This document shows positions 1-58,481 of a DNA stretch of 58,481 nucleotides, one piece after another. The notes beneath the pieces are model-generated. The model ran no database searches. It was not told where the DNA came from and saw nothing but the letters and a program-made list of their open reading frames with translations. Numbering within the stretch: the first letter of the stretch is position 1; every line of letters starts with the position of its first letter. The stretch is from Thermoplasmata archaeon (GTDB taxonomy: Archaea > Thermoplasmatota > Thermoplasmata > Lutacidiplasmatales > UBA184). The position numbers and the translations under genes are program-made. The DNA is taken from assembly GCA_028864975.1 (NCBI GenBank), contig JAGWLG010000022.1, positions 1 through 58,481 on the forward strand. The letters run 5' to 3'.

Positions 1-2
1 TT

Positions 3-392
3 GCTGCGGCGTGGGAGAAGAGGTGGGCGCAGTCCCAATCCTCGTCCTTCCCAGCGAGCCCACGCTCGCTGGGGGTCGGGGCGGCGGACGCGGCGCCCGA
101 AGTGCCCGCGGCGGACCCCACGGAGATCGAACGCGCCCTCACGGCCATTCGCGGGGACCCCGACACACGAGGGACCTTCGAGGAAGGGGCCCGGCACCCT
201 AACGGCGGAGTGGACCGCTCCATGACCGAGTTCCGGGTCGCGGGGTGGCTCAAGCGTAGAGGGTTCCGGGAGGACGTGGCCTGGGCAGTGGTCCGAGCGT
301 GTGGCCACACGAAGTCACCGCGTGACCCCAGAGGGCGGCGCCGATTCGTGGCACAAGTTTGGGGTCGGCTTGCCGCCGGGCCGGAGGTTTGA
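3..392 (+). CDS. 5'-partial protein; C-terminal helical domain resembling primase/primase-polymerase C-terminus
   Basis: Frame is open from base 3 (AAAWEKRW...). DRSMTEFRVAGWLKRRG resembles the DRSxxDFxxxxxLxxxG motif of plasmid/viral primase C-terminal helical bundles. Confidence 0.5.
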   Translation, partial: AAAWEKRWAQSQSSSFPASPRSLGVGAADAAPEVPAADPTEIERALTAIRGDPDTRGTFEEGARHPNGGVDRSMTEFRVAGWLKRRGFREDVAWAVVRACGHTKSPRDPRGRRRFVAQVWGRLAAGPEV

Positions 393-443
393 AGCACATT
401 CCAACGTTCGTTCCCGTGACGCCGGGTTGAGGCGAGTGGGTAC

Positions 444-1943
444 ATGCCGGGAAGTGAGGCGGAGCAGGGTCAACCCTTCGACCTGAACATCGAAGAGATC
501 CTCGAGAACTGGGAAGTTCACCACGCGTTACGCGAGATCATCGCGAACGCCCTGGACGAGCAGCTACTCTCCAAGACCGAGGAGGTGCAGGTCCGTAACC
601 TCGCCCCGGGCCGGTGGGTCATCCGGGACTTCGGGCGGGGACTCCGGTACGAACACTTGACCCAGAAAGAGAACTCTGAGAAGCTCACGAACCCTGCCTG
701 CATCGGGCACTTCGGCATAGGTCTCAAGGACGCACTGGCGACCCTCCACCGGAGGGGCGTGTCGACCCGCATGCAATCTCGCCACGGTGACATCACGACG
801 GGAATCTCTGCCAAGGCAGGCTTTGACGATGTGCGCACGCTCCATGCCTTCGTCGCGAGGGCGCCGGATCCAGGCCTTCGAGGGACAGAGTTTCTGCTGG
901 AAGGGGTCCCAGAGGGAGAGATGGAAAAGGCGAAAGGTCTGTTCCTTCGATTCTCGGGAGACCATGTCATCGAAGAGACTTCGTACGGCTCGGTGGTCCA
1001 GAGGGCGAATGGCCCGGCTCGCATCTACATCAAGGGCGTCCGTGTAGCGCTGGAGGAGAACTTCCTCTTCGGGTACAACATCACCTCATTGACCAAGCAG
1101 CTGACCAAGGCCCTGAACCGCGAACGGTCGAATGTAGGGCGAGGAGCCTACACAGACCGGGTCAAGGCAATCCTCCTCGCATCTCGTTCGGTCAAGGTCG
1201 CCCAATCGATGATGGTGGATCTGCAAGAGTACTCGTCGGGCCGCATCCACGATGAGCTTGGGTGGGTTGATGTGCAGGAACATGCGGTCAAGACCCTGAA
1301 CGCGAACTCACGGTCGGTCTTTCTAACCGCGAAGGAGATGCAGGACGCACCCATGTTGGTCGACGAGGCGAAGCACGGTGGGTTCACCATAGTCCAAGTT
1401 CCCGACGTCCTCAAGGCCAGGATCGCCGGTCAGCTTGACATCTCGGGGAACGTCATCAGGGACCTCGGCCAATTCGAGACCGAGTACAACGAGAGCTTCG
1501 AGTACAACTTTGTCAAGGTGGGGGAGCTCACGGCGAGGGAGAGGCAAGTCTACGATACTCTCCCAAGGATCCTTTCCCTGGCCGGAGGCAGACCCTCGAT
1601 GGTGCGCGAGATTCGAATCTCCGAGACGATGCGGGTCTCCTCGACCACGTTCGGGGACGCCGAGGGGTGTTGGGGCAACGGCATGATCGTCGTGAAGCGT
1701 TCGGCACTTCGGAGCGTCCCCTTCTTTGCCGGCACTCTCCTTCACGAACTCGTGCATGCTCGCACCGGCGCTCCTGATTGCGACAGGGGATTCGAAGACG
1801 GCTTGAGCAATATCGCAGGCGTCGTTACCGGTAACGCCATTGGTGGCGGTGAAACGTCTCGTTCGCACCCGACAGCCAGGGGCACCCGGGTCTCCCCGAG
1901 GCACCGAGCTCCCCCGCGCAAGGCGAAGCGGCGCGGCCGGTGA
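444..1943 (+). CDS. GHKL (HATPase_c, MPN635-like) ATPase fused to C-terminal HExxH metallopeptidase-like domain
   Basis: GHKL boxes REIIANALDE, IRDFGRGL, GHFGIGLK and GTEF; C-terminal LLHELVH. Confidence 0.8.
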   Translation: MPGSEAEQGQPFDLNIEEILENWEVHHALREIIANALDEQLLSKTEEVQVRNLAPGRWVIRDFGRGLRYEHLTQKENSEKLTNPACIGHFGIGLKDALATLHRRGVSTRMQSRHGDITTGISAKAGFDDVRTLHAFVARAPDPGLRGTEFLLEGVPEGEMEKAKGLFLRFSGDHVIEETSYGSVVQRANGPARIYIKGVRVALEENFLFGYNITSLTKQLTKALNRERSNVGRGAYTDRVKAILLASRSVKVAQSMMVDLQEYSSGRIHDELGWVDVQEHAVKTLNANSRSVFLTAKEMQDAPMLVDEAKHGGFTIVQVPDVLKARIAGQLDISGNVIRDLGQFETEYNESFEYNFVKVGELTARERQVYDTLPRILSLAGGRPSMVREIRISETMRVSSTTFGDAEGCWGNGMIVVKRSALRSVPFFAGTLLHELVHARTGAPDCDRGFEDGLSNIAGVVTGNAIGGGETSRSHPTARGTRVSPRHRAPPRKAKRRGR

Positions 1944-2048
1944 TTTTCACCCCAAGCGAAGTCGCCGAGGGACCCGAGAGGGTTCGCGAGGTTCGACAGA
2001 CAGGTGTGGGGGCGGCTGATGTAGCGGACTGGTCGGGGACTCGAGCGA

Positions 2049-2873
2049 CTAAACCCAACAGCGGAATTGCTGGGGTTCCATCCGAAGGTGGGATACGTCA
2101 TCTGCCCCGAGGAGGAACATCTTCGGTTGCCTTCCCCACTGGAAGAGCCGGGCGAGCTGATAGCCATCCGCGCACGTCCGGGCGAAGTCGACCTCTCCCG
2201 GCGACATAAAGAACGGCGCGCGGGGACCCAGGCGTGTCGTCTTCACCTCGATGAGTCGGGGATCACCTGCGTCGTTGAAGGAGCGGATGTCGAACCCTAG
2301 CCCGTCCCCTTCCTCCTGGGATGCGTGGACAACCTTGCGCGCGAGATTCTCATGGCCAAGGGTCCGCAAGCGATCCTTCTCGAGCTCGATGATGAACCGC
2401 TCGCCCGCGAGGCCCAAGGAGCGGTTCGCGGCATCGCGCGCCGCGTAATCGACCTTGCAGAAGAGTTGAGGTGGTAGCCGGACCTTCGGCGGTGGCGGTG
2501 GCTTGAGCGCTGGGCGAGGAACGATGAACGCCCTCCAGTCCGTGGGGCGGGGAGCATCGGGGGCGACCTTCGGGGGCTCCGGGGGCTCGAGGAACGGCGC
2601 GTTCTGGAGGTAATCGACGACCTGCTCGGCCAACAGGTTCTGGTAGTTGTGTCTCGGAGCGTACCCTTCGACCCTGGGGAGGTGATTCTCCTCCAGGATC
2701 GCGCTGACGTTCTGAAACTTCAGCTCCACGGAGGCCTTGGTACGGTCCTTGCAGACCTTCCGCACCTCGCGGTTGAAGTCCGCCTTGGTGAAGGGAATCC
2801 CTGTGGCCTCACGACGGAGCATCTCGAAGTAAGCCTGGACGGCCGCCCGGACCTCTTCGGGGGACCAGTCCAT
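2049..2873 (-). CDS. DUF3883/NO VEIN-type PD-(D/E)XK endonuclease (putative restriction-like nuclease)
   Basis: N-terminal DWSPEEVRAAVQAYFEML domain typical of nuclease fusions; GLAGERF, DGLGFDIRSF and RLIEVKTT catalytic motifs. Confidence 0.8.
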   Translation of the reverse strand: MDWSPEEVRAAVQAYFEMLRREATGIPFTKADFNREVRKVCKDRTKASVELKFQNVSAILEENHLPRVEGYAPRHNYQNLLAEQVVDYLQNAPFLEPPEPPKVAPDAPRPTDWRAFIVPRPALKPPPPPKVRLPPQLFCKVDYAARDAANRSLGLAGERFIIELEKDRLRTLGHENLARKVVHASQEEGDGLGFDIRSFNDAGDPRLIEVKTTRLGPRAPFFMSPGEVDFARTCADGYQLARLFQWGRQPKMFLLGADDVSHLRMEPQQFRCWV

Positions 2874-2999
2874 TCGGGATGCCTCAGTGTCGAGGATGGG
2901 CGGTCGACCAGGTGAACCTTACGGGCCACTCTTTCGTCCTCCCACGTCTGCTCCACCCGAGCCCTCATGGGCGCATGGCTCCTCAGCCTCTGAGGACCC

Positions 3000-3368
3000 A
3001 TGCGCCTGCTGATCTGCGGCTCCCGAGACTGGACCGACGGTGAGAAGATTCTCCACGAGCTCGCAACGCTCCAGTGCGTGGACTTGGTCATTGAGGGAGA
3101 GGCCCCGGGGGCGGACACCCTCTCACGCCGGGCGGCCGAGCAGCTCGGTATCCCCGTGCTCCCCTTCCCCGCGGACTGGGAGAAGCACGGCCGCGCCGCG
3201 GGACCTCTGCGCAACCAGAGGATGTTGGACGAGGGGCGTCCCGACCAGGTCCTCGCCTTCACAGACGATCTGAACTCCAGCCGTGGGACGGCAGTCATGG
3301 TTGCGTGTGCTCGTCGAGCCGGGGTCCCGGTCCACCTCATCTCCCACACGAAAGAGCGGAACCTCTGA
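3000..3368 (+). CDS. DUF2493 / YspA-like SLOG family protein
   Basis: ICGSRDW, EGEAPGAD, ADWEKHGRAAGPLRNQRML and SRGT motifs. Confidence 0.88.
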   Translation: MRLLICGSRDWTDGEKILHELATLQCVDLVIEGEAPGADTLSRRAAEQLGIPVLPFPADWEKHGRAAGPLRNQRMLDEGRPDQVLAFTDDLNSSRGTAVMVACARRAGVPVHLISHTKERNL

Positions 3369-3600
3369 GAGGTTCGCGCAGCGTTGCAGGGCAATCGACA
3401 TACGCCGCTGGAGGAGCCTCGGTGGCAACTGTTCGCCGCGGGCTGAAGACGGTTGATGGAGGCACCGCAGGATGCAGGAGAGCCAGGATGAGGATGGTAG
3501 CGGTCGGAGCTCTCGTTTCGATTCGCGCTGTAGGACGGCGAGAGGTGCTCAGGCGACCATAATCGACAGGAATATGATTAAGGCACCAATCCCGTCAGAC

Positions 3601-4605
3601 ATGTCCGGCGAGGTTCGGCGGGTGACGGTTCAGCGTTCCGTTCCGTCCGAGACAGCGACTCCCGTAATCGACTCGACCTTCTTCGTCGGCTCGAAGATCT
3701 TGTTCACGCAAGCCACTGTGGAGTCTCCGGAGTGGGTCGTGCCGTGGGCGTACCCTAACCTGATGCTGCACTTGCGCTTGGAATCGGAGACCCTCAGGAA
3801 CAAGCTTACCTCGGAGAAGCCACGGCCCTGGGCGACCGCCCCAGTCGCCGGCGCGACTGTCAGCGGCCTAGTTGGAGTCACCTTCCAAGGCAAGAGTGGA
3901 AGGAAGTCCGAGGTTGGGGTGTTCCCCCTTGAGACACCCGCTCTCTACGGGCTTCGCCTTGCGATTCCGCTGACGCCAAGCGTTGTCCGGTTACTGGTCG
4001 AGAGTTGGACCAAAGGGAGGCTGCTACTGACTCCGAAGTCCGCGATTGTGGCGCTGAGCCCCCACCAAGGGACTGATGCCGGCATCCACCTGTGGGAGGT
4101 GCCGCTCACCGGCCAGGCGATTCTCTACGTAAAGACGGACCACAGGGAGACCCCAGAGATTGCCATAGAGGAGAGCGTACTGGAGGAGATTCAATCCAAG
4201 GTGGTTCCGGTCGTCTCCAACCAAGACGACCTGCACAAGAAACTCCAGGACGCGCGTGAGCTTCTCCTCAAAGGGAAAACGCGAGACGCGACGCTTCAGC
4301 TTCGAATCCTCATCATGAACCACCTGACGATTCCGTCTCCCCCGGTTGAGTCCGGTGGGAAGCCGGGGCCGAGAATGCTTCGGGAGGAGGTGAGGAAGAG
4401 CATCCTGAGGGGCTTCGAGGGGCATGCCCTCGAAATCCGCGAGGACAATGCCAGGTCGATCAAGGAGATTCTGGCCTCCACGCTCGATATTCTCCACCGA
4501 TACTCGAAGACTGAGGGGCTGGAATCAGTGCCCTACCCTGACATTGTGGAGTACGTCTACAACAACATTGTCGCTGTGATTCACCTCCTCGAGGCGTCTA
4601 GCTAA
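3601..4605 (+). CDS. Hypothetical protein (~334 aa) with helical C-terminal domain
   Basis: Long ORF with protein-like composition. ATTAAG at 3577-3582 lies ~24 nt before ATG 3601, consistent with a leaderless start. Start is uncertain (3574 is an alternative). Confidence 0.7.
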   Translation: MSGEVRRVTVQRSVPSETATPVIDSTFFVGSKILFTQATVESPEWVVPWAYPNLMLHLRLESETLRNKLTSEKPRPWATAPVAGATVSGLVGVTFQGKSGRKSEVGVFPLETPALYGLRLAIPLTPSVVRLLVESWTKGRLLLTPKSAIVALSPHQGTDAGIHLWEVPLTGQAILYVKTDHRETPEIAIEESVLEEIQSKVVPVVSNQDDLHKKLQDARELLLKGKTRDATLQLRILIMNHLTIPSPPVESGGKPGPRMLREEVRKSILRGFEGHALEIREDNARSIKEILASTLDILHRYSKTEGLESVPYPDIVEYVYNNIVAVIHLLEASS

Positions 4606-4951
4606 CTCACCGCCGGGGTACCCTGAGCATTGATCGGGACACAAATCGAGGGGCAACATCGGATTTGCGCGATGCCGGGCATCCTTCGCCAGACTCAGAG
4701 AGCCTGCTGATTCGGCGCCCCGCCTCGGCGCCTCGCCCCCCCGGGGGGAGGACCCTCGGGCGGTCCTCCCCCTCTCGACCCCCACCCCGCCACCCGCCCC
4801 CGAAGTGCCCCGATCGAGGGAGGGACCTCCACCGCCGCCCCCTCCCTCGAGCTCCCACCTCGGCTCCTCCTCGCCACGAAGGGCCCCAACAGGGAGCGGG
4901 GGCTGCGAGACCTTCGTCTCGGTCCCCCTCTCCCTGACTCTCTCCCCTTGT

Positions 4952-4990
4952 GGGGGGCCTTCGGCCCCCCGACGCGCCCTTCGGGCGCGT
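4952..4990. repeat. Two adjacent GC-rich hairpins with c-GAA-g triloops on the minus strand
   Basis: GGGGGGCC-TTC-GGCCCCCC (4952-4970) and ACGCGCCC-TTC-GGGCGCGT (4972-4990). Confidence 0.8.
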
Positions 4991-4994
4991 GGGC

Positions 4995-5215
4995 CCGTTC
5001 GGGGGTGGGGCGGCGGGTGCTCGCGGTGGCCGTTCGGGTTACCGGCCCTGTCCTCGTCGGCCTGTTGACGTTGGGGGCTCGGACAGGGCCTCCCTCGGAC
5101 GAGGCGGCTGCCCCTCGTCCTCGGCGGGGACCGTTCGTGTCACCGGTACCAGACTCACCCCTCGGGGCGAGTCTTCCCTCGGGGCTCGTGGCTCCTCGGG
5201 CCGCACGTGGCTGTC
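4995..5215 (-). repeat. Mosaic repeat element, copy 1 (with hairpin inserts)
   Basis: 4995-5036 matches 9867-9908 at 40/42; 5132-5146 matches 9922-9936 at 14/15; 5198-5215 is identical to 9935-9952. Confidence 0.9.
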
Positions 5216-5375
5216 CTCAGATCCGGGCCGACGTTATTGGAGCGTAGGGGCCACAATCCCACACGATCGCTATTCCTCCTTCGGGAGTGCTTCCCGCCAA
5301 CTCGTCCCGACCACCGCAAGTAGTATGTCCAGGTTGGGCTCTCGGGTACTCCTGCCCTCCTTTCTTGGAGCACTC

Positions 5376-5624
5376 ATGCCCGGCGTGAAGGTGACGAAGG
5401 TCGCGCTTGTCCCGATGATGATCCGGGTTCCGAAGCAGTCGCACGACGAGATGGTGATCGAGATCGAGGCATCAAATCGCTGGGTCGACAGGTCCGACTT
5501 TGTTCGGGAGGCCATTCGCGAAAAGGTCGAGCGAGAGAAAGCGAAACGGCTCGTCGCTCGATCAGGCCCACGGACATTCGTGATTGGCAGGCCCACCAGC
5601 CCTGAAGCCCTCCCGCCTGAGTAG
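5376..5624 (+). CDS. Ribbon-helix-helix (CopG/MetJ-like) DNA-binding protein
   Basis: MMIRVPKQSHDEM...RWVDRSDFVREAIREKVERE is the RHH pattern; GGAG precedes the ATG. Confidence 0.8.
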   Translation: MPGVKVTKVALVPMMIRVPKQSHDEMVIEIEASNRWVDRSDFVREAIREKVEREKAKRLVARSGPRTFVIGRPTSPEALPPE

Positions 5625-5784
5625 CCACGCGCACGGGACGCTTGATGCCGGAGTCTCTCCTTGGCGGAGAGGGAGGGTTTGGCCACTGTGGATCCTCGTG
5701 TCGCGAATTAATGGCTATCCTTACCTCTTGAGTCCAGCTTTCTCGGCATCGTCGTGTATCTACCCGCCAGCGATGTGCGGAGTC

Positions 5785-6933
5785 ATGCAGGCTTCTGCAT
5801 CCAGCGAAGGGGTTCGACAGCGACGACCAAGACGACCGAGAATGTGGGCATGGGGGGCAGTGATGTTCCTCTTGGGAATCCTGCTCGTTCCTGGCGGCTC
5901 GCTCGGTCACCCGGTGCCGACTGCGAATCACTCCGTCTTCGAGAAATCCTCAACACCCCTGGTCAGCCCGGCCGCCTCCCAACCACCAGTCGGGTACTTC
6001 AACCACGTGCCAGTCTACTCTCCCTACGGCCCTATTCCCGGCGGCTACGGTACGTCATGGGTCTCCGCCAAGAATATCACGCCGGACGACTTGACGGGGG
6101 GAAATTGCCCCACGACAGGTACACCATACGCGAAGCAGGAAGGGTCAACGAACTTCGGCCCTTGGTCGTTCGGGAACAACTATCCCGGCGACGTGTCCGG
6201 CACCATCACCGGATGTCGATCGAATCCTTCTGGGGGGTCCCTGACCTGGTATCTCTGGGAGACGACCTACACATCGGGTTCCTATTACATCTGCGACGGT
6301 GAGACCTGCAACAACGGCGGAAACTGTCCGGGGCTCTTCTGCAGCAACGTGGGGGGCCTTGGACAGGCCTCGAACTACGCGGTCCTCCACGACGCGGACA
6401 CGTGCGGATCGTGCAGTGGTGGAGCGGAGAACATGAGGTACTACGCGCCGGACTCCGCCAACGGTCAATCGAACGGCTACGAGAACGGCAACTGGGCGTC
6501 TGCGGACTACTACTACGGGCTGATCAATGCGGGATGCTTCCAGAATTCGGCTTGCTCGAGCGACCTCTGGCAGTGGCAGTATAACTACCCCCACAACATC
6601 AATTGGGCGACCTGGTGCACACTCTCAGGGAGCTCGTGCGGGAACAACAACTACAAGTTCCACTTGGAGGACACAGGTTCTCAGTGCGGTTCTGGCTCAA
6701 GCCCTTGCCAAACGCTGACCTGGCTGGTCTCAGACGAGCAGGTTGTTGAGACCCACTACCGAAATTCGATCGACTTCGACGTGGGGGGTTGCGCGTCGTC
6801 GGGCGGCAACGGCAACGACTGCTCCTACACCGGCCTGGCGTCGGGACCCAGCGCCTACCCGCAGATGTACAACAACTCGGCCTATACGCCATGCCTGGCC
6901 TCGACGGGAGATGGGTCTGGCAACACGTGCTAA
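5785..6933 (+). CDS. Secreted Cys/Gly/Asn-rich protein
   Basis: Basic RRPRRPR followed by a hydrophobic signal segment; 18 Cys in the mature part; start uncertain (5773/5785). Confidence 0.75.
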   Translation: MQASASSEGVRQRRPRRPRMWAWGAVMFLLGILLVPGGSLGHPVPTANHSVFEKSSTPLVSPAASQPPVGYFNHVPVYSPYGPIPGGYGTSWVSAKNITPDDLTGGNCPTTGTPYAKQEGSTNFGPWSFGNNYPGDVSGTITGCRSNPSGGSLTWYLWETTYTSGSYYICDGETCNNGGNCPGLFCSNVGGLGQASNYAVLHDADTCGSCSGGAENMRYYAPDSANGQSNGYENGNWASADYYYGLINAGCFQNSACSSDLWQWQYNYPHNINWATWCTLSGSSCGNNNYKFHLEDTGSQCGSGSSPCQTLTWLVSDEQVVETHYRNSIDFDVGGCASSGGNGNDCSYTGLASGPSAYPQMYNNSAYTPCLASTGDGSGNTC

Positions 6934-7170
6934 GACTCGGTTGCTGCGTCCCGTGGGCGGGGCTTCACTGCCCCGCCTTACGCCGATGCCCGGAGGGCAG
7001 TCGCGAGTGGGGAGGTCCCACGAGCCTCCTTCCCTACCTGACCCGATGCCCTCCGGGCTGGGCGCGTGAGCCCCGCGCGAAGTCGTCTAGCATGCTCCGG
7101 CTAGTTGCGGTCCTGGGGGAACGAGGACAAGAGAAAGCTTTGAGACACGGAACACTTCCTTAGGAGGTCC

Positions 7171-8130
7171 ATGTCCTTTCCCTTGCTTGAGGTGAGAGGC
7201 CTCTACAAGTGCTACTCTAGGTCTGCCGAGCCTGCCATCCAGTCCCTCGATCTGGAAGTGAGGCGGGGCGAAATCCTGGGGCTAGTCGGGCTGAATGGGG
7301 CGGGGAAGACGACCACGATTCGCGTCGCCGCAGGGGTAGCCCTCCCCAGCGCTGGCCGCATCCTGGTCAACGGTCACGACGTCGTGCGAGAGAAGACTGA
7401 GGCCGGCCGGCAGGCCGGATGGGTCCCGGAGACTCCGCTCTTCGAACCCGGGGCGAGGGCCCTCCCGCTCCTTCGCTACCACGCCGGGTTCTACGGCCTG
7501 AGCGGCACGTCTGGGAGAGAACTCTGCCTCAAACTCCTGTCGGAGGTCGGTCTTCAGGGTCAGGAGCGCAAACGCTTTCGCACCTTCTCCCAAGGGATGA
7601 AGAAGCGGTTCGCGCTCGCACGGGCGCTCCTGGGGGACCCCCCCCTCCTCCTGCTCGACGAGGTCCTCAACGGACTCGACCCCGAGGGTGTGCGCTATGT
7701 TCGGGAACTCGTGGTCCGGCATCGGTCCGAGGGGAAGGGGGTCCTCCTCTCCTCGCACATCCTTTCCGAGGTGGAGCAGGTCGCGGACCGCGTGGCAATC
7801 ATCCACCATGGCCGCGGCGTGCGAATCTTGGGTCCGGAGGAGCTCCGCTCCTCATCGGCGAGAGTCCTCAAAATCACAATCGAAAACCTCGATGACGGGG
7901 TGTTGGAGCTCCTGGCCTCCTTCGGGACAGTTCAGCGGGAAGGCCGGGTCGTGTACATCATCGGAGCGAGGGGGGCCCCAGCGGAGGTAACGGCCGAGCT
8001 CGTGCGTCGCGGATACCGAGTATCCGAGATTGGGTCCGAGAAGCGCACGCTTGAGTCATACTTCTTCGAGGCAGTGGGGCGGCCACACGAAGACGGGCAT
8101 CCGCCCGGGGAGAGCCGAGGGGCCCCGTGA
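7171..8130 (+). CDS. ABC-2 type exporter ATP-binding protein
   Basis: GLNGAGKT, FSQGMKKR signature, LLLLDE, SSH; GGAGG RBS. Confidence 0.95.
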   Translation: MSFPLLEVRGLYKCYSRSAEPAIQSLDLEVRRGEILGLVGLNGAGKTTTIRVAAGVALPSAGRILVNGHDVVREKTEAGRQAGWVPETPLFEPGARALPLLRYHAGFYGLSGTSGRELCLKLLSEVGLQGQERKRFRTFSQGMKKRFALARALLGDPPLLLLDEVLNGLDPEGVRYVRELVVRHRSEGKGVLLSSHILSEVEQVADRVAIIHHGRGVRILGPEELRSSSARVLKITIENLDDGVLELLASFGTVQREGRVVYIIGARGAPAEVTAELVRRGYRVSEIGSEKRTLESYFFEAVGRPHEDGHPPGESRGAP

Positions 8131-9665
8131 CGCGTCTCCCGTTCCCCCTCCGGGGATTCCTCTACGAGCTACGGAGGGGCCTGCTCAACCCGGCCCTCTT
8201 TGCAATCACCGTCCTCTTGGTGGTGATCTCGATGGGAATCGTGACCACTTTCCACGTGGCTAGTGGAAGAAACTACGAGTCTTGCGAGGAGGTCGCATGG
8301 TACGTCGACGGCGCGTACCACTTCGTGGTTCACGTCCACGACCAACACGCTCTGCCGATTGCCGGGGTCCTTACGAACATCTCCCTCAGCACAGCTGCTG
8401 GCTCGCCTGGGTCCCCCCCAATCTACTTCGAAGGTCACACCGCCCCCAACGGTAGTTCTCAACTCGTGGCGCGCCTCCCTGTCGCGGACTACGTTTACTC
8501 GTTCTTTGCCATAGACCCGAACGCCAGTTCGTCCGGATGGGGCGAAGGATGCCTCTTCTCAGGCGGCAACACGACGGCAATCGCCACGGGACCACCCGGG
8601 AGCGTACACTCACTTGCCTGGGGGACTTGGACCCTCGTGGGTCTCGACTCATCGATCCCCAGCCCGCAGCTCCTGCTCTTCTTCCTTGGGCCAAACGGGA
8701 CCTCCCCCACTGGTGACCAGGCCTTCTGGGCAGGGGCGTTCAATGCCTCGGGTCGGGCAATGGGTGGGCCCAACCCCTTCCCTCCGCTTCCTGAGAGCGC
8801 GATGCATCGGTTGGGGACATTCCGAGGAGACGCACAGGTCTTCTCGTTCGCCGTGCCCAACGCCACGTGGACAGGGTGCTACAGCTGCACGAGTGATAAG
8901 GTGGTCCAGTTGGAAATCTTTTCGCCAACGGGCCAGATCCTGCTGGAGGACACCAACCTCTCGGCGAGCGACTTCGCACCCGTACCCACCGGACTGCTCG
9001 TCAATCAGGCTGACAGCCTGACCTTCTCCTTCATGAGCGAGTACGTTGGGCTCATCGCACCCTTCATGGCCATCGTCGCCGCCTACGCGCTCTATGCTCG
9101 GGACCGAATCTCCGGCGTCCTGGAGACCACCCAATGCGGACCGATCAGCCGCGAGGGGTTGGCTCTCTCGAGATGGGCGGCCGTGCTCGTGACCCTGGCG
9201 GTATCCTTGGTCGTCTCGCTCGCCGTCATCTCCGTCGAGATCCATTCGGTGCTGGGGGTTTACCTCCCCGCCTCCGTCCTTCTGGCCACCCTCGGGGCCG
9301 TGCTGGTCGAGGTCGGGGCGTTCAGCGGGTTGGTCATGCTCCTGTCGCGGTTCTCTCGTTCGCACGTGGTGGTCCTAGGGACAGCGTTCGGGCTGTTCCT
9401 CGGCTTCGAGGTTGGCTGGACCTTCCTAGACAACTTTCTGATAAGTTATGTCCAAGCATTACCCGGGGGCTCCTGGGTCTCGGCACAGTCCGTGGCAAAC
9501 CAGTTCGAGCTTCTCAACCCGTTGGGCACGCTTTTCCTGCTCTCGAGAATCTACGTCAATCCTCCCTTGTTGGGGGTCACCCAGGGAGAGATCGGGCTTG
9601 CCGGCTTCCTATGGGTAATGGCTCCGCTCGTCCTCTTCGTCCTCCACGCCAGGATGCGCGACTGA
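8127..9665 (+). CDS. ABC-2 type permease with large extracellular domain
   Basis: GTGA overlap with the ATPase gene; one N-terminal TM, a ~250-aa loop with NxS/T sequons, then several TMs; RDRISGVLE motif. Confidence 0.85.
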   Translation: MTRLPFPLRGFLYELRRGLLNPALFAITVLLVVISMGIVTTFHVASGRNYESCEEVAWYVDGAYHFVVHVHDQHALPIAGVLTNISLSTAAGSPGSPPIYFEGHTAPNGSSQLVARLPVADYVYSFFAIDPNASSSGWGEGCLFSGGNTTAIATGPPGSVHSLAWGTWTLVGLDSSIPSPQLLLFFLGPNGTSPTGDQAFWAGAFNASGRAMGGPNPFPPLPESAMHRLGTFRGDAQVFSFAVPNATWTGCYSCTSDKVVQLEIFSPTGQILLEDTNLSASDFAPVPTGLLVNQADSLTFSFMSEYVGLIAPFMAIVAAYALYARDRISGVLETTQCGPISREGLALSRWAAVLVTLAVSLVVSLAVISVEIHSVLGVYLPASVLLATLGAVLVEVGAFSGLVMLLSRFSRSHVVVLGTAFGLFLGFEVGWTFLDNFLISYVQALPGGSWVSAQSVANQFELLNPLGTLFLLSRIYVNPPLLGVTQGEIGLAGFLWVMAPLVLFVLHARMRD

Positions 9666-9866
9666 TCCTGACCTCCACACCTCGCAGGCGAACTCGCCGC
9701 CACCCGTCCGTGTTCGCCCCAGAGACCCCGCTCACAGTTATCTCGCACTTGGGCGGGCCCCGCCCCCCCGCTGACGGCGCGAACGAGAGCAATGGCTCCA
9801 CGCGCGTCGCTCCCTTCCCTTCTTCACCGTCATCGTATCGGATGCGTGCGGGCCTGGGGCACGCCG

Positions 9867-9956
9867 CCGTTCGGGGGCGGGGCGGCGGGTGCTCGCGCTG
9901 GCCGTTCGTCGTCGCGGGGTGCGTTCGTGTCGCCGGGCCGCACGTGGCTGTCATCG
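9867..9956 (-). repeat. Mosaic repeat element, copy 2 (compact)
   Basis: Same blocks and orientation as copy 1, without its inserts. Confidence 0.9.
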
Positions 9957-10146
9957 GGCTGAAGCCTCAACGGCCGACCGCACTCCCTCCGAGGTCGCGG
10001 GACGTTCCCTCGCTCCGCTCGGCGAGGTCGCGTAAGGTCCTCGGCGGAACGAGGACGCATATCGCGACCTCGCGTCGCCAGCGACCCGCTTCGCGTCCGC
10101 CTCTGAGGCGGCTCGAAGGGGTGGGGTCGCCCGTCAACCCTTCGGG

Positions 10147-10230
10147 CGATGACAGCCACGTGCGCGGAAGGCGCCACGAACGCCGAGAGCCGAACGACCA
10201 CCGCGAGCGGGTGCCTCCCCACCCCCGAAC
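10147..10230 (+). repeat. Mosaic repeat element, copy 3 (inverted)
   Basis: 10147-10164 is a perfect 18-bp inverted repeat of 9939-9956; 10191-10208 and 10217-10230 match the reverse complement of copy 1 at 17/18 and 14/14. Confidence 0.85.
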
Positions 10231-10367
10231 TCGGGGAGAGGAAGATGGGGATGGGGGAGTGGGAGCCGTGCACCTGCCAACCCGAGCAGCCGAACTGCCC
10301 GGCCTGCACGGGGGCCGAACACCCCTGCCTGCTCTGCAAGGAAGGATCCCCCACGCCGAGGGTCGGG

Positions 10368-11901
10368 GGTAGTGTGACGAAACCTGTTGATGTCGCCCCT
10401 GTCAGGAACGTGTTTGGGTAGTCTCCTGACCTCAAGTATTCTACGGCCCCCTCGCGGGGCCTCGCGGAGGTCCGCCTGAGCTCGCTACCGCTCGCTTGGT
10501 CGCTCCGCTCCCGGACCCTTCGCTTGTCCGCCGATAGGCGGACCGAGAGCTACCGCTCGGCCTGCCGCCCGCGGTCCCCCTTCGGGGGACGCCGCTAGAA
10601 GAGGGGTGGAGTGGCTCAGGCCTGGACTCCCCACCTCAGATACCGACGGACTGCCAGCCCCCACACCCTCGGACGGAACCTCCGCACCAGCATCGTCAGG
10701 ACAAGGTTCCTCAGTCCCGAGCCCCAGTGGGCCCACTTCCGCTTACAACGGTCCGCGATCGCTCCCATCACCCTCTCCACCGCATTCGAGGTGGCGGGCA
10801 TCCAGAGCCCTCCTCCCACCTCGGCGAAGACCACCAGGGCCCGCATCTCCCGAAGGACGAATCGGGCCGACTGAGGGCACCCTCCCTGCTCCAGACGATG
10901 GCCCAGGGCCCCGAGCTCCTGGAGGGTGGCCCGCACCCTCTCCGTCACCGCCACCCCGTTCCCATCGTGGCGGTGGAACTCCACCGAGTTCCGCAGATGG
11001 GCCAGGAGACCCCGGACCGGACCTACGACCCGTTCCCTCTCCTCGAGGCTCATCCCCTCGTCGCCGAGGAGATCGTTCAGATGGCGACAGAAATGGACGT
11101 GGCACAACTGCTGGTACTCCGCCCCGAACGCTCGCAGCCCCGGGGCATCGTCGGTGGTGAGCTTCTGGACCTCCTCCCCCTCGAGAGAGGCCCCCGGGGG
11201 TGCGCCGACCCGAACGTTGACCAGCTCGACTCGGTGGTCCTGCCCTTGGCGGATCCCCGCCTCCACCTCGAGCTGCTGCTTCCTCTTCCGTCCCCTCACG
11301 AACGTCGAGTCCGTGGAGTGGTTCTGTCCCAGCTTCACCTCGACAGGGGGCGGGGGGTCCCTCTGGAGGGTTCTCTCGACCACCTGGGCCAGTTCCTTGA
11401 CGAAGTTCCAGATGGTCCGATGGGGGATGCGATAGCCCAGGACCCTTTCCATCAGACGAGAGGCCTCCGGGTACGTGCCCGTGAGGGCGTGCTCGGCGCA
11501 GGGAAGTCGCACATCGGGGGTGTAGCGCTTCTTCCCCAGGCCCAGGGCCTGGAGGAGAGGGATGAACGTCTTCCCGGCGACCCGGTCCCTCACCCGTCGG
11601 ACCCGCACGACCAGGGGTCCCATGCTCGTGCGGAAGCTGCGTTCATAGCCGCCCCAGAGACCGTAGCGGCACCTCCCGTCCTCCTGGCGCACCCTCCGAA
11701 GGTCGTCCAGGAGGTCCTCCTGGGTCCGTTCCATGACGGTGCGTAGGTCCTGGGTGCCCAGGTGCTTGGCGCGGTTCAGCAGATGACCAAAGTCTATGGC
11801 GGGGGGTGTCTCTCCATTCACGGGCCTCTCTCCTTTGGGTTCTTGCGGTTCCCAACAGGGGAGAGGTTCCCCTCGCCATCAACAAATTCCTACACACCAC
11901 T
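10368..11901 (-). mobile_element. Insertion sequence, ISH6/IS256-like, 1534 bp
   Basis: Imperfect 25-bp TIRs (10368-10392 and 11877-11901, 18/25 match); 8-bp TSD GGGTCGGG at 10360-10367 and 11902-11909. Confidence 0.9.
10616..11821 (-). CDS. DDE transposase (ISH6/IS256 superfamily)
   Basis: TDSTFV (D), TDDAPG (D), CHVH and SNAVER (E) motifs; AAAGGAGAGAGG RBS before GTG. Confidence 0.9.
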   Translation of the reverse strand: MNGETPPAIDFGHLLNRAKHLGTQDLRTVMERTQEDLLDDLRRVRQEDGRCRYGLWGGYERSFRTSMGPLVVRVRRVRDRVAGKTFIPLLQALGLGKKRYTPDVRLPCAEHALTGTYPEASRLMERVLGYRIPHRTIWNFVKELAQVVERTLQRDPPPPVEVKLGQNHSTDSTFVRGRKRKQQLEVEAGIRQGQDHRVELVNVRVGAPPGASLEGEEVQKLTTDDAPGLRAFGAEYQQLCHVHFCRHLNDLLGDEGMSLEERERVVGPVRGLLAHLRNSVEFHRHDGNGVAVTERVRATLQELGALGHRLEQGGCPQSARFVLREMRALVVFAEVGGGLWMPATSNAVERVMGAIADRCKRKWAHWGSGLRNLVLTMLVRRFRPRVWGLAVRRYLRWGVQA

Positions 11902-12793
11902 GGGTCGGGTGGTGGCTCATCTCGGTCGGGGCGGGGCCTGCCTCCTATGACCACAGGTCGGAGCTCAAGGCCCTCCATCTCCGGTGGGACCCCACCGCCC
12001 GCGAGTGGACGGGGGTTGTCCTCGGGTCGGACATCGGGACGCTCGAGGGGTTGGGCCTCGCGGTCGAGGTCCGCCAACGCCGCCAGCCGCGCGAGCCCGC
12101 GTCCCCCATGCGCAAGCGGGACCACGCGAAGGCCTCCGTGGAGGCGTACGGGGCCCGGGGCGTCCAGGGGCGCGAGAGCGCCCGGTTCAGCCTTTCGGAC
12201 TCACCCGGCGGGGTTGGGCGAGTCCTCGCCGAAAACGGTCGGGCGTTTTCGGCCTTGGACGTCACGGCAGGGCTCCCCGACGACTCCCGCGAGGACGACC
12301 AGCGGGTCCAGGCCCAGGCCGAGCGGGAGCGCCAGGGGCGCGTCCGGGCCGCACGGGCGGTCATCCAGGCCCATCCGGGGCTCGAGACGGTTCTCGCCCG
12401 CGACCAGACCAAGCTCACCCTGTTCTGCGCGGTCCACCACGTGACACCGGACGAGCTATGCCCCCACGCGGAGACCAACGGAGTCCCCATCCGGGCCAGG
12501 GGGACCCCGCGCGATGGGATGTGCAGCTACTGCCACGGGTGGCACGCCTGGGCGCGGCCCGTGGACGTTGCGGACGTCGAGGAGGTCCTGGCGACCCCCG
12601 CGGATTGGTTGAGCGAGGTCCGGGCCCGGGAGGTCGCGATCCTGCCGGGCTCGGAGTGGAACGACGGGTGAGGGACCCCGCTCCCCCGGCGTTGCGCCGG
12701 CCCCCTCCCCGGGGGGCGGGGGCCGGCGCTTTCGTTTCTTCGTGCGATAGGGACTTCCAGGCAGGTTCTCTAGGTGTCCAGGAGGATGTTGTA

Positions 12794-13186
12794 GTGAGCT
12801 CAGGAAGGTTTCGACCAAACGAGGAGGAGTTCCTCCCGATTCAATCAGGTGGTGGGCTATGGTTCGCCGTGGTTTGGCCCGATGGGACCGACGAAAGCTA
12901 CTCGAGCTCCAAGTCAGACCTCGATAGACTGCTCAAGCTCCTCGGCGGGAAGCGGGTCCCACTCCGAATCTACTCCGTGTGGCAGGGGCAGTACCGCACC
13001 GACCTGTTTCCTTGTCGTCCCGAGGTTCTCCGCAAGGAGCTGGCGGCGTCCCAGAGTCTTGGCTGGAGCCGGGTCCCCACCTGCGGGGCGGTTCGTCGTT
13101 TTGGAGATAAGAGTGAGTTTTCCGACTTCTGCCAGCGACACAAGGGCCACGAGGGGAAGCACTCGGCCCAGGGTAGCGAGTGGTAG
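12794..13186 (+). CDS. Hypothetical protein (130 aa)
   Basis: GGAGG RBS then GTG; protein-like sequence (WFAVVW...LRIYSVWQGQYRTDLF) ending in CQRHKGHEGKH. Confidence 0.6.
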   Translation: MSSGRFRPNEEEFLPIQSGGGLWFAVVWPDGTDESYSSSKSDLDRLLKLLGGKRVPLRIYSVWQGQYRTDLFPCRPEVLRKELAASQSLGWSRVPTCGAVRRFGDKSEFSDFCQRHKGHEGKHSAQGSEW

Positions 13187-13269
13187 TGGCTGCGATCGCC
13201 CGACCTCCATCAGTCTCGCCGTCTGGGTTAACCCCCTGTCCCCTGGCTGAGTGCAGGTGACGACACGCC

Positions 13270-14409
13270 CTACGCAGGCAATACCTCGGTCCATGATTTC
13301 ACCGTGATGTACGACGAGAAAGGTGCGTTGCATCGGAGGACCGTGGTGGGAAACCAGTGCGAACTTGGCGTCAGGAACGGAGGCCCGGTGATTGAGACCC
13401 ATGTCCCTGGTCCTGGCACGAACACCTCGTGCGACGTGCCGTTTGGACTGATGCTACTGGTCGGACCGCCGGTCCAAATGCTCGGGGCGTAGGAGAAGTT
13501 CCCAATCCAGCCTACGCAAATAGAGCCGTTCGGAGAACCCGTGAGTTCGACGAACCAACGGGTTGTGGTGTTGAGCTTGGTCGACTCCGGAGCCTGAACC
13601 ATTTGGGCATCCGGTGGCGAAGTCACGTAACACGACATCCCTCCACTGGGGACTGAAATGCAGTCCTCCATCCATGCGGAGACCCGTCCCGTAGGTGGCA
13701 CCAGCAGGCTCCCCGAGAAGAAACCCTCCGGGCCCGTGCCATTCCACCAGGCTTCGAACGTGATCGAGGATGTCGCGTTCCAGTAATTCCACGCTCTGAG
13801 GAAGGATGCGTTCGCCCAGGGGCCCGAGAGTGTGGTTCGACTGATGGAGGAACTTCCCCATCCGGTCCTGTTCGACTGGTCTGATAGGGCAGTACCCCAG
13901 AGTTCTGTGCAGTTGGTGAAGGCATAGCACGGGTCACCGAAGTCACCCCAGAAGAAAGAGAGTCGACCGGAGATGTGCCAAGTCATGGAGAAGGTCTCCG
14001 AATTGAAGCTGATGTTCTTTTCCCAGATGTTCCCCACGAAGACACTACGATTGGCTGGCTCCCAGCCCATCGCGGGTACCGACACCGTGTCGTTGTAAAC
14101 GGTCGCTCCCGGGGGGGGGCTGCCTGGGGGGCCGCCTCCCGGACCATTGCCTGCCCCGTGACCGCCCAGAGAGCCGTTGAAAACGAGGAAGAGCGTCGCC
14201 GACGAGACGGCCAAAGCCGCGACTGCTACGACCGCGATCAGAACAAGCAGTCGGTGACTTCCCTTGGGGGCTGCCGAGTGCGGTGCCCGGACGGGCGGTT
14301 CGGACTGACTTGCCCCCCACGACGCGAGCCCATTCGAAGGAGGAGGTCCCGGCTGTTCGACCGGCTCAGGCGACTGAGAGCCCCAGGGGCTCGGTGCAAC
14401 GCCATCCAC
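13270..14409 (-). CDS. Membrane-anchored surface (glyco)protein
   Basis: Single hydrophobic anchor LLVLIAVVAVAALAVSSATLFLVF followed by a Ser/Thr/Gly/Trp-rich domain with many NxS/T sequons; start uncertain. Confidence 0.7.
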   Translation of the reverse strand: MDGVAPSPWGSQSPEPVEQPGPPPSNGLASWGASQSEPPVRAPHSAAPKGSHRLLVLIAVVAVAALAVSSATLFLVFNGSLGGHGAGNGPGGGPPGSPPPGATVYNDTVSVPAMGWEPANRSVFVGNIWEKNISFNSETFSMTWHISGRLSFFWGDFGDPCYAFTNCTELWGTALSDQSNRTGWGSSSISRTTLSGPWANASFLRAWNYWNATSSITFEAWWNGTGPEGFFSGSLLVPPTGRVSAWMEDCISVPSGGMSCYVTSPPDAQMVQAPESTKLNTTTRWFVELTGSPNGSICVGWIGNFSYAPSIWTGGPTSSISPNGTSHEVFVPGPGTWVSITGPPFLTPSSHWFPTTVLRCNAPFSSYITVKSWTEVLPA

Positions 14410-14729
14410 GCATGTCGATAGTCCCCTCAACACAAAAACCGCACGCATTGTCCGTGGGGCCGTCCCGGTCACCGGAGAGGGGCAGCTGACCAGTTGGGGG
14501 CCGCGGGCGGCCTCGGAGCGACGCCTGGGGGTCGCCCCTCGGCCGCACCAACTGGAGCTGACCATCCTGCACGAGCAGGTTGAACGGATCGTGGCCACAG
14601 TCCAGACAATCATCCGCGCACTCGCCCCTTCGGGCCGAGTGCACGAGGTGCGCCCTTCGTGCGCACGGGCCGCCTACGGCGGCCCTGGGACGCGCCTCCA
14701 GGAATCGCCGCGGGGTTCATCCACTGTCC

Positions 14730-15152
14730 ATGGATGTCATGGTCATGAGTGAGCCCGGCAGGTTGTGGGTAGGAAGCGTCGTGATAGAGACCAAGCCCTC
14801 CTCGTTCCACCGGTTGGTGAAGTTCTGGTGCGAGGCGCTGCACTACGTGCCGCGAGAACCCCTTGGGGACTGGGCGCTCCTTCGCGATCCGTTCAAGAGT
14901 GGCCCCAACATCGCCATCCAGCAGGCCCCCGAAAAGGCCGAGGTCCCGGGGCCGGAAGGCAGGTTCCATCTTGACCTCTACTCCAGCGACTGGAAGGCCG
15001 AGACCCAGAGGCTCCTCGGGCTGGGAGCCGCGATGGTTGAGCCCGCCCAGGAGGGGCGGGACTTCGCCACCCTCGCCGATCCCGACGGGAACCTTCTGGA
15101 CGTCATCGACGCGCGCGGTTACGGGTACAAGTTCGGCCAGCGTGGCCCTTGA
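14730..15152 (+). CDS. VOC/glyoxalase-like protein
   Basis: FW..AL, RFHLDL and LADPDGNLLDV motifs. Confidence 0.85.
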   Translation: MDVMVMSEPGRLWVGSVVIETKPSSFHRLVKFWCEALHYVPREPLGDWALLRDPFKSGPNIAIQQAPEKAEVPGPEGRFHLDLYSSDWKAETQRLLGLGAAMVEPAQEGRDFATLADPDGNLLDVIDARGYGYKFGQRGP

Positions 15153-15175
15153 GCTCCTCTCGGACGATCTCATCG

Positions 15176-15565
15176 ATGTCCGAGCAGAGCGGAAACACCG
15201 CCTCCGAGCACGCCAACAACGCCGAACGCACCACCTGCCCCACCTGCGGCCGACCTATCGGCGCCGCCCCCGCCGCGCCCGGGATTGCCGCGCTCCGCGC
15301 GAACAGCGAAGCGAGCCTTGAGGCGACCGTGGCCTCCGTGGGTCCCACCCGTGAGGTCGTCACCTCCCGAGGTCCCGCAGAGGTCGCCGACGCCGTGCTC
15401 CAGGACGCGAGCGGCACCGTGAAGCTCGTCTTGTGGGGTCCGCAGACCACGAAGCTCCAGGCGGGGCAGCGCGTGCGGCTCGCGGGCGCTTGGGTCAAGG
15501 AATACCGGGGCAGGCTCCAGCTCTCCCTTGGTTCGGCCGCGTCCATGGTCGTCTTGGGGCCCTGA
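15176..15565 (+). CDS. ssb: Single OB-fold ssDNA-binding protein
   Basis: VADAVLQDASGTVKLVLWG and WVKEYRGRLQLSLG match archaeal SSB/RPA OB folds. Confidence 0.8.
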   Translation: MSEQSGNTASEHANNAERTTCPTCGRPIGAAPAAPGIAALRANSEASLEATVASVGPTREVVTSRGPAEVADAVLQDASGTVKLVLWGPQTTKLQAGQRVRLAGAWVKEYRGRLQLSLGSAASMVVLGP

Positions 15566-15779
15566 GGACGCGGCCTCGCGAGGGGCCCCGTGCCCCGGTC
15601 CTTCGGTTTGTGGCCGGGATGGGGGGCCCCTCGCCCGCAACGCGTCGATGGCGGTGCTCGGGCCCTGAGGCACCCGGGGTCTACGGCCTCCCTCCCTTTG
15701 TGAGGGAGGCCTCGGACGGACCAATCGGGGTCCGTCCAGCTCCGTCAGCGGATCGGCGCTTGACGGGTCTCCTCCCTCC

Positions 15780-15883
15780 GCGGGTGTGGCCGAGCGGTTG
15801 AAGGCGCCGGGCCGAAGGCGGGGTAACTCGTTGGAAACCCGGTGGGTGCTTGCACCCCGAGGGTTCGAATCCCTCCGCTCGCG
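15780..15883 (+). tRNA. Type II (Ser-like body) tRNA with 19-nt intron; anticodon GAA if spliced at the canonical BHB, GGA if spliced non-canonically
   Basis: Acceptor GCGGGTG/CGCTCGC plus G73; D-arm GCCGAGCGGTTGAAGGC; anticodon stem CCGGG/CCCGG; variable arm GGGTG-CTTG-CACCC; T-arm GAGGG-TTCGAAT-CCCTC; BHB CCGA/TTGG with AGG and AAA bulges. Confidence 0.88.
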
Positions 15884-16301
15884 TCTCACGCATTCTGGGG
15901 GGGGTAACGAGGGGAGGGGTCGCCCCCTCCCCCCGGCGGGCGTGGTGAGTCACGCCGCTCGCGCCACCCGGAGTTTCACGACCTCCGGGACGTCGCTAAT
16001 GGCATCGCTCTCTTGAGTCTTGAAGTTGGTGTTCGGTCGCGATTGTGCGGTGTGGTCTCAGTCCCGTCAGAACCGCGACCGACGCGAAATCGGTGCGCTG
16101 AGCGCTGCTTTCCGTAGTACCCGTCCGCACACCGAACAACGAGGGCGACCTGACTCTTCCGATATCCCTGCTCGTGGATCCTCGTCAGCATCCGTTGACC
16201 CGAGAGGCCATGGGAGCCCGCATCCGTGGCACAGCGAGGTCGCCACGCGTACGTGACCGCGTCTCCCCTACATGTTCGTGCCGAGACCCTCGGTTCTCGC
16301 T

Positions 16302-16835
16302 TCACTTCACAGGGGCCCAGCCATGGGACCACTCATGGAACTCCGTAACGGGGGGCTCGATCCCATGGCGCCACAGCAGGGCGTTCATCTCCCCTCGATG
16401 CTGGAGCTCCTCCTCGACCATGTGCCAAAGCATGGCCCGCAGTGTGACACGCTCCCTGCGCCATCGAGTCCACCCATCGTCGACCGGGGCGTTGAATTCG
16501 ATGACGCGATCCAAGTCTCGCTCCTTCAGCCGCAAGACGAACTGGAGCACTTCCCGCGTGGTCCGAGACATGGCCCGTCGGGCACCCTCAACGGTCCGGA
16601 TGCTCGTTCGAAGGCGGCCGGACGGGAACAGGCGCACCGTGTCGGTGTAGACGTACCTGAACCACCACCGATAGGCGTCGAGGACGTGCAGGAAGATCTC
16701 GAACAGGGGGAACGATGCCCCGTCGTTCAGCCGGCGCTTGCTCGCCGGGAGCCGCGATATCGCCGCGAGGTACTTCGGCCGAACCTCAGCATTGTAGCGG
16801 TACCAGGTGCAAATCGATTCAAGCTCCCCCCGCAC
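16302..16835 (-). CDS. DinB/YfiT-family protein
   Basis: WYRYNAEVR, FLHVLDA and WHMVEEELQHRGE motifs; GGAGGTG RBS before GTG. Confidence 0.88.
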   Translation of the reverse strand: MRGELESICTWYRYNAEVRPKYLAAISRLPASKRRLNDGASFPLFEIFLHVLDAYRWWFRYVYTDTVRLFPSGRLRTSIRTVEGARRAMSRTTREVLQFVLRLKERDLDRVIEFNAPVDDGWTRWRRERVTLRAMLWHMVEEELQHRGEMNALLWRHGIEPPVTEFHEWSHGWAPVK

Positions 16836-17169
16836 GTCCCACCTCCCCCCCGGTAGTCGCCCTGTCTGAAGAACCTGCGGAAGGGCCGCGCCCGGGCCCC
16901 CGGAAAGGCCCCAAGTTGCTTGTGATCGTTTAGCGTCGCCCCCTCTCCTACCCACCCGCCTCCGCCCTCTCCCCCACGCTTGGTAAGGATGCGGAAGGGT
17001 AGGGTGCGTGGGGGAAAGGGCTCCCCCGCCACCGCACGGGCGGCGGGTCCTCCCGTTCGCTTCGCGAACGGGTCCTCCCGCCGCGCAGGGGTGATTCAGG
17101 AGTGGTCGTCGTTCTGAGCGCTACACTCGAGAGGAGTCGAAGGACAGGTAGATTCGTTGGCCCGGACAA

Positions 17170-17266
17170 CCATGCCATGCTCCTTGCCAAGACACCTTGC
17201 CATGCGGCCTTGCCGAGACACACCCCCCGTTTAGAATGGCTTGGCAAGGCGGACGGCTTGGCAAGG
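17170..17266. repeat. Iteron/operator-like array of CCWTGCCRWG
   Basis: Forward copies at 17170, 17182, 17195 and 17208; inverted CTTGGCAAGG at 17240 and 17257; TTTAGAA lies between them. Confidence 0.8.
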
Positions 17267-17279
17267 GCCCAAGACCTCG

Positions 17280-17900
17280 ACACCAATCAGTTTGGGGACG
17301 CGACCGCAGGCGCCGGGGTCCCCCTCGTCGCGCGTCGCACATCGCGCTACAGCCCCGGACAGGCGCCAACGGGGAGCATTCAGCACTCACCGGCTGGGTT
17401 CTCTTCCGCGGGGGCTCCGACGGGCAGATGTCAGGAGATGCGCGTGCAGGACACAGGCAGCCGAACCAGCGAAGGCCTATCGCGCGCCCGGCCGGCCCCC
17501 TCTCGACCAGAGCCGCCTTCATTACTCGCGATGGCTGATAGCCTGACGGAATCCCTCGGGCGCGGTTCATCTCGGAACCGGAGGGTTGGTTGCATCCATC
17601 TTCGAGAGAGGATGGGTTCATACCATTATTGGTTTGAACCCCTGCAGGCCCGTGGTGGATTCGAGCCCGAAAGGGTTCGAGTCTACAGGTGTCGGGTCCC
17701 TCGAGTGACGGACGACACCTCCCGGCCTCACCCCCATTCCGCAAGTGTGGGGCAAGTGGCCGGGTATTCGACCCAGGGGAACCGGGACGGCGGTGGGGCC
17801 CCTCGGAACTCCTCCACGTCGGCGGAGAGGCGTGGGTAGGGCCGAGTCCCCCTGATCCACCTGTGGCGGGCTTTGGTTCAGACCCCTCGGCCGAAACCGT
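17280..17900 (+). ncRNA. Candidate large structured non-coding RNA (boundaries approximate)
   Basis: No credible ORF; helices with G-U pairs and GNRA loops, e.g. 17655-17686 (14 bp, 3 G-U, GAAA) and 17596-17615 (GAGA). Confidence 0.5.
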
Positions 17901-17927
17901 TGACTCCTAGACCTCGCTCCCGGGAAT

Positions 17928-20900
17928 GTGGCCGAATCCGCGGAAACGGGGCCCGCCCACGCTCTCCCCGCCGCCGCCGAGACGTTGTTCGTGGGCCGAA
18001 CCCGGGAGCTCGCTCTGCTGGTCCGTGCCCTGGAGGACGCGAAGGCCGGGAAGGGAAGCGCCTGGGTCGTAGAGGGACCCGCGGGGATGGGGAAGACCCG
18101 CCTCGTCCGGGAGGTTCAGGAGGAGTCGTCCCAGAGGGGCTTCCGGGTCCTCTCCGGCCACTGCTTGAAGGAGGTCCTTACGCCCTTCTTCGTGTTCCAG
18201 CAAGCCCTCCGTCCCCTTCAGGACCGTGGGGAGCTGAGCCCCGCGAGCCTCCCTGATCCCTTGCCGTCGCTCGTCGTCTTCGAGGAGGACCGCCCCGCCC
18301 GCGTGTTCGAGGAGGCCGCCCTCCTGTCTGCGCGGACCCCCTGCCTCCTCGTCGCCCGCGAGCCATCTCGGCGGCTCCGCGCCCGTCTGCCAGCGCTCCA
18401 CCCTTCCGCGGAGCTCCTCGGTCTCTCGAAGGAGGAGAGGTCCGACCAATCCTCTCCCCTGCTCATGGATGAGCTCGGGCACCGGCTCGCTGCGCATCTT
18501 TCGGCCCGTCGCGGCAGCGTCATCGCGATGGGCGGGCTCGGCTACCTCGCGAGCCAGAACGGTTTTCCCGCCTTGCTGCGGCTCATCCAGTTCCTCCGCG
18601 ATTCGGCGGAGGAGAGCGGAGGACATCTTCTCCTCTCCCTCAATCCGACGGCGTTCGATGACCGTCAGGTCATGCTCGTGGAAGCGGATGCCCACGTCCT
18701 CCGTCGTCCGGTCCCTGAGGCGCTCTCTCCCGGCGCCCCCGAGCCCTCCTCGACGACGATGCTCCGATATCTCGACACGATCGAGGAGACGGCCCATCTC
18801 CGGCCGATCCTGATCGTGCTCGACGACCTGCAGTGGGCCGACGCGGATTCCCTGCGGGCAGCCCGCTTCCTGGCACGGAACCTCCGGTCCGCCTCGGTGA
18901 CCCTGCTGGCCACGCTACGGACGGAGGAGGAACGGGCCGACCCTGCGGAAGGGCAGTCCTTGCGGGAGACGCTCGAGGGGATGGAGCACGACGGGACGTT
19001 GCGCCGTCTCCCCCTCTCGGGCCTGGCCGAGGACGAGGCCCAACAGATGGCCCGTGCTCTGTTCGGTCTTCCTCTTGGGCTCGGAGAGGAGGACGACAGC
19101 TTCCGCGCCCTCTTCCGAAGGTCCGGGGGAAACCCGTTCTTCCTCCAAGAGACCCTGCGACAGCTCGCCGCAGAGGGGCATCTCCGGCGCGACGGCGGAC
19201 GGCTGGGGGTGAACGTCCTTGCGAAGGCGGACGGGTCTCGCCGGGACGGCCCTCCTGCCCTACCCGACACGCTTCGTCGGCTAGTGTCGCGACGTCTACA
19301 GGGCATCACGAAAGAGGGGCGGGAGATGTTGGAGTGGGGGGCGGACGCGGGAAGTGAGTTCGACCTTCCGCCGATCGCGGCGGCGCTCGGAAGAGACACG
19401 ACGGACGTGGAACGCGCATTGGAGCGCCTGCAGGACGAGCAGGGTCTCGTCGGACGGGGTCTCGGGGGCGGAGAGGGGTGGTCCTTCTCGCACCCTCTCC
19501 TCTGGGAGGTCCTCCTCGCAGAGCAGCCGGAACCGGAGCTGAGGGAAAGGTCGCTGCGCCTGGCCGACTGGTGGGGGTCGAGCCGCCCCCAGGAGGAGGG
19601 GACGGTGGCCCGTCTCTACCACGACGCCCACAACGCGGAACGAGGCCTACCTTGGGTGCGGAAGGCGCTGGAGCGGGCCATCATGGCTCAGGGCCCGGAG
19701 ACCGTGGAGCGCTACCACCGATGGCTGCAGGAGATGCTGGAGCTCTCAGGAGTGTCGGTGGACACGCGCGTCAGAGAGGGCCTGGAGGTCGCCTTACGGC
19801 TCGGGCGAGCGTCGGGTTCCTCGCGCCCCTTGCTGCGGATCTATGAGGGACTTCTCGCGCTCCGGCCATCGGACGAGATCCGATGGGAGGTCGGCGCGAG
19901 GTGCGTGAGCACCCTCGTCAACATCGACCCGGGGGAAGGAGGGAAGCGCCTGGACGCCCTCCAGCTCGAAGTGGAGGGGATCCCGGGGGGTCCTCCCCCG
20001 AAGGTCAGGCTGGCGATCCTCCAGAGCAGGTCCCTTCTGGGACTGTTCGCCCACGATCACGCGGCGTCGCTGGCATCGGCGGAGGACGCGCTGCACTGGG
20101 CGGGTGTCGCGGGGGATGACTGGGACCGGGCGTGGGCGCTCTATTGCGGGGGCTGGGCCCTCAGTCAGCTTGGACGGAGGGCCGAGCTTGGGACATGGCT
20201 CACGAAGCTCCGCGCGGTGACCGAAAGGACAGGATGGGCCCGTCTGGAAGGCATGCAGGCCTCGCTGGGGGCCCAGATGGCCTGGTCGGCGGGCGACCTT
20301 GCGATGGCCCGGCTCGGCTGGAAGGACGTCCTAGAGGCGACCCGGCGCACGGGTGACCACCGCACGGCCTGCAGCGCCATGGTCAACCTTGGGTTCGTGC
20401 TCCTCCTTGCCGGGGAGACGGAGGAGGCGATGAGCGTGGCGCGGGAGGCGCGACGGCTGGCCGAACGCTTCGACCTCCCTACGCAGGTCGGAGCGACCCT
20501 CCACATGATGGGGGAGGCGCTCCTGCGTGAACGTCGTACGAACGAGGCGCGGGCGAGCCTAGAAGAGGCCCTGACCACGTTCGCACGCCTGGACTATCAC
20601 GAGCAGGAATCCTCCTGTCGGCTCATCCTCGCGGAGGCCCTCCTGGTGGAGGGGGCTCCCCGCGAGGCCCTATCGGAGCTCGAGCGCGCGGCCAGCGGCG
20701 CGGGAGGGTCAGAGGGGCCGCAAGCCCGGCAAGGGCTCCCTTTGCTCCGCAGCTGGCTCCACGAGGCGTTGGGGGAAGCCGCGGAGGCGCGAAGGCGATT
20801 GGACGAGGCGCTCCAGGTGTCGAAGGAGGCGGGCGACGCCCTGGCGGAGGCCCAGGTCAAGGCCTCGCTGGCCCGATGGGAGCTCGCCCACGGCGATCCC

Positions 20901-21080
20901 TCGCGAGGCTCGGTGCTCCGCACCGAGGCCGACGCTCTCTTCGACCGGTGCGGGGTCGTCCCTGACGGGTGGATCCGTGACTGGCCCCCGGAGGCCGTGG
21001 ACCCTGGGACCCGGCCGCCAAGAGCGAGGGACCCGTCCATGGAGCATGACGAACCCCCGCAGACCCGTCGCGTTCCATAG
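17928..21080 (+). CDS. STAND-like AAA ATPase (AAA_16) with inserted DUF835-like domain and C-terminal TPR-like repeats
   Basis: FVGRTREL, Walker A GPAGMGKT, Walker B LIVLDDLQWAD, RSGGNPFFL. The ~150-aa insert has the DUF835 pattern (GLGYLASQNGF...LLSLNPTAFD). Helical repeats follow. Confidence 0.85.
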   Translation: MAESAETGPAHALPAAAETLFVGRTRELALLVRALEDAKAGKGSAWVVEGPAGMGKTRLVREVQEESSQRGFRVLSGHCLKEVLTPFFVFQQALRPLQDRGELSPASLPDPLPSLVVFEEDRPARVFEEAALLSARTPCLLVAREPSRRLRARLPALHPSAELLGLSKEERSDQSSPLLMDELGHRLAAHLSARRGSVIAMGGLGYLASQNGFPALLRLIQFLRDSAEESGGHLLLSLNPTAFDDRQVMLVEADAHVLRRPVPEALSPGAPEPSSTTMLRYLDTIEETAHLRPILIVLDDLQWADADSLRAARFLARNLRSASVTLLATLRTEEERADPAEGQSLRETLEGMEHDGTLRRLPLSGLAEDEAQQMARALFGLPLGLGEEDDSFRALFRRSGGNPFFLQETLRQLAAEGHLRRDGGRLGVNVLAKADGSRRDGPPALPDTLRRLVSRRLQGITKEGREMLEWGADAGSEFDLPPIAAALGRDTTDVERALERLQDEQGLVGRGLGGGEGWSFSHPLLWEVLLAEQPEPELRERSLRLADWWGSSRPQEEGTVARLYHDAHNAERGLPWVRKALERAIMAQGPETVERYHRWLQEMLELSGVSVDTRVREGLEVALRLGRASGSSRPLLRIYEGLLALRPSDEIRWEVGARCVSTLVNIDPGEGGKRLDALQLEVEGIPGGPPPKVRLAILQSRSLLGLFAHDHAASLASAEDALHWAGVAGDDWDRAWALYCGGWALSQLGRRAELGTWLTKLRAVTERTGWARLEGMQASLGAQMAWSAGDLAMARLGWKDVLEATRRTGDHRTACSAMVNLGFVLLLAGETEEAMSVAREARRLAERFDLPTQVGATLHMMGEALLRERRTNEARASLEEALTTFARLDYHEQESSCRLILAEALLVEGAPREALSELERAASGAGGSEGPQARQGLPLLRSWLHEALGEAAEARRRLDEALQVSKEAGDALAEAQVKASLARWELAHGDPSRGSVLRTEADALFDRCGVVPDGWIRDWPPEAVDPGTRPPRARDPSMEHDEPPQTRRVP

Positions 21081-21106
21081 GTCTCGACCCGGTGAGCTTC
21101 CGAGGT

Positions 21107-21601
21107 TCAGGGACGGTTCGCGGGGGTCGAGCGTGCCGCTCTCTCGAGCTTGTCCAGGCAGTTCTCCCAACCGGGGACAAGCCGGGGATAGACGTGAGGG
21201 GCTCCCCGACGAAGCTCTTCCAACCGTTCGTGGACCACCGTGATCTTCGTCTGCCCCTCGGCCCAAGGAACGAGCATGACCCTGACCAGGGTATCGTAGT
21301 ATTCTCCCTTCTCGGGCTCGGTACCCACGAACGCCCAATGGTAGACCAGCTCTCGGGGTGGGTCGATCTTGACGAAGCGCCCCTCGAACTTCCCCGTGCT
21401 GAGGCCATTCCGAGCATGCCACACCTCGATGCGTCCACCGACGCGCGGGTCCACGGTGATCCGTTCGAGGTCCAGATCATCTGGGGTCACCCACTGACGC
21501 ATCAGGTCGGGATCGAGAAAAGCGCGGAACACACGGTCCGGAGGGGCGTGCAGGGTTCTTTCGATCCGGATCGCGACCTCAGACCCCCCACGTTGACTCA
21601 C
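21107..21601 (-). CDS. SRPBCC/AHSA1-family protein
   Basis: IERTLHAPPDRVFRAFLDPDLMRQW, G.F..IDPP.ELVY.W and GW...LDKL motifs; GTGA overlap with the ArsR gene. Confidence 0.9.
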   Translation of the reverse strand: MSQRGGSEVAIRIERTLHAPPDRVFRAFLDPDLMRQWVTPDDLDLERITVDPRVGGRIEVWHARNGLSTGKFEGRFVKIDPPRELVYHWAFVGTEPEKGEYYDTLVRVMLVPWAEGQTKITVVHERLEELRRGAPHVYPRLVPGWENCLDKLERAARSTPANRP

Positions 21602-21927
21602 GGCTTCCTCCGCGTCCCCGGCTTGGGCTCCCGTTGGAGGGCCTTGTCCATCCGGCTCAAGCCCTCCTGCCAGAAGTGTTCGTAGTAGGAAAGCCACTCG
21701 GACGCCTCGCGGAGCGATCGTCCTCGAACGGAGTAGAGGTGTTGGCGGCCCGAGGCACGGAGCGAGACCATGCCCGAGACCCTGAGGATGCGGAGCTGCT
21801 TCGACACCGAAGGCTGGGACATGTGGGTCGCACCGACCAATTCGTTGACGGAGCGCTCGCCGTTGCGGAGCGCATCGAGCAGTTGCCTTCGGGAGGGCTC
21901 TGCAAGGAGGCGAAAGACGTCGACCAC
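21598..21927 (-). CDS. ArsR/SmtB-family transcriptional regulator
   Basis: FRLLAEPSRRQLL...SQPSVSKQLRILRVSGMV...GRQHLY. Confidence 0.92.
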   Translation of the reverse strand: MVDVFRLLAEPSRRQLLDALRNGERSVNELVGATHMSQPSVSKQLRILRVSGMVSLRASGRQHLYSVRGRSLREASEWLSYYEHFWQEGLSRMDKALQREPKPGTRRKP

Positions 21928-21936
21928 GTCATTTGC

Positions 21937-21952
21937 ATATCCAATGGGATAT
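21937..21952. promoter_or_regulatory. Putative ArsR operator in the divergent promoter region
   Basis: Inverted repeat ATATCC-AATG-GGATAT in the AT-rich gap between the divergent arsR and RibD-like genes. Confidence 0.5.
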
Positions 21953-22031
21953 ATGTCTATTTGCGCACATATAAGGGGGAGCGCCCGCCTTAGGGGGATC
22001 GCGAGGCTCCGCTCGATCGGGTGAAGGAAAG

Positions 22032-22610
22032 ATGCGAAGGATCACAGCGAACGCGTACATGACGTTGGACGGGCGCGGCGAATTCCCGAAGTACCCGGGC
22101 TCGGAACGGCCGTCGAAGGAGGTCAACGCGCTGTTCCGTCACATGTGGTTCGACCGATTTGACGACGTCACCACGGTCATCATGGGCCGCCGATCCTTCC
22201 TGGGGCACCAGCGAACGTGGAGCGAGAAGGCACGGAAGCCCGGTGAACAGAAGTGGCTTCTCGCGTACCGGCGGTATCTGGACCGTGTGGAGAAGATCTG
22301 CCTCTCCCATCGTCTCAAGACCACCGACTGGGAGGATTCCCGGATCCTTCACGGGGATCTCGCCCGGATCCTGACCAAGCTGCGGCACGAGAAGGGCGGG
22401 AACATCATGCTGGAAGGGGGGCCCGCCGTGGTTCGGGAGTGCCTGCGACGTAACCTCGCCGACGACTATTGGTTCTTCGTCATGCCGGTGGTGTATGGAA
22501 AGGGGCCTCGGTACTGGGGCCCGATGGACCCCCAGTGCACCCTCAAGCTCATCGAGACGAAGCCCGGGGAGGATGGGGAGATTCTCCTCCATTACGAGGC
22601 GCTCCGTTAG
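22032..22610 (+). CDS. Dihydrofolate reductase-like / RibD C-terminal domain protein
   Basis: MTLDG, IMGRRSF, GGNIMLEGG and VMPVVYGKG motifs. Confidence 0.9.
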   Translation: MRRITANAYMTLDGRGEFPKYPGSERPSKEVNALFRHMWFDRFDDVTTVIMGRRSFLGHQRTWSEKARKPGEQKWLLAYRRYLDRVEKICLSHRLKTTDWEDSRILHGDLARILTKLRHEKGGNIMLEGGPAVVRECLRRNLADDYWFFVMPVVYGKGPRYWGPMDPQCTLKLIETKPGEDGEILLHYEALR

Positions 22611-22680
22611 GGTCCTGCCCCGGTCCAGCGCTTGAGCATGGCGGCCAGGGACGACCCACGGGAGGTCGCCCCGGGGCGCG

Positions 22681-23145
22681 TCAGTGACCGGTATGTTCGA
22701 GCTTCCCTTTCTCCTCGACCTTCCACTTGCAGTACGCGTAGAGGGCGTCGTAGAGAGGGAACTGTAGACGCTGGTTCTCATGGTCGTCCTTGGCGATGAG
22801 CCGGAACCCCGTCGCCGCAGCCTCGAGCCCGGCGGCCTCGGCATCCTCCCCCGAACCCCCGTCGGCGACACGGACGATCTTGGCGAGCTCGAGCAGGGCA
22901 GGGTCCGTCAACTTGTACTTCCGAATGACGGCATCGAAGCTCACGAAGGACTTCCCGTTCTCCTCGTAGTGGAAGAGCTCGGCGCCGGGGGTGTCGAACG
23001 GGGTCGCCCCCTGCTTCTTGGCGACCTCCAGGACCTTGTCCTTCGGGACGTAGAGGAACTCCGCCTCCCTGTCCACGAACTTTCGGATGACCCAGGGGCA
23101 GGCGATCCGGTCGACGCGCGCTTTCTCTCGAGTGACCCACTTCAT
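22681..23145 (-). CDS. chrB: Chromate resistance protein ChrB-like domain
   Basis: MKWVTR...VDRIACPWVIRKFVDREAEFLYV, TPFD and FDA motifs. Confidence 0.9.
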   Translation of the reverse strand: MKWVTREKARVDRIACPWVIRKFVDREAEFLYVPKDKVLEVAKKQGATPFDTPGAELFHYEENGKSFVSFDAVIRKYKLTDPALLELAKIVRVADGGSGEDAEAAGLEAAATGFRLIAKDDHENQRLQFPLYDALYAYCKWKVEEKGKLEHTGH

Positions 23146-23209
23146 GGCCCGGCCTCGTCGCGGCGAGACCCACAAGGCAAGTAAGACTAGCGGTGTGCCG
23201 GGCCGATCC

Positions 23210-23899
23210 ATGCTCTCCAAGCCCGGCGAGCCTCCCCTCTGCCCCGGCTCGACCCCCCTCCTTTCTCGACGGTGGGCCGGCAGGCTTCCCACGCTCGTCG
23301 TGGTCGTGCTTCTTGGGGAGATGGTGTTCTGGGGAGGGTTGGCCCTCCTTCGAGCGGCCCCTCCCGGCGTCATCCTCTACCTGCTTCCCTGGACCCTGTG
23401 CATGGGCCTCTCTCTCCATCTCGCAGATGGTCGCCCTCGTGCGCGCGGAGCTGCGAGATATCTTGGAGCGGTCCTGGCCCTGAGCCTCCTCGAGGAGGCC
23501 CTGGCGTTCGCGGTCGGAGGAGGTCTGGGCGGACACGCGACCTCTCTGGCCGACGACTGGCTTCGCTCCGTGCCCGGTTTCTTCGTCATGGGGGTGGCGG
23601 TCCTCGCCGCGCAGCGACGATGGGGATCGGACGCTCTCGATGGGTTTTGGAGCGGGGCCGTCGCGGGGGTCCTCATCGAGATCGTCGTGGGTCGGGGCGC
23701 ACAGCCCCTGGCCTTCCTCACGTTCGGGGGCGTAGCGGCTTGGACCTACGGAGCCCTGGCCGGGTTTCCGCTCCTTCCTGGCGGGCACCCCGTCCCTCGG
23801 TCAGGGGTTCGCCGCATCATGACCGTGGCGACCGCGGTCGGGGCATTGCTCCTCGCCGAGCTCGTGGCATACTCCGTCGCTGGCGCCCTCCACGTATGA
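23210..23899 (+). CDS. Hypothetical multi-pass membrane protein
   Basis: About six hydrophobic segments; LLEEALA motif. Confidence 0.65.
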   Translation: MLSKPGEPPLCPGSTPLLSRRWAGRLPTLVVVVLLGEMVFWGGLALLRAAPPGVILYLLPWTLCMGLSLHLADGRPRARGAARYLGAVLALSLLEEALAFAVGGGLGGHATSLADDWLRSVPGFFVMGVAVLAAQRRWGSDALDGFWSGAVAGVLIEIVVGRGAQPLAFLTFGGVAAWTYGALAGFPLLPGGHPVPRSGVRRIMTVATAVGALLLAELVAYSVAGALHV

Positions 23900-24036
23900 G
23901 GGGGATGCTCGGGGTCTGCCGTTCCGTCGGAGGGACGAACCGCCCTGCCCTTGGCAGCCCGCAGACCAGCACGCCGTCAGGAATGAGTGCCCCCGCGGGG
24001 CGGGTCGAGGGGGGGTCACGCGGGAGCCGAGGCCGT

Positions 24037-24663
24037 TCAGGCCCGTCGCACCGCGGTGGCCTTCACGTAGAGATGGAGTCTCGCTCCCGGATGGATCCGG
24101 AGCCGGTGGACGGAGGACGGTGTCACCGCGACCGAGAGCACGGTCGAACCCACGCGCACTCCGAGAACGGTCTCCCAGCCTGGACCCCTTCGGAGGCTCG
24201 TCACGATGCCATGCAGGACGTTCCTGGCGCTGGTGGAGAACTCTGCCTTGGCCACCAGGATGGACTCGGGATCGACCCGGAGGCCCACACGCTCGCCCTC
24301 CCGAGCGCGGAACCCGACGACGAGGCTCAACGAAGGGGAGAGGTCGACGTGCGGTTCGGGTCGGGCATGCCAGGTGCCCCGGAGGGGTCGAACGGCCCCG
24401 GGACCTCCCGGATGCGCGACGGGGCCCAGGGGGCCGACGCCCCCTTCGAGCACCTTTCTTCCGCGGGAGTTCAGCCGTGTGCCTCCGGGGGTACGTCCCC
24501 CCCGCTGCGCCGTGACGACAGGCCCTCCCGCGAGCCGCGCGAGCCGGCTCAGTCGATAGGTGCCGCGGTCCCGCGAGATCCCGAGGGACTGGCAGGCCGA
24601 CACTAGGTTCCCCTCCGCCTCGAGCGCTCGCAGGAGCGAGATGTCCACGGGGGTGGCGAGCAT
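24037..24663 (-). CDS. ModE-like regulator (HTH plus TOBE)
   Basis: LLRALEAEGNLVSACQSLGIS...RGG..GGTRL HTH; STSARNVLHGIV and SVHRLRIHPG...VKATAV TOBE motifs. Confidence 0.85.
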   Translation of the reverse strand: MLATPVDISLLRALEAEGNLVSACQSLGISRDRGTYRLSRLARLAGGPVVTAQRGGRTPGGTRLNSRGRKVLEGGVGPLGPVAHPGGPGAVRPLRGTWHARPEPHVDLSPSLSLVVGFRAREGERVGLRVDPESILVAKAEFSTSARNVLHGIVTSLRRGPGWETVLGVRVGSTVLSVAVTPSSVHRLRIHPGARLHLYVKATAVRRA

Positions 24664-24679
24664 CTCCCGTTCCACGGTC

Positions 24680-25720
24680 CTAGTTCCCACGGCCCTCCTC
24701 CAGGCCTCGCAGCGGAAGGAGGTGTCGCTCGTCGACCTCGACCCACCCTCTTTGCCGGACCTCGGGCGGAGCGAGGGGCGGACGAAGGTGCTGCTCGAGC
24801 CTCCAGGGTCCGCACTCGAGCCCGACGCGCCAGCCGAGCGGGTCTCGATGCACCCAGCGGACGACCGCGGGAAGACGGCCCCGGCCTTCTTCCTGGACAA
24901 AGGAGAGCCGTTCCGCGGAGCAGGCGATCCCCTCGGGTCCGGCGCGATCGAGCCACGGACGGGCCCAGGGCGCCCCCGACGCCGCGGCGAGGTCCTGGGT
25001 GGAAAGCACGTTCTCGTAGCCCGCGAACCGGGCCGAGAACGCGTCGCAAGGCGAGGACATGAGGCGCTCGGGGTCCCCGAGGAAGCGCACCGAGCCTCCG
25101 TGCAGGAGGAGGAATCGGTCCGCAACGGAGAAGGCCACCGAGGGATCGTGGGTGACCAGGAGGAGCGCCACGTCCTGCTGCGAGGTGACCTCGAGCATCA
25201 TCTGGACGAGGTCGTCGCGAGCGAGCACATCCAATCCCGAGAGCGGCTCATCCCAGAGGAGGAGCCGCGGGTGCGCAGCAAGCGCCCGGGCCATGGCGAC
25301 CCGCTGGCGCTGCCCCCCGCTGAGCTCATGCGGCCGTCGACGAGCGAGCGATGTGAGCTCGAAGCGCTCCAGCAGAGCGCGGACCTCGCGGTCCGGCGTG
25401 GGAGCGCCGAGGGTCTCCTTCGCGAACCCCACGTTCTGCTCGACCGTTCGGTGGGGGAAGAGGGAGAGCCCCTGCGGCACGTAGCCGACGTTGCGGTGCT
25501 CCGGGGAGGTCGAGGTGACATCCCGGCCCTCCCACAGGAGCCGACCTCCCGAGTTCCGCGCCAGCCCCGCCAGGCAACGAAGCAGGGTCGTCTTGCCGCT
25601 CCCGCTGGGGCCCACGACCACGACCACCTCCCGACGTCCCATCGAGAGGTCGACCGGTCCCAGCTCGAAGCCGGGATAGCCTGCCCGGAGCCCCTCCAGA
25701 GCGACCCAGGGCGAGTTCAT
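24680..25720 (-). CDS. wtpC: Molybdate/tungstate ABC transporter ATP-binding protein
   Basis: GPSGSGKT, LSGGQRQRVA, LLWDEP, VTHD; operon context. Confidence 0.85.
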   Translation of the reverse strand: MNSPWVALEGLRAGYPGFELGPVDLSMGRREVVVVVGPSGSGKTTLLRCLAGLARNSGGRLLWEGRDVTSTSPEHRNVGYVPQGLSLFPHRTVEQNVGFAKETLGAPTPDREVRALLERFELTSLARRRPHELSGGQRQRVAMARALAAHPRLLLWDEPLSGLDVLARDDLVQMMLEVTSQQDVALLLVTHDPSVAFSVADRFLLLHGGSVRFLGDPERLMSSPCDAFSARFAGYENVLSTQDLAAASGAPWARPWLDRAGPEGIACSAERLSFVQEEGRGRLPAVVRWVHRDPLGWRVGLECGPWRLEQHLRPPLAPPEVRQRGWVEVDERHLLPLRGLEEGRGN

Positions 25721-26601
25721 GCCCGAGACTCCCGCGGCGCGCCACGGGCCCGTAAGGCCCACTCGAGCACCCGCATGCCCAGGAAAGCGCTGAGCGCGAA
25801 GAGCAGCAGGAGCGCCGCCATGGCGAGCGCCTGGGGGGGAGAGATCTGGTACGTCTCGAAGATCAGCACCGAGATGGGGTTCCAAACGGGCTGGTTCGCC
25901 CCCGCGGGCCACGGATAGACCGTATAGCCGAGGACGAGGAGTCCACCGATCTCGCTCAAGCTCCGCGCCCAGGAGAGCCCCATTCCCCCCAGGATCCCAC
26001 GTAGGGAGAGGGGAAGGGTGATCTGAAGGAACACGTCCCCACGAGAGGCGCCCAGGGTCCGCGCCACGCCGACCATCTCAGGGTCCACGGCCCGGAACGC
26101 GGTCATGCTCGCCGAGACCACGTACGAGGTGCTGACGTAGCCCATGACGGCGACCACGCCCCAGATCGTGTCCCAGACCGGGATGCCCAAGGTGGCGAGG
26201 AACCTCCCCAAGGGCGCGTCGGGTCCGAAGACCATCAACAGCGCGAGCCCCGCGATGAGGTGGGGCAGCACCAGGGGGAGGAGGACGATCGACTCGATGA
26301 CCTCCCGCCCTGGGAATCGCCGTCGTGCGAGCACGTAGCCCAAGGGCAGCCCGAAGACCACCGAGCCGGCGAGAGCGAGGAGGCTGGCCAGGACCGTGAA
26401 CCCTAAGGAGACCTCGACCGCGGGGCTCCCGGCCGCACGCAGGATGGCCATCGGAGGGACCGAGGTCAGCAGCGCGAAGAGCGGGAGGAGCAAGAGGACG
26501 ACGAGCACCCCCGCGAGCCCGGCGACAGAGGCCGAGGGGAGGATGGAGGCCCATCCTCCTATCGCGCCCGACCGAGGGGGGGCCTCCCCCCTTTCACTCA
26601 T
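25717..26601 (-). CDS. wtpB: Molybdate/tungstate ABC transporter permease
   Basis: LPLVLPHLIAGLALL, VARTLGAS and WARSLSEIG motifs. Confidence 0.85.
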   Translation of the reverse strand: MSERGEAPPRSGAIGGWASILPSASVAGLAGVLVVLLLLPLFALLTSVPPMAILRAAGSPAVEVSLGFTVLASLLALAGSVVFGLPLGYVLARRRFPGREVIESIVLLPLVLPHLIAGLALLMVFGPDAPLGRFLATLGIPVWDTIWGVVAVMGYVSTSYVVSASMTAFRAVDPEMVGVARTLGASRGDVFLQITLPLSLRGILGGMGLSWARSLSEIGGLLVLGYTVYPWPAGANQPVWNPISVLIFETYQISPPQALAMAALLLLFALSAFLGMRVLEWALRARGAPRESRA

Positions 26602-26610
26602 GCCTTGCCT

Positions 26611-27744
26611 CTAGGGGAGGAGTCCGCTAAGGTCGGGAGGGAGCGGAATGCCCTCGGGAGCGAGCGACGGTGGAAGGCCCGTGCCCTGCGAGTAGGCGGG
26701 AAAGAGGGGTTCGAAGCCATCGGCGGTGAGGATGGCACTCCCCCCCGGTGAGAGGAGCGTCGTCACGAAGAGGTCCCCCAGGGTGGCGTTCGGAGCGTTC
26801 GAGGGAACGGTGACCGCGTAGGCCACCGGTGCCCCGACCACCTTCTGGGTCCCTCCCGAGGAGGTCAGGACCGCCGTGCTAGCTTGCGCGTAGAAGGAGA
26901 TGTCGCTCCCATCGAGCTGCCCGAGCGCCACGCGGGGGTCGAAGGCCACGAAGCTCAGGTGGTGGGTGATCGCGTAGGACCGATAGGTGATGAACACCTG
27001 GACCGTGTGGGCTGCGAGGAGGCTCGCCACTTGGGTCTCCGGCTCGACCTTGGCGTTCGTCGGACTGGGCGTGGCGAGCGTACCGATCGCCCCCGAGAAG
27101 AAGTGCTGGTAGAGCGAAGGGACCCCGCCCTGGAGAAGCTGGTCCTCCAGCTGCAGCACGAAGATCTCGTTGTAGCCGTTGGGGTCGGCGCTGGCGTTGG
27201 CGACCCCCATTACGACCCCGGACCGCTCCACCAGGGTGGGCCAGTTCGTGGCATTGATGCCCGAGAGCGCACCCGCTGAGGGGTCGTAGCAGAGGACCTC
27301 GGGATTGGAAGCGAAGACGAGCTCCCACCCGGCGTACTTCGGCTCGAGCACCTGGGGGATCAAGCGGAAGTCCGCCGTAGCGGCCACGTCGAAGCTCCCG
27401 GAGACGGGGGGGAGGAGCTGGTCAAGCGCCGCGATGCTCCCCTGGTAGGTCTGCGCGGAGGGGGGGTCCTGCGCCCCGGGTGTGTCGTTCACGAGCAGAC
27501 TGCCCACCTGACCGAAGGCGGTCGCGAGGGTCCCGGCCGCGGCCACCGAGAGGGCCGGGGAGCCCGCGGCAGGGGTGGAAGGGACCGGAGCGGGGCGGAG
27601 CTCGAACCCGGCGAAGGCCCCCCCCAAGAGACAGAGCAGGGCGATCCCCAGGACCCAGACGAGGGCGAACTTCTGCATGAGCGATGTGGGATTTACCCAC
27701 ATCGTATGAGGGTTGCGCAGGCGCGCGCTTGCGTTTCCGTCCAA
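26611..27744 (-). CDS. wtpA: Molybdate/tungstate substrate-binding protein (WtpA-like)
   Basis: AAGTL, ADPNGYN and YRSYA motifs; N-terminal membrane anchor; start uncertain (27744/27702/27678). Confidence 0.8.
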   Translation of the reverse strand: MDGNASARLRNPHTMWVNPTSLMQKFALVWVLGIALLCLLGGAFAGFELRPAPVPSTPAAGSPALSVAAAGTLATAFGQVGSLLVNDTPGAQDPPSAQTYQGSIAALDQLLPPVSGSFDVAATADFRLIPQVLEPKYAGWELVFASNPEVLCYDPSAGALSGINATNWPTLVERSGVVMGVANASADPNGYNEIFVLQLEDQLLQGGVPSLYQHFFSGAIGTLATPSPTNAKVEPETQVASLLAAHTVQVFITYRSYAITHHLSFVAFDPRVALGQLDGSDISFYAQASTAVLTSSGGTQKVVGAPVAYAVTVPSNAPNATLGDLFVTTLLSPGGSAILTADGFEPLFPAYSQGTGLPPSLAPEGIPLPPDLSGLLP

Positions 27745-27796
27745 GCGTTGCGGTCGTTCGGGGCCAAGGGGGCGGCTGCTTCCAAAGTGATAGTGT

Positions 27797-27815
27797 TATC
27801 CCTTTTAACGGGATA
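27797..27815. promoter_or_regulatory. Inverted repeat straddling a TATA box upstream of the HxlR gene
   Basis: TATCCC-TTTTAAC-GGGATA; TTTTAA lies ~20 nt before ATG 27824. Confidence 0.6.
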
Positions 27816-27823
27816 GTCAAGCC

Positions 27824-28264
27824 ATGACGTCGACCTCCGCGACCGCGGCGGCCACCTCCACCTCGGTCCTGTCCCCCTCGACCGCCTACCCGACCCGCCG
27901 CTCCCGGGGCTGTCCCTTGGAGGACCTGATGGCGTTCCTCGGGAAGCCGTACGTCCTCGACATCCTCCGTATCTTCTCGGAGGAGCCTGGGCCTCACCGG
28001 TTCCTCGACCTTCAGCGTCGTCTCGAACTCTCTCCGAACACGCTCACGTCCCGCCTTCGCGACCTCGTGGGGGCGGGGTTCCTCACCCGGACCGCCTACG
28101 CCGAGATCCCTCCCCGCGTGGACTACCAGGGAACGGCGAAGACCGCCCAGCTCGAGGAGATCTTCGAGCAGCTCGGGGAGTGGGCCCGTCGTAACGACCT
28201 GCGGCCGATGCCGGTGGCCGCTCGGTCCCGCAGGGTCCGGGGACTCGGCCAGGTCGCCCGCTAG
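27824..28264 (+). CDS. HxlR-family winged-helix regulator
   Basis: CPLEDLMAFLGKPY, RF.DLQRRL.LSPNTLTSRLRDL and YAEIPPRVDY motifs. Confidence 0.92.
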   Translation: MTSTSATAAATSTSVLSPSTAYPTRRSRGCPLEDLMAFLGKPYVLDILRIFSEEPGPHRFLDLQRRLELSPNTLTSRLRDLVGAGFLTRTAYAEIPPRVDYQGTAKTAQLEEIFEQLGEWARRNDLRPMPVAARSRRVRGLGQVAR

Positions 28265-28571
28265 TTCGGTCGTTCCATCAGTGACCTTTGGCCTCGGGAA
28301 CCACCTTCAACCGCCGCGCGCGCCTCCCTGGGACTCGCACGACGCCTTGGCGGTCGCCCGCGAGCGATGCTGGTGGTGGGTGGTCTCGCTCTCGGCCCCC
28401 CTCCGACCGCACGAAAGCTCCCAGAGACGTGCGCAGTTTTCGCGGTGCTCTATGGAGACCCTCGTGGAGTGAGGAAATGGACGCCGCTATTCGCTCCACG
28501 ATCCCCGACGGGTCAGTCCCGGCCCGTCAGATTCAAGGCAAGTGTTGCATCCACTTCCTCGAGCTCCCTGG

Positions 28572-29222
28572 ATGTCCCCGCTCTTTCTTGGCCAACAGGG
28601 GCCCGCCTCTGGGCGAGATGACCAGCTCTCCGAGCTGAAGCGCGCTTGGCCGAAGGCCCGTTTGCTGCTTCGTCTCAGGGGTCCGAAAGCGTGCAAGACC
28701 TTCGATCAGCAGGCTTCGCTTCACGCGTCGAACGCGGTCCGCTTCCTGCGCCGTCGGGATCTTGTCCAAGCTGAGCTGGAGCTTCAGGCCGCCCTCGTAG
28801 CGGCTCAGAAGAGCGAGGGAAAGAGGGACACGTCAGCGTTGCGTTCGGTCCTGACCCGCGTCCGGCGGGGCATCTACCTGCCGGAGTACGAGGCCGCGCT
28901 GGAGGCCGCGAGCTCCGCCACCACGCGCGACGCGACCGTGTTCCATCTGAGACGGGCGCGGCGGGTCGCGGAACTCTTGGGCAACTCGGAGGATGTGAGG
29001 TGGGTGGACAGCATGATCGAGGGTCCTAGCCTGCGACCGTCCGGCTCCACGCCTACGGCCACATCTATCGCCGTAGGGTCCTCCGCCGAGGATTCTCTCG
29101 CGATCCGAAAGAGCCTCGCTGGACCTCGACCGCTCAGTATCAAGGAACAGCGTGCACAGTTCCAGCGAGTCGCGAACGAGTCTCGGGCTTACACGAGCAG
29201 GCGTCTGAAACGGCGTCGCTAG
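28572..29222 (+). CDS. Hypothetical helical protein
   Basis: Amphipathic Ala/Leu/Arg-rich helices; start uncertain. Confidence 0.5.
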   Translation: MSPLFLGQQGPASGRDDQLSELKRAWPKARLLLRLRGPKACKTFDQQASLHASNAVRFLRRRDLVQAELELQAALVAAQKSEGKRDTSALRSVLTRVRRGIYLPEYEAALEAASSATTRDATVFHLRRARRVAELLGNSEDVRWVDSMIEGPSLRPSGSTPTATSIAVGSSAEDSLAIRKSLAGPRPLSIKEQRAQFQRVANESRAYTSRRLKRRR

Positions 29223-29298
29223 CTCTACCTCGGCCCGACGAACGAAGGGTGAGTCGCATTCACCCTGGGGTCCCTCTCGCCGTCACAACACCGAGCGG

Positions 29299-31044
29299 TC
29301 ATCCCTGGCGCGTGAACCGATAGCGGTAGCCCCGCTGGAAATCGCCCTCTCGGACCACCGTCCCGCCCGGCACCTTCCATTGAGGGGGATCGGGCATCCG
29401 CTCCGGCTTCCCGTCCTCTAGATCGCTCAGCTCCGAGTCCAGGTACTCGTAGTCGGTGGAGACCTCCGGCTCGAGGTGACCTTCGGTGAGCAGCGTGCTC
29501 AGCAGGAGAAGGCCCGAAGGCCTGCCTCTCCAGCGTGTGGCGTGGAACGACGCTCGGGCCACGGGTTCGCTCACGACCACGTCCCTCAGCGTGCGATAGA
29601 CCGCGCGCTGACGGTAGTCCTTCGGCGGTGGGGGAAGGTGCTGCTTGGCCCGAGCGAGCTCACGGAGAAGGGCGCCCCAGGACTCCGAGGTGCGTTCCTG
29701 CGCTTCCCAGGGGTTGCCGCCGTCCGCCATCGCCGGAACCCCCTCGGCCCCGAGAGAGGAGGAGGCTGCCGCGAGAGCCTCGGTCGCCGGGACCCCAGGG
29801 ACCGCGGCGGGAAGGGTGAGGCGTTGAAGGTGGAGGGTGTAGGAGAGCGCAGCTCCGCTCGAGCCCGGTGGGGGCGGGCGAACGGTCACGAGCTCGCAGT
29901 CAGGGTAGCGGTTCGGATGGAGCAGCACGAAGGGCCCACGCTCCGGCCCGTCCAAGAGGAGACCCAACGCCTGGTTGATGTTCTCCACCTGTCGACGTTG
30001 GGCGAGCTCGCTCAGCCGGACGAGCGCGATGCGGGCGGCGCCGGGAACGTGAGGATGCAGGGCCAGGTCATCGAGGATCGCCTGCGCGGCCTCGGCGGCC
30101 CAGGTCTGCGCTGGAGGCCGCTCCAGATAGTGCTCCTCCTTCCTCCCCCGCCCCAGGTGCTTGAGCAGCTTCCCGGAGAGCGGAGGAGCGTCGTGCCCCC
30201 CGTGAGCGAGCGTCAAGAGCCGTCGGACCAGCCAAGGTTGCAGCCGTCCCCCCGCGGCGCGGGAGTCCGCGAAGAGCCCACCCCACCTCTCGGGCATGCC
30301 GGTGGACCACCCGGAGAGGGTCGGGCTTTCCCGATACCATTGAAGGACAAGTCCCCGGAAGAATGCGCCGGAGATCGCGAGGTCGTCCGTTTCCTGCTTG
30401 ACGCGCTCGAGCAGCGCCCGAGAGCGCTCGCGTAGCTGGACGCGGATCGCCTCCTCGTTGAAGCTCTCCCGCGAGATCTCCACGAGAGGCAGCGCGTTGA
30501 GCTCGACCAGGTCGAAGCGCTCGGCGGCGTCCATCGCGAGGAGTCGTCGCACGTCGTCGTTCTGGACCGGTCCGCCGAAGCGACGTGGGACGAGGGGGGA
30601 GGGGGGCGCGCTCGGGCGCGGGGGCGCGACCGGCGTCGTGAGGAGGGGAGGTGCGGGCGCGGGTGCGGCCGAGGGCAACAACGTCGCGCCGGCTCCCGCG
30701 ATGAGGGGAAGGTTAGAGGGAACCGTCGCGCCAGACGGGAGGGACGCCCCCGGCCCGGTCGACGTCCCCCCCGCCGACGCGGGGGTCGCTGCCATCGAGG
30801 AGGGCGGAGGTGCAAGCGCCATCGGAGGAGGCGGGGGTGGTGGCGAAGGAGGTGGGGGTGGGGTCGCGGGGAGTGCCGAAGGCGGAAGCTCGGTCACCCT
30901 CGCAGGTCGGTGCCGCTCCAGCTCCCGCAGGCGCGAGGCCTCCGACTCTCGAAGGCGGCGCTCCCGTTCCCACTTTTGCCACTGCTCCTCCCGCCGGCGT
31001 CGGCGGTCGGCCTCGAGCAAGTGGACCGCAGATTCTGGGGACAT
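29299..31044 (-). CDS. Hypothetical protein: charged coiled coil, long Pro-rich linker, globular C-terminal domain
   Basis: RRRRREEQWQKWERERRLRE, PPPPPSPPPPPPP, then ~400 aa of ordered-looking sequence; start uncertain. Confidence 0.7.
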   Translation of the reverse strand: MSPESAVHLLEADRRRRREEQWQKWERERRLRESEASRLRELERHRPARVTELPPSALPATPPPPPSPPPPPPPMALAPPPSSMAATPASAGGTSTGPGASLPSGATVPSNLPLIAGAGATLLPSAAPAPAPPLLTTPVAPPRPSAPPSPLVPRRFGGPVQNDDVRRLLAMDAAERFDLVELNALPLVEISRESFNEEAIRVQLRERSRALLERVKQETDDLAISGAFFRGLVLQWYRESPTLSGWSTGMPERWGGLFADSRAAGGRLQPWLVRRLLTLAHGGHDAPPLSGKLLKHLGRGRKEEHYLERPPAQTWAAEAAQAILDDLALHPHVPGAARIALVRLSELAQRRQVENINQALGLLLDGPERGPFVLLHPNRYPDCELVTVRPPPPGSSGAALSYTLHLQRLTLPAAVPGVPATEALAAASSSLGAEGVPAMADGGNPWEAQERTSESWGALLRELARAKQHLPPPPKDYRQRAVYRTLRDVVVSEPVARASFHATRWRGRPSGLLLLSTLLTEGHLEPEVSTDYEYLDSELSDLEDGKPERMPDPPQWKVPGGTVVREGDFQRGYRYRFTRQG

Positions 31045-31400
31045 GGAGAACGAGGGCCAACGGCGCGCCCTCAGATGCGAGAGGGCGTTCCGCGGGCTTA
31101 ACAGTTTCTGCGCGGCAGGTGACGACGCGCACTCTACGCGTTCGAAGCGCACCTCGACGCGGAAGTGGCGATGCGCCTGGATACGTTGAAATACATCGCA
31201 GGACATAGGGTCACACGAAGCACGCAGCTCGGAGAATTCTCGAGGTGCGCGTCTCTGTTCTCTATCAGGAGCGGAAGCGCGATCCCCGAGGCCCCGAGAG
31301 CGGGCCTCACCCCTGTTCTCGTCGATGAGGGTGTCGTGCGGGCCGACCGCACGTCGGCCGAGTCGCCGGGACGGTTCTGATCGATCCAGGAGGAACAACG

Positions 31401-32225
31401 ATGGACCCTGTGGAGGTCGCCATCCTCGGCGCGGTGGCGAGCGGTTGCGCGCTCTCCTTCGCCATCATCGCCTGGGCGCTCTACTCGAGGTTCCTCGTCG
31501 TCGCTCCTCCCAGCCGTGCGTTGGTGATCTTCGGGCGCTCGTCGTCCAAGCGGCAACAGAAGGACCCGCTGGGGAGGACGTCGCGGATCGGAGAGGCGAA
31601 GTTCGTGGTCGGGGGCGCCGCGTTCATCTTCCCATGGACCCACAGCTCGGCGACGCTCTCGCTCGGGACCCTCGACGTCGACGTCCCGGTGCGGGCGAAC
31701 CTCCTCTCGGCAGGGGAGGCGGTAACGCGGGTCGACCTGAGGATCGGGGCCCAGGTCAAGATCTCGAGCGACCCCGAAGGGCTGCGCTCCGCCGCGGAGA
31801 ACCTCCTCGGGAAGAGCGAGGTCGAGATCCGTGGCCTGGTCCGCAGCGTGATCGAGGGCCATGCCCACTCCGTCCTCGCCCGGATCAGCGCCTACCTGCT
31901 CGAGGCCGAACGCGAGAAGGTGGCAGCCGAGCTCCAGGTCCTGTCGGCCACCGACCTGGTCGCGATGGGCATCGTCGTCCAGTCCATGGGGATCAAGGAG
32001 ATCGTCCGTGTCCCGGTCAATGCTGGCCCAGCGCCCAGCGCGGAGCACCTCGCCGAGGCCCTCACGTCCAAGGACCTGGACCGGACCCTTTGGGAGATCT
32101 CCTCGCGGTTGCGCAAGCTGGAACAGAAGCTCTCCGAGCTCGACCGCCGGGCCCGTACGCCGGAGATCCTCCCGCTCGTCCAAGACCTGACCGGCGCCTC
32201 CTCCCGGGTAGGTGACCTCCGATGA
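31401..32225 (+). CDS. Flotillin-like SPFH domain membrane protein (short)
   Basis: N-terminal TM; ALVIFGR, GGAAFIFP, AQVKIS, AAENLLGK, VIEGH and MGIVVQSMGIKEI motifs; AGGAGG RBS. Confidence 0.85.
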   Translation: MDPVEVAILGAVASGCALSFAIIAWALYSRFLVVAPPSRALVIFGRSSSKRQQKDPLGRTSRIGEAKFVVGGAAFIFPWTHSSATLSLGTLDVDVPVRANLLSAGEAVTRVDLRIGAQVKISSDPEGLRSAAENLLGKSEVEIRGLVRSVIEGHAHSVLARISAYLLEAEREKVAAELQVLSATDLVAMGIVVQSMGIKEIVRVPVNAGPAPSAEHLAEALTSKDLDRTLWEISSRLRKLEQKLSELDRRARTPEILPLVQDLTGASSRVGDLR

Positions 32226-32521
32226 CCGGAACGAGCCCCCTGCGGATCCAGAGCGTTCGGGAAGCGGCAGCCTGCCGATCTCCGAACGCCTCCTCCCTCG
32301 CGGAGACCCCGCGGCCCCTGGCCGCGCGCGGCGCCCGCTCGCCTCCAACATCCCACGCCTGAAGGGGTCGGGTCCCCAGAGCCTCTGGGGGCACCGAAGC
32401 CCGAGATCGAGGCCGAGTTAGCCCAGCTCAGCGGAGCTGAGGTCCCGTCCCCTTCAGGCACGAACCGAACGGAGAAACCAACGAGGAGCGGAAGCTCGAA
32501 CAGAGGAGGAAAGAGAAGACC

Positions 32522-33541
32522 ATGCCAGCAGCGATACTCGGCGACCGAGCGTGCGGAAAGACGACCTTTCTGGGACTGCTCTACGCGGCCCAGGTGAAGT
32601 ACGGAACGAGGGTACTGGATTCCTTCCGGTTCCACGCTCCGCTACAGTCCCTGAGGCTCATGAGCCAGGTCTACGAAGGGATGAAGGACGCCAGATTCCC
32701 CGGAGCGACCCTGAAGGACGAGATGACGCACATCAGCTTCGTCTTCGGGTACAGGAAGGCGGTCTCCGGGCGACTCCCTATGTACATGAAAGAACGGAAC
32801 TGGGTGCATCCATTCGCGAAGCTCAACTTCGCGGCCTACGATGTCTCGGGCGAGGATGTCCAGGAGTTCATCGACAGCGGGGTCGCCGCGAGCCCGATCA
32901 TCCAGCAGCTCCTGAAGAGCCACGTGGTCGTGATCCTCGTGGACTGCTCGAAGATGACCACCGAGATCGACTCCCCGCAGTTCAAGCACATGCTGAAGTA
33001 CGACAGCGAGGTCGCCTCGCTCCTGGTCTCGCTCCAGACCTACAAGCGCCAGGAGTTCAGCCGCATGCGCTCGCAGGGGCTGAACGTCGGGGACCCGATC
33101 ATCTACCCGGCGATCGTCCTCTCGAAGTTCGACTCGATCCGCGACGATGTCCTCGTGAAGCTCGGGCTCCACCGGGGCGTACCCTCCGGGGACCAGAAGC
33201 GGAAGAGGAAGGAGTACGCGGAAGCGCTGCTCCGGGTCTTCCTTCCGCAGACGCTCTCCCAACTGAGAGGCGGGAAGGTCGCGGGGGTCAACTTCGACCA
33301 AGCGGCCTACTTCTTCAGCTGGGTGCGGACCGAGACCTCGGAGGCCGGGATGGCCCCTGTGGGACCTCCTCGCATCGTGCGGAAGGAGTTCAGCGCGGAG
33401 GGCGGAGCGGAACCCGACTTCTCCTACGACGACTACGTGGCCTTCATCGAGCACTTCCGCAACGTCGCGAACAAGGTGCCCGACGAGGTCGTGGAGCGGG
33501 AAAATGTCCAGCAGTCCCAACCCGAGCCTGTCCCCGCTTAG
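32522..33541 (+). CDS. TRAFAC-class P-loop GTPase (double-GTPase-system-like)
   Basis: G1 GDRACGKT, G3 DVSG, G4 SKFD. Confidence 0.8.
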   Translation: MPAAILGDRACGKTTFLGLLYAAQVKYGTRVLDSFRFHAPLQSLRLMSQVYEGMKDARFPGATLKDEMTHISFVFGYRKAVSGRLPMYMKERNWVHPFAKLNFAAYDVSGEDVQEFIDSGVAASPIIQQLLKSHVVVILVDCSKMTTEIDSPQFKHMLKYDSEVASLLVSLQTYKRQEFSRMRSQGLNVGDPIIYPAIVLSKFDSIRDDVLVKLGLHRGVPSGDQKRKRKEYAEALLRVFLPQTLSQLRGGKVAGVNFDQAAYFFSWVRTETSEAGMAPVGPPRIVRKEFSAEGGAEPDFSYDDYVAFIEHFRNVANKVPDEVVERENVQQSQPEPVPA

Positions 33542-34427
33542 TGCGGTGGACGCCCTTCCGGGGCTCCCCGCCCAGACCCAACCCGTTCTCCTGGCGGCCC
33601 CGGGGGTCTCCCCCGGGGTCGGGGAGGCCTCCGAGATCGGGCTCGAGCACTGGATCTACGGGGTCTCTCCCGACAAGGGGTACGGCACGCGGGCGGTCTC
33701 CTCGGGACTCAACCCCCAGCTCTACATCCGCCACCTCGCGGGGCACTTCACCCCCGTGCGGGTGGAGAAGACGACCAGCGGGTCCACAGTGATCGATGCC
33801 CGGATGATCCACCCGGCGAACGCCGCCGGGGAGCTCATCCTCTCGATCCTGGGTCGGGGAGCGGCAGACGAGTACAATCGGCCGACCATCCAGAACCACA
33901 CGGTCATCGTCCCCCAGAGCCTGCTGCGCAGCGGCCGGCTCACCTTGGCCAGCGTGGAGAAGGCCGCGGTCGACTACGACCGTCTCCATCCCACGATCTG
34001 CGGGACGATGGAGCCGCTCTTCGCGCGCATCCAGGCGCCCTCCGAGACCCTGGGAGGAGCGGTCCCGGTGATCCGACGACTGATGACCAAGGCCGCGATG
34101 GACACGTTGGTCACGCGCATCCTGGGCGACCCCCACGGGAGGACGCTCGTGCTCTGCCGAGGCGCGACGAACGAGGCGCGGAACGAGCTCCTCTACGCCA
34201 TCGTCGAGACGCTGTGCCTCGACGCGGAGGTGCCGTTGTTCCCCTGTATCAGCGACGCCCCCACGCTGAGCGCCATGAACCACTTCCGTCTGGCAACGGC
34301 TTCTCGAGGGGTCCGCGCGGACGCGAGCTGGATGCTGCTGGACGCGAGCATCGAGAAGGCCGCGCTCCCGACGCTCCGCTCGAAGGCGTTGATCTACGCC
34401 CGGGTGGCGTCGGCGTACGGGCTGTGA
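33504..34427 (+). CDS. GTPase-associated protein, GAP1-N-like
   Basis: HWIYG...GYGTRAVSSG and DEYNRPTIQNH resemble GAP1-N1/N2 motifs; overlaps the GTPase stop. Confidence 0.6.
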   Translation: MSSSPNPSLSPLSAVDALPGLPAQTQPVLLAAPGVSPGVGEASEIGLEHWIYGVSPDKGYGTRAVSSGLNPQLYIRHLAGHFTPVRVEKTTSGSTVIDARMIHPANAAGELILSILGRGAADEYNRPTIQNHTVIVPQSLLRSGRLTLASVEKAAVDYDRLHPTICGTMEPLFARIQAPSETLGGAVPVIRRLMTKAAMDTLVTRILGDPHGRTLVLCRGATNEARNELLYAIVETLCLDAEVPLFPCISDAPTLSAMNHFRLATASRGVRADASWMLLDASIEKAALPTLRSKALIYARVASAYGL

Positions 34428-34566
34428 GCCAGAACACGAAAGGACGCTAGGACCGAGGGCCTTCGACCGCCCCCGGAGGAGGGGAGACCTCCCTCTCCCC
34501 GACCCCCCGGGCCGAAGGTAGGTCGGAGGCCCTCCAAGAACTTCGACGAGCCGAGATGGGGAGACC

Positions 34567-35487
34567 ATGGCACCTGCGGTCATCCTGAGCGATCGGGCCT
34601 CCGGGACCACGACGTTCCTGGGGCTCCTTTACGCCGCCCTGGTCCGCTGGGGCTCGCAGTCGCCCGAGGGCTTCCGCGTGCACGCCTCCCACGCCTCGAT
34701 CCGCGCGCTCAAGGACATCTACGCCTCGCTGATGGACGGCCACTTTCCCCCTGACGGGGTGGAACTTCGGCGCGAGGACCTTTCCTTCGTGCTGGGGTAT
34801 GCTTCCTCCGGTCATGGCTGGCTCTCGTCGTCGGGCCGGGCGAGCGAGCTCCAGTTGCATGTCGCCTCGCTGGACACGATGGGCGAGCTTCGAGGCCGAT
34901 CCTTCGTCTGGGACCAGGGGCTGCGCGAGAAGCTCGCGAGCCAGGTCGCGGTGGTGCTCGTGGACGCGGGACGGCTGCCGGTGGAGACCGACTCGCTCTC
35001 CGACAAGGCCTACCACCCTTGGAGGAAATTCGATGCCCTGGTCGCAAGCTCGCTCGCGCTCCTCGAGACCTATCAACGAACGGACCGACTGCACCGCCGT
35101 GCGCGGCTGCATCCGATCTTCGTCCTGACGAAGTTCGATACGCTCCCGTCGGAGCTGCGGCACGGGACGCTCGGGGGCCTCGTCCCCTCCCCCCTCGCGA
35201 CGGCGGCGAGGGCGACCTGGGGGGAGGACCTCCTCGCCGGCCGACTCCCCCAGACCTGGGCGGTCCTTCAGGAGGGGGGACACGGGGTCCAGTTCGAGCG
35301 GCCCCTTTGGTTCACCAGCTGGGTGGGGACCGAGCGCGGCCCTCACGGAGAGCTGAGGGTGCGCCGGCACCAGACCGCGAGCGTCGGCGGATGGGAGCCG
35401 GACTATCCGTATGTGGAGTTCGAGTCGCTCCTGTCCCACCTTCACAAGCTCGCGAGCCGTGTAGGGGACCCGCTCCTGGCGACCTGA
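34567..35487 (+). CDS. Degenerate GTPase paralog (pseudo-GTPase)
   Basis: G1 SDRASGTT, no DxxG, G4 TKFD retained; shares TTFLGLLYAA, SWV.TE and EPD..Y with 32522-33541. Confidence 0.8.
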   Translation: MAPAVILSDRASGTTTFLGLLYAALVRWGSQSPEGFRVHASHASIRALKDIYASLMDGHFPPDGVELRREDLSFVLGYASSGHGWLSSSGRASELQLHVASLDTMGELRGRSFVWDQGLREKLASQVAVVLVDAGRLPVETDSLSDKAYHPWRKFDALVASSLALLETYQRTDRLHRRARLHPIFVLTKFDTLPSELRHGTLGGLVPSPLATAARATWGEDLLAGRLPQTWAVLQEGGHGVQFERPLWFTSWVGTERGPHGELRVRRHQTASVGGWEPDYPYVEFESLLSHLHKLASRVGDPLLAT

Positions 35488-35529
35488 GGGCGAACGGGGT
35501 CCGACCGACCCCAAGCCCAGAGACCTCGC

Positions 35530-35880
35530 TCAGAGGCCGAACTGGTTCCTCAGGAAGGAGAACGCGACATTGCCCTTCTGAGAGTGGAACGCCACCTGCG
35601 GGGCCTCCGCCGGAGGGATCCTCCGAGCGTCGCGTGTTTGGAGCGCGCTCACAAGCCGGTCGTACCGGATCCGGATCGTCACGTCCCGCTCTTGCACGCT
35701 CCCCGCGAAGGAGGAGACCCTCCCCACCGAGTCCGCGGCGAGGGTCAGGGGGCCCCGGTCCGTCTCGAACACCCACGTCTGGGGCAGGTAGCTCCGGACC
35801 ATGGGGGCCATGGGTCCTGAGATCACGGCGTTCAGCTCGGCCTGGAGCAATCCCAGGATCGGTGCGAACGGTCCTTGCAT
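35530..35880 (-). CDS. Hypothetical protein, possibly SCP2-like fold
   Basis: TWVFETDRG...DVTIRI pattern; start uncertain. Confidence 0.55.
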   Translation of the reverse strand: MQGPFAPILGLLQAELNAVISGPMAPMVRSYLPQTWVFETDRGPLTLAADSVGRVSSFAGSVQERDVTIRIRYDRLVSALQTRDARRIPPAEAPQVAFHSQKGNVAFSFLRNQFGL

Positions 35881-36007
35881 TGGGGTCTCCCAAGCCCTCC
35901 ATTCCTCGTCCCGAGATGAACTCTCTGCACGAGGAACGGGGCAGGACTGCACTCGGTCGTCCCGGCCTCGTCCTTCGGAACGTACCTCCACCACGTTGGG
36001 GGAGGCG

Positions 36008-36322
36008 CTAGGGGACGTTCGGTAGGGCTCCTGCGGCACGCCGCAGCCGCTCCATCGCCTCGTTCTGGGACAGGCCCGAAATGCGGAGCTTCTTCGAACG
36101 CGAGCGCTGACCCCCCATCCACTCGATCTTCGACGTTCCTACGGAGAGCGCGCGCGCGACCAGCTCAACGATCGCCACATTGGCCTCGTCCTCTTGCGCC
36201 CGCTCCTCGACCGAAACCAGCCATCGCTTGCGCCACGGGTCCCAGGTGATCTCCTCCTTCCGTGCACCGGGTCGTGCCCAGACCTCCACGATGGCGGAGG
36301 GTTCTCCCCCTACTCTGGTCAT
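36008..36322 (-). CDS. DUF167/UPF0235-family protein
   Basis: VWARPGARKEEI, EANVAIVELVARALSV and GGQRSRSKKL motifs. Confidence 0.85.
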   Translation of the reverse strand: MTRVGGEPSAIVEVWARPGARKEEITWDPWRKRWLVSVEERAQEDEANVAIVELVARALSVGTSKIEWMGGQRSRSKKLRISGLSQNEAMERLRRAAGALPNVP

Positions 36323-36356
36323 GGGACGGATGCCACGCTTGAGGGGACGCTCTCGT

Positions 36357-37565
36357 TCACTTCGCCCGAAGGAGCGCACCGAGTCCTAGCATCAGCGCGG
36401 AGAAGCCTGCCGCCAACCAGAAGGTGGAGCCCCAGCCGTAGGCGCTCCCGAAGCCGAGGAATCCGAGCACGACCACCGTTCCTCCGATCTGCGAGAACTC
36501 CCAGACCATCGCGTTCGCCGCACCCTCCGACGAGGGTCCGACGCTGCGGACCGACAGCTCGAGCCCGAGCGGCAAGGTGGACATGAAGAAGAACCCGAGA
36601 ACGAAGAGCCCTGCCGCTTCGAGGAGCGTGCCCCGGACCAGGCCCAGGAAGGCCCACAGGGGGACCGAGAAGAGGAGGGAGAGCAGCAGCGGTCGGCGAA
36701 GCGTGCGATAGCGGTCCGCGATCACGGACATCACCAGCGCGCCCAAGATGCCCCCCACGATCAGGACGGCGCCCGCGAGACCGGCATCGGAAGCCGACAC
36801 GCCCCGGCTGCCCAGGACGGGCACGACGTAGGTGGCGAGCGAGTTGAAGATGCCGATCCCGACGAAGAAGAGGGCGCAGAGGACGGCGATGTTCCGTATC
36901 CCCAGGCTTCCCAACATCTCCCGCATCGTAGGGGAGCGGTCCGAGATCGGCCGCTCCTTCCGCTCGGCCCCCACCAGGAAGAAGACCGCGAAGGAGAGCA
37001 CCGCGATCCCTGCATAGAGCTCGAGCATCGAACGAACTCCCAGGGCAGGCGCGAGGACCGGGGGGAGCCCGAAGCCGAGCGCGAGTCCCAGGTAGATGGA
37101 GAGCGTTCCGAGCCCCGTGGCGGTGGCGACCTCGGTCTCCGGGAACCATCCCCGTACGAGCTTGGAGAGCGCGTTCAAGATGAAGGGCTGCCCCAGCGCA
37201 CCCACGGCTTGCGTGGCCAGGAGGAGCGGAAAGGTGGGGGCGAACGGCCGAAGGGCCCCCGACAGCGCCAACAGCGCGGCCCCGACCAGCACCGAGACAC
37301 GGAACCCACGTGCATCGACCAGGTACCCCACGGGGAGCGAGATCACGATGTATGCCGCGGGAAAGGTGAGCGACAACCATGTGATGTTGTTCGTCCCCTG
37401 ACAGAATACCGCCGGCCCGCAGGCGGGCAACGCGGAGAAGGTGAGCCAGAGCATCTGGGCCACGATGCTCGGGCCCATGAAGGCACCAAGAACGGCCCAG
37501 CGCCGAGAAGAAGGGGGAGGGGGACCAGGAAACTCCGTGCCCCCGTGGCTCGGACCCCCCTCCAC
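36357..37565 (-). CDS. MFS transporter
   Basis: About 12 TMs; GYLVDARG, QAVGALGQP and ADRYRTLRRP motifs. Confidence 0.9.
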   Translation of the reverse strand: MEGGPSHGGTEFPGPPPPSSRRWAVLGAFMGPSIVAQMLWLTFSALPACGPAVFCQGTNNITWLSLTFPAAYIVISLPVGYLVDARGFRVSVLVGAALLALSGALRPFAPTFPLLLATQAVGALGQPFILNALSKLVRGWFPETEVATATGLGTLSIYLGLALGFGLPPVLAPALGVRSMLELYAGIAVLSFAVFFLVGAERKERPISDRSPTMREMLGSLGIRNIAVLCALFFVGIGIFNSLATYVVPVLGSRGVSASDAGLAGAVLIVGGILGALVMSVIADRYRTLRRPLLLSLLFSVPLWAFLGLVRGTLLEAAGLFVLGFFFMSTLPLGLELSVRSVGPSSEGAANAMVWEFSQIGGTVVVLGFLGFGSAYGWGSTFWLAAGFSALMLGLGALLRAK

Positions 37566-37625
37566 AGCTTCTCAGGTCTCCGCCCCGGGGAGTGCGAACT
37601 CTTAGAAATAGGGCCCCTACGGGGC

Positions 37626-39017
37626 ATGACGATGGAGCTCGAGGAACTGCTCGGGGCGGTCCAGAAGAGGTTCCGCCCGTACGATGGGCAGCTACCCGCC
37701 TTCTCGGCCCTACCGGCAAAGGGGGTCGCTCGAACGGAGCTCCTGGACCTCCTGGCCAAGATGGAGCACGGCGAGGAGGGCCCCTGGAAGAAGGGGCGCG
37801 TCTCGGGGGCGGTCTATCATGGGGAGCGCGAGCACGCGAAGTTCGCGACCCGAGCCTACGCGCTGAGCTCCCACACGAACCCTCTCCACCCTGACGTGTG
37901 GCCCAGCCTGGTGAAGATGGAGAGCGAGATCGTCGCCATGACCGCCCACATGCTAGGCGGCGGAGCGTCGACCCGAGGCGCGGTCACCTCCGGTGGGACG
38001 GAGAGCATCCTGATTGCGATGAAGGCCTACCGGGACTGGTCGAGAGCGAAGCGGTCGATCACCGAGCCCGAGGTCGTCCTACCCGTTTCGGCCCACGTCG
38101 CCTTCGACAAGGCCTGCCACTACTTCGGTCTGCGCCCCAAGCTCGTTCCGCTGACGGAGGACTACGCCGCGAACGTCGAAGCCGTGAAGACGGCCATCAC
38201 TCCCAACACCGCCGTGGTCGTGGGCTCCGCCCCCTGCTTCCCCTACGGCGTGGTCGACCCCATCCGCGAGATGTCGGAGGTGGCGAAGGACGCGGGGGTG
38301 GGGTTCCACACGGACGCGTGCCTGGGGGGCTTCATCCTCCCATGGGCGAAGCGTCTGGGGGAGGACGTGCCCACCTTCGACCTCGGACTCCCCGGGGTGA
38401 CCTCGATCTCGGCGGACACCCACAAGTACGGGTACGCTCCGAAAGGGACCTCGGTCGTCCTCTACTCGGACCCGGAGATCCTCCACCGCCAGTACTATGT
38501 GGCGAAGCACTGGCCAGGAGGCATCTACTTCTCGACGACGATGGCGGGGAGCCGTCCCGGGGGGCTCGTCGCGGCGGCCTGGGCCACCCTACTCGCCCTG
38601 GGCGAGGAGGGCTACCTGGAGCTGGCCAAGAAGGTCCTCGCCGCCGCGAAGGAGCTCCGTTCGGGGGTCGCCAAGGTCCCGGGGGTACATCTCATGGGGC
38701 CGTCGCCCATCGTGGCCGCGTTCCGGACCGAACCCCAGGACGTCTACCAGGTCATGGAACTCCTCTCCCAGCGAGGCTGGTTCTTGAACGGCCTGCAGAA
38801 CCCTCCAGGGCTCCACCTCGCCGTCACCCTTCGCCAGACGCCCCCCGCCGTCGTGCGCTCCTTCCTCCGCGACCTGCGCTGGGCCATGAAGGAGGCCGCG
38901 ACCGGCTCCGGCACGGGGGGCCTCGCCCCCGTCTACGGGCTGGCCTCCACGATGCCCGACGATGCGGTGGAAGAGTTCCTGGACTCCATCCTCGACTGGA
39001 TGTACCACGGGTCCTGA
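37626..39017 (+). CDS. Sphingosine-1-phosphate lyase-like PLP-dependent enzyme
   Basis: GRVSGAVY, NPLHPDVWP, TSGGTESI, HTDACLGG, SADTHKYG (PLP Lys), GSRPG and LQNPPGLH motifs. Confidence 0.88.
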   Translation: MTMELEELLGAVQKRFRPYDGQLPAFSALPAKGVARTELLDLLAKMEHGEEGPWKKGRVSGAVYHGEREHAKFATRAYALSSHTNPLHPDVWPSLVKMESEIVAMTAHMLGGGASTRGAVTSGGTESILIAMKAYRDWSRAKRSITEPEVVLPVSAHVAFDKACHYFGLRPKLVPLTEDYAANVEAVKTAITPNTAVVVGSAPCFPYGVVDPIREMSEVAKDAGVGFHTDACLGGFILPWAKRLGEDVPTFDLGLPGVTSISADTHKYGYAPKGTSVVLYSDPEILHRQYYVAKHWPGGIYFSTTMAGSRPGGLVAAAWATLLALGEEGYLELAKKVLAAAKELRSGVAKVPGVHLMGPSPIVAAFRTEPQDVYQVMELLSQRGWFLNGLQNPPGLHLAVTLRQTPPAVVRSFLRDLRWAMKEAATGSGTGGLAPVYGLASTMPDDAVEEFLDSILDWMYHGS

Positions 39018-39029
39018 GGGCGAAGGCGG

Positions 39030-40601
39030 ATGTCGGGGCGAGAGCACCCTCCCCTGTTCCTGGGCATCGACCTCGGCACCTCGTCGGTCAAGGTCGCCCT
39101 GACGAACGTCTCGGGGAAGGTGCTCGGAGGAGCGACCTCGGAATACCGCCTGGTCCTCCTCCCGAACGGTGGGGTCGAGCAGGACCCCGGGGCCTGGTGG
39201 GGCGGCGTGGTCCGAGCGACGAAGGGCCTCCTCGAGCGGAGCCGAGCCGACCCAGGACGTGTCGCGGCGATCGCTGCTACGGGACAGTGGTCCGGGACGG
39301 TCGCCGTCGACGCGAAGGGGAAGCCCCTGCGGCGCGCCATCGTCTGGATGGACACCCGGGGAGAACCGTTCATCCGCACGCTCACGGGTGGGTTCCCGAG
39401 CGTCTCGGGCTATCGCCTCGACAAGCTCCTGCGGTGGCTGCGTCGTACGGGCGGCGCCCCGGCCCACGCAGGAAAGGACTCCCTGGCCCACATCCTCTAC
39501 CTGAGAGAGAAGGAACCCGAGGTGTACCGCTCCGCCTTCTGCTTCCTGGAACCGAAGGACTGGATCAATCACCGCCTCACAGGGAACTTTTCCGCCTCGT
39601 GGGACAACACGGTCGTCACGTGGGTGACCGACAACCGGGACGCCTCGCACGTCGTCTACGACCCCTCGCTCTTTCGGATGGCCGGGCTCGCTCCTCAGAA
39701 GTTCCCGCCGCTCAAGAGCTCTGTCGAGAAGGTTGGCGGGCTCGCCGAAGGCTCCGCGCGGGAGCTCGGGCTACGACCCGGCACCCCGGTCGTGGCGGGG
39801 GCGGGGGACATGCAGGCCTCGCTCGTCGGCAGCTGGTGCACGCGGCCGTACCAGTTCCACCTCTATCTTGGGACGTCCTCGTGGCTCACCGCCCACGTCC
39901 CCTTCCAGCGCACCGACATCTTCCACAACATCGCTTCGCTTCCCGGGGCCGTCCCCGGGAGCTTCTCCATCATCGCAACGCAGGAGTCCGCTGGGAGCTC
40001 TCTCACCTACGCGCGCGACCTGCTCTTTGGCCACGGCATGGCCGTCCCGAGCTACCCTGAGCTCGACGCCCTCGCGTCCAAGGCCCCTGCGGGCGCCGGA
40101 GGGATCCTCTTCGCCCCCTGGCTCTACGGTGAGCGGGCCCCCGTCGAGGACCGCAATCTCCGAGGGGCGCTCTTCAACCTCTCCTTGTCCTCGGACCGAG
40201 GCCGCGTTCTGCGGGCGGTCATGGAAGGGGTCGCCTACAACACCCGCTGGATCCTCGGTCCCGTCGAGAAGCTGGCCGGCCATCGCGCGGATCCCATCCG
40301 TGTCGGCGGAGGCGGGGCCAACTCCCCTCTCTGGTGCCAGATCCTCGCGAGCGTGCTGGACCGGAGGGTCGAGGTCCTCGCGGACCCTGGCTACGCGACG
40401 GCCCGAGGGGCGGCCCTCCTCGGGGCCGTGGGGTCGGGCGCAACAACGTTCGACGCGGTCGCAGGGGCTGCGACCCTGGTGCGGACCTTCTCCCCGGACC
40501 CCAAGGACCGGCCCCTCTATGACCAGATGTTCGAGCGGTTCCGTCGTTTCCACGCCACGAACACGAAGCTCTACCGCGAGCTCAATTCTTCCGACTCGTG
40601 A
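39030..40601 (+). CDS. FGGY-family carbohydrate kinase (xylulokinase-like)
   Basis: GIDLGTSSVK, VEQDP, WMDTR, PWLYGERAP, AVMEGVA and GGGANS motifs. Confidence 0.92.
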   Translation: MSGREHPPLFLGIDLGTSSVKVALTNVSGKVLGGATSEYRLVLLPNGGVEQDPGAWWGGVVRATKGLLERSRADPGRVAAIAATGQWSGTVAVDAKGKPLRRAIVWMDTRGEPFIRTLTGGFPSVSGYRLDKLLRWLRRTGGAPAHAGKDSLAHILYLREKEPEVYRSAFCFLEPKDWINHRLTGNFSASWDNTVVTWVTDNRDASHVVYDPSLFRMAGLAPQKFPPLKSSVEKVGGLAEGSARELGLRPGTPVVAGAGDMQASLVGSWCTRPYQFHLYLGTSSWLTAHVPFQRTDIFHNIASLPGAVPGSFSIIATQESAGSSLTYARDLLFGHGMAVPSYPELDALASKAPAGAGGILFAPWLYGERAPVEDRNLRGALFNLSLSSDRGRVLRAVMEGVAYNTRWILGPVEKLAGHRADPIRVGGGGANSPLWCQILASVLDRRVEVLADPGYATARGAALLGAVGSGATTFDAVAGAATLVRTFSPDPKDRPLYDQMFERFRRFHATNTKLYRELNSSDS

Positions 40602-40627
40602 ACCCCCGACGATCGGGAAGCTTCGGG

Positions 40628-41557
40628 CTATCGCAGCTTGAGACCGAGCAGCACGGACTCGTCGCCCACCGTACCTTCCAGTCCCTCCAGCATCCCGAGG
40701 AACCGAGTATCGACCGTGGTGGTGATCCTGTCGTATCCAAGCTGCTTCGCTCGGACCGAGGCCGAGTCCAGCACGCCACGGAGGTGTTGGGGGCCCGGGA
40801 CCCATGCCTGGAGGACGGCCGTCGCCTCTCGGCGCATGAACTGCGTCAGACGATAGTACGTCCCCTCGCTCGGCCACCAACCTTCCTCGTGCCGGAGGAA
40901 GGTGGGGTCCCCCAGGTGCTTCCAGCCCTTGAGCCAGGTCGCGAAGCTGCTCTGGAACCTTCCCAGGAGCAGCGGACGATGTTCGAGCGGCGCGAAGGAC
41001 GTGAGGTGGGTGAGTTGGCTCTCGACCTGCCCTGCCCCGAGCCTCTCCCCGAGCGGAAGCTCGAAGTCCTTCTCCCTCGCGACCACCTCGCGGAGGTCGC
41101 ACTTCACGTAGAACTCCACCGCAGTCCGCTCGGGGGTGACCGTGAGCGACTCGCATCCCTGAGCGACCGCTCGCTGCCGGACCTCCTCGACCAGGCGGCG
41201 TCCGACCCCCTTTCGTTGCTCGTCCTTCCTGACCTCAAGCATGTCGATATGCGCGGTCCGGCCCATGTCGGGGTCCGGGCCGACGTAGACCTCGATCTCT
41301 CCCAGGAGCCTCCCATCCTCCTCGGCGACGAACGTCCACTGACCCGCGGCGAGTAGCGCCTCGAGGTGCGCTCGGAGGGCGGACGGCACCATCCAGGCCC
41401 CTCCGTAGGAAAGACGCTCCCGGTCCGTCAGGTCCTCGTACCGTGAGGGGACCAGGCTCCCATCGGGTCGGACCTGGCGCCACTCGACCACCTCGAGCCG
41501 GTGGATCTCCGAGATCGCCTCGGCATCCTCCGGCGTGGCGGGACGGATCGAGACCAT
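40628..41557 (-). CDS. GNAT-family N-acetyltransferase
   Basis: IRPAT.EDA, FVAEEDG and QRKGVGRRL motifs. Confidence 0.85.
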   Translation of the reverse strand: MVSIRPATPEDAEAISEIHRLEVVEWRQVRPDGSLVPSRYEDLTDRERLSYGGAWMVPSALRAHLEALLAAGQWTFVAEEDGRLLGEIEVYVGPDPDMGRTAHIDMLEVRKDEQRKGVGRRLVEEVRQRAVAQGCESLTVTPERTAVEFYVKCDLREVVAREKDFELPLGERLGAGQVESQLTHLTSFAPLEHRPLLLGRFQSSFATWLKGWKHLGDPTFLRHEEGWWPSEGTYYRLTQFMRREATAVLQAWVPGPQHLRGVLDSASVRAKQLGYDRITTTVDTRFLGMLEGLEGTVGDESVLLGLKLR

Positions 41558-41572
41558 GCGGGCTCCCCCTTC

Positions 41573-42826
41573 CTACGCGGTCCCAGGGTCCAAGGCGACG
41601 GAGTGTTTCCGAGGGTCCGCGTTCGGGACGAGCATGAGGAGCCCGAGAGGAACGATGATGAAGATCGTCAGAGCGACCCAGAGCATCGAGTAGCCATACG
41701 TGGCGATGACCCACCCCGCCACGGCCGCCACCGTGGCCCCCCCCGCGAGCTGGATACCGTTCAGGAGTCCGATGGCCAGCGGCGTGTCCTCCTGGCTGAG
41801 CCCTGGCAGATAGGGTGGGATGACGTACATCATCGCGTAGACCATGCCGAAGGCGAAGGCGAACGTGGCCGCGATCGCGGCCACCCCTACGATCGGCGAG
41901 TAGGGGATCAGGAGGAGCAGGAGCGCGGGGAGCGCGGTGAAGACGACCATCTGCGTCCTGCGGTTCGTGAACCGCTCGGTGAGGCGACCCCCGACCGGGC
42001 CTCCGAAGAGGCTCGGAAAGACGAAGAGCGAGGCCACGGCTCCCGCTAGGGCGGGGGCCCAGAGCAGCGGGGGCCGCTGCGCATAGGCGACGAAGAACTG
42101 ACCGGTCGAGAGGGAGGCCCCCTCGAGCCCCACGAAGGCGAACCCGATGCCCCAGACCGCCTTAGAGCGAAGGGCGGCCATCGGGGCCGCTGAGGCCGAG
42201 GGGGGTCTGGCCGACGGAGCTCCGGTGTCGCGGGGGACCCAGCGAAGACCCAGGAGGAAGAGCACGAGCATCAGCGCGCCCCCCAGGGCGAGGGACACTT
42301 GCCAGCCATACCGTGGGATGAGCAGCGCCGGCAGGAAGGTACCGAGCCCAGCTCCCGCGGCGAACGCGGAAGAGAAGATGCCGACGGGGACGCCGCGTTC
42401 CCCTGGCGGATAGAGGGAAGCCACGAGCGCGATGGTGGGAGAGAAGAAGATGCCCGCGCCGGCCCCGGCCAGGAAACGCAGGACGAGAAGGGCCGGGAAC
42501 GTCGGAGCGGCCGCTCCGACCAGCGCCGCCCCCCCTAAGAGCAGGGCCCCCAAGAGCCCGATGCTTTTCGTCCCGTGCCGACGCGCAAGAAGCCCCGCCG
42601 GGACCTGCATCACCGCGGCCCCCGCGAAGAACGCCGCGAGAGGGAGCCCTAGCGCTGAGACCGGGATTCCCGGATAGGTCGCCAGCACCCCGTGCGGACC
42701 GGGAGCCAACGCCGGACCGATATCGAACCAGTTGTAGGCGTAGACCACACGAAGGGCGACGAGGACCGCCATGGCCCGCGCGACCGCGCCGGGCGGAAGC
42801 CGCGAGGGAGCTCCCGCGGTCGTCAT
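41573..42826 (-). CDS. MFS transporter
   Basis: About 12 TMs; GLLARRHG, LRFLAGAGAG and ERGVPVG motifs. Confidence 0.88.
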   Translation of the reverse strand: MTTAGAPSRLPPGAVARAMAVLVALRVVYAYNWFDIGPALAPGPHGVLATYPGIPVSALGLPLAAFFAGAAVMQVPAGLLARRHGTKSIGLLGALLLGGAALVGAAAPTFPALLVLRFLAGAGAGIFFSPTIALVASLYPPGERGVPVGIFSSAFAAGAGLGTFLPALLIPRYGWQVSLALGGALMLVLFLLGLRWVPRDTGAPSARPPSASAAPMAALRSKAVWGIGFAFVGLEGASLSTGQFFVAYAQRPPLLWAPALAGAVASLFVFPSLFGGPVGGRLTERFTNRRTQMVVFTALPALLLLLIPYSPIVGVAAIAATFAFAFGMVYAMMYVIPPYLPGLSQEDTPLAIGLLNGIQLAGGATVAAVAGWVIATYGYSMLWVALTIFIIVPLGLLMLVPNADPRKHSVALDPGTA

Positions 42827-42899
42827 CGCGTTCGCAGCACGAGGGGAGCGCACAAGAACCTGGTGTCCATCGTCCGGGCAGGAGCTCCCCCCCACGACC

Positions 42900-43076
42900 A
42901 TGACCCATCTGCTCGAAGGGACGGCGGACCCGGCCAAGACGAAGCGCCTCCAGAAGCTCGGGCTCGATGTCTCCTGCTACGTCTGCGGTGAGAAGCCGCC
43001 TCAGGTCTTTGTCAATCGAGCCTTGGACGGACGGGTCTTCTTCGCCTGCGAGCGCTGCCGGGACAAGGTGGTCTGA
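42900..43076 (+). CDS. Small zinc-finger protein (58 aa)
   Basis: CYVC...CERC; AGGAG lies upstream. Confidence 0.65.
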   Translation: MTHLLEGTADPAKTKRLQKLGLDVSCYVCGEKPPQVFVNRALDGRVFFACERCRDKVV

Positions 43077-43140
43077 CCACCGGGCCCCTGGAACTGCTCC
43101 GCAATCGATTTCCTTGTACGGCGCGCATCCTGTCCCCCTC

Positions 43141-43947
43141 ATGCCCGCACCGGGTCCCCGCAGGAAGTCCGCGACCCCGGCGCCTAAGTTCCAGGTCCTC
43201 CTCGACTTCGACGGAACCCTGGTCGAGCCGAACGTCGCGATCGAGCTGGTCGGCGAGTTCGCGCCTGACGGGCCCCGGATCGCCCACGAGGTCGACCTGG
43301 AGCTGCACGCCGGGAAGATCACCCTGCGGGAGGCGTGGGCCCGCGAGGTCGAGATCCTCCCCATGGACCGCATCTCCGAGATGAGGGAGTACACCGTCCG
43401 GAACGTTCCCCTTCGGAAGGGGGCTCACGAGCTGCTCGACCTTCTCCAGGAGCATGGCATCCCGTTCGCCATCGTCTCGGGAGGGCTCGACTTCTACATC
43501 CGCCCCGTCCTGGACCGAGAAGGGGTGCGTGCCCCCATCTTCTGCGATACCGTTGTCGCGGACGAGGAAGGGGAGACTCCCCACCTGGCGCACCCCTACG
43601 GCCACCCCACCTGTCGGCTCTGCGGGATCTGCAAGGCGCGGGTGGTCCGGGACCACGCGAAGGACCAGGTCCCGGTGGTCTTCGTCGGCGACGGGAGCAC
43701 CGACCGGTTCGCGGCGGAGGTCGCCGATGTGGTCTTCGCGCGGCACCGACTCCTGACCTACTGCCGAGAGCGCGGCATCCCTCACCTTCCGTTCGAGGAC
43801 CTTCACCCCGTGCGGGAGACCATGGCACGATGGATCGGAGGGGAGGAGGTCATTCCCCGGCGCGGTGCTCTCGGGGTCCGGGCCTCGAAGTGCCCGATCT
43901 CACAAGAATTGTCAGAAAGATCGGAAGAGGTTCGGGGAAGAGGTTAG
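43141..43947 (+). CDS. HAD phosphatase, MtnX-like
   Basis: DFDGT, IVSGG, CRLCGICK and FVGDGSTD motifs. Confidence 0.85.
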   Translation: MPAPGPRRKSATPAPKFQVLLDFDGTLVEPNVAIELVGEFAPDGPRIAHEVDLELHAGKITLREAWAREVEILPMDRISEMREYTVRNVPLRKGAHELLDLLQEHGIPFAIVSGGLDFYIRPVLDREGVRAPIFCDTVVADEEGETPHLAHPYGHPTCRLCGICKARVVRDHAKDQVPVVFVGDGSTDRFAAEVADVVFARHRLLTYCRERGIPHLPFEDLHPVRETMARWIGGEEVIPRRGALGVRASKCPISQELSERSEEVRGRG

Positions 43948-43982
43948 GGGGGGCCCCGAGGGGCCCCCCTGCTTTGGCCGGC

Positions 43983-45563
43983 CTAGCGGTACGCGGGCGG
44001 GGGCGCCTGCTGGGGGGCACCGGGCGCCTGCTGCTGGGGAGGCCACGCACCGTACGCGGGCTGGGGCTGCGCGGGGGCCGGAGCTGCCGCCGGGGGCGCG
44101 CGGCGCCGGCGCATGACCATCACGGCGGCCACCGCGACCACCACAACCACGGCCACGACGATCACGACCATGAACAGCCAGGGCGTCCCGCTGGAGGCGC
44201 TGGGGGGCGACATCAGGTTGTTCGCGTCGCTCTGCGCCTGGCTCGGGGCGACGGGTCCGCTCGAGCCACCAGGGGCCATGCCACCCGTGTAGGTGGAGGT
44301 CGCGCCCAGGGTGTTGCTGCTCGAGAACCCCACGTTGTGCCCGCTCGAGGAGTAGTCCAGGCCGCCCGACGGGGTCATCGTGAGGGCGGGGCTCAGGACC
44401 GCTGCGTGGAGCCCTCCCAAGACCGGGGTGGCGGGGGCGGGGGTGGACAGCCCGAAGAGCGTGGTCCCACCGGGGGTCAGGAAGACCCCGTCGCTCATCC
44501 CAAGGGGACCCAGGATCGAGAGCGTGATCACCTGGAAGGTGCACGGGCAGCCCGGTCCGTTGTTCACGACCACGGGGCCGTAGTCCGCCCCGTTCTCGGT
44601 CAGCGAACCGCTTCCCGCTCCGGAAGCCGCATAGCTCTTGGTGATGTTGTTCACCGCGTAGGGAGGACACGGGTTAGGGTACGTGCAGGTGGGCGGCGGG
44701 GCACCGCTGCTCGAGCAGACCGTGCTCGAACCGCTCGACGACTGGGCCCACGCGCAGGGGTAGTACATGTGGGCGCCGAAGCCACCCGAGGCGGAGCCCG
44801 TGTAGTTCGCTGCCGCGCTCCACTGCTCGCCAGCGGACATCGCGCCGCCGTAGTTGGGCCCACCCCACAGGTGGTTGGGCACAAGCCCGAGCGCCGGCGT
44901 GAAGGCGGCCTGGAGCCCGAAGGAGGCGTTGACCGAGAAGTAGGCCGAGCCCCCCGAGAACGGTCCCCCGGAGACCGACGCCTGGGCGGTGATGTTCGCC
45001 GCTTGGTTCGTCTCCGCGTTCATGAGCCCGAGCGCCGGCGACCAGGTGTCGTTGTCGCTCGTGCCGCCGTAGAGCCCGGGGCAGCCGCTGCCGGCGCCAC
45101 CATACATGTAGAACATGGCGGTGTTGCCCGCGCAGACCTGGGAGCTCGAGGTGAAGTTGGCGTTCGCGTACGCGCCGTACCAAGCTGACGCCGTCGCGTT
45201 GCCGTTGATCGTGGTGCCCACCGGGAAGCTGCCGCAGTTGGCGTTGCAGGTCACGCTGACGGAGCCGCCCGCGTAGGCGCGAAGGACCTTCTCGACGGAG
45301 ACCGAGTAGGTGCCGCCGTTGTCGACCTCGTTGTAGATGATGACGACCTCGGCCCAGAAGTGAGCGGAGCCCGTTTCGGTGACATTGGGATTGCTGTAGG
45401 CGCCGCACGTCGGCATGGCGCAGGTATAGGCGAAGTCCTGCTCCCAGGCCCAACTCGTATTCCCGGTCACCGCTGGGCGCACGCTGGAAGCGTGGGCGGA
45501 ACCCGCGCTCAGGCCCATCGAGACCAAGAACAGGAACGCGATCGCGGCGACGAGGGTGCTCAT
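43983..45563 (-). CDS. Type I membrane surface protein
   Basis: Signal peptide (AHA|S), Ser/Gly/Ala/Cys-rich ectodomain, TM followed by RRRR, Pro/Gln-rich tail. Confidence 0.8.
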   Translation of the reverse strand: MSTLVAAIAFLFLVSMGLSAGSAHASSVRPAVTGNTSWAWEQDFAYTCAMPTCGAYSNPNVTETGSAHFWAEVVIIYNEVDNGGTYSVSVEKVLRAYAGGSVSVTCNANCGSFPVGTTINGNATASAWYGAYANANFTSSSQVCAGNTAMFYMYGGAGSGCPGLYGGTSDNDTWSPALGLMNAETNQAANITAQASVSGGPFSGGSAYFSVNASFGLQAAFTPALGLVPNHLWGGPNYGGAMSAGEQWSAAANYTGSASGGFGAHMYYPCAWAQSSSGSSTVCSSSGAPPPTCTYPNPCPPYAVNNITKSYAASGAGSGSLTENGADYGPVVVNNGPGCPCTFQVITLSILGPLGMSDGVFLTPGGTTLFGLSTPAPATPVLGGLHAAVLSPALTMTPSGGLDYSSSGHNVGFSSSNTLGATSTYTGGMAPGGSSGPVAPSQAQSDANNLMSPPSASSGTPWLFMVVIVVAVVVVVAVAAVMVMRRRRAPPAAAPAPAQPQPAYGAWPPQQQAPGAPQQAPPPAYR

Positions 45564-45776
45564 CCGGTGTCTCACTATGGGCCTCACGGGTTTTGTCTCC
45601 AACGGGCAGCCAGCGCCGCCCGCTTCCCAAAGTATGCCGTCGGACGGTAGATGAACGTTTGCACATCGCGGGCGAACCTTTGGCCACGAAAATCCAGGGT
45701 CCGGGGCGTGCTAGGTCGTGTCACTCTTCGGCTCCTCTATCTTCTGAAAGGGGTCTCCGATGTCCTGCAGGGGGGC

Positions 45777-47627
45777 ATGGCCGACCGGGGGGGTGAAGGG
45801 CCCAACGGGGTGCCCTCCCAGCTCCGTTTGCGCTGGTCTCTCCCTGAGAACGCGGGACTCCTCCTCCTGGCCTCGTTCGTTCTTCTCGGCGTGTTCCTGG
45901 GCTTGGAACCGCTTCTCTCCTTCTCCTCCTGGGGGTCCGATAGCGGAGAGTACGCGTTCCTGACCAGCGCCCTCCTCTCCCACGGTCGCTTCCTTCTCGG
46001 GGGGTTCACGGGCTGGGGGTTCGGGTATCCCTACTTCCCCGGGATGTTCGAGGTCGGCGCGGGCGTCGCGGGCGCGACGGGTTCCGACCCGCTGCTCTCG
46101 CTTGAGGTCGCCGTCCCGGCGCTCGCGGCCCTCTCGGTGGTCCCGGTCTACCTGCTCTTCCGCCGGCTCTACCCGTCGGAACCTGTCGCGCTGCTCGGGG
46201 CGGGGCTCGTGGCGGTCGCCTTCCCCCGGGTTTTCGTCCTCTCCCACGCGGCCCCAGCCTCCCTGGGCGACCTTCTCGTGGTGGGGGGCCTCTGGACCCT
46301 CCTGGAGCAGCGGCGCGACCCTCGATGGTGGGCACTGCTCCTCCCCACGAGCCTGGCGCTGGTCCTGACCCACCACCTCTCCTCCTACTTCTTCCTCCTA
46401 TCTGCCCTGGGGATCGTCGTCGGGCTCGAGCTCTACGCGCCGGGGCGATTGTCCCGGAGGTTTCCCGCCCGCGAGATGCTCTTCCTGGGTGGGTTCACGG
46501 GGGTCCTCTTCGCCTACTGGTTCGTGTACGCCCCTCCCTTCGCGCAGATCGTCGCCGAAGGACTGCCAGGGGCCCCCCTGTGGACCGCACCGGCCCTTGC
46601 CTGGCTCGGGATCGGCGTGTGCGCCCTCCTCATCCTCGTGCGGCGCAAGGGCCTCCTCCTCCGCCCTGGCCCGCTCTGGAAGGCCCACTGGCCCGGCCGC
46701 GCCCACACGGTCCGCGACGCGCTGCTCCTGGGGGGCCTGATGCTCGCGGGACTCTCCTACCTCTTGGTCCGGCCCCTCCCGGGGACGTCGGACGTGGTGC
46801 CGTGGACCGACATCCTCTGGTTCGCACCCTTTCTGGTCCTGCTTCCTCTCCTCGCAGGAGGCCGGGGCCTCGGGAGTCTCACACGATACGGCTCCGTACC
46901 GGTCGCCTGGTTCGGGGCGGTCGCGCTCTCGGCCACCTTCGCCCTGAGCACGGCGAACGAGGCGATCCCTCCCGACCGGCACGTGGAGTTCCTCGCCCTC
47001 CCCTTGCTCCTGTTGGTGGCCATGGTGCTCGGACGCGTCCTCTCGGGCTTGGCGACGGTCGATGCTCCACGGCGCGCGGGGCTCGCCTTCGCCATCGGAG
47101 GGGTCGTGCTGCTGGTAGCCTCAAATGCGGCCATCGTCTACCCTCCTCCCTCCCTACTAGAGGGGTTCCAAGAGGGGCTCTCTCCCTCGGATGTGGGCAT
47201 GGTGAGCTGGACCGTGGCCGAGCTTCCGAGCGAGGCGACGCTCGCTTCCGACCATCGGATCTCGGACCTCTACTTCGGAGGCTCGGGCCGACCGGCTACG
47301 TGGGGGTCGGCGACCTGCCTCTTCGTGGGGAACAACAGCACCTGCGCGCTGGAGGAGCTTCGCGGGCTCATCTATCCACTCGGCCCCGACAAGGACCCGC
47401 TCCGTCCGATCGATGCGGTGGCTGTCGACCCCACCATGCGCCACCAGGGTGTGGCGCTCGACCCGAACGCTCCCGCGCTGCCGATGTCCTCCTGTGCGAT
47501 GGGATGGCTCCAGGGGAGTGGTCTCGTCGAGCTCTACGATTCCGGCGGCGACTCGGTCTGGTGGGTGGAACTGAGCGCTCTCCCCGGACCCCCCATCGGG
47601 GGTCCGTGTGCTGGAACCTCCACCTAG
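45777..47627 (+). CDS. Polytopic membrane protein, GT-C glycosyltransferase-like
   Basis: DSGEY in the first loop, YFPG and LTHHLSS motifs, many TMs, soluble C-terminal domain. Confidence 0.65.
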   Translation: MADRGGEGPNGVPSQLRLRWSLPENAGLLLLASFVLLGVFLGLEPLLSFSSWGSDSGEYAFLTSALLSHGRFLLGGFTGWGFGYPYFPGMFEVGAGVAGATGSDPLLSLEVAVPALAALSVVPVYLLFRRLYPSEPVALLGAGLVAVAFPRVFVLSHAAPASLGDLLVVGGLWTLLEQRRDPRWWALLLPTSLALVLTHHLSSYFFLLSALGIVVGLELYAPGRLSRRFPAREMLFLGGFTGVLFAYWFVYAPPFAQIVAEGLPGAPLWTAPALAWLGIGVCALLILVRRKGLLLRPGPLWKAHWPGRAHTVRDALLLGGLMLAGLSYLLVRPLPGTSDVVPWTDILWFAPFLVLLPLLAGGRGLGSLTRYGSVPVAWFGAVALSATFALSTANEAIPPDRHVEFLALPLLLLVAMVLGRVLSGLATVDAPRRAGLAFAIGGVVLLVASNAAIVYPPPSLLEGFQEGLSPSDVGMVSWTVAELPSEATLASDHRISDLYFGGSGRPATWGSATCLFVGNNSTCALEELRGLIYPLGPDKDPLRPIDAVAVDPTMRHQGVALDPNAPALPMSSCAMGWLQGSGLVELYDSGGDSVWWVELSALPGPPIGGPCAGTST

Positions 47628-48589
47628 CCTCGGGTCCGCACAGGAGGACGGCTCTCCAACAACCCTCCGACCAAGAGGGGGAGCAGGACGGTCACGTCCC
47701 CTTCGACGGTCACTTGCCGGGCGTTCGGCTTGACCTTGCCCCAGCTCACGGCCTCGCGGAGGCGAGCCCCCGAGAGCGAGCCGTCCCACTCGGCCGCCGT
47801 GGTGATGTAGACCGCGCTGTCCAGGCCGCCTCGGAACTGGTTCCACCAGATCACGTGGTGTTTCGAGATCCCTCCCCCGAGGATCAGGGCATGGCTTCGC
47901 TTCGCCTCGAAGACCAGGTCGGAGAGCTCCTGCTCATCCCGGAACAGGTCGAAGGCGAGCTCCCGGTGGTCCTGCCAGAACATCCAGAGCTGGCTCCCCA
48001 CGGACCCATCGGTCGGACCCGGCACGTACACTGGGACCTTCGCCTCGTAGGCGGCGCGGCAGATCGACCCCGCCCCCCGGCGAGAGCCGAGCGACTCCCC
48101 GATCGCCCAGACGAGCTCCCGGGTGGAGACCTTGCGGTGGCCCTCCCTCCAGAGCTTCTCGAGGATCGGACGCATCTTCCGTTCGAGGATCCCTCCGTAG
48201 TTGTCCTGGGGGATGACGACGTTCCCGAGACGGTAGACATGGCGGCGGGCGAGCGCCCGGTCGTCCAGAAGCCAGTCCCCCTCGTAGTACGGCCTCCAGG
48301 CGCGCGCCAGGTCATGGTCGAGCGTCCCGCAGGTCGTGATGACCACGTCGACGAACCTCCTCCGGATGAGCTCGGCGAGGACGCCACGGGTCCCCGTGGC
48401 CACGATGTCCGCAGGGAAGGAGAGGAACGTGGTCCCGTCGCGGTCGCGCACCATCCCGTCCAGGATCTGGGAGGCCTGGGCGAGCCCCTTCGCGGAGAAC
48501 CCGCCCGCGAGGTCGAACGAACGCAGGAGCTTCCCGGGCGAGGCGAGGTCCCGAGCTGCGAGGTCGCGGACGGGGCGCCGCTTCGGCAT
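47624..48589 (-). CDS. dys: Deoxyhypusine synthase
   Basis: GGFSA, LSFPADIVATG, TTCG.LDHD, RLGNV, DGSVG, ILGGGISKH, DGSLSGA and EAVSWGK motifs. Confidence 0.95.
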   Translation of the reverse strand: MPKRRPVRDLAARDLASPGKLLRSFDLAGGFSAKGLAQASQILDGMVRDRDGTTFLSFPADIVATGTRGVLAELIRRRFVDVVITTCGTLDHDLARAWRPYYEGDWLLDDRALARRHVYRLGNVVIPQDNYGGILERKMRPILEKLWREGHRKVSTRELVWAIGESLGSRRGAGSICRAAYEAKVPVYVPGPTDGSVGSQLWMFWQDHRELAFDLFRDEQELSDLVFEAKRSHALILGGGISKHHVIWWNQFRGGLDSAVYITTAAEWDGSLSGARLREAVSWGKVKPNARQVTVEGDVTVLLPLLVGGLLESRPPVRTRG

Positions 48590-48679
48590 GGACGGCCGAC
48601 GCAGGCCCGTTCGGACATAAGGGGGTGGGGGTGCCCGTCGCCCCTCCCGGTTAAGACCTCGTAGACCTTCGGGGGGTCG

Positions 48680-49573
48680 ATGGTCCCGGCGGACGCGGCC
48701 CCCACCTCCCCCTCCCGGGACACCGAGAACGCCCTTCGACGAGGACTGGAGGTCCTCCGAGCTTTCCCAGGGCCGCTCCAGGGCGAGAGACCCGTGCCCC
48801 CGAGCGCGGACCCCACGTCCGAGGTCCTGAAGGACGCGGAGGAGACCCTCCGGGCGCTCCGCAGAGAGATCGAAGCCCTCGGGCCCTGGTTCGAGACGTT
48901 CGTCGGCTCCTCGCTCGTCGTCACCATGGCCACCCGGTCCATCGACGAGGCCTTGGAGCCCTTCTCGCTCCATCTGCATCAGCTGCGGGAGCCTCCCTCC
49001 CAGGTCGTTTCCCTGGTCGCGCGACCGGTCCACGTCGCCTCCGAGCGCCTCCAGGCCGTGATCGAACTGCTCCCAGGCCACGTGCGGCTGGCACGCCGGA
49101 TGAGCGCACGGGAGCGGTCCTTCGGGGAGCGGGTCCAGGCGATGCCCCGCAAGCTGCGGCGCAGGTTCTACGTGGGCCTTCTGCTGGGTGTCCTCTTCCT
49201 CCTCTCCGTGGCCGTCGGGGCGGTCATCCTCCTCGTGCCTTCCGTGGGGGGGTCGCTCGGGGTCTCGAGCCTCATCGCGAAGTACGCGCCGACAAGCGCG
49301 GGGGTCATCGTCATGGCCGTCCTCTTCTTCACCGGGGCGCGTCTCATCCTGGGATCCATCTGGCTCACCCGGACGATCTCGATCCTTCCCCAGTACGAGG
49401 AGCGCCGCGTCGACGCGGCGAAGGCGGGGATCGCCCGAAGGGAGACCCAGGTCCTCGGGAAGCTCGCCCCCAAGTCCGAAAGCCCGGACCCTCTCGCCTC
49501 CCCCGGGACCTCGGGGAGCTCCGCCCCCGCTCGAGTTCCACCGGCCTCAGAGCTGCGGGAGCGTGATGCCTAG
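48680..49573 (+). CDS. Hypothetical protein with two TMs
   Basis: Helical N-terminus and two hydrophobic segments; TTAAG upstream. Confidence 0.6.
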   Translation: MVPADAAPTSPSRDTENALRRGLEVLRAFPGPLQGERPVPPSADPTSEVLKDAEETLRALRREIEALGPWFETFVGSSLVVTMATRSIDEALEPFSLHLHQLREPPSQVVSLVARPVHVASERLQAVIELLPGHVRLARRMSARERSFGERVQAMPRKLRRRFYVGLLLGVLFLLSVAVGAVILLVPSVGGSLGVSSLIAKYAPTSAGVIVMAVLFFTGARLILGSIWLTRTISILPQYEERRVDAAKAGIARRETQVLGKLAPKSESPDPLASPGTSGSSAPARVPPASELRERDA

Positions 49574-50533
49574 GAGGGGCGTTGTGAAGTGGAAGAGCGC
49601 GAGGTACGCAAGCGCGTAGCCCAGGATCCCGAAGCCGTTCAGGAAGGGCAGGCCCGCCTGCGGGTTGCCGCGCGAGACCAGGTACATCAGGATCGCGTAG
49701 CCCAGGAGCGAGCCCAACATCGCCGCGAGCGCGACGAGAAGGTTCGCGGGAACCCCGCCCAGGAAGGGAGAGCCCTTCGCCACGTTGACGAACGCGCTCA
49801 CCACGAGGATGCCCGGGATGACGACGTCGCCGAGCCCCATGAACGTCGCCTCTCGCTCCTCCGGCGCGGCCTTCACCTTCGCCCGGGCCTCCTTCATCGG
49901 GGCGCTCTTCGTGTAGTCGAAGTTCGGCTCCGTCGGCATCACGAGGAGGATCGGGAGCTTCATGTCGGAGACGACGTCGGCCAGCGAGACCATGTGTTTG
50001 GTGCCGTAGACCGCGATTGCATCGTAGACCATCAGCACCGCCATCAGGACCAGGACCGGCAGCAGTCCCAGCGAGATGCCCAGGATCGCCGTGAGGCTCC
50101 CCGCGGCCAGGTAGCCCACCGTGTCCACGATGTACCACTGAGGCTCCAGAAGGAGCAGGAGGAAGACGAGGGCGGTGACCATGGCCCCGGCGTAGAACCC
50201 GAGGTCGATGAGCGAGATGCCCCCTTGGATCACGAAGGGTCCGGGCAGCAGGAGGTCCAGCGTCGGGCCGATGGTGAAGATCAGCGACAGGGCGATCGCG
50301 AACAGGATGAAGAACCGGATCATCGAGACGCGGTTCGGGGCGTACTTCGCGATCGCAAGGATGACGAGCGGGATCGCCACGATGGCGACCAGGAAGGGAA
50401 GGATGTTGGTGAGGGAGTTCGGCGAGGCGTTCGTCTGGAGCCCCGCGTGGATGTACGGGAGGGCGAGCGCGATCGCCGTGAGCTGGGAGCCGACGTAGAG
50501 CCCGAGGAGCCCAAAGGACTGGAGGGACCGCAT
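49547..50533 (-). CDS. Presenilin/SPP-family intramembrane aspartyl protease
   Basis: YDAIAV, MGLGD and QAGLPFLN motifs. Confidence 0.93.
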   Translation of the reverse strand: MRSLQSFGLLGLYVGSQLTAIALALPYIHAGLQTNASPNSLTNILPFLVAIVAIPLVILAIAKYAPNRVSMIRFFILFAIALSLIFTIGPTLDLLLPGPFVIQGGISLIDLGFYAGAMVTALVFLLLLLEPQWYIVDTVGYLAAGSLTAILGISLGLLPVLVLMAVLMVYDAIAVYGTKHMVSLADVVSDMKLPILLVMPTEPNFDYTKSAPMKEARAKVKAAPEEREATFMGLGDVVIPGILVVSAFVNVAKGSPFLGGVPANLLVALAAMLGSLLGYAILMYLVSRGNPQAGLPFLNGFGILGYALAYLALFHFTTPLLGITLPQL

Positions 50534-50548
50534 GGTGGCCGTTGGGGC

Positions 50549-51172
50549 CTAGGGCTCCAGGGTCCCGAACCCCGTGTTCCCCACGACCTTCGTGATCTTC
50601 ACCTTGACCGTGACCCCCTTCTGTCGGGCCCCGGTCACGAAGATGACGAACCCTTCCTTCCGCGCCACCCCGTCGCCCCGCCGACTGATGTCCTCGATCG
50701 GGAGCTTGTAGATCTCGCCCACGATGACGGGCCCCTTCGGCTTCTCCGCGACGGCCACGCGCCGGACGTGCACGGGACGCTGAGCGCCGCAGGCCTCGCA
50801 GACGAGCATCGGCACGCGCCCGGCCTTGTCCAGGTGCGTGTCCGGGCGGTGGCACTCGCTGCAGATGACGAACCGGTCGGTGTACTCCCGGATCTTCGTC
50901 GCCATCTGGTCCTGGGAGATCTTGCTCTTGAGCGCGCCTCGAGGGCCGTCCATGACCCCCGGGCACCCGAACTCCTTCGCCAGGAAGTTCAGGATGTGCT
51001 CGGGTTCCCGTCGGAGCTGGTCCCCGATGTCCTTCATGTTGCGCACGACGGTGACCTTGCCGTCGTACATCATCTCGGGGGTCGGGACGGTGAACCGCTC
51101 GGACCGTTTGGGCGTCGCCGGGAGGAGCGAGCGGGCGCGGTCGAGCAAAGCCTCGTAGGTCGCCGTCGCCAT
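50549..51172 (-). CDS. eif2b: Translation initiation factor aIF-2 beta with TRAM domain
   Basis: YEALLDRA, RFTVP, CSECHRPDT and CEACGA motifs; TRAM GDGVARKEGFVIFV. Confidence 0.95.
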   Translation of the reverse strand: MATATYEALLDRARSLLPATPKRSERFTVPTPEMMYDGKVTVVRNMKDIGDQLRREPEHILNFLAKEFGCPGVMDGPRGALKSKISQDQMATKIREYTDRFVICSECHRPDTHLDKAGRVPMLVCEACGAQRPVHVRRVAVAEKPKGPVIVGEIYKLPIEDISRRGDGVARKEGFVIFVTGARQKGVTVKVKITKVVGNTGFGTLEP

Positions 51173-51321
51173 TCGTTCTGTCCCACTCGGGGCCCCCTGA
51201 TAAAGCTCCCGTGGGCGGGGCCGACATCGGAGGTGGAGCTTCGGGCCGGGGGCCCGAGGCTCCCCGACGGAACCTCAGGGTCCCTCGGACCGCCTCGATA
51301 GCTGCGCGCGCGCGGGGACCT

Positions 51322-51975
51322 TCAGGGAGCGAGGATCGGGATGAGCCGCCGGAGGTCGCGCTCCTCCACCACCACGGAAGCGTGCCGTCGGACCAATTCG
51401 TCGTCGGGCGCGAAGGCGACCGAGAGCCGGGAGGCCCGGAAGAGCCCCACGTCAATCTCGGAGTTCCCGACGGAGGCCGTCTCCTGCGGTCCGATCCGCA
51501 TCCGCGTCTGAAGCTCGCGGAGCACCTGCTCCTTCCTCTTCACGGGGACCCGGATGATCCCTCGCACCAGACGGCCTCCGTTCTCCGTCTCGAATCCGTT
51601 CGCGAGCGCAACGTCGACGCTGAGCTCCTTCTGCAGCCGCTCGGCGAGGATATCGAGCCCGCCGCTGACGATCGCCGTCCTCAGTCCCTTCGCGTGCAGC
51701 GCTTCGAAGAGCTCCCGTGCCCCGGGCATCAGCGGCACGTCGGCGAGGATGCGTCGGAGGTCCCCCAGGGAGATGTCGGGCTTGTGCCGGCGCCAGAGCT
51801 GGAGGTCCCGGCGCGTGAACTCCACGTCGTCGATCTGGTCCGACATGAAGGCCCGCAGCGCCTCGTCGTTGTTGTCGCGAAAGTGTCGGTGGACCTCCGC
51901 CCAGGAGCTCATCACGTCGACGAGGGTGCCGTCCATGTCGAACGCGACCAAGCGGAGCGGGGGAGGGTCGGTCAT
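51322..51975 (-). CDS. HAD hydrolase, phosphoserine phosphatase-like
   Basis: FDMDGTL, IVSGG, K and VGNSEID motifs; ATGA overlap with valS. Confidence 0.85.
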   Translation of the reverse strand: MTDPPPLRLVAFDMDGTLVDVMSSWAEVHRHFRDNNDEALRAFMSDQIDDVEFTRRDLQLWRRHKPDISLGDLRRILADVPLMPGARELFEALHAKGLRTAIVSGGLDILAERLQKELSVDVALANGFETENGGRLVRGIIRVPVKRKEQVLRELQTRMRIGPQETASVGNSEIDVGLFRASRLSVAFAPDDELVRRHASVVVEERDLRRLIPILAP

Positions 51976-54740
51976 GCGGAGGGTTCCGTCTCGGGAGCTC
52001 GCAAGTGCTCCTCGAGCAATCGGAGCCTCTCGGAGAGCTCCTTCTCCTTCGCCTCCACCTCTTGGACCACCTTCGGCGGGGCCTTCCCCCGGAAGGTCGC
52101 ATCGGCGAGCCGCGCTCGCGTCTTCGACAGCAGGTCGGAGACCAGGTCGCGCTCCTTGCGGAGCGCCGAGCTCTCCCCGCTCGAGCCCGCCGCCCCGGCG
52201 GGAGGAACGAGGAACACCTCGGCCGATGGCGTCACGAGCGCGCGCGCCCCCTCCGGTGGGGCATCGCCCGCCAGGAACTGAAAGCTCGCGGCCCCTGCGA
52301 CCGCACAGGTCACCGCCGCCACTTCCGGGACCTGGAGCAGAGCGGCGGCCGCGGCGGTCCTCGGGCGGGCGAACGCCACGGGTCGGGCACTCGGGGAGAG
52401 ATGGGCATCGGCCTTCAGCGTCCGGAGGCCGCGGGCGATCTCCATCCAGGCGCTGACCGTCGCTTCGGCCCCAACATCGCTCGGGAGCTCCGCCGCGGAG
52501 GGCCAGGCAGCCACCGCGAGGCTCTCGCCCGTGTGAGGAAGGTGCGTCCAGAGCTCCTCGGAGATGTGAGGAACGAACGGGTGGAGGAGCCGGAGCGTGC
52601 GCTCCAGGACCGCCGCCCCCGTCCGGGCGGCCTGTTCCTGGGGGCCCTTCCCCGCGCGTCCCGACAACCTCTCCTTCGCGGCCTCCGCCCACCAGTCGGC
52701 CAGCTCGTGCCAGAGGAACTGATGCAGGACCCCTGCGGCACCGGTGAGGTCGAACCTCGAGAGGCGGTCCTCGACCTCCTGGGCAGTGTGCGACCAACGG
52801 GACGCGATCCATCGGTCCATGAGCGGGGCCTCCTCCAGGTGGGGCGGGGAACTGTCCGCGAGAGAGGAAGTCGCGGGCTCGACGAGGCGGGTCAGGTTCC
52901 ACACCTTCGTCAGGAAGTTCCGGGAGCCCTCCATCATCTTCTGGGGGTCCCACGCGCCCCCGTCCTCGACCGGGAGGGGGAAGAGGAGGGCGAACCGGAA
53001 CGCGTCCGCCCCCCACTGCTGGATGATCTCGATCGGATCGGGGGAGTTCCCTAGGTGTTTCGAGAGCTTGCGCCCCTGCCGGTCGGTCAGGATCCCCGTC
53101 AGGTACACGTAGGGGAAGGGCGGGGTGTCGAGGAACTGCAGTCCCCCCATGATCATCCGGGCCACCCAGAAGAACACGATGTCGGACCCCGTTCCGAGCA
53201 CCGAGACCGGGTAGTAGCGGGCGAGGTCGCCGGTCCGCTTCGGCCAGCCCAGCGTCGCGAAGGGCCAGAGCCAGGAAGAGAACCAGGTATCGAGCACGTC
53301 AGGGTCCTGGTGGAGCGCTTCCGAGCCACACTTGGGACAGGCCTTCGGGGGGACCTCGAAGGCGTCGTGGGCCTTGCACAGGTCGCAGTACCAGACCGGG
53401 ATCTCGTGGCCCCAGACCACCTGTCGGGAGATGCACCAGGGCTCGAGGTTCTCCATGAAGTTGTAGTAGGTCTTGAGCCACCGCTCCGGGATGATCCTCA
53501 CCTCTCCCTTCCTCACGGACTCGAGCGCTCTGAGGCCCATCTTCGACGTATCGACGAACCATTGGGTCGAGAGACGGGGTTCGATCGGCACCTCGCTACG
53601 CTCCGAGTGTCCCACGTTGTGCACGTGGAGCTCCTCCTTCACGAGCAGGCCCTGGCCACGGAGCTCCTCGACGATCGCCTTGCGGGCCGCGAAGCGCTCC
53701 ATGCCCCGGAAGCGCTCGGGCACGAACTCCCCCTCGAGCCGCCCTCGGTCATCGATCGTGTCACGCTTGGAGGGGAGCTCGGGATGCCGCAGCGCGATCT
53801 CGTGGTCCACACGGTCATGCGAAGGGGTCACCTTGAGCGCGCCCGTGCCGAAGGTGGGGTCGATGGCCTCGTCGGTGATGATCGGTACTCCGCGGTCCGT
53901 GAGGGGGAGGAGGACCTTCCGGCCGACCCAGGGGCCGTGGCGCTCGTCCTTGGGGTTCACGGCCACGGCCACGTCGCCGAAGATCGTCTCGGGGCGCGTG
54001 GTCGCCACCACGAACCCCTCGCCCCTCGCCGCCCTCGCAGGGTCCGTGTCCGGGTAACGGATGTACCATAGCTTTCCCTGCGTCTCCGTCGGGATCACCT
54101 CGAGGTCGGACAACGCGGTCCGCAGCTTCGGGTCCCAATTGATCATCCGCTCCGCCCGATAGACGAGCCCCTCGCGGTAGAGGGTCAGGAAGGCCGTACG
54201 GACCGCCTCCGAGTATCGGGGCTCCATGGTGTAGACGTACCGGCTCCAGTCCATCGAGAGCCCGTGGGCCGTGAGCTGACGGCGGATGTAGCGCTCCTTC
54301 TCGTGCCTCCACTCCTCGATCCTGGCGTGGAGCTCCTCACGCGAGAGGGTCCCCACGTTCACCCCCTTCTTCTCGAGGTCCTTGCGCACCGCCATCTGGG
54401 TCGCGACGCCTGCATGGTCGAGCCCGGGCAGGAAGAGCGTCGGGAGCCCTTTCATCCGCTGCCAGCGGCAGAGAAGGTCCTCGGTGGTCCCCTGCAAACT
54501 GTGCCCAAAGGTGAGGACGCCCGTCACGTTGGGTGGGGGGAACACGATGGTCCAGTGCGGGCCGGCCCCGTCGAGCTCGGGAGCACGGAAGAGCTGCTTC
54601 TCCTCCCAGAAGGACTGCCACTTCGGCTCGAAGCAGGCCGGGTCGTAGCGCTTGGGAAGCCCCGAGGTAACCTCCGCCCTCCGGCGTTCCTCCGAGAGCG
54701 GTCGCGGAGCGCTCCCCTCGGGGGTCGAGGGCTCCCTCAT
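51972..54740 (-). CDS. valS: Valyl-tRNA synthetase
   Basis: PPPNVTG, GLDHAG, ATTRPET, WCISRQ, DVLDTWFSS, GSDIVFFWVARM and C-terminal coiled coil. Confidence 0.97.
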   Translation of the reverse strand: MREPSTPEGSAPRPLSEERRRAEVTSGLPKRYDPACFEPKWQSFWEEKQLFRAPELDGAGPHWTIVFPPPNVTGVLTFGHSLQGTTEDLLCRWQRMKGLPTLFLPGLDHAGVATQMAVRKDLEKKGVNVGTLSREELHARIEEWRHEKERYIRRQLTAHGLSMDWSRYVYTMEPRYSEAVRTAFLTLYREGLVYRAERMINWDPKLRTALSDLEVIPTETQGKLWYIRYPDTDPARAARGEGFVVATTRPETIFGDVAVAVNPKDERHGPWVGRKVLLPLTDRGVPIITDEAIDPTFGTGALKVTPSHDRVDHEIALRHPELPSKRDTIDDRGRLEGEFVPERFRGMERFAARKAIVEELRGQGLLVKEELHVHNVGHSERSEVPIEPRLSTQWFVDTSKMGLRALESVRKGEVRIIPERWLKTYYNFMENLEPWCISRQVVWGHEIPVWYCDLCKAHDAFEVPPKACPKCGSEALHQDPDVLDTWFSSWLWPFATLGWPKRTGDLARYYPVSVLGTGSDIVFFWVARMIMGGLQFLDTPPFPYVYLTGILTDRQGRKLSKHLGNSPDPIEIIQQWGADAFRFALLFPLPVEDGGAWDPQKMMEGSRNFLTKVWNLTRLVEPATSSLADSSPPHLEEAPLMDRWIASRWSHTAQEVEDRLSRFDLTGAAGVLHQFLWHELADWWAEAAKERLSGRAGKGPQEQAARTGAAVLERTLRLLHPFVPHISEELWTHLPHTGESLAVAAWPSAAELPSDVGAEATVSAWMEIARGLRTLKADAHLSPSARPVAFARPRTAAAAALLQVPEVAAVTCAVAGAASFQFLAGDAPPEGARALVTPSAEVFLVPPAGAAGSSGESSALRKERDLVSDLLSKTRARLADATFRGKAPPKVVQEVEAKEKELSERLRLLEEHLRAPETEPSA

Positions 54741-56458
54741 GCTTCCGTCGCGCCCCGGCCCCCCCAGAGGGCCCAGGCTGCGGTCGCCACCAGCAGCAAC
54801 AGCGCGCTCACCACCATCGAGGGGACCGCCAAGGCCCTATCATAGTTCTGCCCGAGCAGGTAGAGCAGCAGGGGTATGCCCGCCACCAGAAGGCCGGGGA
54901 AGACCACCAGCATCGCCCACCAGGCTCCCGAGTAGAGGTTCACGACCGGGATCCCGGTCTTCTCCGCCTTGTGAAAGAGGACCCCCAGTTCGAAGAACGA
55001 GGCTGCGAGGACGCCGGGAAGCTCGGCCAGAGCGAAGATCGCGAAGGGGATGGGGTTCCCGATGCGGGCCGCGACCAGCCCCATCACGAGGAGCGAGGCG
55101 ATGACGTAGACGAGCAGGATGAGCGACGCCTTCCCCCAGAGGAGCGTACGGCGGGGGATGGGCAGGGTCCTGGTGAACGAGAACCCCATGACCTCCGTCG
55201 CGAAGAAGGCCGGGCCGAAGAAGGTCGCGAGCATCGCGGCCACCGTCACCGCGGCGATGGCGAAGCGCTCGGCCTGGGCCGGGTCGGGATGCGAGAGCAT
55301 AGTCGACAGCCCGAGGATGAACGCGTCGAGGAGGGGCAGGAGGATGAGGAAGGCATATCCGGGGGTTCTGGAAGCGATGCGCAGGTCCTTGTGGAGGATC
55401 GCGACCGAGGGCGAGTCGGTCCGGACCTCGCTGTCACCGGCCCGACGACCCCTCGAGCTGCGGGGCACCGCGAGCGACAGGTCGACCGGGGCCCGACGGA
55501 GCCAATGGACCGAGACCGCGGCGGCGGCGGCATAGAGCGCCACGGAGAGCCACATGACGGGCGCCGAGAGCAGGTGGTAGATGTCGAGGGATGGGTAGAT
55601 CGCGAGCGACGTGAGGTAGGCGAAGGGGAAAGGGTAGAGGAGGAGCATCGTGCGGAACGCCCCGGGGTTCGAAGCTTCCCAGAAGCTCAGGACGTCCAGG
55701 ATCTGGAGCGAGAAGGCGACGAACGCGGTGATGGCAAGGCTGGGGAGGCTCCAGAGGAGGAGGTAGACCCACCGCAGCGCGAGCGAGCCCGGGGTCCCTC
55801 CTTCGGCCCCGCTGACGCGCAGCAGAAAGAACCTCGCGGTCACAAGGGAGATCGCGCAGGAGAGCGCCACGGTGATGATCGTACCTGGGAGGAGCACCAG
55901 GGCCGCGAGCACCGAACCGGTCGCAAGTCCGACCGCCAGCGGAAGGTAGAACGTGGCCATCAAGGCCGGCGCGTCGAAGATCCTGAGGAAGACGATGAAC
56001 CCGACCCGCCGCATGTCCCTCTGGGAGAGCGGAAGCGTCGCGAGGAGCGGGAAGACCTTCGAACCGAGCAGGGTCGGGGCCACTTGGAGCCCGGTCATCC
56101 AGAGGAGCGAGAAGATGAGCAGCAGCTCCCCCGCGACCAGGCTGGTCGCGTAGTCGACGGGGGTGAGCGTGAGCCCGAGCCCTCCCGCTCCCGTTCGGAG
56201 CCCGATCGCTCCCACGGAGATGACCATGAAGAGGAGGAAGGCGACCATCGCCTTCGACTGGGCCACGCGCCGCCGCGCCCGTTCGACCGCCCCCTCCCCC
56301 CGCTTCCCCTCGAGGTAAACGGAGGAGTTGCCCTGCTTCAGCGCATAGATGGATTGGAACGAGAACTCATCGTACACCACCTCGGCGATGCGAAGGGCCC
56401 CCCTCCAGCCCAGGGGGGCCCGTTCCGTGTACGATGCGGGCGGGATCTCCACGGACAT
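54737..56458 (-). CDS. ABC-2-associated polytopic membrane protein
   Basis: Two TM clusters, LATLPLS and ILHKDLRIASR motifs; follows the ABC ATPase. Confidence 0.8.
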   Translation of the reverse strand: MSVEIPPASYTERAPLGWRGALRIAEVVYDEFSFQSIYALKQGNSSVYLEGKRGEGAVERARRRVAQSKAMVAFLLFMVISVGAIGLRTGAGGLGLTLTPVDYATSLVAGELLLIFSLLWMTGLQVAPTLLGSKVFPLLATLPLSQRDMRRVGFIVFLRIFDAPALMATFYLPLAVGLATGSVLAALVLLPGTIITVALSCAISLVTARFFLLRVSGAEGGTPGSLALRWVYLLLWSLPSLAITAFVAFSLQILDVLSFWEASNPGAFRTMLLLYPFPFAYLTSLAIYPSLDIYHLLSAPVMWLSVALYAAAAAVSVHWLRRAPVDLSLAVPRSSRGRRAGDSEVRTDSPSVAILHKDLRIASRTPGYAFLILLPLLDAFILGLSTMLSHPDPAQAERFAIAAVTVAAMLATFFGPAFFATEVMGFSFTRTLPIPRRTLLWGKASLILLVYVIASLLVMGLVAARIGNPIPFAIFALAELPGVLAASFFELGVLFHKAEKTGIPVVNLYSGAWWAMLVVFPGLLVAGIPLLLYLLGQNYDRALAVPSMVVSALLLLVATAAWALWGGRGATEA

Positions 56459-56509
56459 GATGGTCGAGGCTCCTTCGCCAAGCGGTCCCGCGACGGCGCT
56501 CCTGGGTGT

Positions 56510-57310
56510 TCAGGCCTTCCCGCGGAGGAGCTCCATCGCTCGCGTCGTGGCCTCGCCTTCGGCCGTGAGCCCCAGATAGACATCCTCCAGGGTCGCCTCA
56601 GGACGACGGATCATCGTCCGCAGCTCTGCGAGCGTCCCTTCGCCCTGGAGCTTCCCCCCGTCGAGGATGGCTAGGCGGTGGCAGAGGCGCTCCGCGACCT
56701 CCACGGTGTGGGTGGAGAAGAGGGCCGCGCGGTTCCCTTCCCGAACGTACGCGGTCAGAAGGTCGCGCATGATGCGCACCGAGCGGGGGTCGAGGTTGTT
56801 GAACGGTTCATCGAGGACGAGCAAGCGGGGACGGTGGAGGAACGCCGCCACGAGCAGGAGCTTCTGACGGGTGCCGTTGGAGAGGGTGGCCAGGGGCCGG
56901 TCCATGTCGGCCCCGACCTGGAGAGCTCCGACGAGCTCGTGCACGAGGCTCCCGTAGTCGTCGTACCGTAACCGACGGACCGAGGCCACGAACTCCAGGA
57001 ACTCCCGAGGGGAGAGCGCGTCGTAGAGGAGCGCGGTCTCCGGAACGTATCCCACCATCTCCTTCACGGCCATGTCCTCCGAGACGGGGTCCCGACCGGC
57101 CACGCGGATCCTTCCCGATGCGGGCTGGACCAGTCCCACGATCGCCTTCATCGTGGAGGTCTTCCCAGCCCCGTTCGAACCGAGAAGGCCGTAGATCTCC
57201 CCGGCCCTGACCCGGAGCGACAGCCCATCCACCGCCGTGACGCTCCCGTACGCGACGGTCAGGTCCTCGATCACGAGGGGGTCGGCGGAGGACGGTAGGG
57301 TGGCCATCAA
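56510..57310 (-). CDS. ABC transporter ATP-binding protein
   Basis: GSNGAGKT, LSNGTRQK, LVLDEP, STH. Confidence 0.95.
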   Translation of the reverse strand: MMATLPSSADPLVIEDLTVAYGSVTAVDGLSLRVRAGEIYGLLGSNGAGKTSTMKAIVGLVQPASGRIRVAGRDPVSEDMAVKEMVGYVPETALLYDALSPREFLEFVASVRRLRYDDYGSLVHELVGALQVGADMDRPLATLSNGTRQKLLLVAAFLHRPRLLVLDEPFNNLDPRSVRIMRDLLTAYVREGNRAALFSTHTVEVAERLCHRLAILDGGKLQGEGTLAELRTMIRRPEATLEDVYLGLTAEGEATTRAMELLRGKA

Positions 57311-57630
57311 CTCACGGTGGGAACGGAACCCGGAGAGATAACGCCGCGGCCTGGGATCTCCAGGGAGGCGGAGGAGGGAAGGAGGCCGAGATCACTCCCT
57401 GCCGATTGGACGGCAAAGAGTGCGAGAGGAAGTCTACCTCGGGCCCATCCTGCGGGTCCGACGGATGGCCCCCCCTCCGCTCTCAGCCGGTTCGCGGCGG
57501 CACGGTGCGGAGCCCCCCGGCCCAGAAGCGGTCAGGCCGGGTCCATCGGCGCTCTTATACGGCCAAATGGCCCTGTACCGGGCGAACAAAGTTTAAGGCA
57601 GGGTGAAGTGGCTGCGCCACGCCCTGGGAC

Positions 57631-57873
57631 ATGGAAGTCATCAGAATCCAGGACCTCTCTCGGCATGAGAGGGCGCTCCTGCTCAAGGAACTCGGGTACG
57701 GGGCCGACCCCGACGGGAAGGTCACCAAGGACGGGGCTCCCTGGATGGACCCCTTCCTCGGCGAGCAGCCGACCCTCGACAACATGTGCGTGGTCCCGGG
57801 AAGCGCGCTGGTGCTCGTAGACAATCCCGTCAGCTTGGACGGGTACTTCGAGAAGTACGGTGACTGGGATTGA
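57631..57873 (+). CDS. Small hypothetical protein (80 aa)
   Basis: TTTAAG promoter-like element upstream; protein-like sequence LLKELGY...VVPGSALVLVDNPVSL. Confidence 0.75.
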   Translation: MEVIRIQDLSRHERALLLKELGYGADPDGKVTKDGAPWMDPFLGEQPTLDNMCVVPGSALVLVDNPVSLDGYFEKYGDWD

Positions 57874-58364
57874 GCAGTGACCCCGACCCGCTCTCTTCGC
57901 TCGCGCGGGGAGCGGTCGCCGGGGCCATCGACGCCGCGCCCGAGAAGATACACGCCCTGGCCCTGCGTATCCTCGACCACCGTACGGCCTTCGTCCGCGA
58001 TCCGGTGGCGCTCTCCGCGGTCAGGGAAGGGCGTAAGCTCCAAGAGTACCGCCTCTACAAGCAGTACCTCAGGGACCCCAAGCTCCTCGCGCTCATCCGA
58101 CTCGGCCTGGCCCTGCGCCGGCTCGACGGCGAAGTGGACTACCCCGAGCGCGTCCGGCGGATGAGGGTCGCCATCCATCGCAAGTTCGGGACGTCAGGGC
58201 TCAGGGGCGCTGAGGTCGTGGAGAGCGGCGCCCTTCGAGAGTTCTTGGGAGAACTGGTGTCCCGCTCCTCCTCTCCTGCAGATGTGGAGGATGGGCTGAC
58301 GAAGCTCCTGGAGGGCGTCGAGCGATGGACCTTCTTCTTGCAGGACCCGGGTTCGACAAATTGA
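57870..58364 (+). CDS. Hypothetical helical protein (164 aa)
   Basis: TTGA overlap with the upstream gene, implying translational coupling. Confidence 0.7.
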   Translation: MSSDPDPLSSLARGAVAGAIDAAPEKIHALALRILDHRTAFVRDPVALSAVREGRKLQEYRLYKQYLRDPKLLALIRLGLALRRLDGEVDYPERVRRMRVAIHRKFGTSGLRGAEVVESGALREFLGELVSRSSSPADVEDGLTKLLEGVERWTFFLQDPGSTN

Positions 58365-58481
58365 CCCGGCCTCTCTCGGAGAATCCTGAGTGTAGGAAAA
58401 CCGTAGAGAATATGTAGGAATCCTTCCTATCCCACCTCGTGGACCTCCGGTTCTTCCTCAAGCTCATCGAGTCGAAGGGGC

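What the first reader, a model, noticed from the sequence alone, without database searches (positions are those of the whole stretch)
15780..15883. Serine-type tRNA whose canonical BHB splice yields a phenylalanine anticodon
Seen: the body has Ser hallmarks (long variable arm with a single unpaired 3' base, G73). The 26-nt insert folds into a textbook bulge-helix-bulge: CCGA/TTGG central helix, AGG and AAA bulges, inner CGGG-GTAA-CTCG. Cleavage at 37/38 removes 15818-15836 and leaves loop C-C-GAA-G-A, an archaeal Phe-like loop with C33 instead of U33. Removing 19 nt at 31/32 or 32/33 would give a normal Ser(GGA) loop (YUGGAAA), but I could not draw a BHB for those sites. Established: SerRS reads the variable arm and not the anticodon. 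Inferred: either a natural Phe-to-Ser mistranslating (allo-tRNA-like) species, a tRNA with an unexplained non-canonical or alternative splice, or a pseudogene (the acceptor stem has two G-U pairs).
Basis: partly seen in the sequence, partly recalled or inferred. Interest (0 to 1): 0.85.

Follow-up and report, generated by a model that had tools for sequence, protein, structure and literature searches.

The report
Serine-shaped tRNA reading phenylalanine codons
An archaeon from acid mine drainage carries, on a mobile-looking genomic island, an extra intron-containing tRNA gene that is built like a serine tRNA but carries the phenylalanine anticodon GAA once spliced; related genes keep the same combination, so it is a maintained gene that would put serine at phenylalanine codons if it is charged and used.

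Summary
Window 15780-15883 (+) is a real class-II tRNA gene (G73, long variable arm) with a 19-nt intron in a textbook bulge-helix-bulge. Cutting there leaves the loop C-C-GAA-G-A.

The apparent Ser(GGA) loop (UUGGAAA) at the 3' end of the insert is a by-product of pairing with CCGA. In eight further distinct relatives, found beside homologues of the neighbouring SSB gene, GAA is invariant. The 3' heptamer drifts (UUGGAGA, UCGGAGA, UCAGGCA), and one copy shows a compensatory C33:G to U33:A change.

Covariation supports the cloverleaf and the splice helices: 10 pairs changed on both sides, and 0 of 500 shuffles reach that. A non-canonical splice and a pseudogene are therefore rejected.

The genome already has a full native serine set, including Ser(GGA) with a T-loop intron, and a normal tRNA-Phe. 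This gene is an extra copy in a non-syntenic island rich in insertion sequences. It was found in 1 of 151 family genomes searched.

Which amino acid it carries, and whether it is expressed, were not tested. Its identity elements favour serine.

This scan has noted similar Ser-type GAA tRNAs on other archaeal DNA. I found no publication describing them in archaea.

The parts
15780..15883 (+). Whole gene of the class-II (long variable arm) tRNA, 104 nt, no encoded CCA
   Evidence: Rfam RF00005, 42.7 bits; family covariance model R1, 121 bits
15780..15817 (+). 5' exon: acceptor 5' strand, D arm, anticodon stem 5' strand and loop positions 32-37 (C C G A A G)
   Evidence: BHB scan; 15812 and 15814-15817 are invariant in 8 aligned relatives
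15814..15816 (+). Anticodon GAA (positions 34-36)
   Evidence: Invariant in all 9 family members; ARAGORN reads gaa on all in-silico spliced genes tested
15813..15813 (+). C33 in place of the usual U33; pairs with G15833 in the pre-tRNA
   Evidence: C in 8 distinct family genes. T in L096/L097, where the partner is A (compensatory)
15818..15836 (+). 19-nt intron at the canonical 37/38 site
   Evidence: 11 of its 19 positions vary among relatives, including the first and last; all variation in the insert apart from the compensated position 33 lies here
15812..15815 (+). Central BHB helix, 5' strand (CCGA); pairs with 15831-15834 (TTGG)
   Evidence: 100% paired in 9 sequences, with one compensatory and one one-sided change (helix 4)
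15831..15834 (+). Central BHB helix, 3' strand (TTGG). Together with the bulge AA and A38 it mimics a Ser(GGA) loop
   Evidence: Reads TTGG, TCGG or TCAG in relatives, always complementary to positions 32-35
15816..15818 (+). 5' bulge AGG; cut between 15817 and 15818
   Evidence: BHB scan; the third base varies G/A
15835..15837 (+). 3' bulge AAA; cut between 15836 and 15837
   Evidence: BHB scan; 15835 and 15836 vary, 15837 (A38) is invariant
15819..15830 (+). Intron hairpin (inner helix CGGG/CTCG, loop GTAA)
   Evidence: The second pair reads G:C, G:U and A:U across relatives
15837..15883 (+). 3' exon: A38, anticodon stem 3' strand, long variable arm (15843-15858), T arm, acceptor 3' strand, discriminator G73 (15883)
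   Evidence: Variable arm keeps pairing through U:A to C:G; G73 is invariant in 9 of 9
15149..15565 (+). Short archaeal-type single-stranded DNA-binding (OB-fold) gene on the same strand, 215 nt upstream; a possible co-transcription partner
   Evidence: NCBIfam SSB models, E 1.8e-18, below the curated cut-off; weak Pfam PF01336. A copy of the tRNA family lies next to 7 of 12 homologue clusters examined
1..21000 (.). Non-syntenic, repeat-rich accessory island holding the tRNA. The right border is approximate and the left border lies beyond the window
   Evidence: Only short scattered matches to same-genus genomes, against long collinear blocks from about 21-27 kb onward. ISH6-family transposase at 10616-11821, PDC-S36 at 2049-2873, STAND NTPase at 17928-21080

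Best explanation
This is a functional, island-borne extra tRNA of an archaeon. Shown by comparison: the pre-tRNA carries a strict bulge-helix-bulge at the canonical 37/38 site. Cutting there gives an 85-nt class-II tRNA with loop C32-C33-G34-A35-A36-G37-A38, that is, the phenylalanine anticodon GAA on a serine-type body (G73, G1:C72, G30:C40, a long variable arm with one unpaired 3' base). Inferred: the host's single common-type SerRS reads the long arm and G73 and not the anticodon, so it charges the tRNA with serine, and the tRNA competes with the native tRNA-Phe(GAA) at UUC/UUU codons. The result would be low-level or conditional Phe-to-Ser substitution. Also inferred: output is kept low because the gene lacks a TATA-like box and may depend on read-through from the upstream SSB gene, and possibly because of C33.
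For: The gene and BHB are real. Nine distinct family genes all have a canonical strict BHB joining ...C(C/U)GAAG|A.... Covariation over cloverleaf plus BHB: 98% of cells paired; 10 pairs changed on both sides against 3.2 +/- 1.1 in shuffles (0 of 500 reach 10) and 0-1 in slid controls. Helix H shows C33:G to U33:A in L096/L097. Variation in the insert: 1 of 7 mature-loop positions against 11 of 19 intron positions. ARAGORN types every in-silico spliced gene tested as gaa, 85-88 nt. Serine-type body: G73 invariant; G30:C40 in 8 of 9; G1:C72 in 9 of 9; long arm conserved. The mature sequence is closest to native Ser(UGA)/Ser(CGA), 63-64 of 85 identical, against 54-59 for Leu and 49 for Phe. The family model scores native Ser tRNAs (59-62 bits) above Leu (52 bits). 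Identity rules come from PMC9976931. The Phe determinants A73 and G20 are absent (G73 and U20; sequence). The host SerRS has the N-terminal arm domain. The gene is not needed as Ser(GGA) or as Phe: native Ser(GGA) lies at C104 about 121069-121186, and Phe(GAA) at C124:31088-31160. An engineered yeast tRNA-Ser(GAA) does insert Ser at Phe codons (PMC6125640).
Against: There is no evidence on expression, splicing, charging or decoding. No TATA-like box lies 18-45 nt upstream, whereas most native tRNA genes have one. A Ser-tRNA with GAA is strongly toxic in yeast, so steady expression should be selected against. PheRS relies heavily on G34-A35-A36 and mischarges a yeast tRNA-Tyr given a GAA anticodon (PMC9976931), so Phe or dual charging is possible. 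C33 may weaken decoding. The family was found in only 1 of 151 representative genomes of the family searched, and copies are sometimes disrupted (L093). The invariant GAA could serve recognition by a protein and not decoding.
Confidence: 0.5

Rival explanations
1. The tRNA-shaped RNA is processed but does not work in ribosomal decoding. It might act as a regulatory or decoy RNA of the mobile island, as a processing signal for the SSB transcript, or as a partner of a toxin-antitoxin or defence system. GAA would then be conserved for recognition by a protein.
For: Island context with a transposase, a candidate defence gene and a STAND NTPase. Relatives lie beside HEPN/nucleotidyltransferase pairs, IS66/Tn3 transposases and TraG. 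There is tight linkage to an SSB gene and no TATA-like box of its own. Some bacterial allo-tRNAs are associated with toxin-antitoxin systems and proved inactive in translation (PMC7609411; PMC5389517). The expected toxicity of real Ser-for-Phe decoding also fits.
Against: All elements of a working elongator tRNA are present and conserved: U8, A14, G18-G19, the G15:C48 option, TTCGAAT, a 7/5 acceptor/T architecture and a 7-nt loop with R37. G73 and the long arm are conserved, as expected if SerRS recognition is selected.
Confidence: 0.25
2. It is a spare tRNA-Phe of unusual shape. PheRS charges it through the GAA anticodon, so it decodes UUC/UUU correctly, for example as a back-up that escapes a nuclease aimed at the normal tRNA-Phe.
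For: G34, A35 and A36 are the conserved core of Phe identity, and a GAA anticodon alone redirects a yeast tRNA-Tyr to PheRS (PMC9976931). The loop is identical to that of the native tRNA-Phe except at position 33, and fully identical in L096. Mobile-island context.
Against: G73 is invariant in 9 of 9 where Phe identity needs A73. U20 replaces G20. The class-II arm and G30:C40 are conserved. SerRS would charge it in any case, unless an antideterminant exists.
Confidence: 0.15
3. It is a decaying or silent pseudogene copy carried along with mobile DNA.
For: No TATA-like box; two G.U pairs in the acceptor stem; a patchy distribution; one relative is cut by a Tn3-type element.
Against: Ten stem pairs show compensatory changes across relatives and 98% of cells are paired. 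The BHB is kept intact in every complete copy. The anticodon loop is invariant while the intron varies.
Confidence: 0.05
4. It is an ordinary tRNA-Ser(GGA) made by a non-canonical splice at 31/32 or 32/33, as ARAGORN calls it.
For: C15812 plus 15832-15837 gives CUGGAAA, identical to the loop of the intron-less Ser(GGA) of a sister genus. Non-canonical introns are common in this genome.
Against: No BHB of any kind at those sites. The genome already has its own Ser(GGA). Relatives read UUGGAGA, UCGGAGA and UCAGGCA, so 4 of 7 'loop' positions vary, and L096 would carry AGG. If the anticodon is GAA, the 3' strand must be U-(U/C)-G-G, so the look-alike is expected in roughly 3-12% of cases (my estimate).
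Confidence: 0.03

Closest known systems
Bacterial allo-tRNAs (Mukai et al. 2017, PMC5389517; reviewed in PMC7609411)
   Same: Serine identity elements combined with non-serine anticodons. Found in soil, sediment and metagenome data, and some are associated with transposons and toxin-antitoxin genes. Active ones insert Ser at sense codons in E. coli.
   Different: Allo-tRNAs are bacterial and are defined by an 8/4 or 9/3 acceptor/T branch. This family is archaeal, has the ordinary 7/5 branch and carries a BHB intron (up to three introns in one copy). Its anticodon is fixed at GAA, which is at most rare among allo-tRNAs.
Nematode nev-tRNAs (Hamashima et al. 2012, PMC3333845)
   Same: Class-II tRNAs with an ordinary cloverleaf whose anticodon matches neither Ser nor Leu. 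They are conserved in a lineage, weakly expressed, and charged according to the body and not the anticodon.
   Different: They are eukaryotic, derived from tRNA-Leu, charged with leucine, and carry Gly or Ile anticodons. They have no intron and no mobile-element context.
Human tRNA-Ser-AGA-2-3 G35A (tRNA-Ser(AAA)) and engineered yeast tS-F(GAA) (PMC12993449, PMC9956149, PMC6125640)
   Same: The same predicted outcome: a serine-bodied tRNA reading Phe codons. The yeast construct uses the same GAA anticodon and shows Ser misincorporation and toxicity.
   Different: Those are single-nucleotide variants or laboratory constructs of a normal tRNA-Ser. This is a separate gene lineage kept by selection across several diverged copies.
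tRNA-ProX of Streptomyces/Kitasatospora (reviewed in PMC11415595) and CUG-clade yeast tRNA-Ser(CAG) (PMC6041473; G33 detail from my own knowledge)
   Same: Naturally maintained dual-identity tRNAs. Both have a non-U base at position 33 (A33 in ProX, G33 in Candida), as do 8 of the 9 genes here (C33).
   Different: ProX comes with its own dedicated synthetase, and no synthetase gene lies near this tRNA. The yeast case is a fixed codon reassignment, whereas here a normal tRNA-Phe coexists. C33 also occurs in the native tRNA-Glu(UUC) of this genus, so it may not be special.

Membership tests
Archaeal pre-tRNA with a canonical (37/38) strict BHB intron | Two 3-nt bulges on opposite strands separated by a 4-bp helix (PMC4033280) | tested here: met
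   CCGA/TTGG 4 of 4 paired, bulges AGG and AAA; 53 of 200,000 shuffles
Archaeal pre-tRNA with a canonical (37/38) strict BHB intron | Flanking helices on both sides, and cuts that restore a 7-nt anticodon loop | tested here: met
   Inner helix 4 bp; outer helix is the anticodon stem; join gives CCGAAGA. The same holds in all 9 genes
Archaeal pre-tRNA with a canonical (37/38) strict BHB intron | Helices maintained by selection | tested here: met
   H is 100% paired with one compensatory change; the inner helix reads G:C, G:U and A:U
Archaeal pre-tRNA with a canonical (37/38) strict BHB intron | Cleavage by the splicing endonuclease in vivo or in vitro | not testable with these tools
   EndA gene present (C53, two PF01974 domains); no RNA run listed
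tRNA-Ser (substrate of archaeal common-type SerRS) | Long variable arm | tested here: met
   16-nt arm with a 5-bp stem, conserved through U:A to C:G
tRNA-Ser (substrate of archaeal common-type SerRS) | Discriminator G73 | tested here: met
   G in 9 of 9; rule from PMC9976931
tRNA-Ser (substrate of archaeal common-type SerRS) | G30:C40 and G1:C72 | tested here: met
   G30:C40 in 8 of 9 (A:U in L091b); G1:C72 in 9 of 9
tRNA-Ser (substrate of archaeal common-type SerRS) | A serine anticodon (NGA or GCU). This defines the decoding family but is not an identity element | tested here: not met
   GAA in 9 of 9
tRNA-Ser (substrate of archaeal common-type SerRS) | Actual serylation | not testable with these tools
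   Only the presence of the host SerRS with its N-terminal arm domain was shown
tRNA-Phe | G34-A35-A36 | tested here: met
tRNA-Phe | A73, and G20 as in A. pernix | tested here: not met
   G73 and U20 (sequence; rule); the native tRNA-Phe has A73 and G20
tRNA-Phe | Class-I body with a short variable loop | tested here: not met
   85 nt with a long arm, against 73 nt for the native tRNA-Phe
Allo-tRNA | 12-bp acceptor branch in 8/4 or 9/3 form | tested here: not met
   7-bp acceptor and 5-bp T stem, both covarying
Allo-tRNA | Ser identity elements with a non-Ser anticodon | tested here: met
   See the rows above
Ordinary tRNA-Ser(GGA) with a non-canonical intron | A splice motif at 31/32 or 32/33, and GGA conserved among orthologues | tested here: not met
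   No motif; L096 would give AGG; the native Ser(GGA) lies elsewhere

The most novel reading that the evidence does not exclude
Archaeal mobile islands carry a dedicated family of mis-sense tRNAs that are spliced, serylated and used. They would deliberately, and probably conditionally, replace phenylalanine by serine, for example as a toxic effector in conflicts between elements and hosts or as a stress-induced diversifier of the proteome. Output would be set by co-transcription with an SSB gene and by position 33. Together with the similar Ser-type tRNAs with GAA or other hydrophobic-codon anticodons that this scan has noted in DPANN archaea, this would be a widespread, undescribed archaeal counterpart of bacterial allo-tRNAs.
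Probability: 0.25. Interest if true: 0.9.

Novelty: new variant of a known kind. Interest (0 to 1): 0.72.

Why it matters
Natural tRNAs whose body and anticodon disagree are rare. Each known case (CUG-clade yeasts, nev-tRNAs, allo-tRNAs, tRNA-ProX) has changed ideas about how rigid the genetic code is. I found no description of such tRNAs in archaea in the searchable literature. This family offers a clean test case. It has an ordinary 7/5 cloverleaf and an unambiguous canonical splice site. Its anticodon is invariant, and that same anticodon is among the most toxic on a Ser body in yeast. A native tRNA-Phe and a complete native Ser set coexist with it, and it has a mobile-island context and a conserved gene neighbour. 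It is also a practical warning: intron-aware tRNA finders call this gene Ser(GGA), because the intron strand that pairs with the anticodon mimics a serine loop.

Tried and rejected
- ARAGORN in default mode found no tRNA in the window. With introns allowed it gave Ser(gga) plus many false long-intron calls. I rejected its typing on the comparative evidence.
- BLAST of the 104-nt gene against 61 relatives gave only T-arm fragments.
- The pattern TGGAAA...T-loop found only native Ser(GGA) genes of genus g3.
- Exact-pattern scans of genome contigs and metagenome contigs gave only unrelated Ser(CGA)/Leu(UAG) genes that share the anticodon stem.
- A synteny attempt with ORF 13270-14613 (-) found nothing. 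The ORF has no Pfam family and fails the GC3 test, so it is probably not a gene.
- The bacterial promoter/terminator scan is uninformative for an archaeon.
- No RNA holder is listed for this DNA, so nothing can be said about expression.
- In run X4 the identical contigs stop at 15807 and resume at 15915; I draw no conclusion from that gap.
- My strict BHB scanner did not recover the extra T-loop and D-loop introns of L080, L087 and L091a. They appear to use relaxed motifs and I did not resolve them.
- My quick reconstructions of mature native Ser(GGA) and Ser(GCU) came out truncated, so those two rows are ignored.
- On counts alone the intron/exon variation test is weak (one-sided Fisher p = 0.06). 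The argument rests on the compensatory change and on the loss of GGA in L096.
- Genome G028 is flagged as unpublished. It entered only the 'not found in those searched' counts, and no positive claim rests on it.

Full report
**What is there**

The Rfam tRNA model matches window 15780-15883 (+) at 42.7 bits. The sequence reads as follows:
- a 7-bp acceptor stem with G4.U69 and U6.G67;
- a 3-bp D stem with an 11-nt loop;
- the anticodon stem CCGGG/CCCGG, enclosing 26 nt (15812-15837);
- a 16-nt variable arm, a standard T arm and G73.

The window is contig C83 of a 3.6-Mb, 67% GC archaeal genome that is 89.6% complete. The same DNA occurs in mine-drainage and soil metagenomes.

**The splice motif**

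A scanner I wrote for the archaeal motif looks for two 3-nt bulges separated by 4 bp (PMC4033280), with the cut after the second bulge base. The cut position comes from my own knowledge. I checked it on the genome's tRNA-Glu(UUC), where it restores a 7-nt loop.

The scanner ranks one candidate far above the rest:
- central helix H: CCGA with TTGG;
- bulges AGG and AAA;
- inner helix CGGG/CTCG, capped by GTAA;
- outer helix: the anticodon stem.

The cuts fall after 15817 and 15836. Only 53 of 200,000 shuffles of the insert give such a motif. No motif exists for 31/32 or 32/33.

In the nearest-neighbour model the BHB fold of the isolated arm lies 1.7 kcal/mol above the MFE. That is close enough to be captured by the enzyme. 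The genome encodes one endonuclease ORF with two catalytic-type domains.

**Is it needed as Ser(GGA)?**

It has the loop CUGGAAA and a T-loop (59/60) intron. It is orthologous to the intron-less Ser(GGA) of a sister genus.

Together with Ser(UGA) on C50, Ser(CGA) on C21 and Ser(GCU) on C32, the native serine set is complete. A normal tRNA-Phe(GAA) lies at C124:31088-31160. The window gene is a fifth, divergent serine-type gene.

**Relatives decide the splice site**

Contigs from other samples showed that the sequence is not an error: X2 covers 15598-17000 with no difference. They also showed that diverged copies exist next to homologues of the upstream OB-fold gene.

I searched for that protein's homologues and fetched the contigs that encode 12 of them. 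A member of the tRNA family lay beside 7 of the 12. Counting the window, there are nine distinct genes:
- the window gene;
- L078:2089-2192;
- L080:2002-2157;
- L083:2963-3066 and L084:2963-3066;
- L087:2800-3018;
- L091:764-917;
- L091:2458-2567;
- L096:2425-2528.

A further copy, in L093, is truncated by a Tn3-type element.

All nine have G73, the long arm, and a strict canonical BHB joining C-(C/U)-GAA-G to A. The 3' heptamer that looked like a Ser(GGA) loop is not conserved: it reads TTGGAAA only in the window, and TTGGAGA, TCGGAGA or TCAGGCA elsewhere.

In L096/L097 position 33 is U and its helix partner is A. This is a compensatory C:G to U:A change. The mature loop there is CUGAAGA, identical to that of the native tRNA-Phe.

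Among the eight genes with a 19-nt intron, variation is distributed as follows:

| Splice model | Variable "mature loop" positions | Note |
|---|---|---|
| Canonical 37/38 | 1 of 7 (position 33, compensated) | 11 of 19 intron positions vary, including both end positions |
| 31/32 or 32/33 | 4 of 7 | two of the three supposed anticodon bases vary |

In-silico splicing gives gaa in every gene tested. The 32/33 alternative gives gga for the window gene but agg for L096.

The resemblance to a serine loop follows from pairing. With CCGA on the 5' strand, the 3' strand must read U-(U/C)-G-G.

**It is a selected gene**

I counted pairs on the nine-gene alignment for the cloverleaf plus both BHB helices:
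- 98% of cells are paired, against 35-53% when the partners are slid;
- 10 pairs have changes on both sides, against 3.2 +/- 1.1 in shuffles (0 of 500 reach 10) and 0-1 when slid.

The window's two G.U pairs lie between G:C/U:A in L078 and A:U/C:G in L083.

Some copies have acquired further introns. L080 and L091a have a T-loop intron, and L087 has both a D-loop and a T-loop intron. That is the habit of native tRNAs in this lineage.

**Which amino acid?**

The review PMC9976931 gives the identity rules. The strong serine determinants for archaeal and bacterial-type SerRS are G73, then G30:C40, with G1:C72 and the long arm; the anticodon plays no part. Phenylalanine identity needs G34-A35-A36 and A73, plus G20 in A. 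pernix.

- The gene has all the serine elements.
- Of the Phe elements it has only the anticodon (G73 and U20).
- Its mature sequence is nearest to native Ser(UGA)/Ser(CGA).
- The family model scores native Ser tRNAs above Leu.
- The host has one SerRS with the N-terminal arm domain.

Serylation is therefore the most likely outcome. It remains an inference. Phe or dual charging is possible, because a GAA anticodon alone redirects a yeast tRNA-Tyr to PheRS.

**Context**

The first 21 kb or so of the window has only short, scattered matches in the three same-genus genomes. The region further on is collinear with them.

The island holds:
- an ISH6-family transposase (10616-11821);
- a strong match to the candidate defence protein PDC-S36 (2049-2873);
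- a STAND NTPase (17928-21080);
- DinB and glyoxalase-like genes;
- the SSB gene, 215 nt upstream of the tRNA on the same strand.

Relatives of the tRNA sit beside IS66 and Tn3 transposases, HEPN/nucleotidyltransferase pairs, RVT_3 and TraG.

The tRNA lacks the TATA-like box that most native tRNA genes carry at about -31 to -36. It may depend on read-through from the SSB gene.

The covariance model finds the family in only 1 of 151 representative genomes of the taxonomic family searched.

**Comparison with what is known**

- Bacterial allo-tRNAs share the serine body with a foreign anticodon, and the link to transposons and toxin-antitoxin genes. They are defined, however, by an 8/4 or 9/3 branch, which was tested here and not met.
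- Nematode nev-tRNAs are the closest in architecture, but they are Leu-derived and eukaryotic.
- An engineered yeast tRNA-Ser(GAA) inserts Ser at Phe codons and is among the most toxic anticodon variants.
- A human G35A variant does the same with an AAA anticodon.

I found no paper describing such tRNAs in archaea.

This scan has noted similar Ser-type GAA tRNAs on other archaeal DNA, mostly DPANN. Those notes are unchecked and are not used as evidence here.

**Verdict**

Still open: whether the gene is expressed, which amino acid the tRNA carries, and what it is for.

Noticed in passing
G000:C115:54062-54164 (-) (L077); also L039 (G001) and L040 (G003): The native tRNA that ARAGORN calls Arg(tcg) is really tRNA-Glu(UUC). 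It has a strict canonical BHB intron, and its mature loop is C-C-UUC-G-A, so C33 is encoded and is conserved in three genomes of the genus.
   Followed up: partly
G000:C10:2785-2897 (+) (L073) and G000:C81:10553-10665 (+): A second pair of odd 113-nt class-II-like tRNA genes. They share acceptor, D and T arms and A73, but have different anticodon and variable arms. Each has a 32-nt insert ending in a palindromic hairpin and no recognisable BHB. Counted canonically they would read GGA and UGC with C33. No counterpart was seen in the same-genus genomes. Unexplained.
   Followed up: partly
G000:C104:~121069-121186 (+) (L074); G000:C32:~146490-146606 (-) (L075); G002 L046: Native Ser(GGA) and Ser(GCU), like many other tRNAs of this genome, carry T-loop (59/60) introns, so the Rfam model truncates or misses them. 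The single EndA ORF (C53:~49166-49945, two PF01974 domains) probably has broad specificity.
   Followed up: partly
window 15149-15565 (+) and homologues P0001-P0033: A short SSB/RPA-like OB-fold gene is present in several copies per genome in this genus. A copy of the GAA class-II tRNA lies beside 7 of 12 homologue clusters examined. The spacer between the two genes has a 103-110-nt indel (about 15525-15636) among strains.
   Followed up: partly
L087:2800-3018 (= L088-L090); L093:~2431-2472: One family member has three introns (about 62 nt in the D-loop, 19 nt at 37/38, about 52 nt in the T-loop). Another is cut off right after the anticodon by a Tn3-type transposon end.
   Followed up: partly
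window 2049-2873 (-), 10616-11821 (-), 17928-21080 (+): A strong match to the candidate defence protein PDC-S36 (E 2e-87), an ISH6-family transposase, and a 1050-aa STAND NTPase with TPR repeats. Together they suggest a defence or mobile island.
   Followed up: no
G000:C6:96500-96615 (-): ARAGORN types this 116-nt gene as Arg(gcg). By eye it is tRNA-Tyr(GUA): C1:G72, loop CUGUAG..U. It has a 37/38 intron and a second insert of about 15 nt in the variable region.
   Followed up: no

Follow-up and report, generated by a model that had tools for sequence, protein, structure and literature searches.

A five-gene Thermoplasmata cassette encoding a DO-GTPase-type pair, a GAP1-like protein, and an SPFH protein

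Does a run of archaeal genes for an SPFH protein, two related GTPases, and a GAP1-like protein form a single system, and if so, of what kind? The genes lie in a stretch of 58,481 nucleotides (the window) from a Thermoplasmata archaeon of a soil type, and the initial annotation proposed that they represent an archaeal version of the GTPase-centric DO-GTPase/GAP1 conflict systems. Those systems were described by Kaur, Burroughs, Iyer, and Aravind (2020, eLife; PMC7159879) as computational predictions, and a few archaea possess them (PMC7159879). Our analyses place the cassette among these systems: it contains paired GTPases with a GAP1 gene downstream, and its GAP1-like protein matches GAP1 proteins in both profile and structure comparisons. 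The cassette is a previously undescribed variant of these purely predicted systems, and a literature search recovered a single paper that deals with these families and no characterization of the five-gene combination, in agreement with what was first supposed; the description of the family is itself computational only.

Genes of the locus

The genome is GC-rich, such that genuine genes have a high G+C content at third codon positions (GC3), and real reading frames were picked by this measure (Table 1). GC3 and motif content bear out the arrangement originally described, in which the genes for the SPFH protein, the intact TRAFAC GTPase, the GAP1-like protein, and the degenerate GTPase paralog are co-oriented and the gene for a proline-rich (Pro-rich) protein is divergent. 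The region separating the Pro-rich and SPFH genes is presumably the location of their promoters. A start of the Pro-rich gene at 31398 was rejected: the coding signal stops near 31050, indicating that an internal methionine codon at 31047 or 31044 is the real start, and the public gene call uses 31044.

Table 1. Features of the locus, in window coordinates
Feature	Coordinates	Strand	Basis
Pro-rich partner protein, ~581-582 aa	29299..31047	-	GC3 of 0.79 across the long ORF
Intergenic region between the divergent Pro-rich and SPFH genes	31048..31400		No frame with third-position G+C like that of the flanking genes
SPFH/flotillin-like membrane protein, 274 aa	31401..32225	+	GC3 of 0.90; Pfam Band_7
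Active DO-GTPase-type TRAFAC GTPase, 339 aa	32522..33541	+	GC3 of 0.88; P-loop, Walker B, G4
Minimal GAP1-like protein	33504..34427 (alternative start, 33546)	+	GC3 of 0.91; model and profile comparison
Pseudo-GTPase paralog, 306 aa	34567..35487	+	GC3 of 0.86; 33% identity to the active GTPase

The GTPase and GAP1-like genes, initially reported as overlapping, are tightly coupled under either start codon, but the 38-nt overlap itself hinges on the 33504 start, as public gene calls (P0338) begin the GAP1-like gene at a GTG at 33546, 4 nt past the GTPase stop. Gaps of ~300 bp and ~140 bp separate the SPFH gene from the GTPase gene and the GAP1-like gene from the paralog, respectively. A sixth open reading frame (28542/28572-29222), listed originally as a helical orphan belonging to the locus, was rejected as a component. 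Its GC3 of 0.74 is a weak coding signal, it sits inside a stretch of about 1 kb found in this genome alone, and it has no counterpart in genomes of the same genus, where an HxlR gene abuts the Pro-rich gene.

The GTPase pair and the GAP1-like protein

The active GTPase carries a Walker A motif (GDRACGKT) in a P-loop that starts at residue 7, a Walker B motif (DVSGED), and a G4 motif (SKFD), with neither a zinc ribbon nor a transmembrane (TM) segment. Residues G7, G12, K13, T14, D107, G110, E111, K202, and D204 are invariant among 13 relatives of 38 to 77% identity, and D107, G110, and E111 constitute the DxxGE signature, with its Walker B glutamate, that typifies the GTPases of DO-GTPase/GAP1 systems. 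These systems are represented in Pfam by PF19975, PF19993, PF20013, PF20014, and PF20052, and in the profile search advocated in the initial annotation, no DO-GTPase or GAP1-N model passes its cutoff on the window's own proteins. The DO-GTPase2 model gives the active GTPase 25.8 bits against a cutoff of 27, through P-loop positions only, and the DO-GTPase score in the genome scan was 14.7 bits. Relatives of this GTPase bear precomputed PF19993/PF19975 matches, and DO-GTPase2 accounts for 20 of the 30 Atlas feature clusters nearest to it. Among solved structures, none matches the GTPase by sequence.

Across genera, the identity of the active GTPase (86 to 98%) is at the level of that of EF-1alpha (83 to 96%), with a dN/dS of 0.05 to 0.06; such conservation is unusual for a defense gene. 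Its partner proteins evolve fast. As had been suspected, the second GTPase is a degenerate paralog that has been conserved, and it aligns to the active copy at an E value of 1e-49. Its Walker A motif reads SDRASGTT instead of GxxxxGKT, and all type-1 orthologs examined have T, V, or L in the position of the missing P-loop lysine. The orthologs do not preserve the G3 DxxG motif; the G4 [ST]KxD is retained. The dN/dS of 0.19 to 0.41 denotes purifying selection, and the paralog is therefore not a decaying pseudogene. All cassette types keep the GTPase pair.

As its first description had it, the middle protein is genuinely related to GAP1 and is not a protein of unrelated fold. It consists of a GAP1-N2-like domain (residues ~44 to 180) and a GAP1-M-like domain (~185 to 300) and ends at residue 307, with no GAP1-C domain or other part. 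Alignment by hhalign to Pfam-positive archaeal GAP1-N2 proteins reached 96.5% (E value, 7.7e-10; 195 columns), and these PF20013-positive proteins themselves follow PF19975/PF19993-positive GTPases. In the Atlas, its model (pLDDT, 87.5) has TM scores of 0.59 to 0.65 to bacterial GAP1 clusters carrying PF20013/PF20014/PF20052. There was no direct Pfam GAP1 match in the genome or in 29 members of the GAP1-like family, and the same 29 proteins gave no match to DENN, longin, or TagF Pfam families at E values up to 1.

Among solved structures, the best match to the GAP1-like model is TagF (Foldseek E value, 2.4e-6; Z score of 9.0 over 229 residues), followed by DENND1A (Z score of 8.6; 221 residues aligned) and DENND10 (7.3; 234 residues), all at 8 to 11% identity and with Z scores in a range that common folds can reach. 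At the fold level, residues 43 to 179 of the predicted model match a Lokiarchaeal longin domain (Z score, 8.3) and VAMP7 (7.9), and longin/roadblock chains dominate the match list. Residues 185 to 307 match the DENN domain of folliculin with a Z score of 5.7, and RecA-like helicase domains score similarly in this region. The protein ends straight after its alpha/beta domain, without a C-terminal d-DENN helical domain. A predicted three-chain complex with the GAP1-like protein as partner scored 0.51, against 0.00 for the best control, which corresponds to a mark of "weak support". In the calibration, from whose set-up our own alignments and three-chain design depart, 58 of 80 solved complexes attained this mark, as did 2 of 110 mismatched pairs; at scores of 0.60 or less, it was attained by only 7 of the 80 plus both passing mismatches. 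At least 90% of contacts agreed between runs, and partner pLDDT was at least 83.

Linkage, distribution, and accessory proteins

Conservation of the neighborhood within Thermoplasmata, which the initial annotation took as a test of its proposal, is pronounced. The five-gene cassette is present in about 45 Thermoplasmata species-level genomes, and in each of the 23 loci from other species that have full flanks, all five genes are linked. Individual flanking genes recur in only 1 to 6 of the same 23 loci, such that the contexts of the cassette differ across species, and the association of the five genes is far beyond chance. Within the window's genus, the context is stable, with HxlR on one side and MFS genes on the other. 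The distribution is patchy: the cassette is present in 49 of 151 genomes of the family and, within one genus, in 36 of 121. It is missing from about two thirds of the genomes in the family, many of them at least 90% complete, and is thus dispensable.

Only the SPFH protein has a Pfam domain above the cutoff among the cassette proteins in the window (Band_7, 31.1 bits against 23.6, residues 34 to 201). It matches part of the NCBIfam FloT model (E value, 6.5e-18; 65 bits against a cutoff of 700; profile positions 14 to 183 of 477), and flotillin-1 and flotillin-2 are its nearest solved-structure sequences (E value, 5.5e-11). An N-terminal hydrophobic anchor occupies residues 3 to 27 (hydrophobic segment, 3 to 21), and the protein has a short C-terminal helix. 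Its ortholog was found solely in genomes that have the type-1 cassette, and in every genome of the sample bearing a cassette of this type, making good the proposed tie between the SPFH gene and the system: it is a dedicated cassette component.

In the Pro-rich protein, a charged helix at the N terminus is followed by a poly-Pro/Ala linker and by a conserved two-lobed C-terminal domain of ~330 aa with no recognized fold. At least 120 homologs were found, all in Thermoplasmata, with no Pfam domain in the 120; the model (pLDDT, 79.8) has a best structural match at a Z score of 4.7. Its dN/dS is 0.24 to 0.33. In cassette types 1 and 2, the gene stays linked to the GTPase genes, even where it has moved to the opposite flank of the operon, and the protein belongs to the system as its fourth conserved component, as first proposed.

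A single genome holds two to three paralogous cassettes, among which accessory parts are exchanged. In place of the SPFH gene, sister cassettes have either a PKD-bearing membrane protein or an AAA+ fusion together with genes for a kinase, PP2C, and vWA. In the type-2 cassette, the Pro-rich homolog has TM segments and a PKD domain and may be an analogue of the FNIII-repeat or GASH protein of known systems. A third cassette, from a genome of the same genus, comprises vWA, PP2C, Ser/Thr kinase, GTPase, and a GAP1-AAA+ fusion, and sister GAP1 versions have AAA+ in place of the C part. The kinase-PP2C-vWA theme has been described for GAP1-N2 systems (PMC7159879), and its recurrence here supports membership of the cassette in the DO-GTPase/GAP1 group.

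Possible roles and related systems

We tentatively favor, with a little less than even confidence, a self-contained DO-GTPase/GAP1 system that is a pared-down archaeal member of the GAP1-N2 branch and whose first-ranked role is a conflict or envelope response. The active GTPase and its P-loop-dead paralog would form an asymmetric heterodimeric switch, an asymmetry supported by the conserved loss of the lysine in type-1 orthologs and by the purifying selection on the paralog. The minimal GAP1 protein, taken as a longin-like platform joined to a DENN-core-like domain, would dock onto this pair and either set or read the nucleotide state. The fast-evolving Pro-rich protein could serve as the input or adaptor arm, its sister homolog being an integral membrane protein with a presumably extracellular PKD domain, and the anchored SPFH protein would provide a membrane platform or output assembly in place of the TM segments of sister cassettes. 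What is established for SPFH proteins predicts that it forms oligomers at the membrane, and it is a candidate for the effector role. The output might be a response of the threshold type, set off by invasion or by an insult to the envelope; responses like this have been predicted for such systems, and here the response would act through a membrane-bound assembly rather than a toxic enzyme. Elsewhere, the GAP1-like domain is fused to TIR, HerA-type ATPases, and AAA+ ATPases, which argues for a conflict-type association.

The same machine could instead have a cell-biological role unconnected with conflict, as a GTPase switch that organizes or remodels membrane domains, and to this we assign an appreciable but lower probability. 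It might serve to assemble scaffolds, to maintain the envelope or S-layer, to bud vesicles, or to control the quality of membrane proteins, by analogy with flotillin and dynamin-like proteins or with Rag heterodimers and their longin/DENN regulators on a membrane scaffold. The EF-1alpha-level conservation of the GTPase (dN/dS, 0.05) is consistent with such a role, being what a protein with many constrained surfaces would be expected to show, and so are the flotillin-like SPFH protein, a GAP1-like model that resembles regulators of trafficking GTPases, and the stable HxlR/MFS context in the window's genus. Defense associations are likewise sparse. None of the six window proteins matched PADLOC, no toxic effector is recognizable within the cassette, and no relative was found in a search of viral contigs; the flanks of the 23 loci are metabolic or housekeeping genes rather than a defense island, with about 5 of 117 flanking proteins, methyltransferase-like or radical-SAM-like, matching PADLOC models. 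A dispensable cassette with fast-evolving partner proteins and contexts that differ across species is less readily reconciled with a membrane-domain function, and swapped accessory modules and TIR/HerA/AAA+ fusions are hallmarks of conflict and accessory systems.

Improbably, the GAP1-like protein might act as a TagF-like checkpoint instead of regulating the nucleotide state, restraining the SPFH or Pro-rich assembly until the GTPase pair releases it. TagF is a posttranslational repressor that operates beside the PpkA kinase and the PppA PP2C phosphatase in type VI secretion (PMC5995506, PMC6082577), and both its rank as best structural match and the sister cassette in which kinase, PP2C, and vWA genes adjoin the GTPase and GAP1 fusion accord with this idea. 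The likeness, however, is that of a predicted model to one fold family at about 8 to 11% identity, neither an FHA protein nor a secretion apparatus is encoded nearby, and the conserved coupling to two GTPases favors a direct role with them. The chance that the genes are unrelated neighbors is negligible, for the sole point in its favor, that the ~300-bp and ~140-bp gaps could house separate promoters, is set against complete linkage in the 23 loci despite differing flanks, the co-occurrence of SPFH, and a Pro-rich linkage that survives relocation.

Whatever its role, the cassette resembles GAP1-N2 DO-GTPase systems in several respects. It has two paralogous TRAFAC GTPases, the active one with DxxGE in its Walker B. 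Immediately downstream of a GTPase gene lies a GAP1 gene whose product is homologous in its N and M domains. There are components close to the membrane, a genome can hold several paralogous systems, and the accessory genes vary, with kinase-PP2C-vWA in the sister cassette. It differs in that its GAP1 is reduced to N+M (~270 aa), lacking GAP1-C or a fused effector; that neither the FNIII-repeat protein of the N2 type nor the GASH protein of the N1 type accompanies it; that its GTPase is devoid of zinc ribbon and TM segment and is paired with a conserved P-loop-dead copy; and that the window's proteins stay below the Pfam cutoffs. Additionally, it includes a Thermoplasmata-specific Pro-rich protein of no recognized fold and a dedicated SPFH/flotillin-like gene; Band7-like domains are mentioned only for MoxR-vWA (VMAP) systems (PMC7159879). 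Like the flotillin and SPFH scaffolds FloT/FloA and flotillin-1/2, the SPFH protein combines Band_7 with a membrane anchor at its N terminus and a helix at its C terminus. Unlike them, it is 274 aa long, lacks the long flotillin coiled-coil region, and is restricted to genomes bearing the GTPase cassette; no NfeD partner was seen.

Both TagF and longin-DENN modules (DENND1A/B, DENND10, folliculin/FNIP, and C9orf72/SMCR8) share with the GAP1-like model a predicted two-domain layout in which an alpha/beta domain comes after a longin/roadblock-like N domain, aligned co-linearly over 221 to 234 residues, and they also share its genetic tie to GTPases. The GAP1-like protein differs in that identity is 8 to 11%, there is no sequence-profile link or d-DENN domain, and its partner GTPases do not belong to the Ras-like group. 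A longin/DENN relationship is mentioned in neither PMC7159879 nor the TagF preprint, and the likeness is thus a structural inference and not an established homology. DO-GTPases are a TRAFAC family separate from the GTPases of the Rag and MglA systems, with no roadblock domain fused to those of the cassette; by analogy, Rag GTPases with Ragulator and FLCN-FNIP, and MglA/MglB, likewise combine an unequal GTPase pair, a longin-type regulator, and a membrane platform. DENN-type regulation has so far been regarded as a eukaryotic invention (PMC3521125). It is a somewhat unlikely possibility, suggested by model comparison, that GAP1 proteins and TagF are true prokaryotic longin-DENN-type regulators and that the cassette is a prokaryotic counterpart of eukaryote-style Rag/FLCN or Rab/DENN membrane signaling, in which case DENN-type regulation would be older than eukaryotes.

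Genes, layouts, and neighborhoods of the cassette

The genome is 3.6 Mb in size and 89.6% complete, and the window's contig (C83) has a G+C content of ~68%. Because GC-rich DNA yields many spurious open reading frames (ORFs), reading frames were chosen by their third-position G+C, giving the five cassette genes listed in the table. Their neighbors are ABC-transporter parts, an HxlR regulator, an MFS transporter, a PLP-dependent decarboxylase-like gene, and an FGGY kinase, and database homologs of the window's proteins carry the names Thermoplasmata archaeon or Thermoplasmatota archaeon.

Cassette genes in the window, with identities between the window's genus and two other genera and EF-1alpha for comparison
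Gene	Position	Strand	Basis of call	Identity
Pro-rich gene	29299-~31047	-	third-position G+C	~42%
SPFH gene	31401-32225	+	third-position G+C; Pfam Band_7	~35%
Active GTPase gene	32522-33541	+	third-position G+C; GTPase motifs	86-88%
GAP1-like gene	33504-34427	+	third-position G+C	~60%
GTPase paralog gene	34567-35487	+	third-position G+C; 33% identity to active GTPase	~34%
EF-1alpha (comparison)				83-84%

The helical orphan at 28542-29222, which the initial annotation had counted as part of the locus, is dropped on account of its weak coding signal and the absence of a counterpart even within the same genus. It is the sole ORF in a stretch of ~1 kb (28265-29298) that separates the HxlR gene from the Pro-rich gene; this stretch is unique within the window's genome and is absent from same-genus genomes, in which the corresponding gap is ~70 bp. 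Scans for tRNAs (ARAGORN) and Rfam families detected no feature inside the cassette locus. Elsewhere in the window, a tRNA of 104 nt at 15780-15883 (42.7 bits in Rfam, missed by ARAGORN) would fit an archaeal tRNA that contains an intron.

Species-representative genomes, scanned with the GTPase alignment, yielded 110 relatives, from which 80 loci were fetched, nearly all of them from Thermoplasmata-type assemblies. Two oddly labeled contigs, one of 2.2 kb named "Deltaproteobacteria bacterium" (L101, JACPFH010000714.1) and one named "bacterium" (L043, DAIDCO010000007.1), carry the cassette with 67-88% identity to the window's GTPase and are probably mis-binned archaeal DNA, not bacterial copies.

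The loci fall into three layouts. In type 1 (~45 loci), to which the window belongs, the SPFH gene, GTPase, GAP1-like gene, and dead paralog share a strand, with the Pro-rich gene convergent and downstream; within the window's genus, the Pro-rich gene is upstream and divergent, relocated yet still linked. For 23 type-1 loci, complete flanks of 6 kb were available; the cassette genes recur in all 23, and any given flanking gene in no more than 1 to 6 of them, which upholds the co-occurrence of SPFH, GTPase, GAP1-like, and Pro-rich genes. Type 2 (~30 loci) is without SPFH and comprises a second GTPase, the GTPase, the GAP1-like gene, and a Pro-rich homolog. The second locus of the window's own genome (L022, contig C119, 4131-10229) is of this type and is divergently arranged, and its Pro-rich homolog is a membrane protein of ~900-1000 aa with a PKD domain and 5-7 transmembrane segments; across the window's genus, the type-2 homolog is likewise large and membrane-bound, with a PKD domain and several transmembrane segments. 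The second GTPase of type 2 keeps GKTT in most loci, and DxxG is absent; on C119 its P-loop reads GSGRTF, and a PIN_9 gene (3686-4144) adjoins the cassette. Type 3, found in a same-genus genome (L023, contig C78 of G003, 2693-9220), combines genes for vWA, PP2C, and Ser/Thr kinase proteins with the GTPase and a GAP1-like gene fused to a RuvB-like AAA+ ATPase.

The GTPase pair and the GAP1-like protein

The active GTPase carries the motifs GDRACGKT, DVSGED, and SKFD, whose residues are invariant among relatives down to 38% identity, confirming the initial reading of an intact TRAFAC GTPase. Within the window's genome, a PF19993 scan returned sub-threshold matches at the level of the P-loop, and a profile search with the GTPase alignment matched no solved structure by sequence. 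The paralog aligns with the active GTPase at an E value of 1e-49, and its P-loop reads SDRASGTT. Among the type-1 orthologs examined, T, V, or L invariably stands in place of the P-loop lysine, the DxxG motif is not conserved, and [ST]KxD is retained, in keeping with the degenerate copy first described. The within-genus dN/dS of the paralog (0.19-0.41) indicates that it is maintained and is not decaying. In one same-genus genome, what looked like a premature stop within the paralog is the gene's natural stop codon.

The product of the middle gene of the cassette is GAP1-like, connected to GAP1 by model match, profile-profile alignment, and gene position. Direct Pfam searches fail to recover the GAP1-N-like assignment: 29 family members gave no GAP1, DENN, longin, or TagF match, and scans of the window's genome with PF20013 and PF20014 returned nothing, PF20013 remaining empty even at an E value of 10. 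Searching with a profile of the GAP1-like family gave no bridge to bacterial GAP1, since it returned only close Thermoplasmata relatives, none of them Pfam labeled. Double-GTPase and GAP1-N profiles are sub-threshold or silent in the window's genome, but relatives pass PF19975, PF19993, and PF20013. In the structure model (pLDDT of 87.5), residues ~40-307 match bacterial GAP1 clusters of the ESM-Atlas (PF20013, PF20014, and PF20052) with TM scores of 0.59-0.65, and the nearest Thermoplasmatota cluster, 16% of whose members contain PF20013, matches with a TM score of 0.80. A second family in the same class consists of ~560-aa proteins that directly follow GTPases passing PF19975 or PF19993, and one of these proteins passes the PF20013 cutoff unaided. 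Profile-profile alignment of the two families spans 195 columns (96.5% probability, E value of 7.7e-10), with the motifs YG...KGY...A.S.G and DE.GR...H common to both. The gene lies directly 3' of the GTPase gene, the placement reported for GAP1, and its product has N-like and M-like domains only.

Among solved structures, the best Foldseek match of the GAP1-like model is TagF (E value of 2.4e-6), and an independent aligner matches it to TagF (Z of 9.0, 229 residues), DENND1A (Z of 8.6, 221 residues), a Lokiarchaeal longin domain (Z of 8.3), and DENND10 (Z of 7.3, 234 residues). Over residues 43-179, the matches include dozens of longin or roadblock chains; over residues 185-307, they include the folliculin DENN domain (Z of 5.7) and RecA-like domains. 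We read the model as a longin-like domain joined to a DENN-core-like alpha/beta domain. Homology to TagF and longin-DENN proteins is a lead and not a finding, because such Z scores are reachable by common folds and there is no sequence link. The paper defining the double-GTPase/GAP1 systems (PMC7159879) does not mention a longin-DENN relationship, nor does a recent TagF preprint, and the DENN literature treats the domain as eukaryotic (PMC3521125).

In metagenomic proteins (P0156, P0149, P0152, P0128, P0131, and P0169), the GAP1-like domain is fused to TIR, to HerA/DUF87 ATPases, or to AAA+ ATPases with a DUF835 tail. The contigs encoding the TIR and HerA fusions, at 3.6-4.3 kb, are too short to show neighbors, and they display no GTPase.

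The multimer prediction proposed for the locus was run as one three-chain set (GTPase, paralog, and GAP1-like protein as the scored partner) and gave 0.51 versus 0.00 for the best control, graded as "weak support", with custom alignments and a three-chain design that both depart from the calibration. In that calibration, 58 of 80 solved complexes and 2 of 110 mismatched pairs attained the mark; just 7 of the 80 complexes did so with a score of 0.60 or less, as did both of the passing mismatches. Agreement between runs covers at least 90% of contacts, with a pLDDT of at least 83 for the GAP1-like partner.

Partner proteins, distribution, and evolutionary rates

The SPFH gene is confirmed as such, co-oriented with the GTPase genes in type 1: its product exceeds the Pfam Band_7 cutoff (31.1 versus 23.6 bits), matches the FloT model in part, and has a hydrophobic anchor at its N terminus. 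Flotillin-1 and flotillin-2 are the solved structures closest to it in sequence (E value of 5.5e-11), and it is the only one of the six locus proteins with an NCBIfam match. Its ortholog was found solely in genomes with a type-1 cassette (in a family sample, 8 of 8 with the cassette and none without). The C-terminal domain of the Pro-rich protein is modeled as two lobes (pLDDT of 79.8, pTM of 0.49) that match no known fold (best Foldseek E value of 1.1; best Z of 4.7 over ~57 residues); winged-helix-like matches at Z of 3.3-3.5 are too weak and were not counted as evidence.

The GTPase pair occurs in 12 of 41 related genomes. Across the family, the GTPase is present in 49 of 151 genomes (23 of 67 among those of high quality), distributed by genus as 3/3, 36/121, 8/9, and 1/3 and missing from three more genera (0/1, 0/5, and 0/8). 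One unpublished genome (G120) is included in the family tally and in those of the ~560-aa family and is excluded from alignment A6; no individual claim depends on it. Within the genus, dN/dS is 0.05-0.06 for the GTPase and 0.2-0.4 for the other four cassette genes, and the former value, together with the identity between genera, puts constraint on the active GTPase at the level of a core translation factor. Compared with the adjacent cassette genes (within-genus dS of 0.65-1.4), the GTPase shows about half the synonymous divergence (0.47-0.61), a faint sign of strong codon bias or high expression, or of a constrained nucleotide sequence.

Placement, possible role, and relation to known systems

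Based on its parts list, its GAP1 homology, and the type-3 sister cassette, the locus is a minimal archaeal variant in the GAP1-N2 branch of the double-GTPase systems. The live and dead GTPases may form an asymmetric heterodimer on which the longin-like GAP1 platform would dock, with the fast-evolving protein as a putative input or adaptor and a membrane platform that would be supplied by SPFH in type 1 or by the adaptor's own transmembrane segments in type 2.

A role in conflict or stress is our tentative preference, at somewhat less than an even chance, and is suggested by the patchiness, relocation, and module swapping of the cassette and by the TIR, HerA, and AAA+ fusions. These same features count against a cell-biological membrane role, which is rated slightly less likely and is favored by the lack of an effector in the cassette, the housekeeping genes around it, and a GTPase under constraint like that of EF-1alpha. 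PADLOC matched none of the six locus proteins, and the viral contigs searched contained no relative. At 23 loci, the flanks are metabolic, and a defense-island test of their 117 proteins was essentially negative, with PADLOC matches for ~5. The conflict or stress role and the membrane role leave the same puzzle, in that a GTPase constrained at the level of EF-1alpha coexists with fast-evolving partners in a patchy, relocating cassette, which neither a defense nor a housekeeping reading explains alone.

Double-GTPase/GAP1 systems are so far known only from comparative genomics; in the literature searched, they appear in a single paper, with no experimental test. Among the versions seen here, the archaeal one is the simplest, with five small genes, a live GTPase beside a dead one, and no effector fused to any of them, and therefore offers a tractable start for the biochemistry of GAP1 action on a GTPase pair. 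It joins three points not linked in the literature searched: the resemblance of GAP1 to TagF and longin-DENN regulators, a flotillin-type scaffold as the dedicated partner of an archaeal GTPase switch, and the kinase-PP2C-vWA genes of the sister cassette, which echo the type VI secretion regulators acting alongside TagF. The type-3 parts list matches these regulators (PpkA and PppA) and also the kinase-PP2C-vWA theme of GAP1-N2 systems, 10% of whose neighborhoods are reported to contain such companions (PMC7159879).
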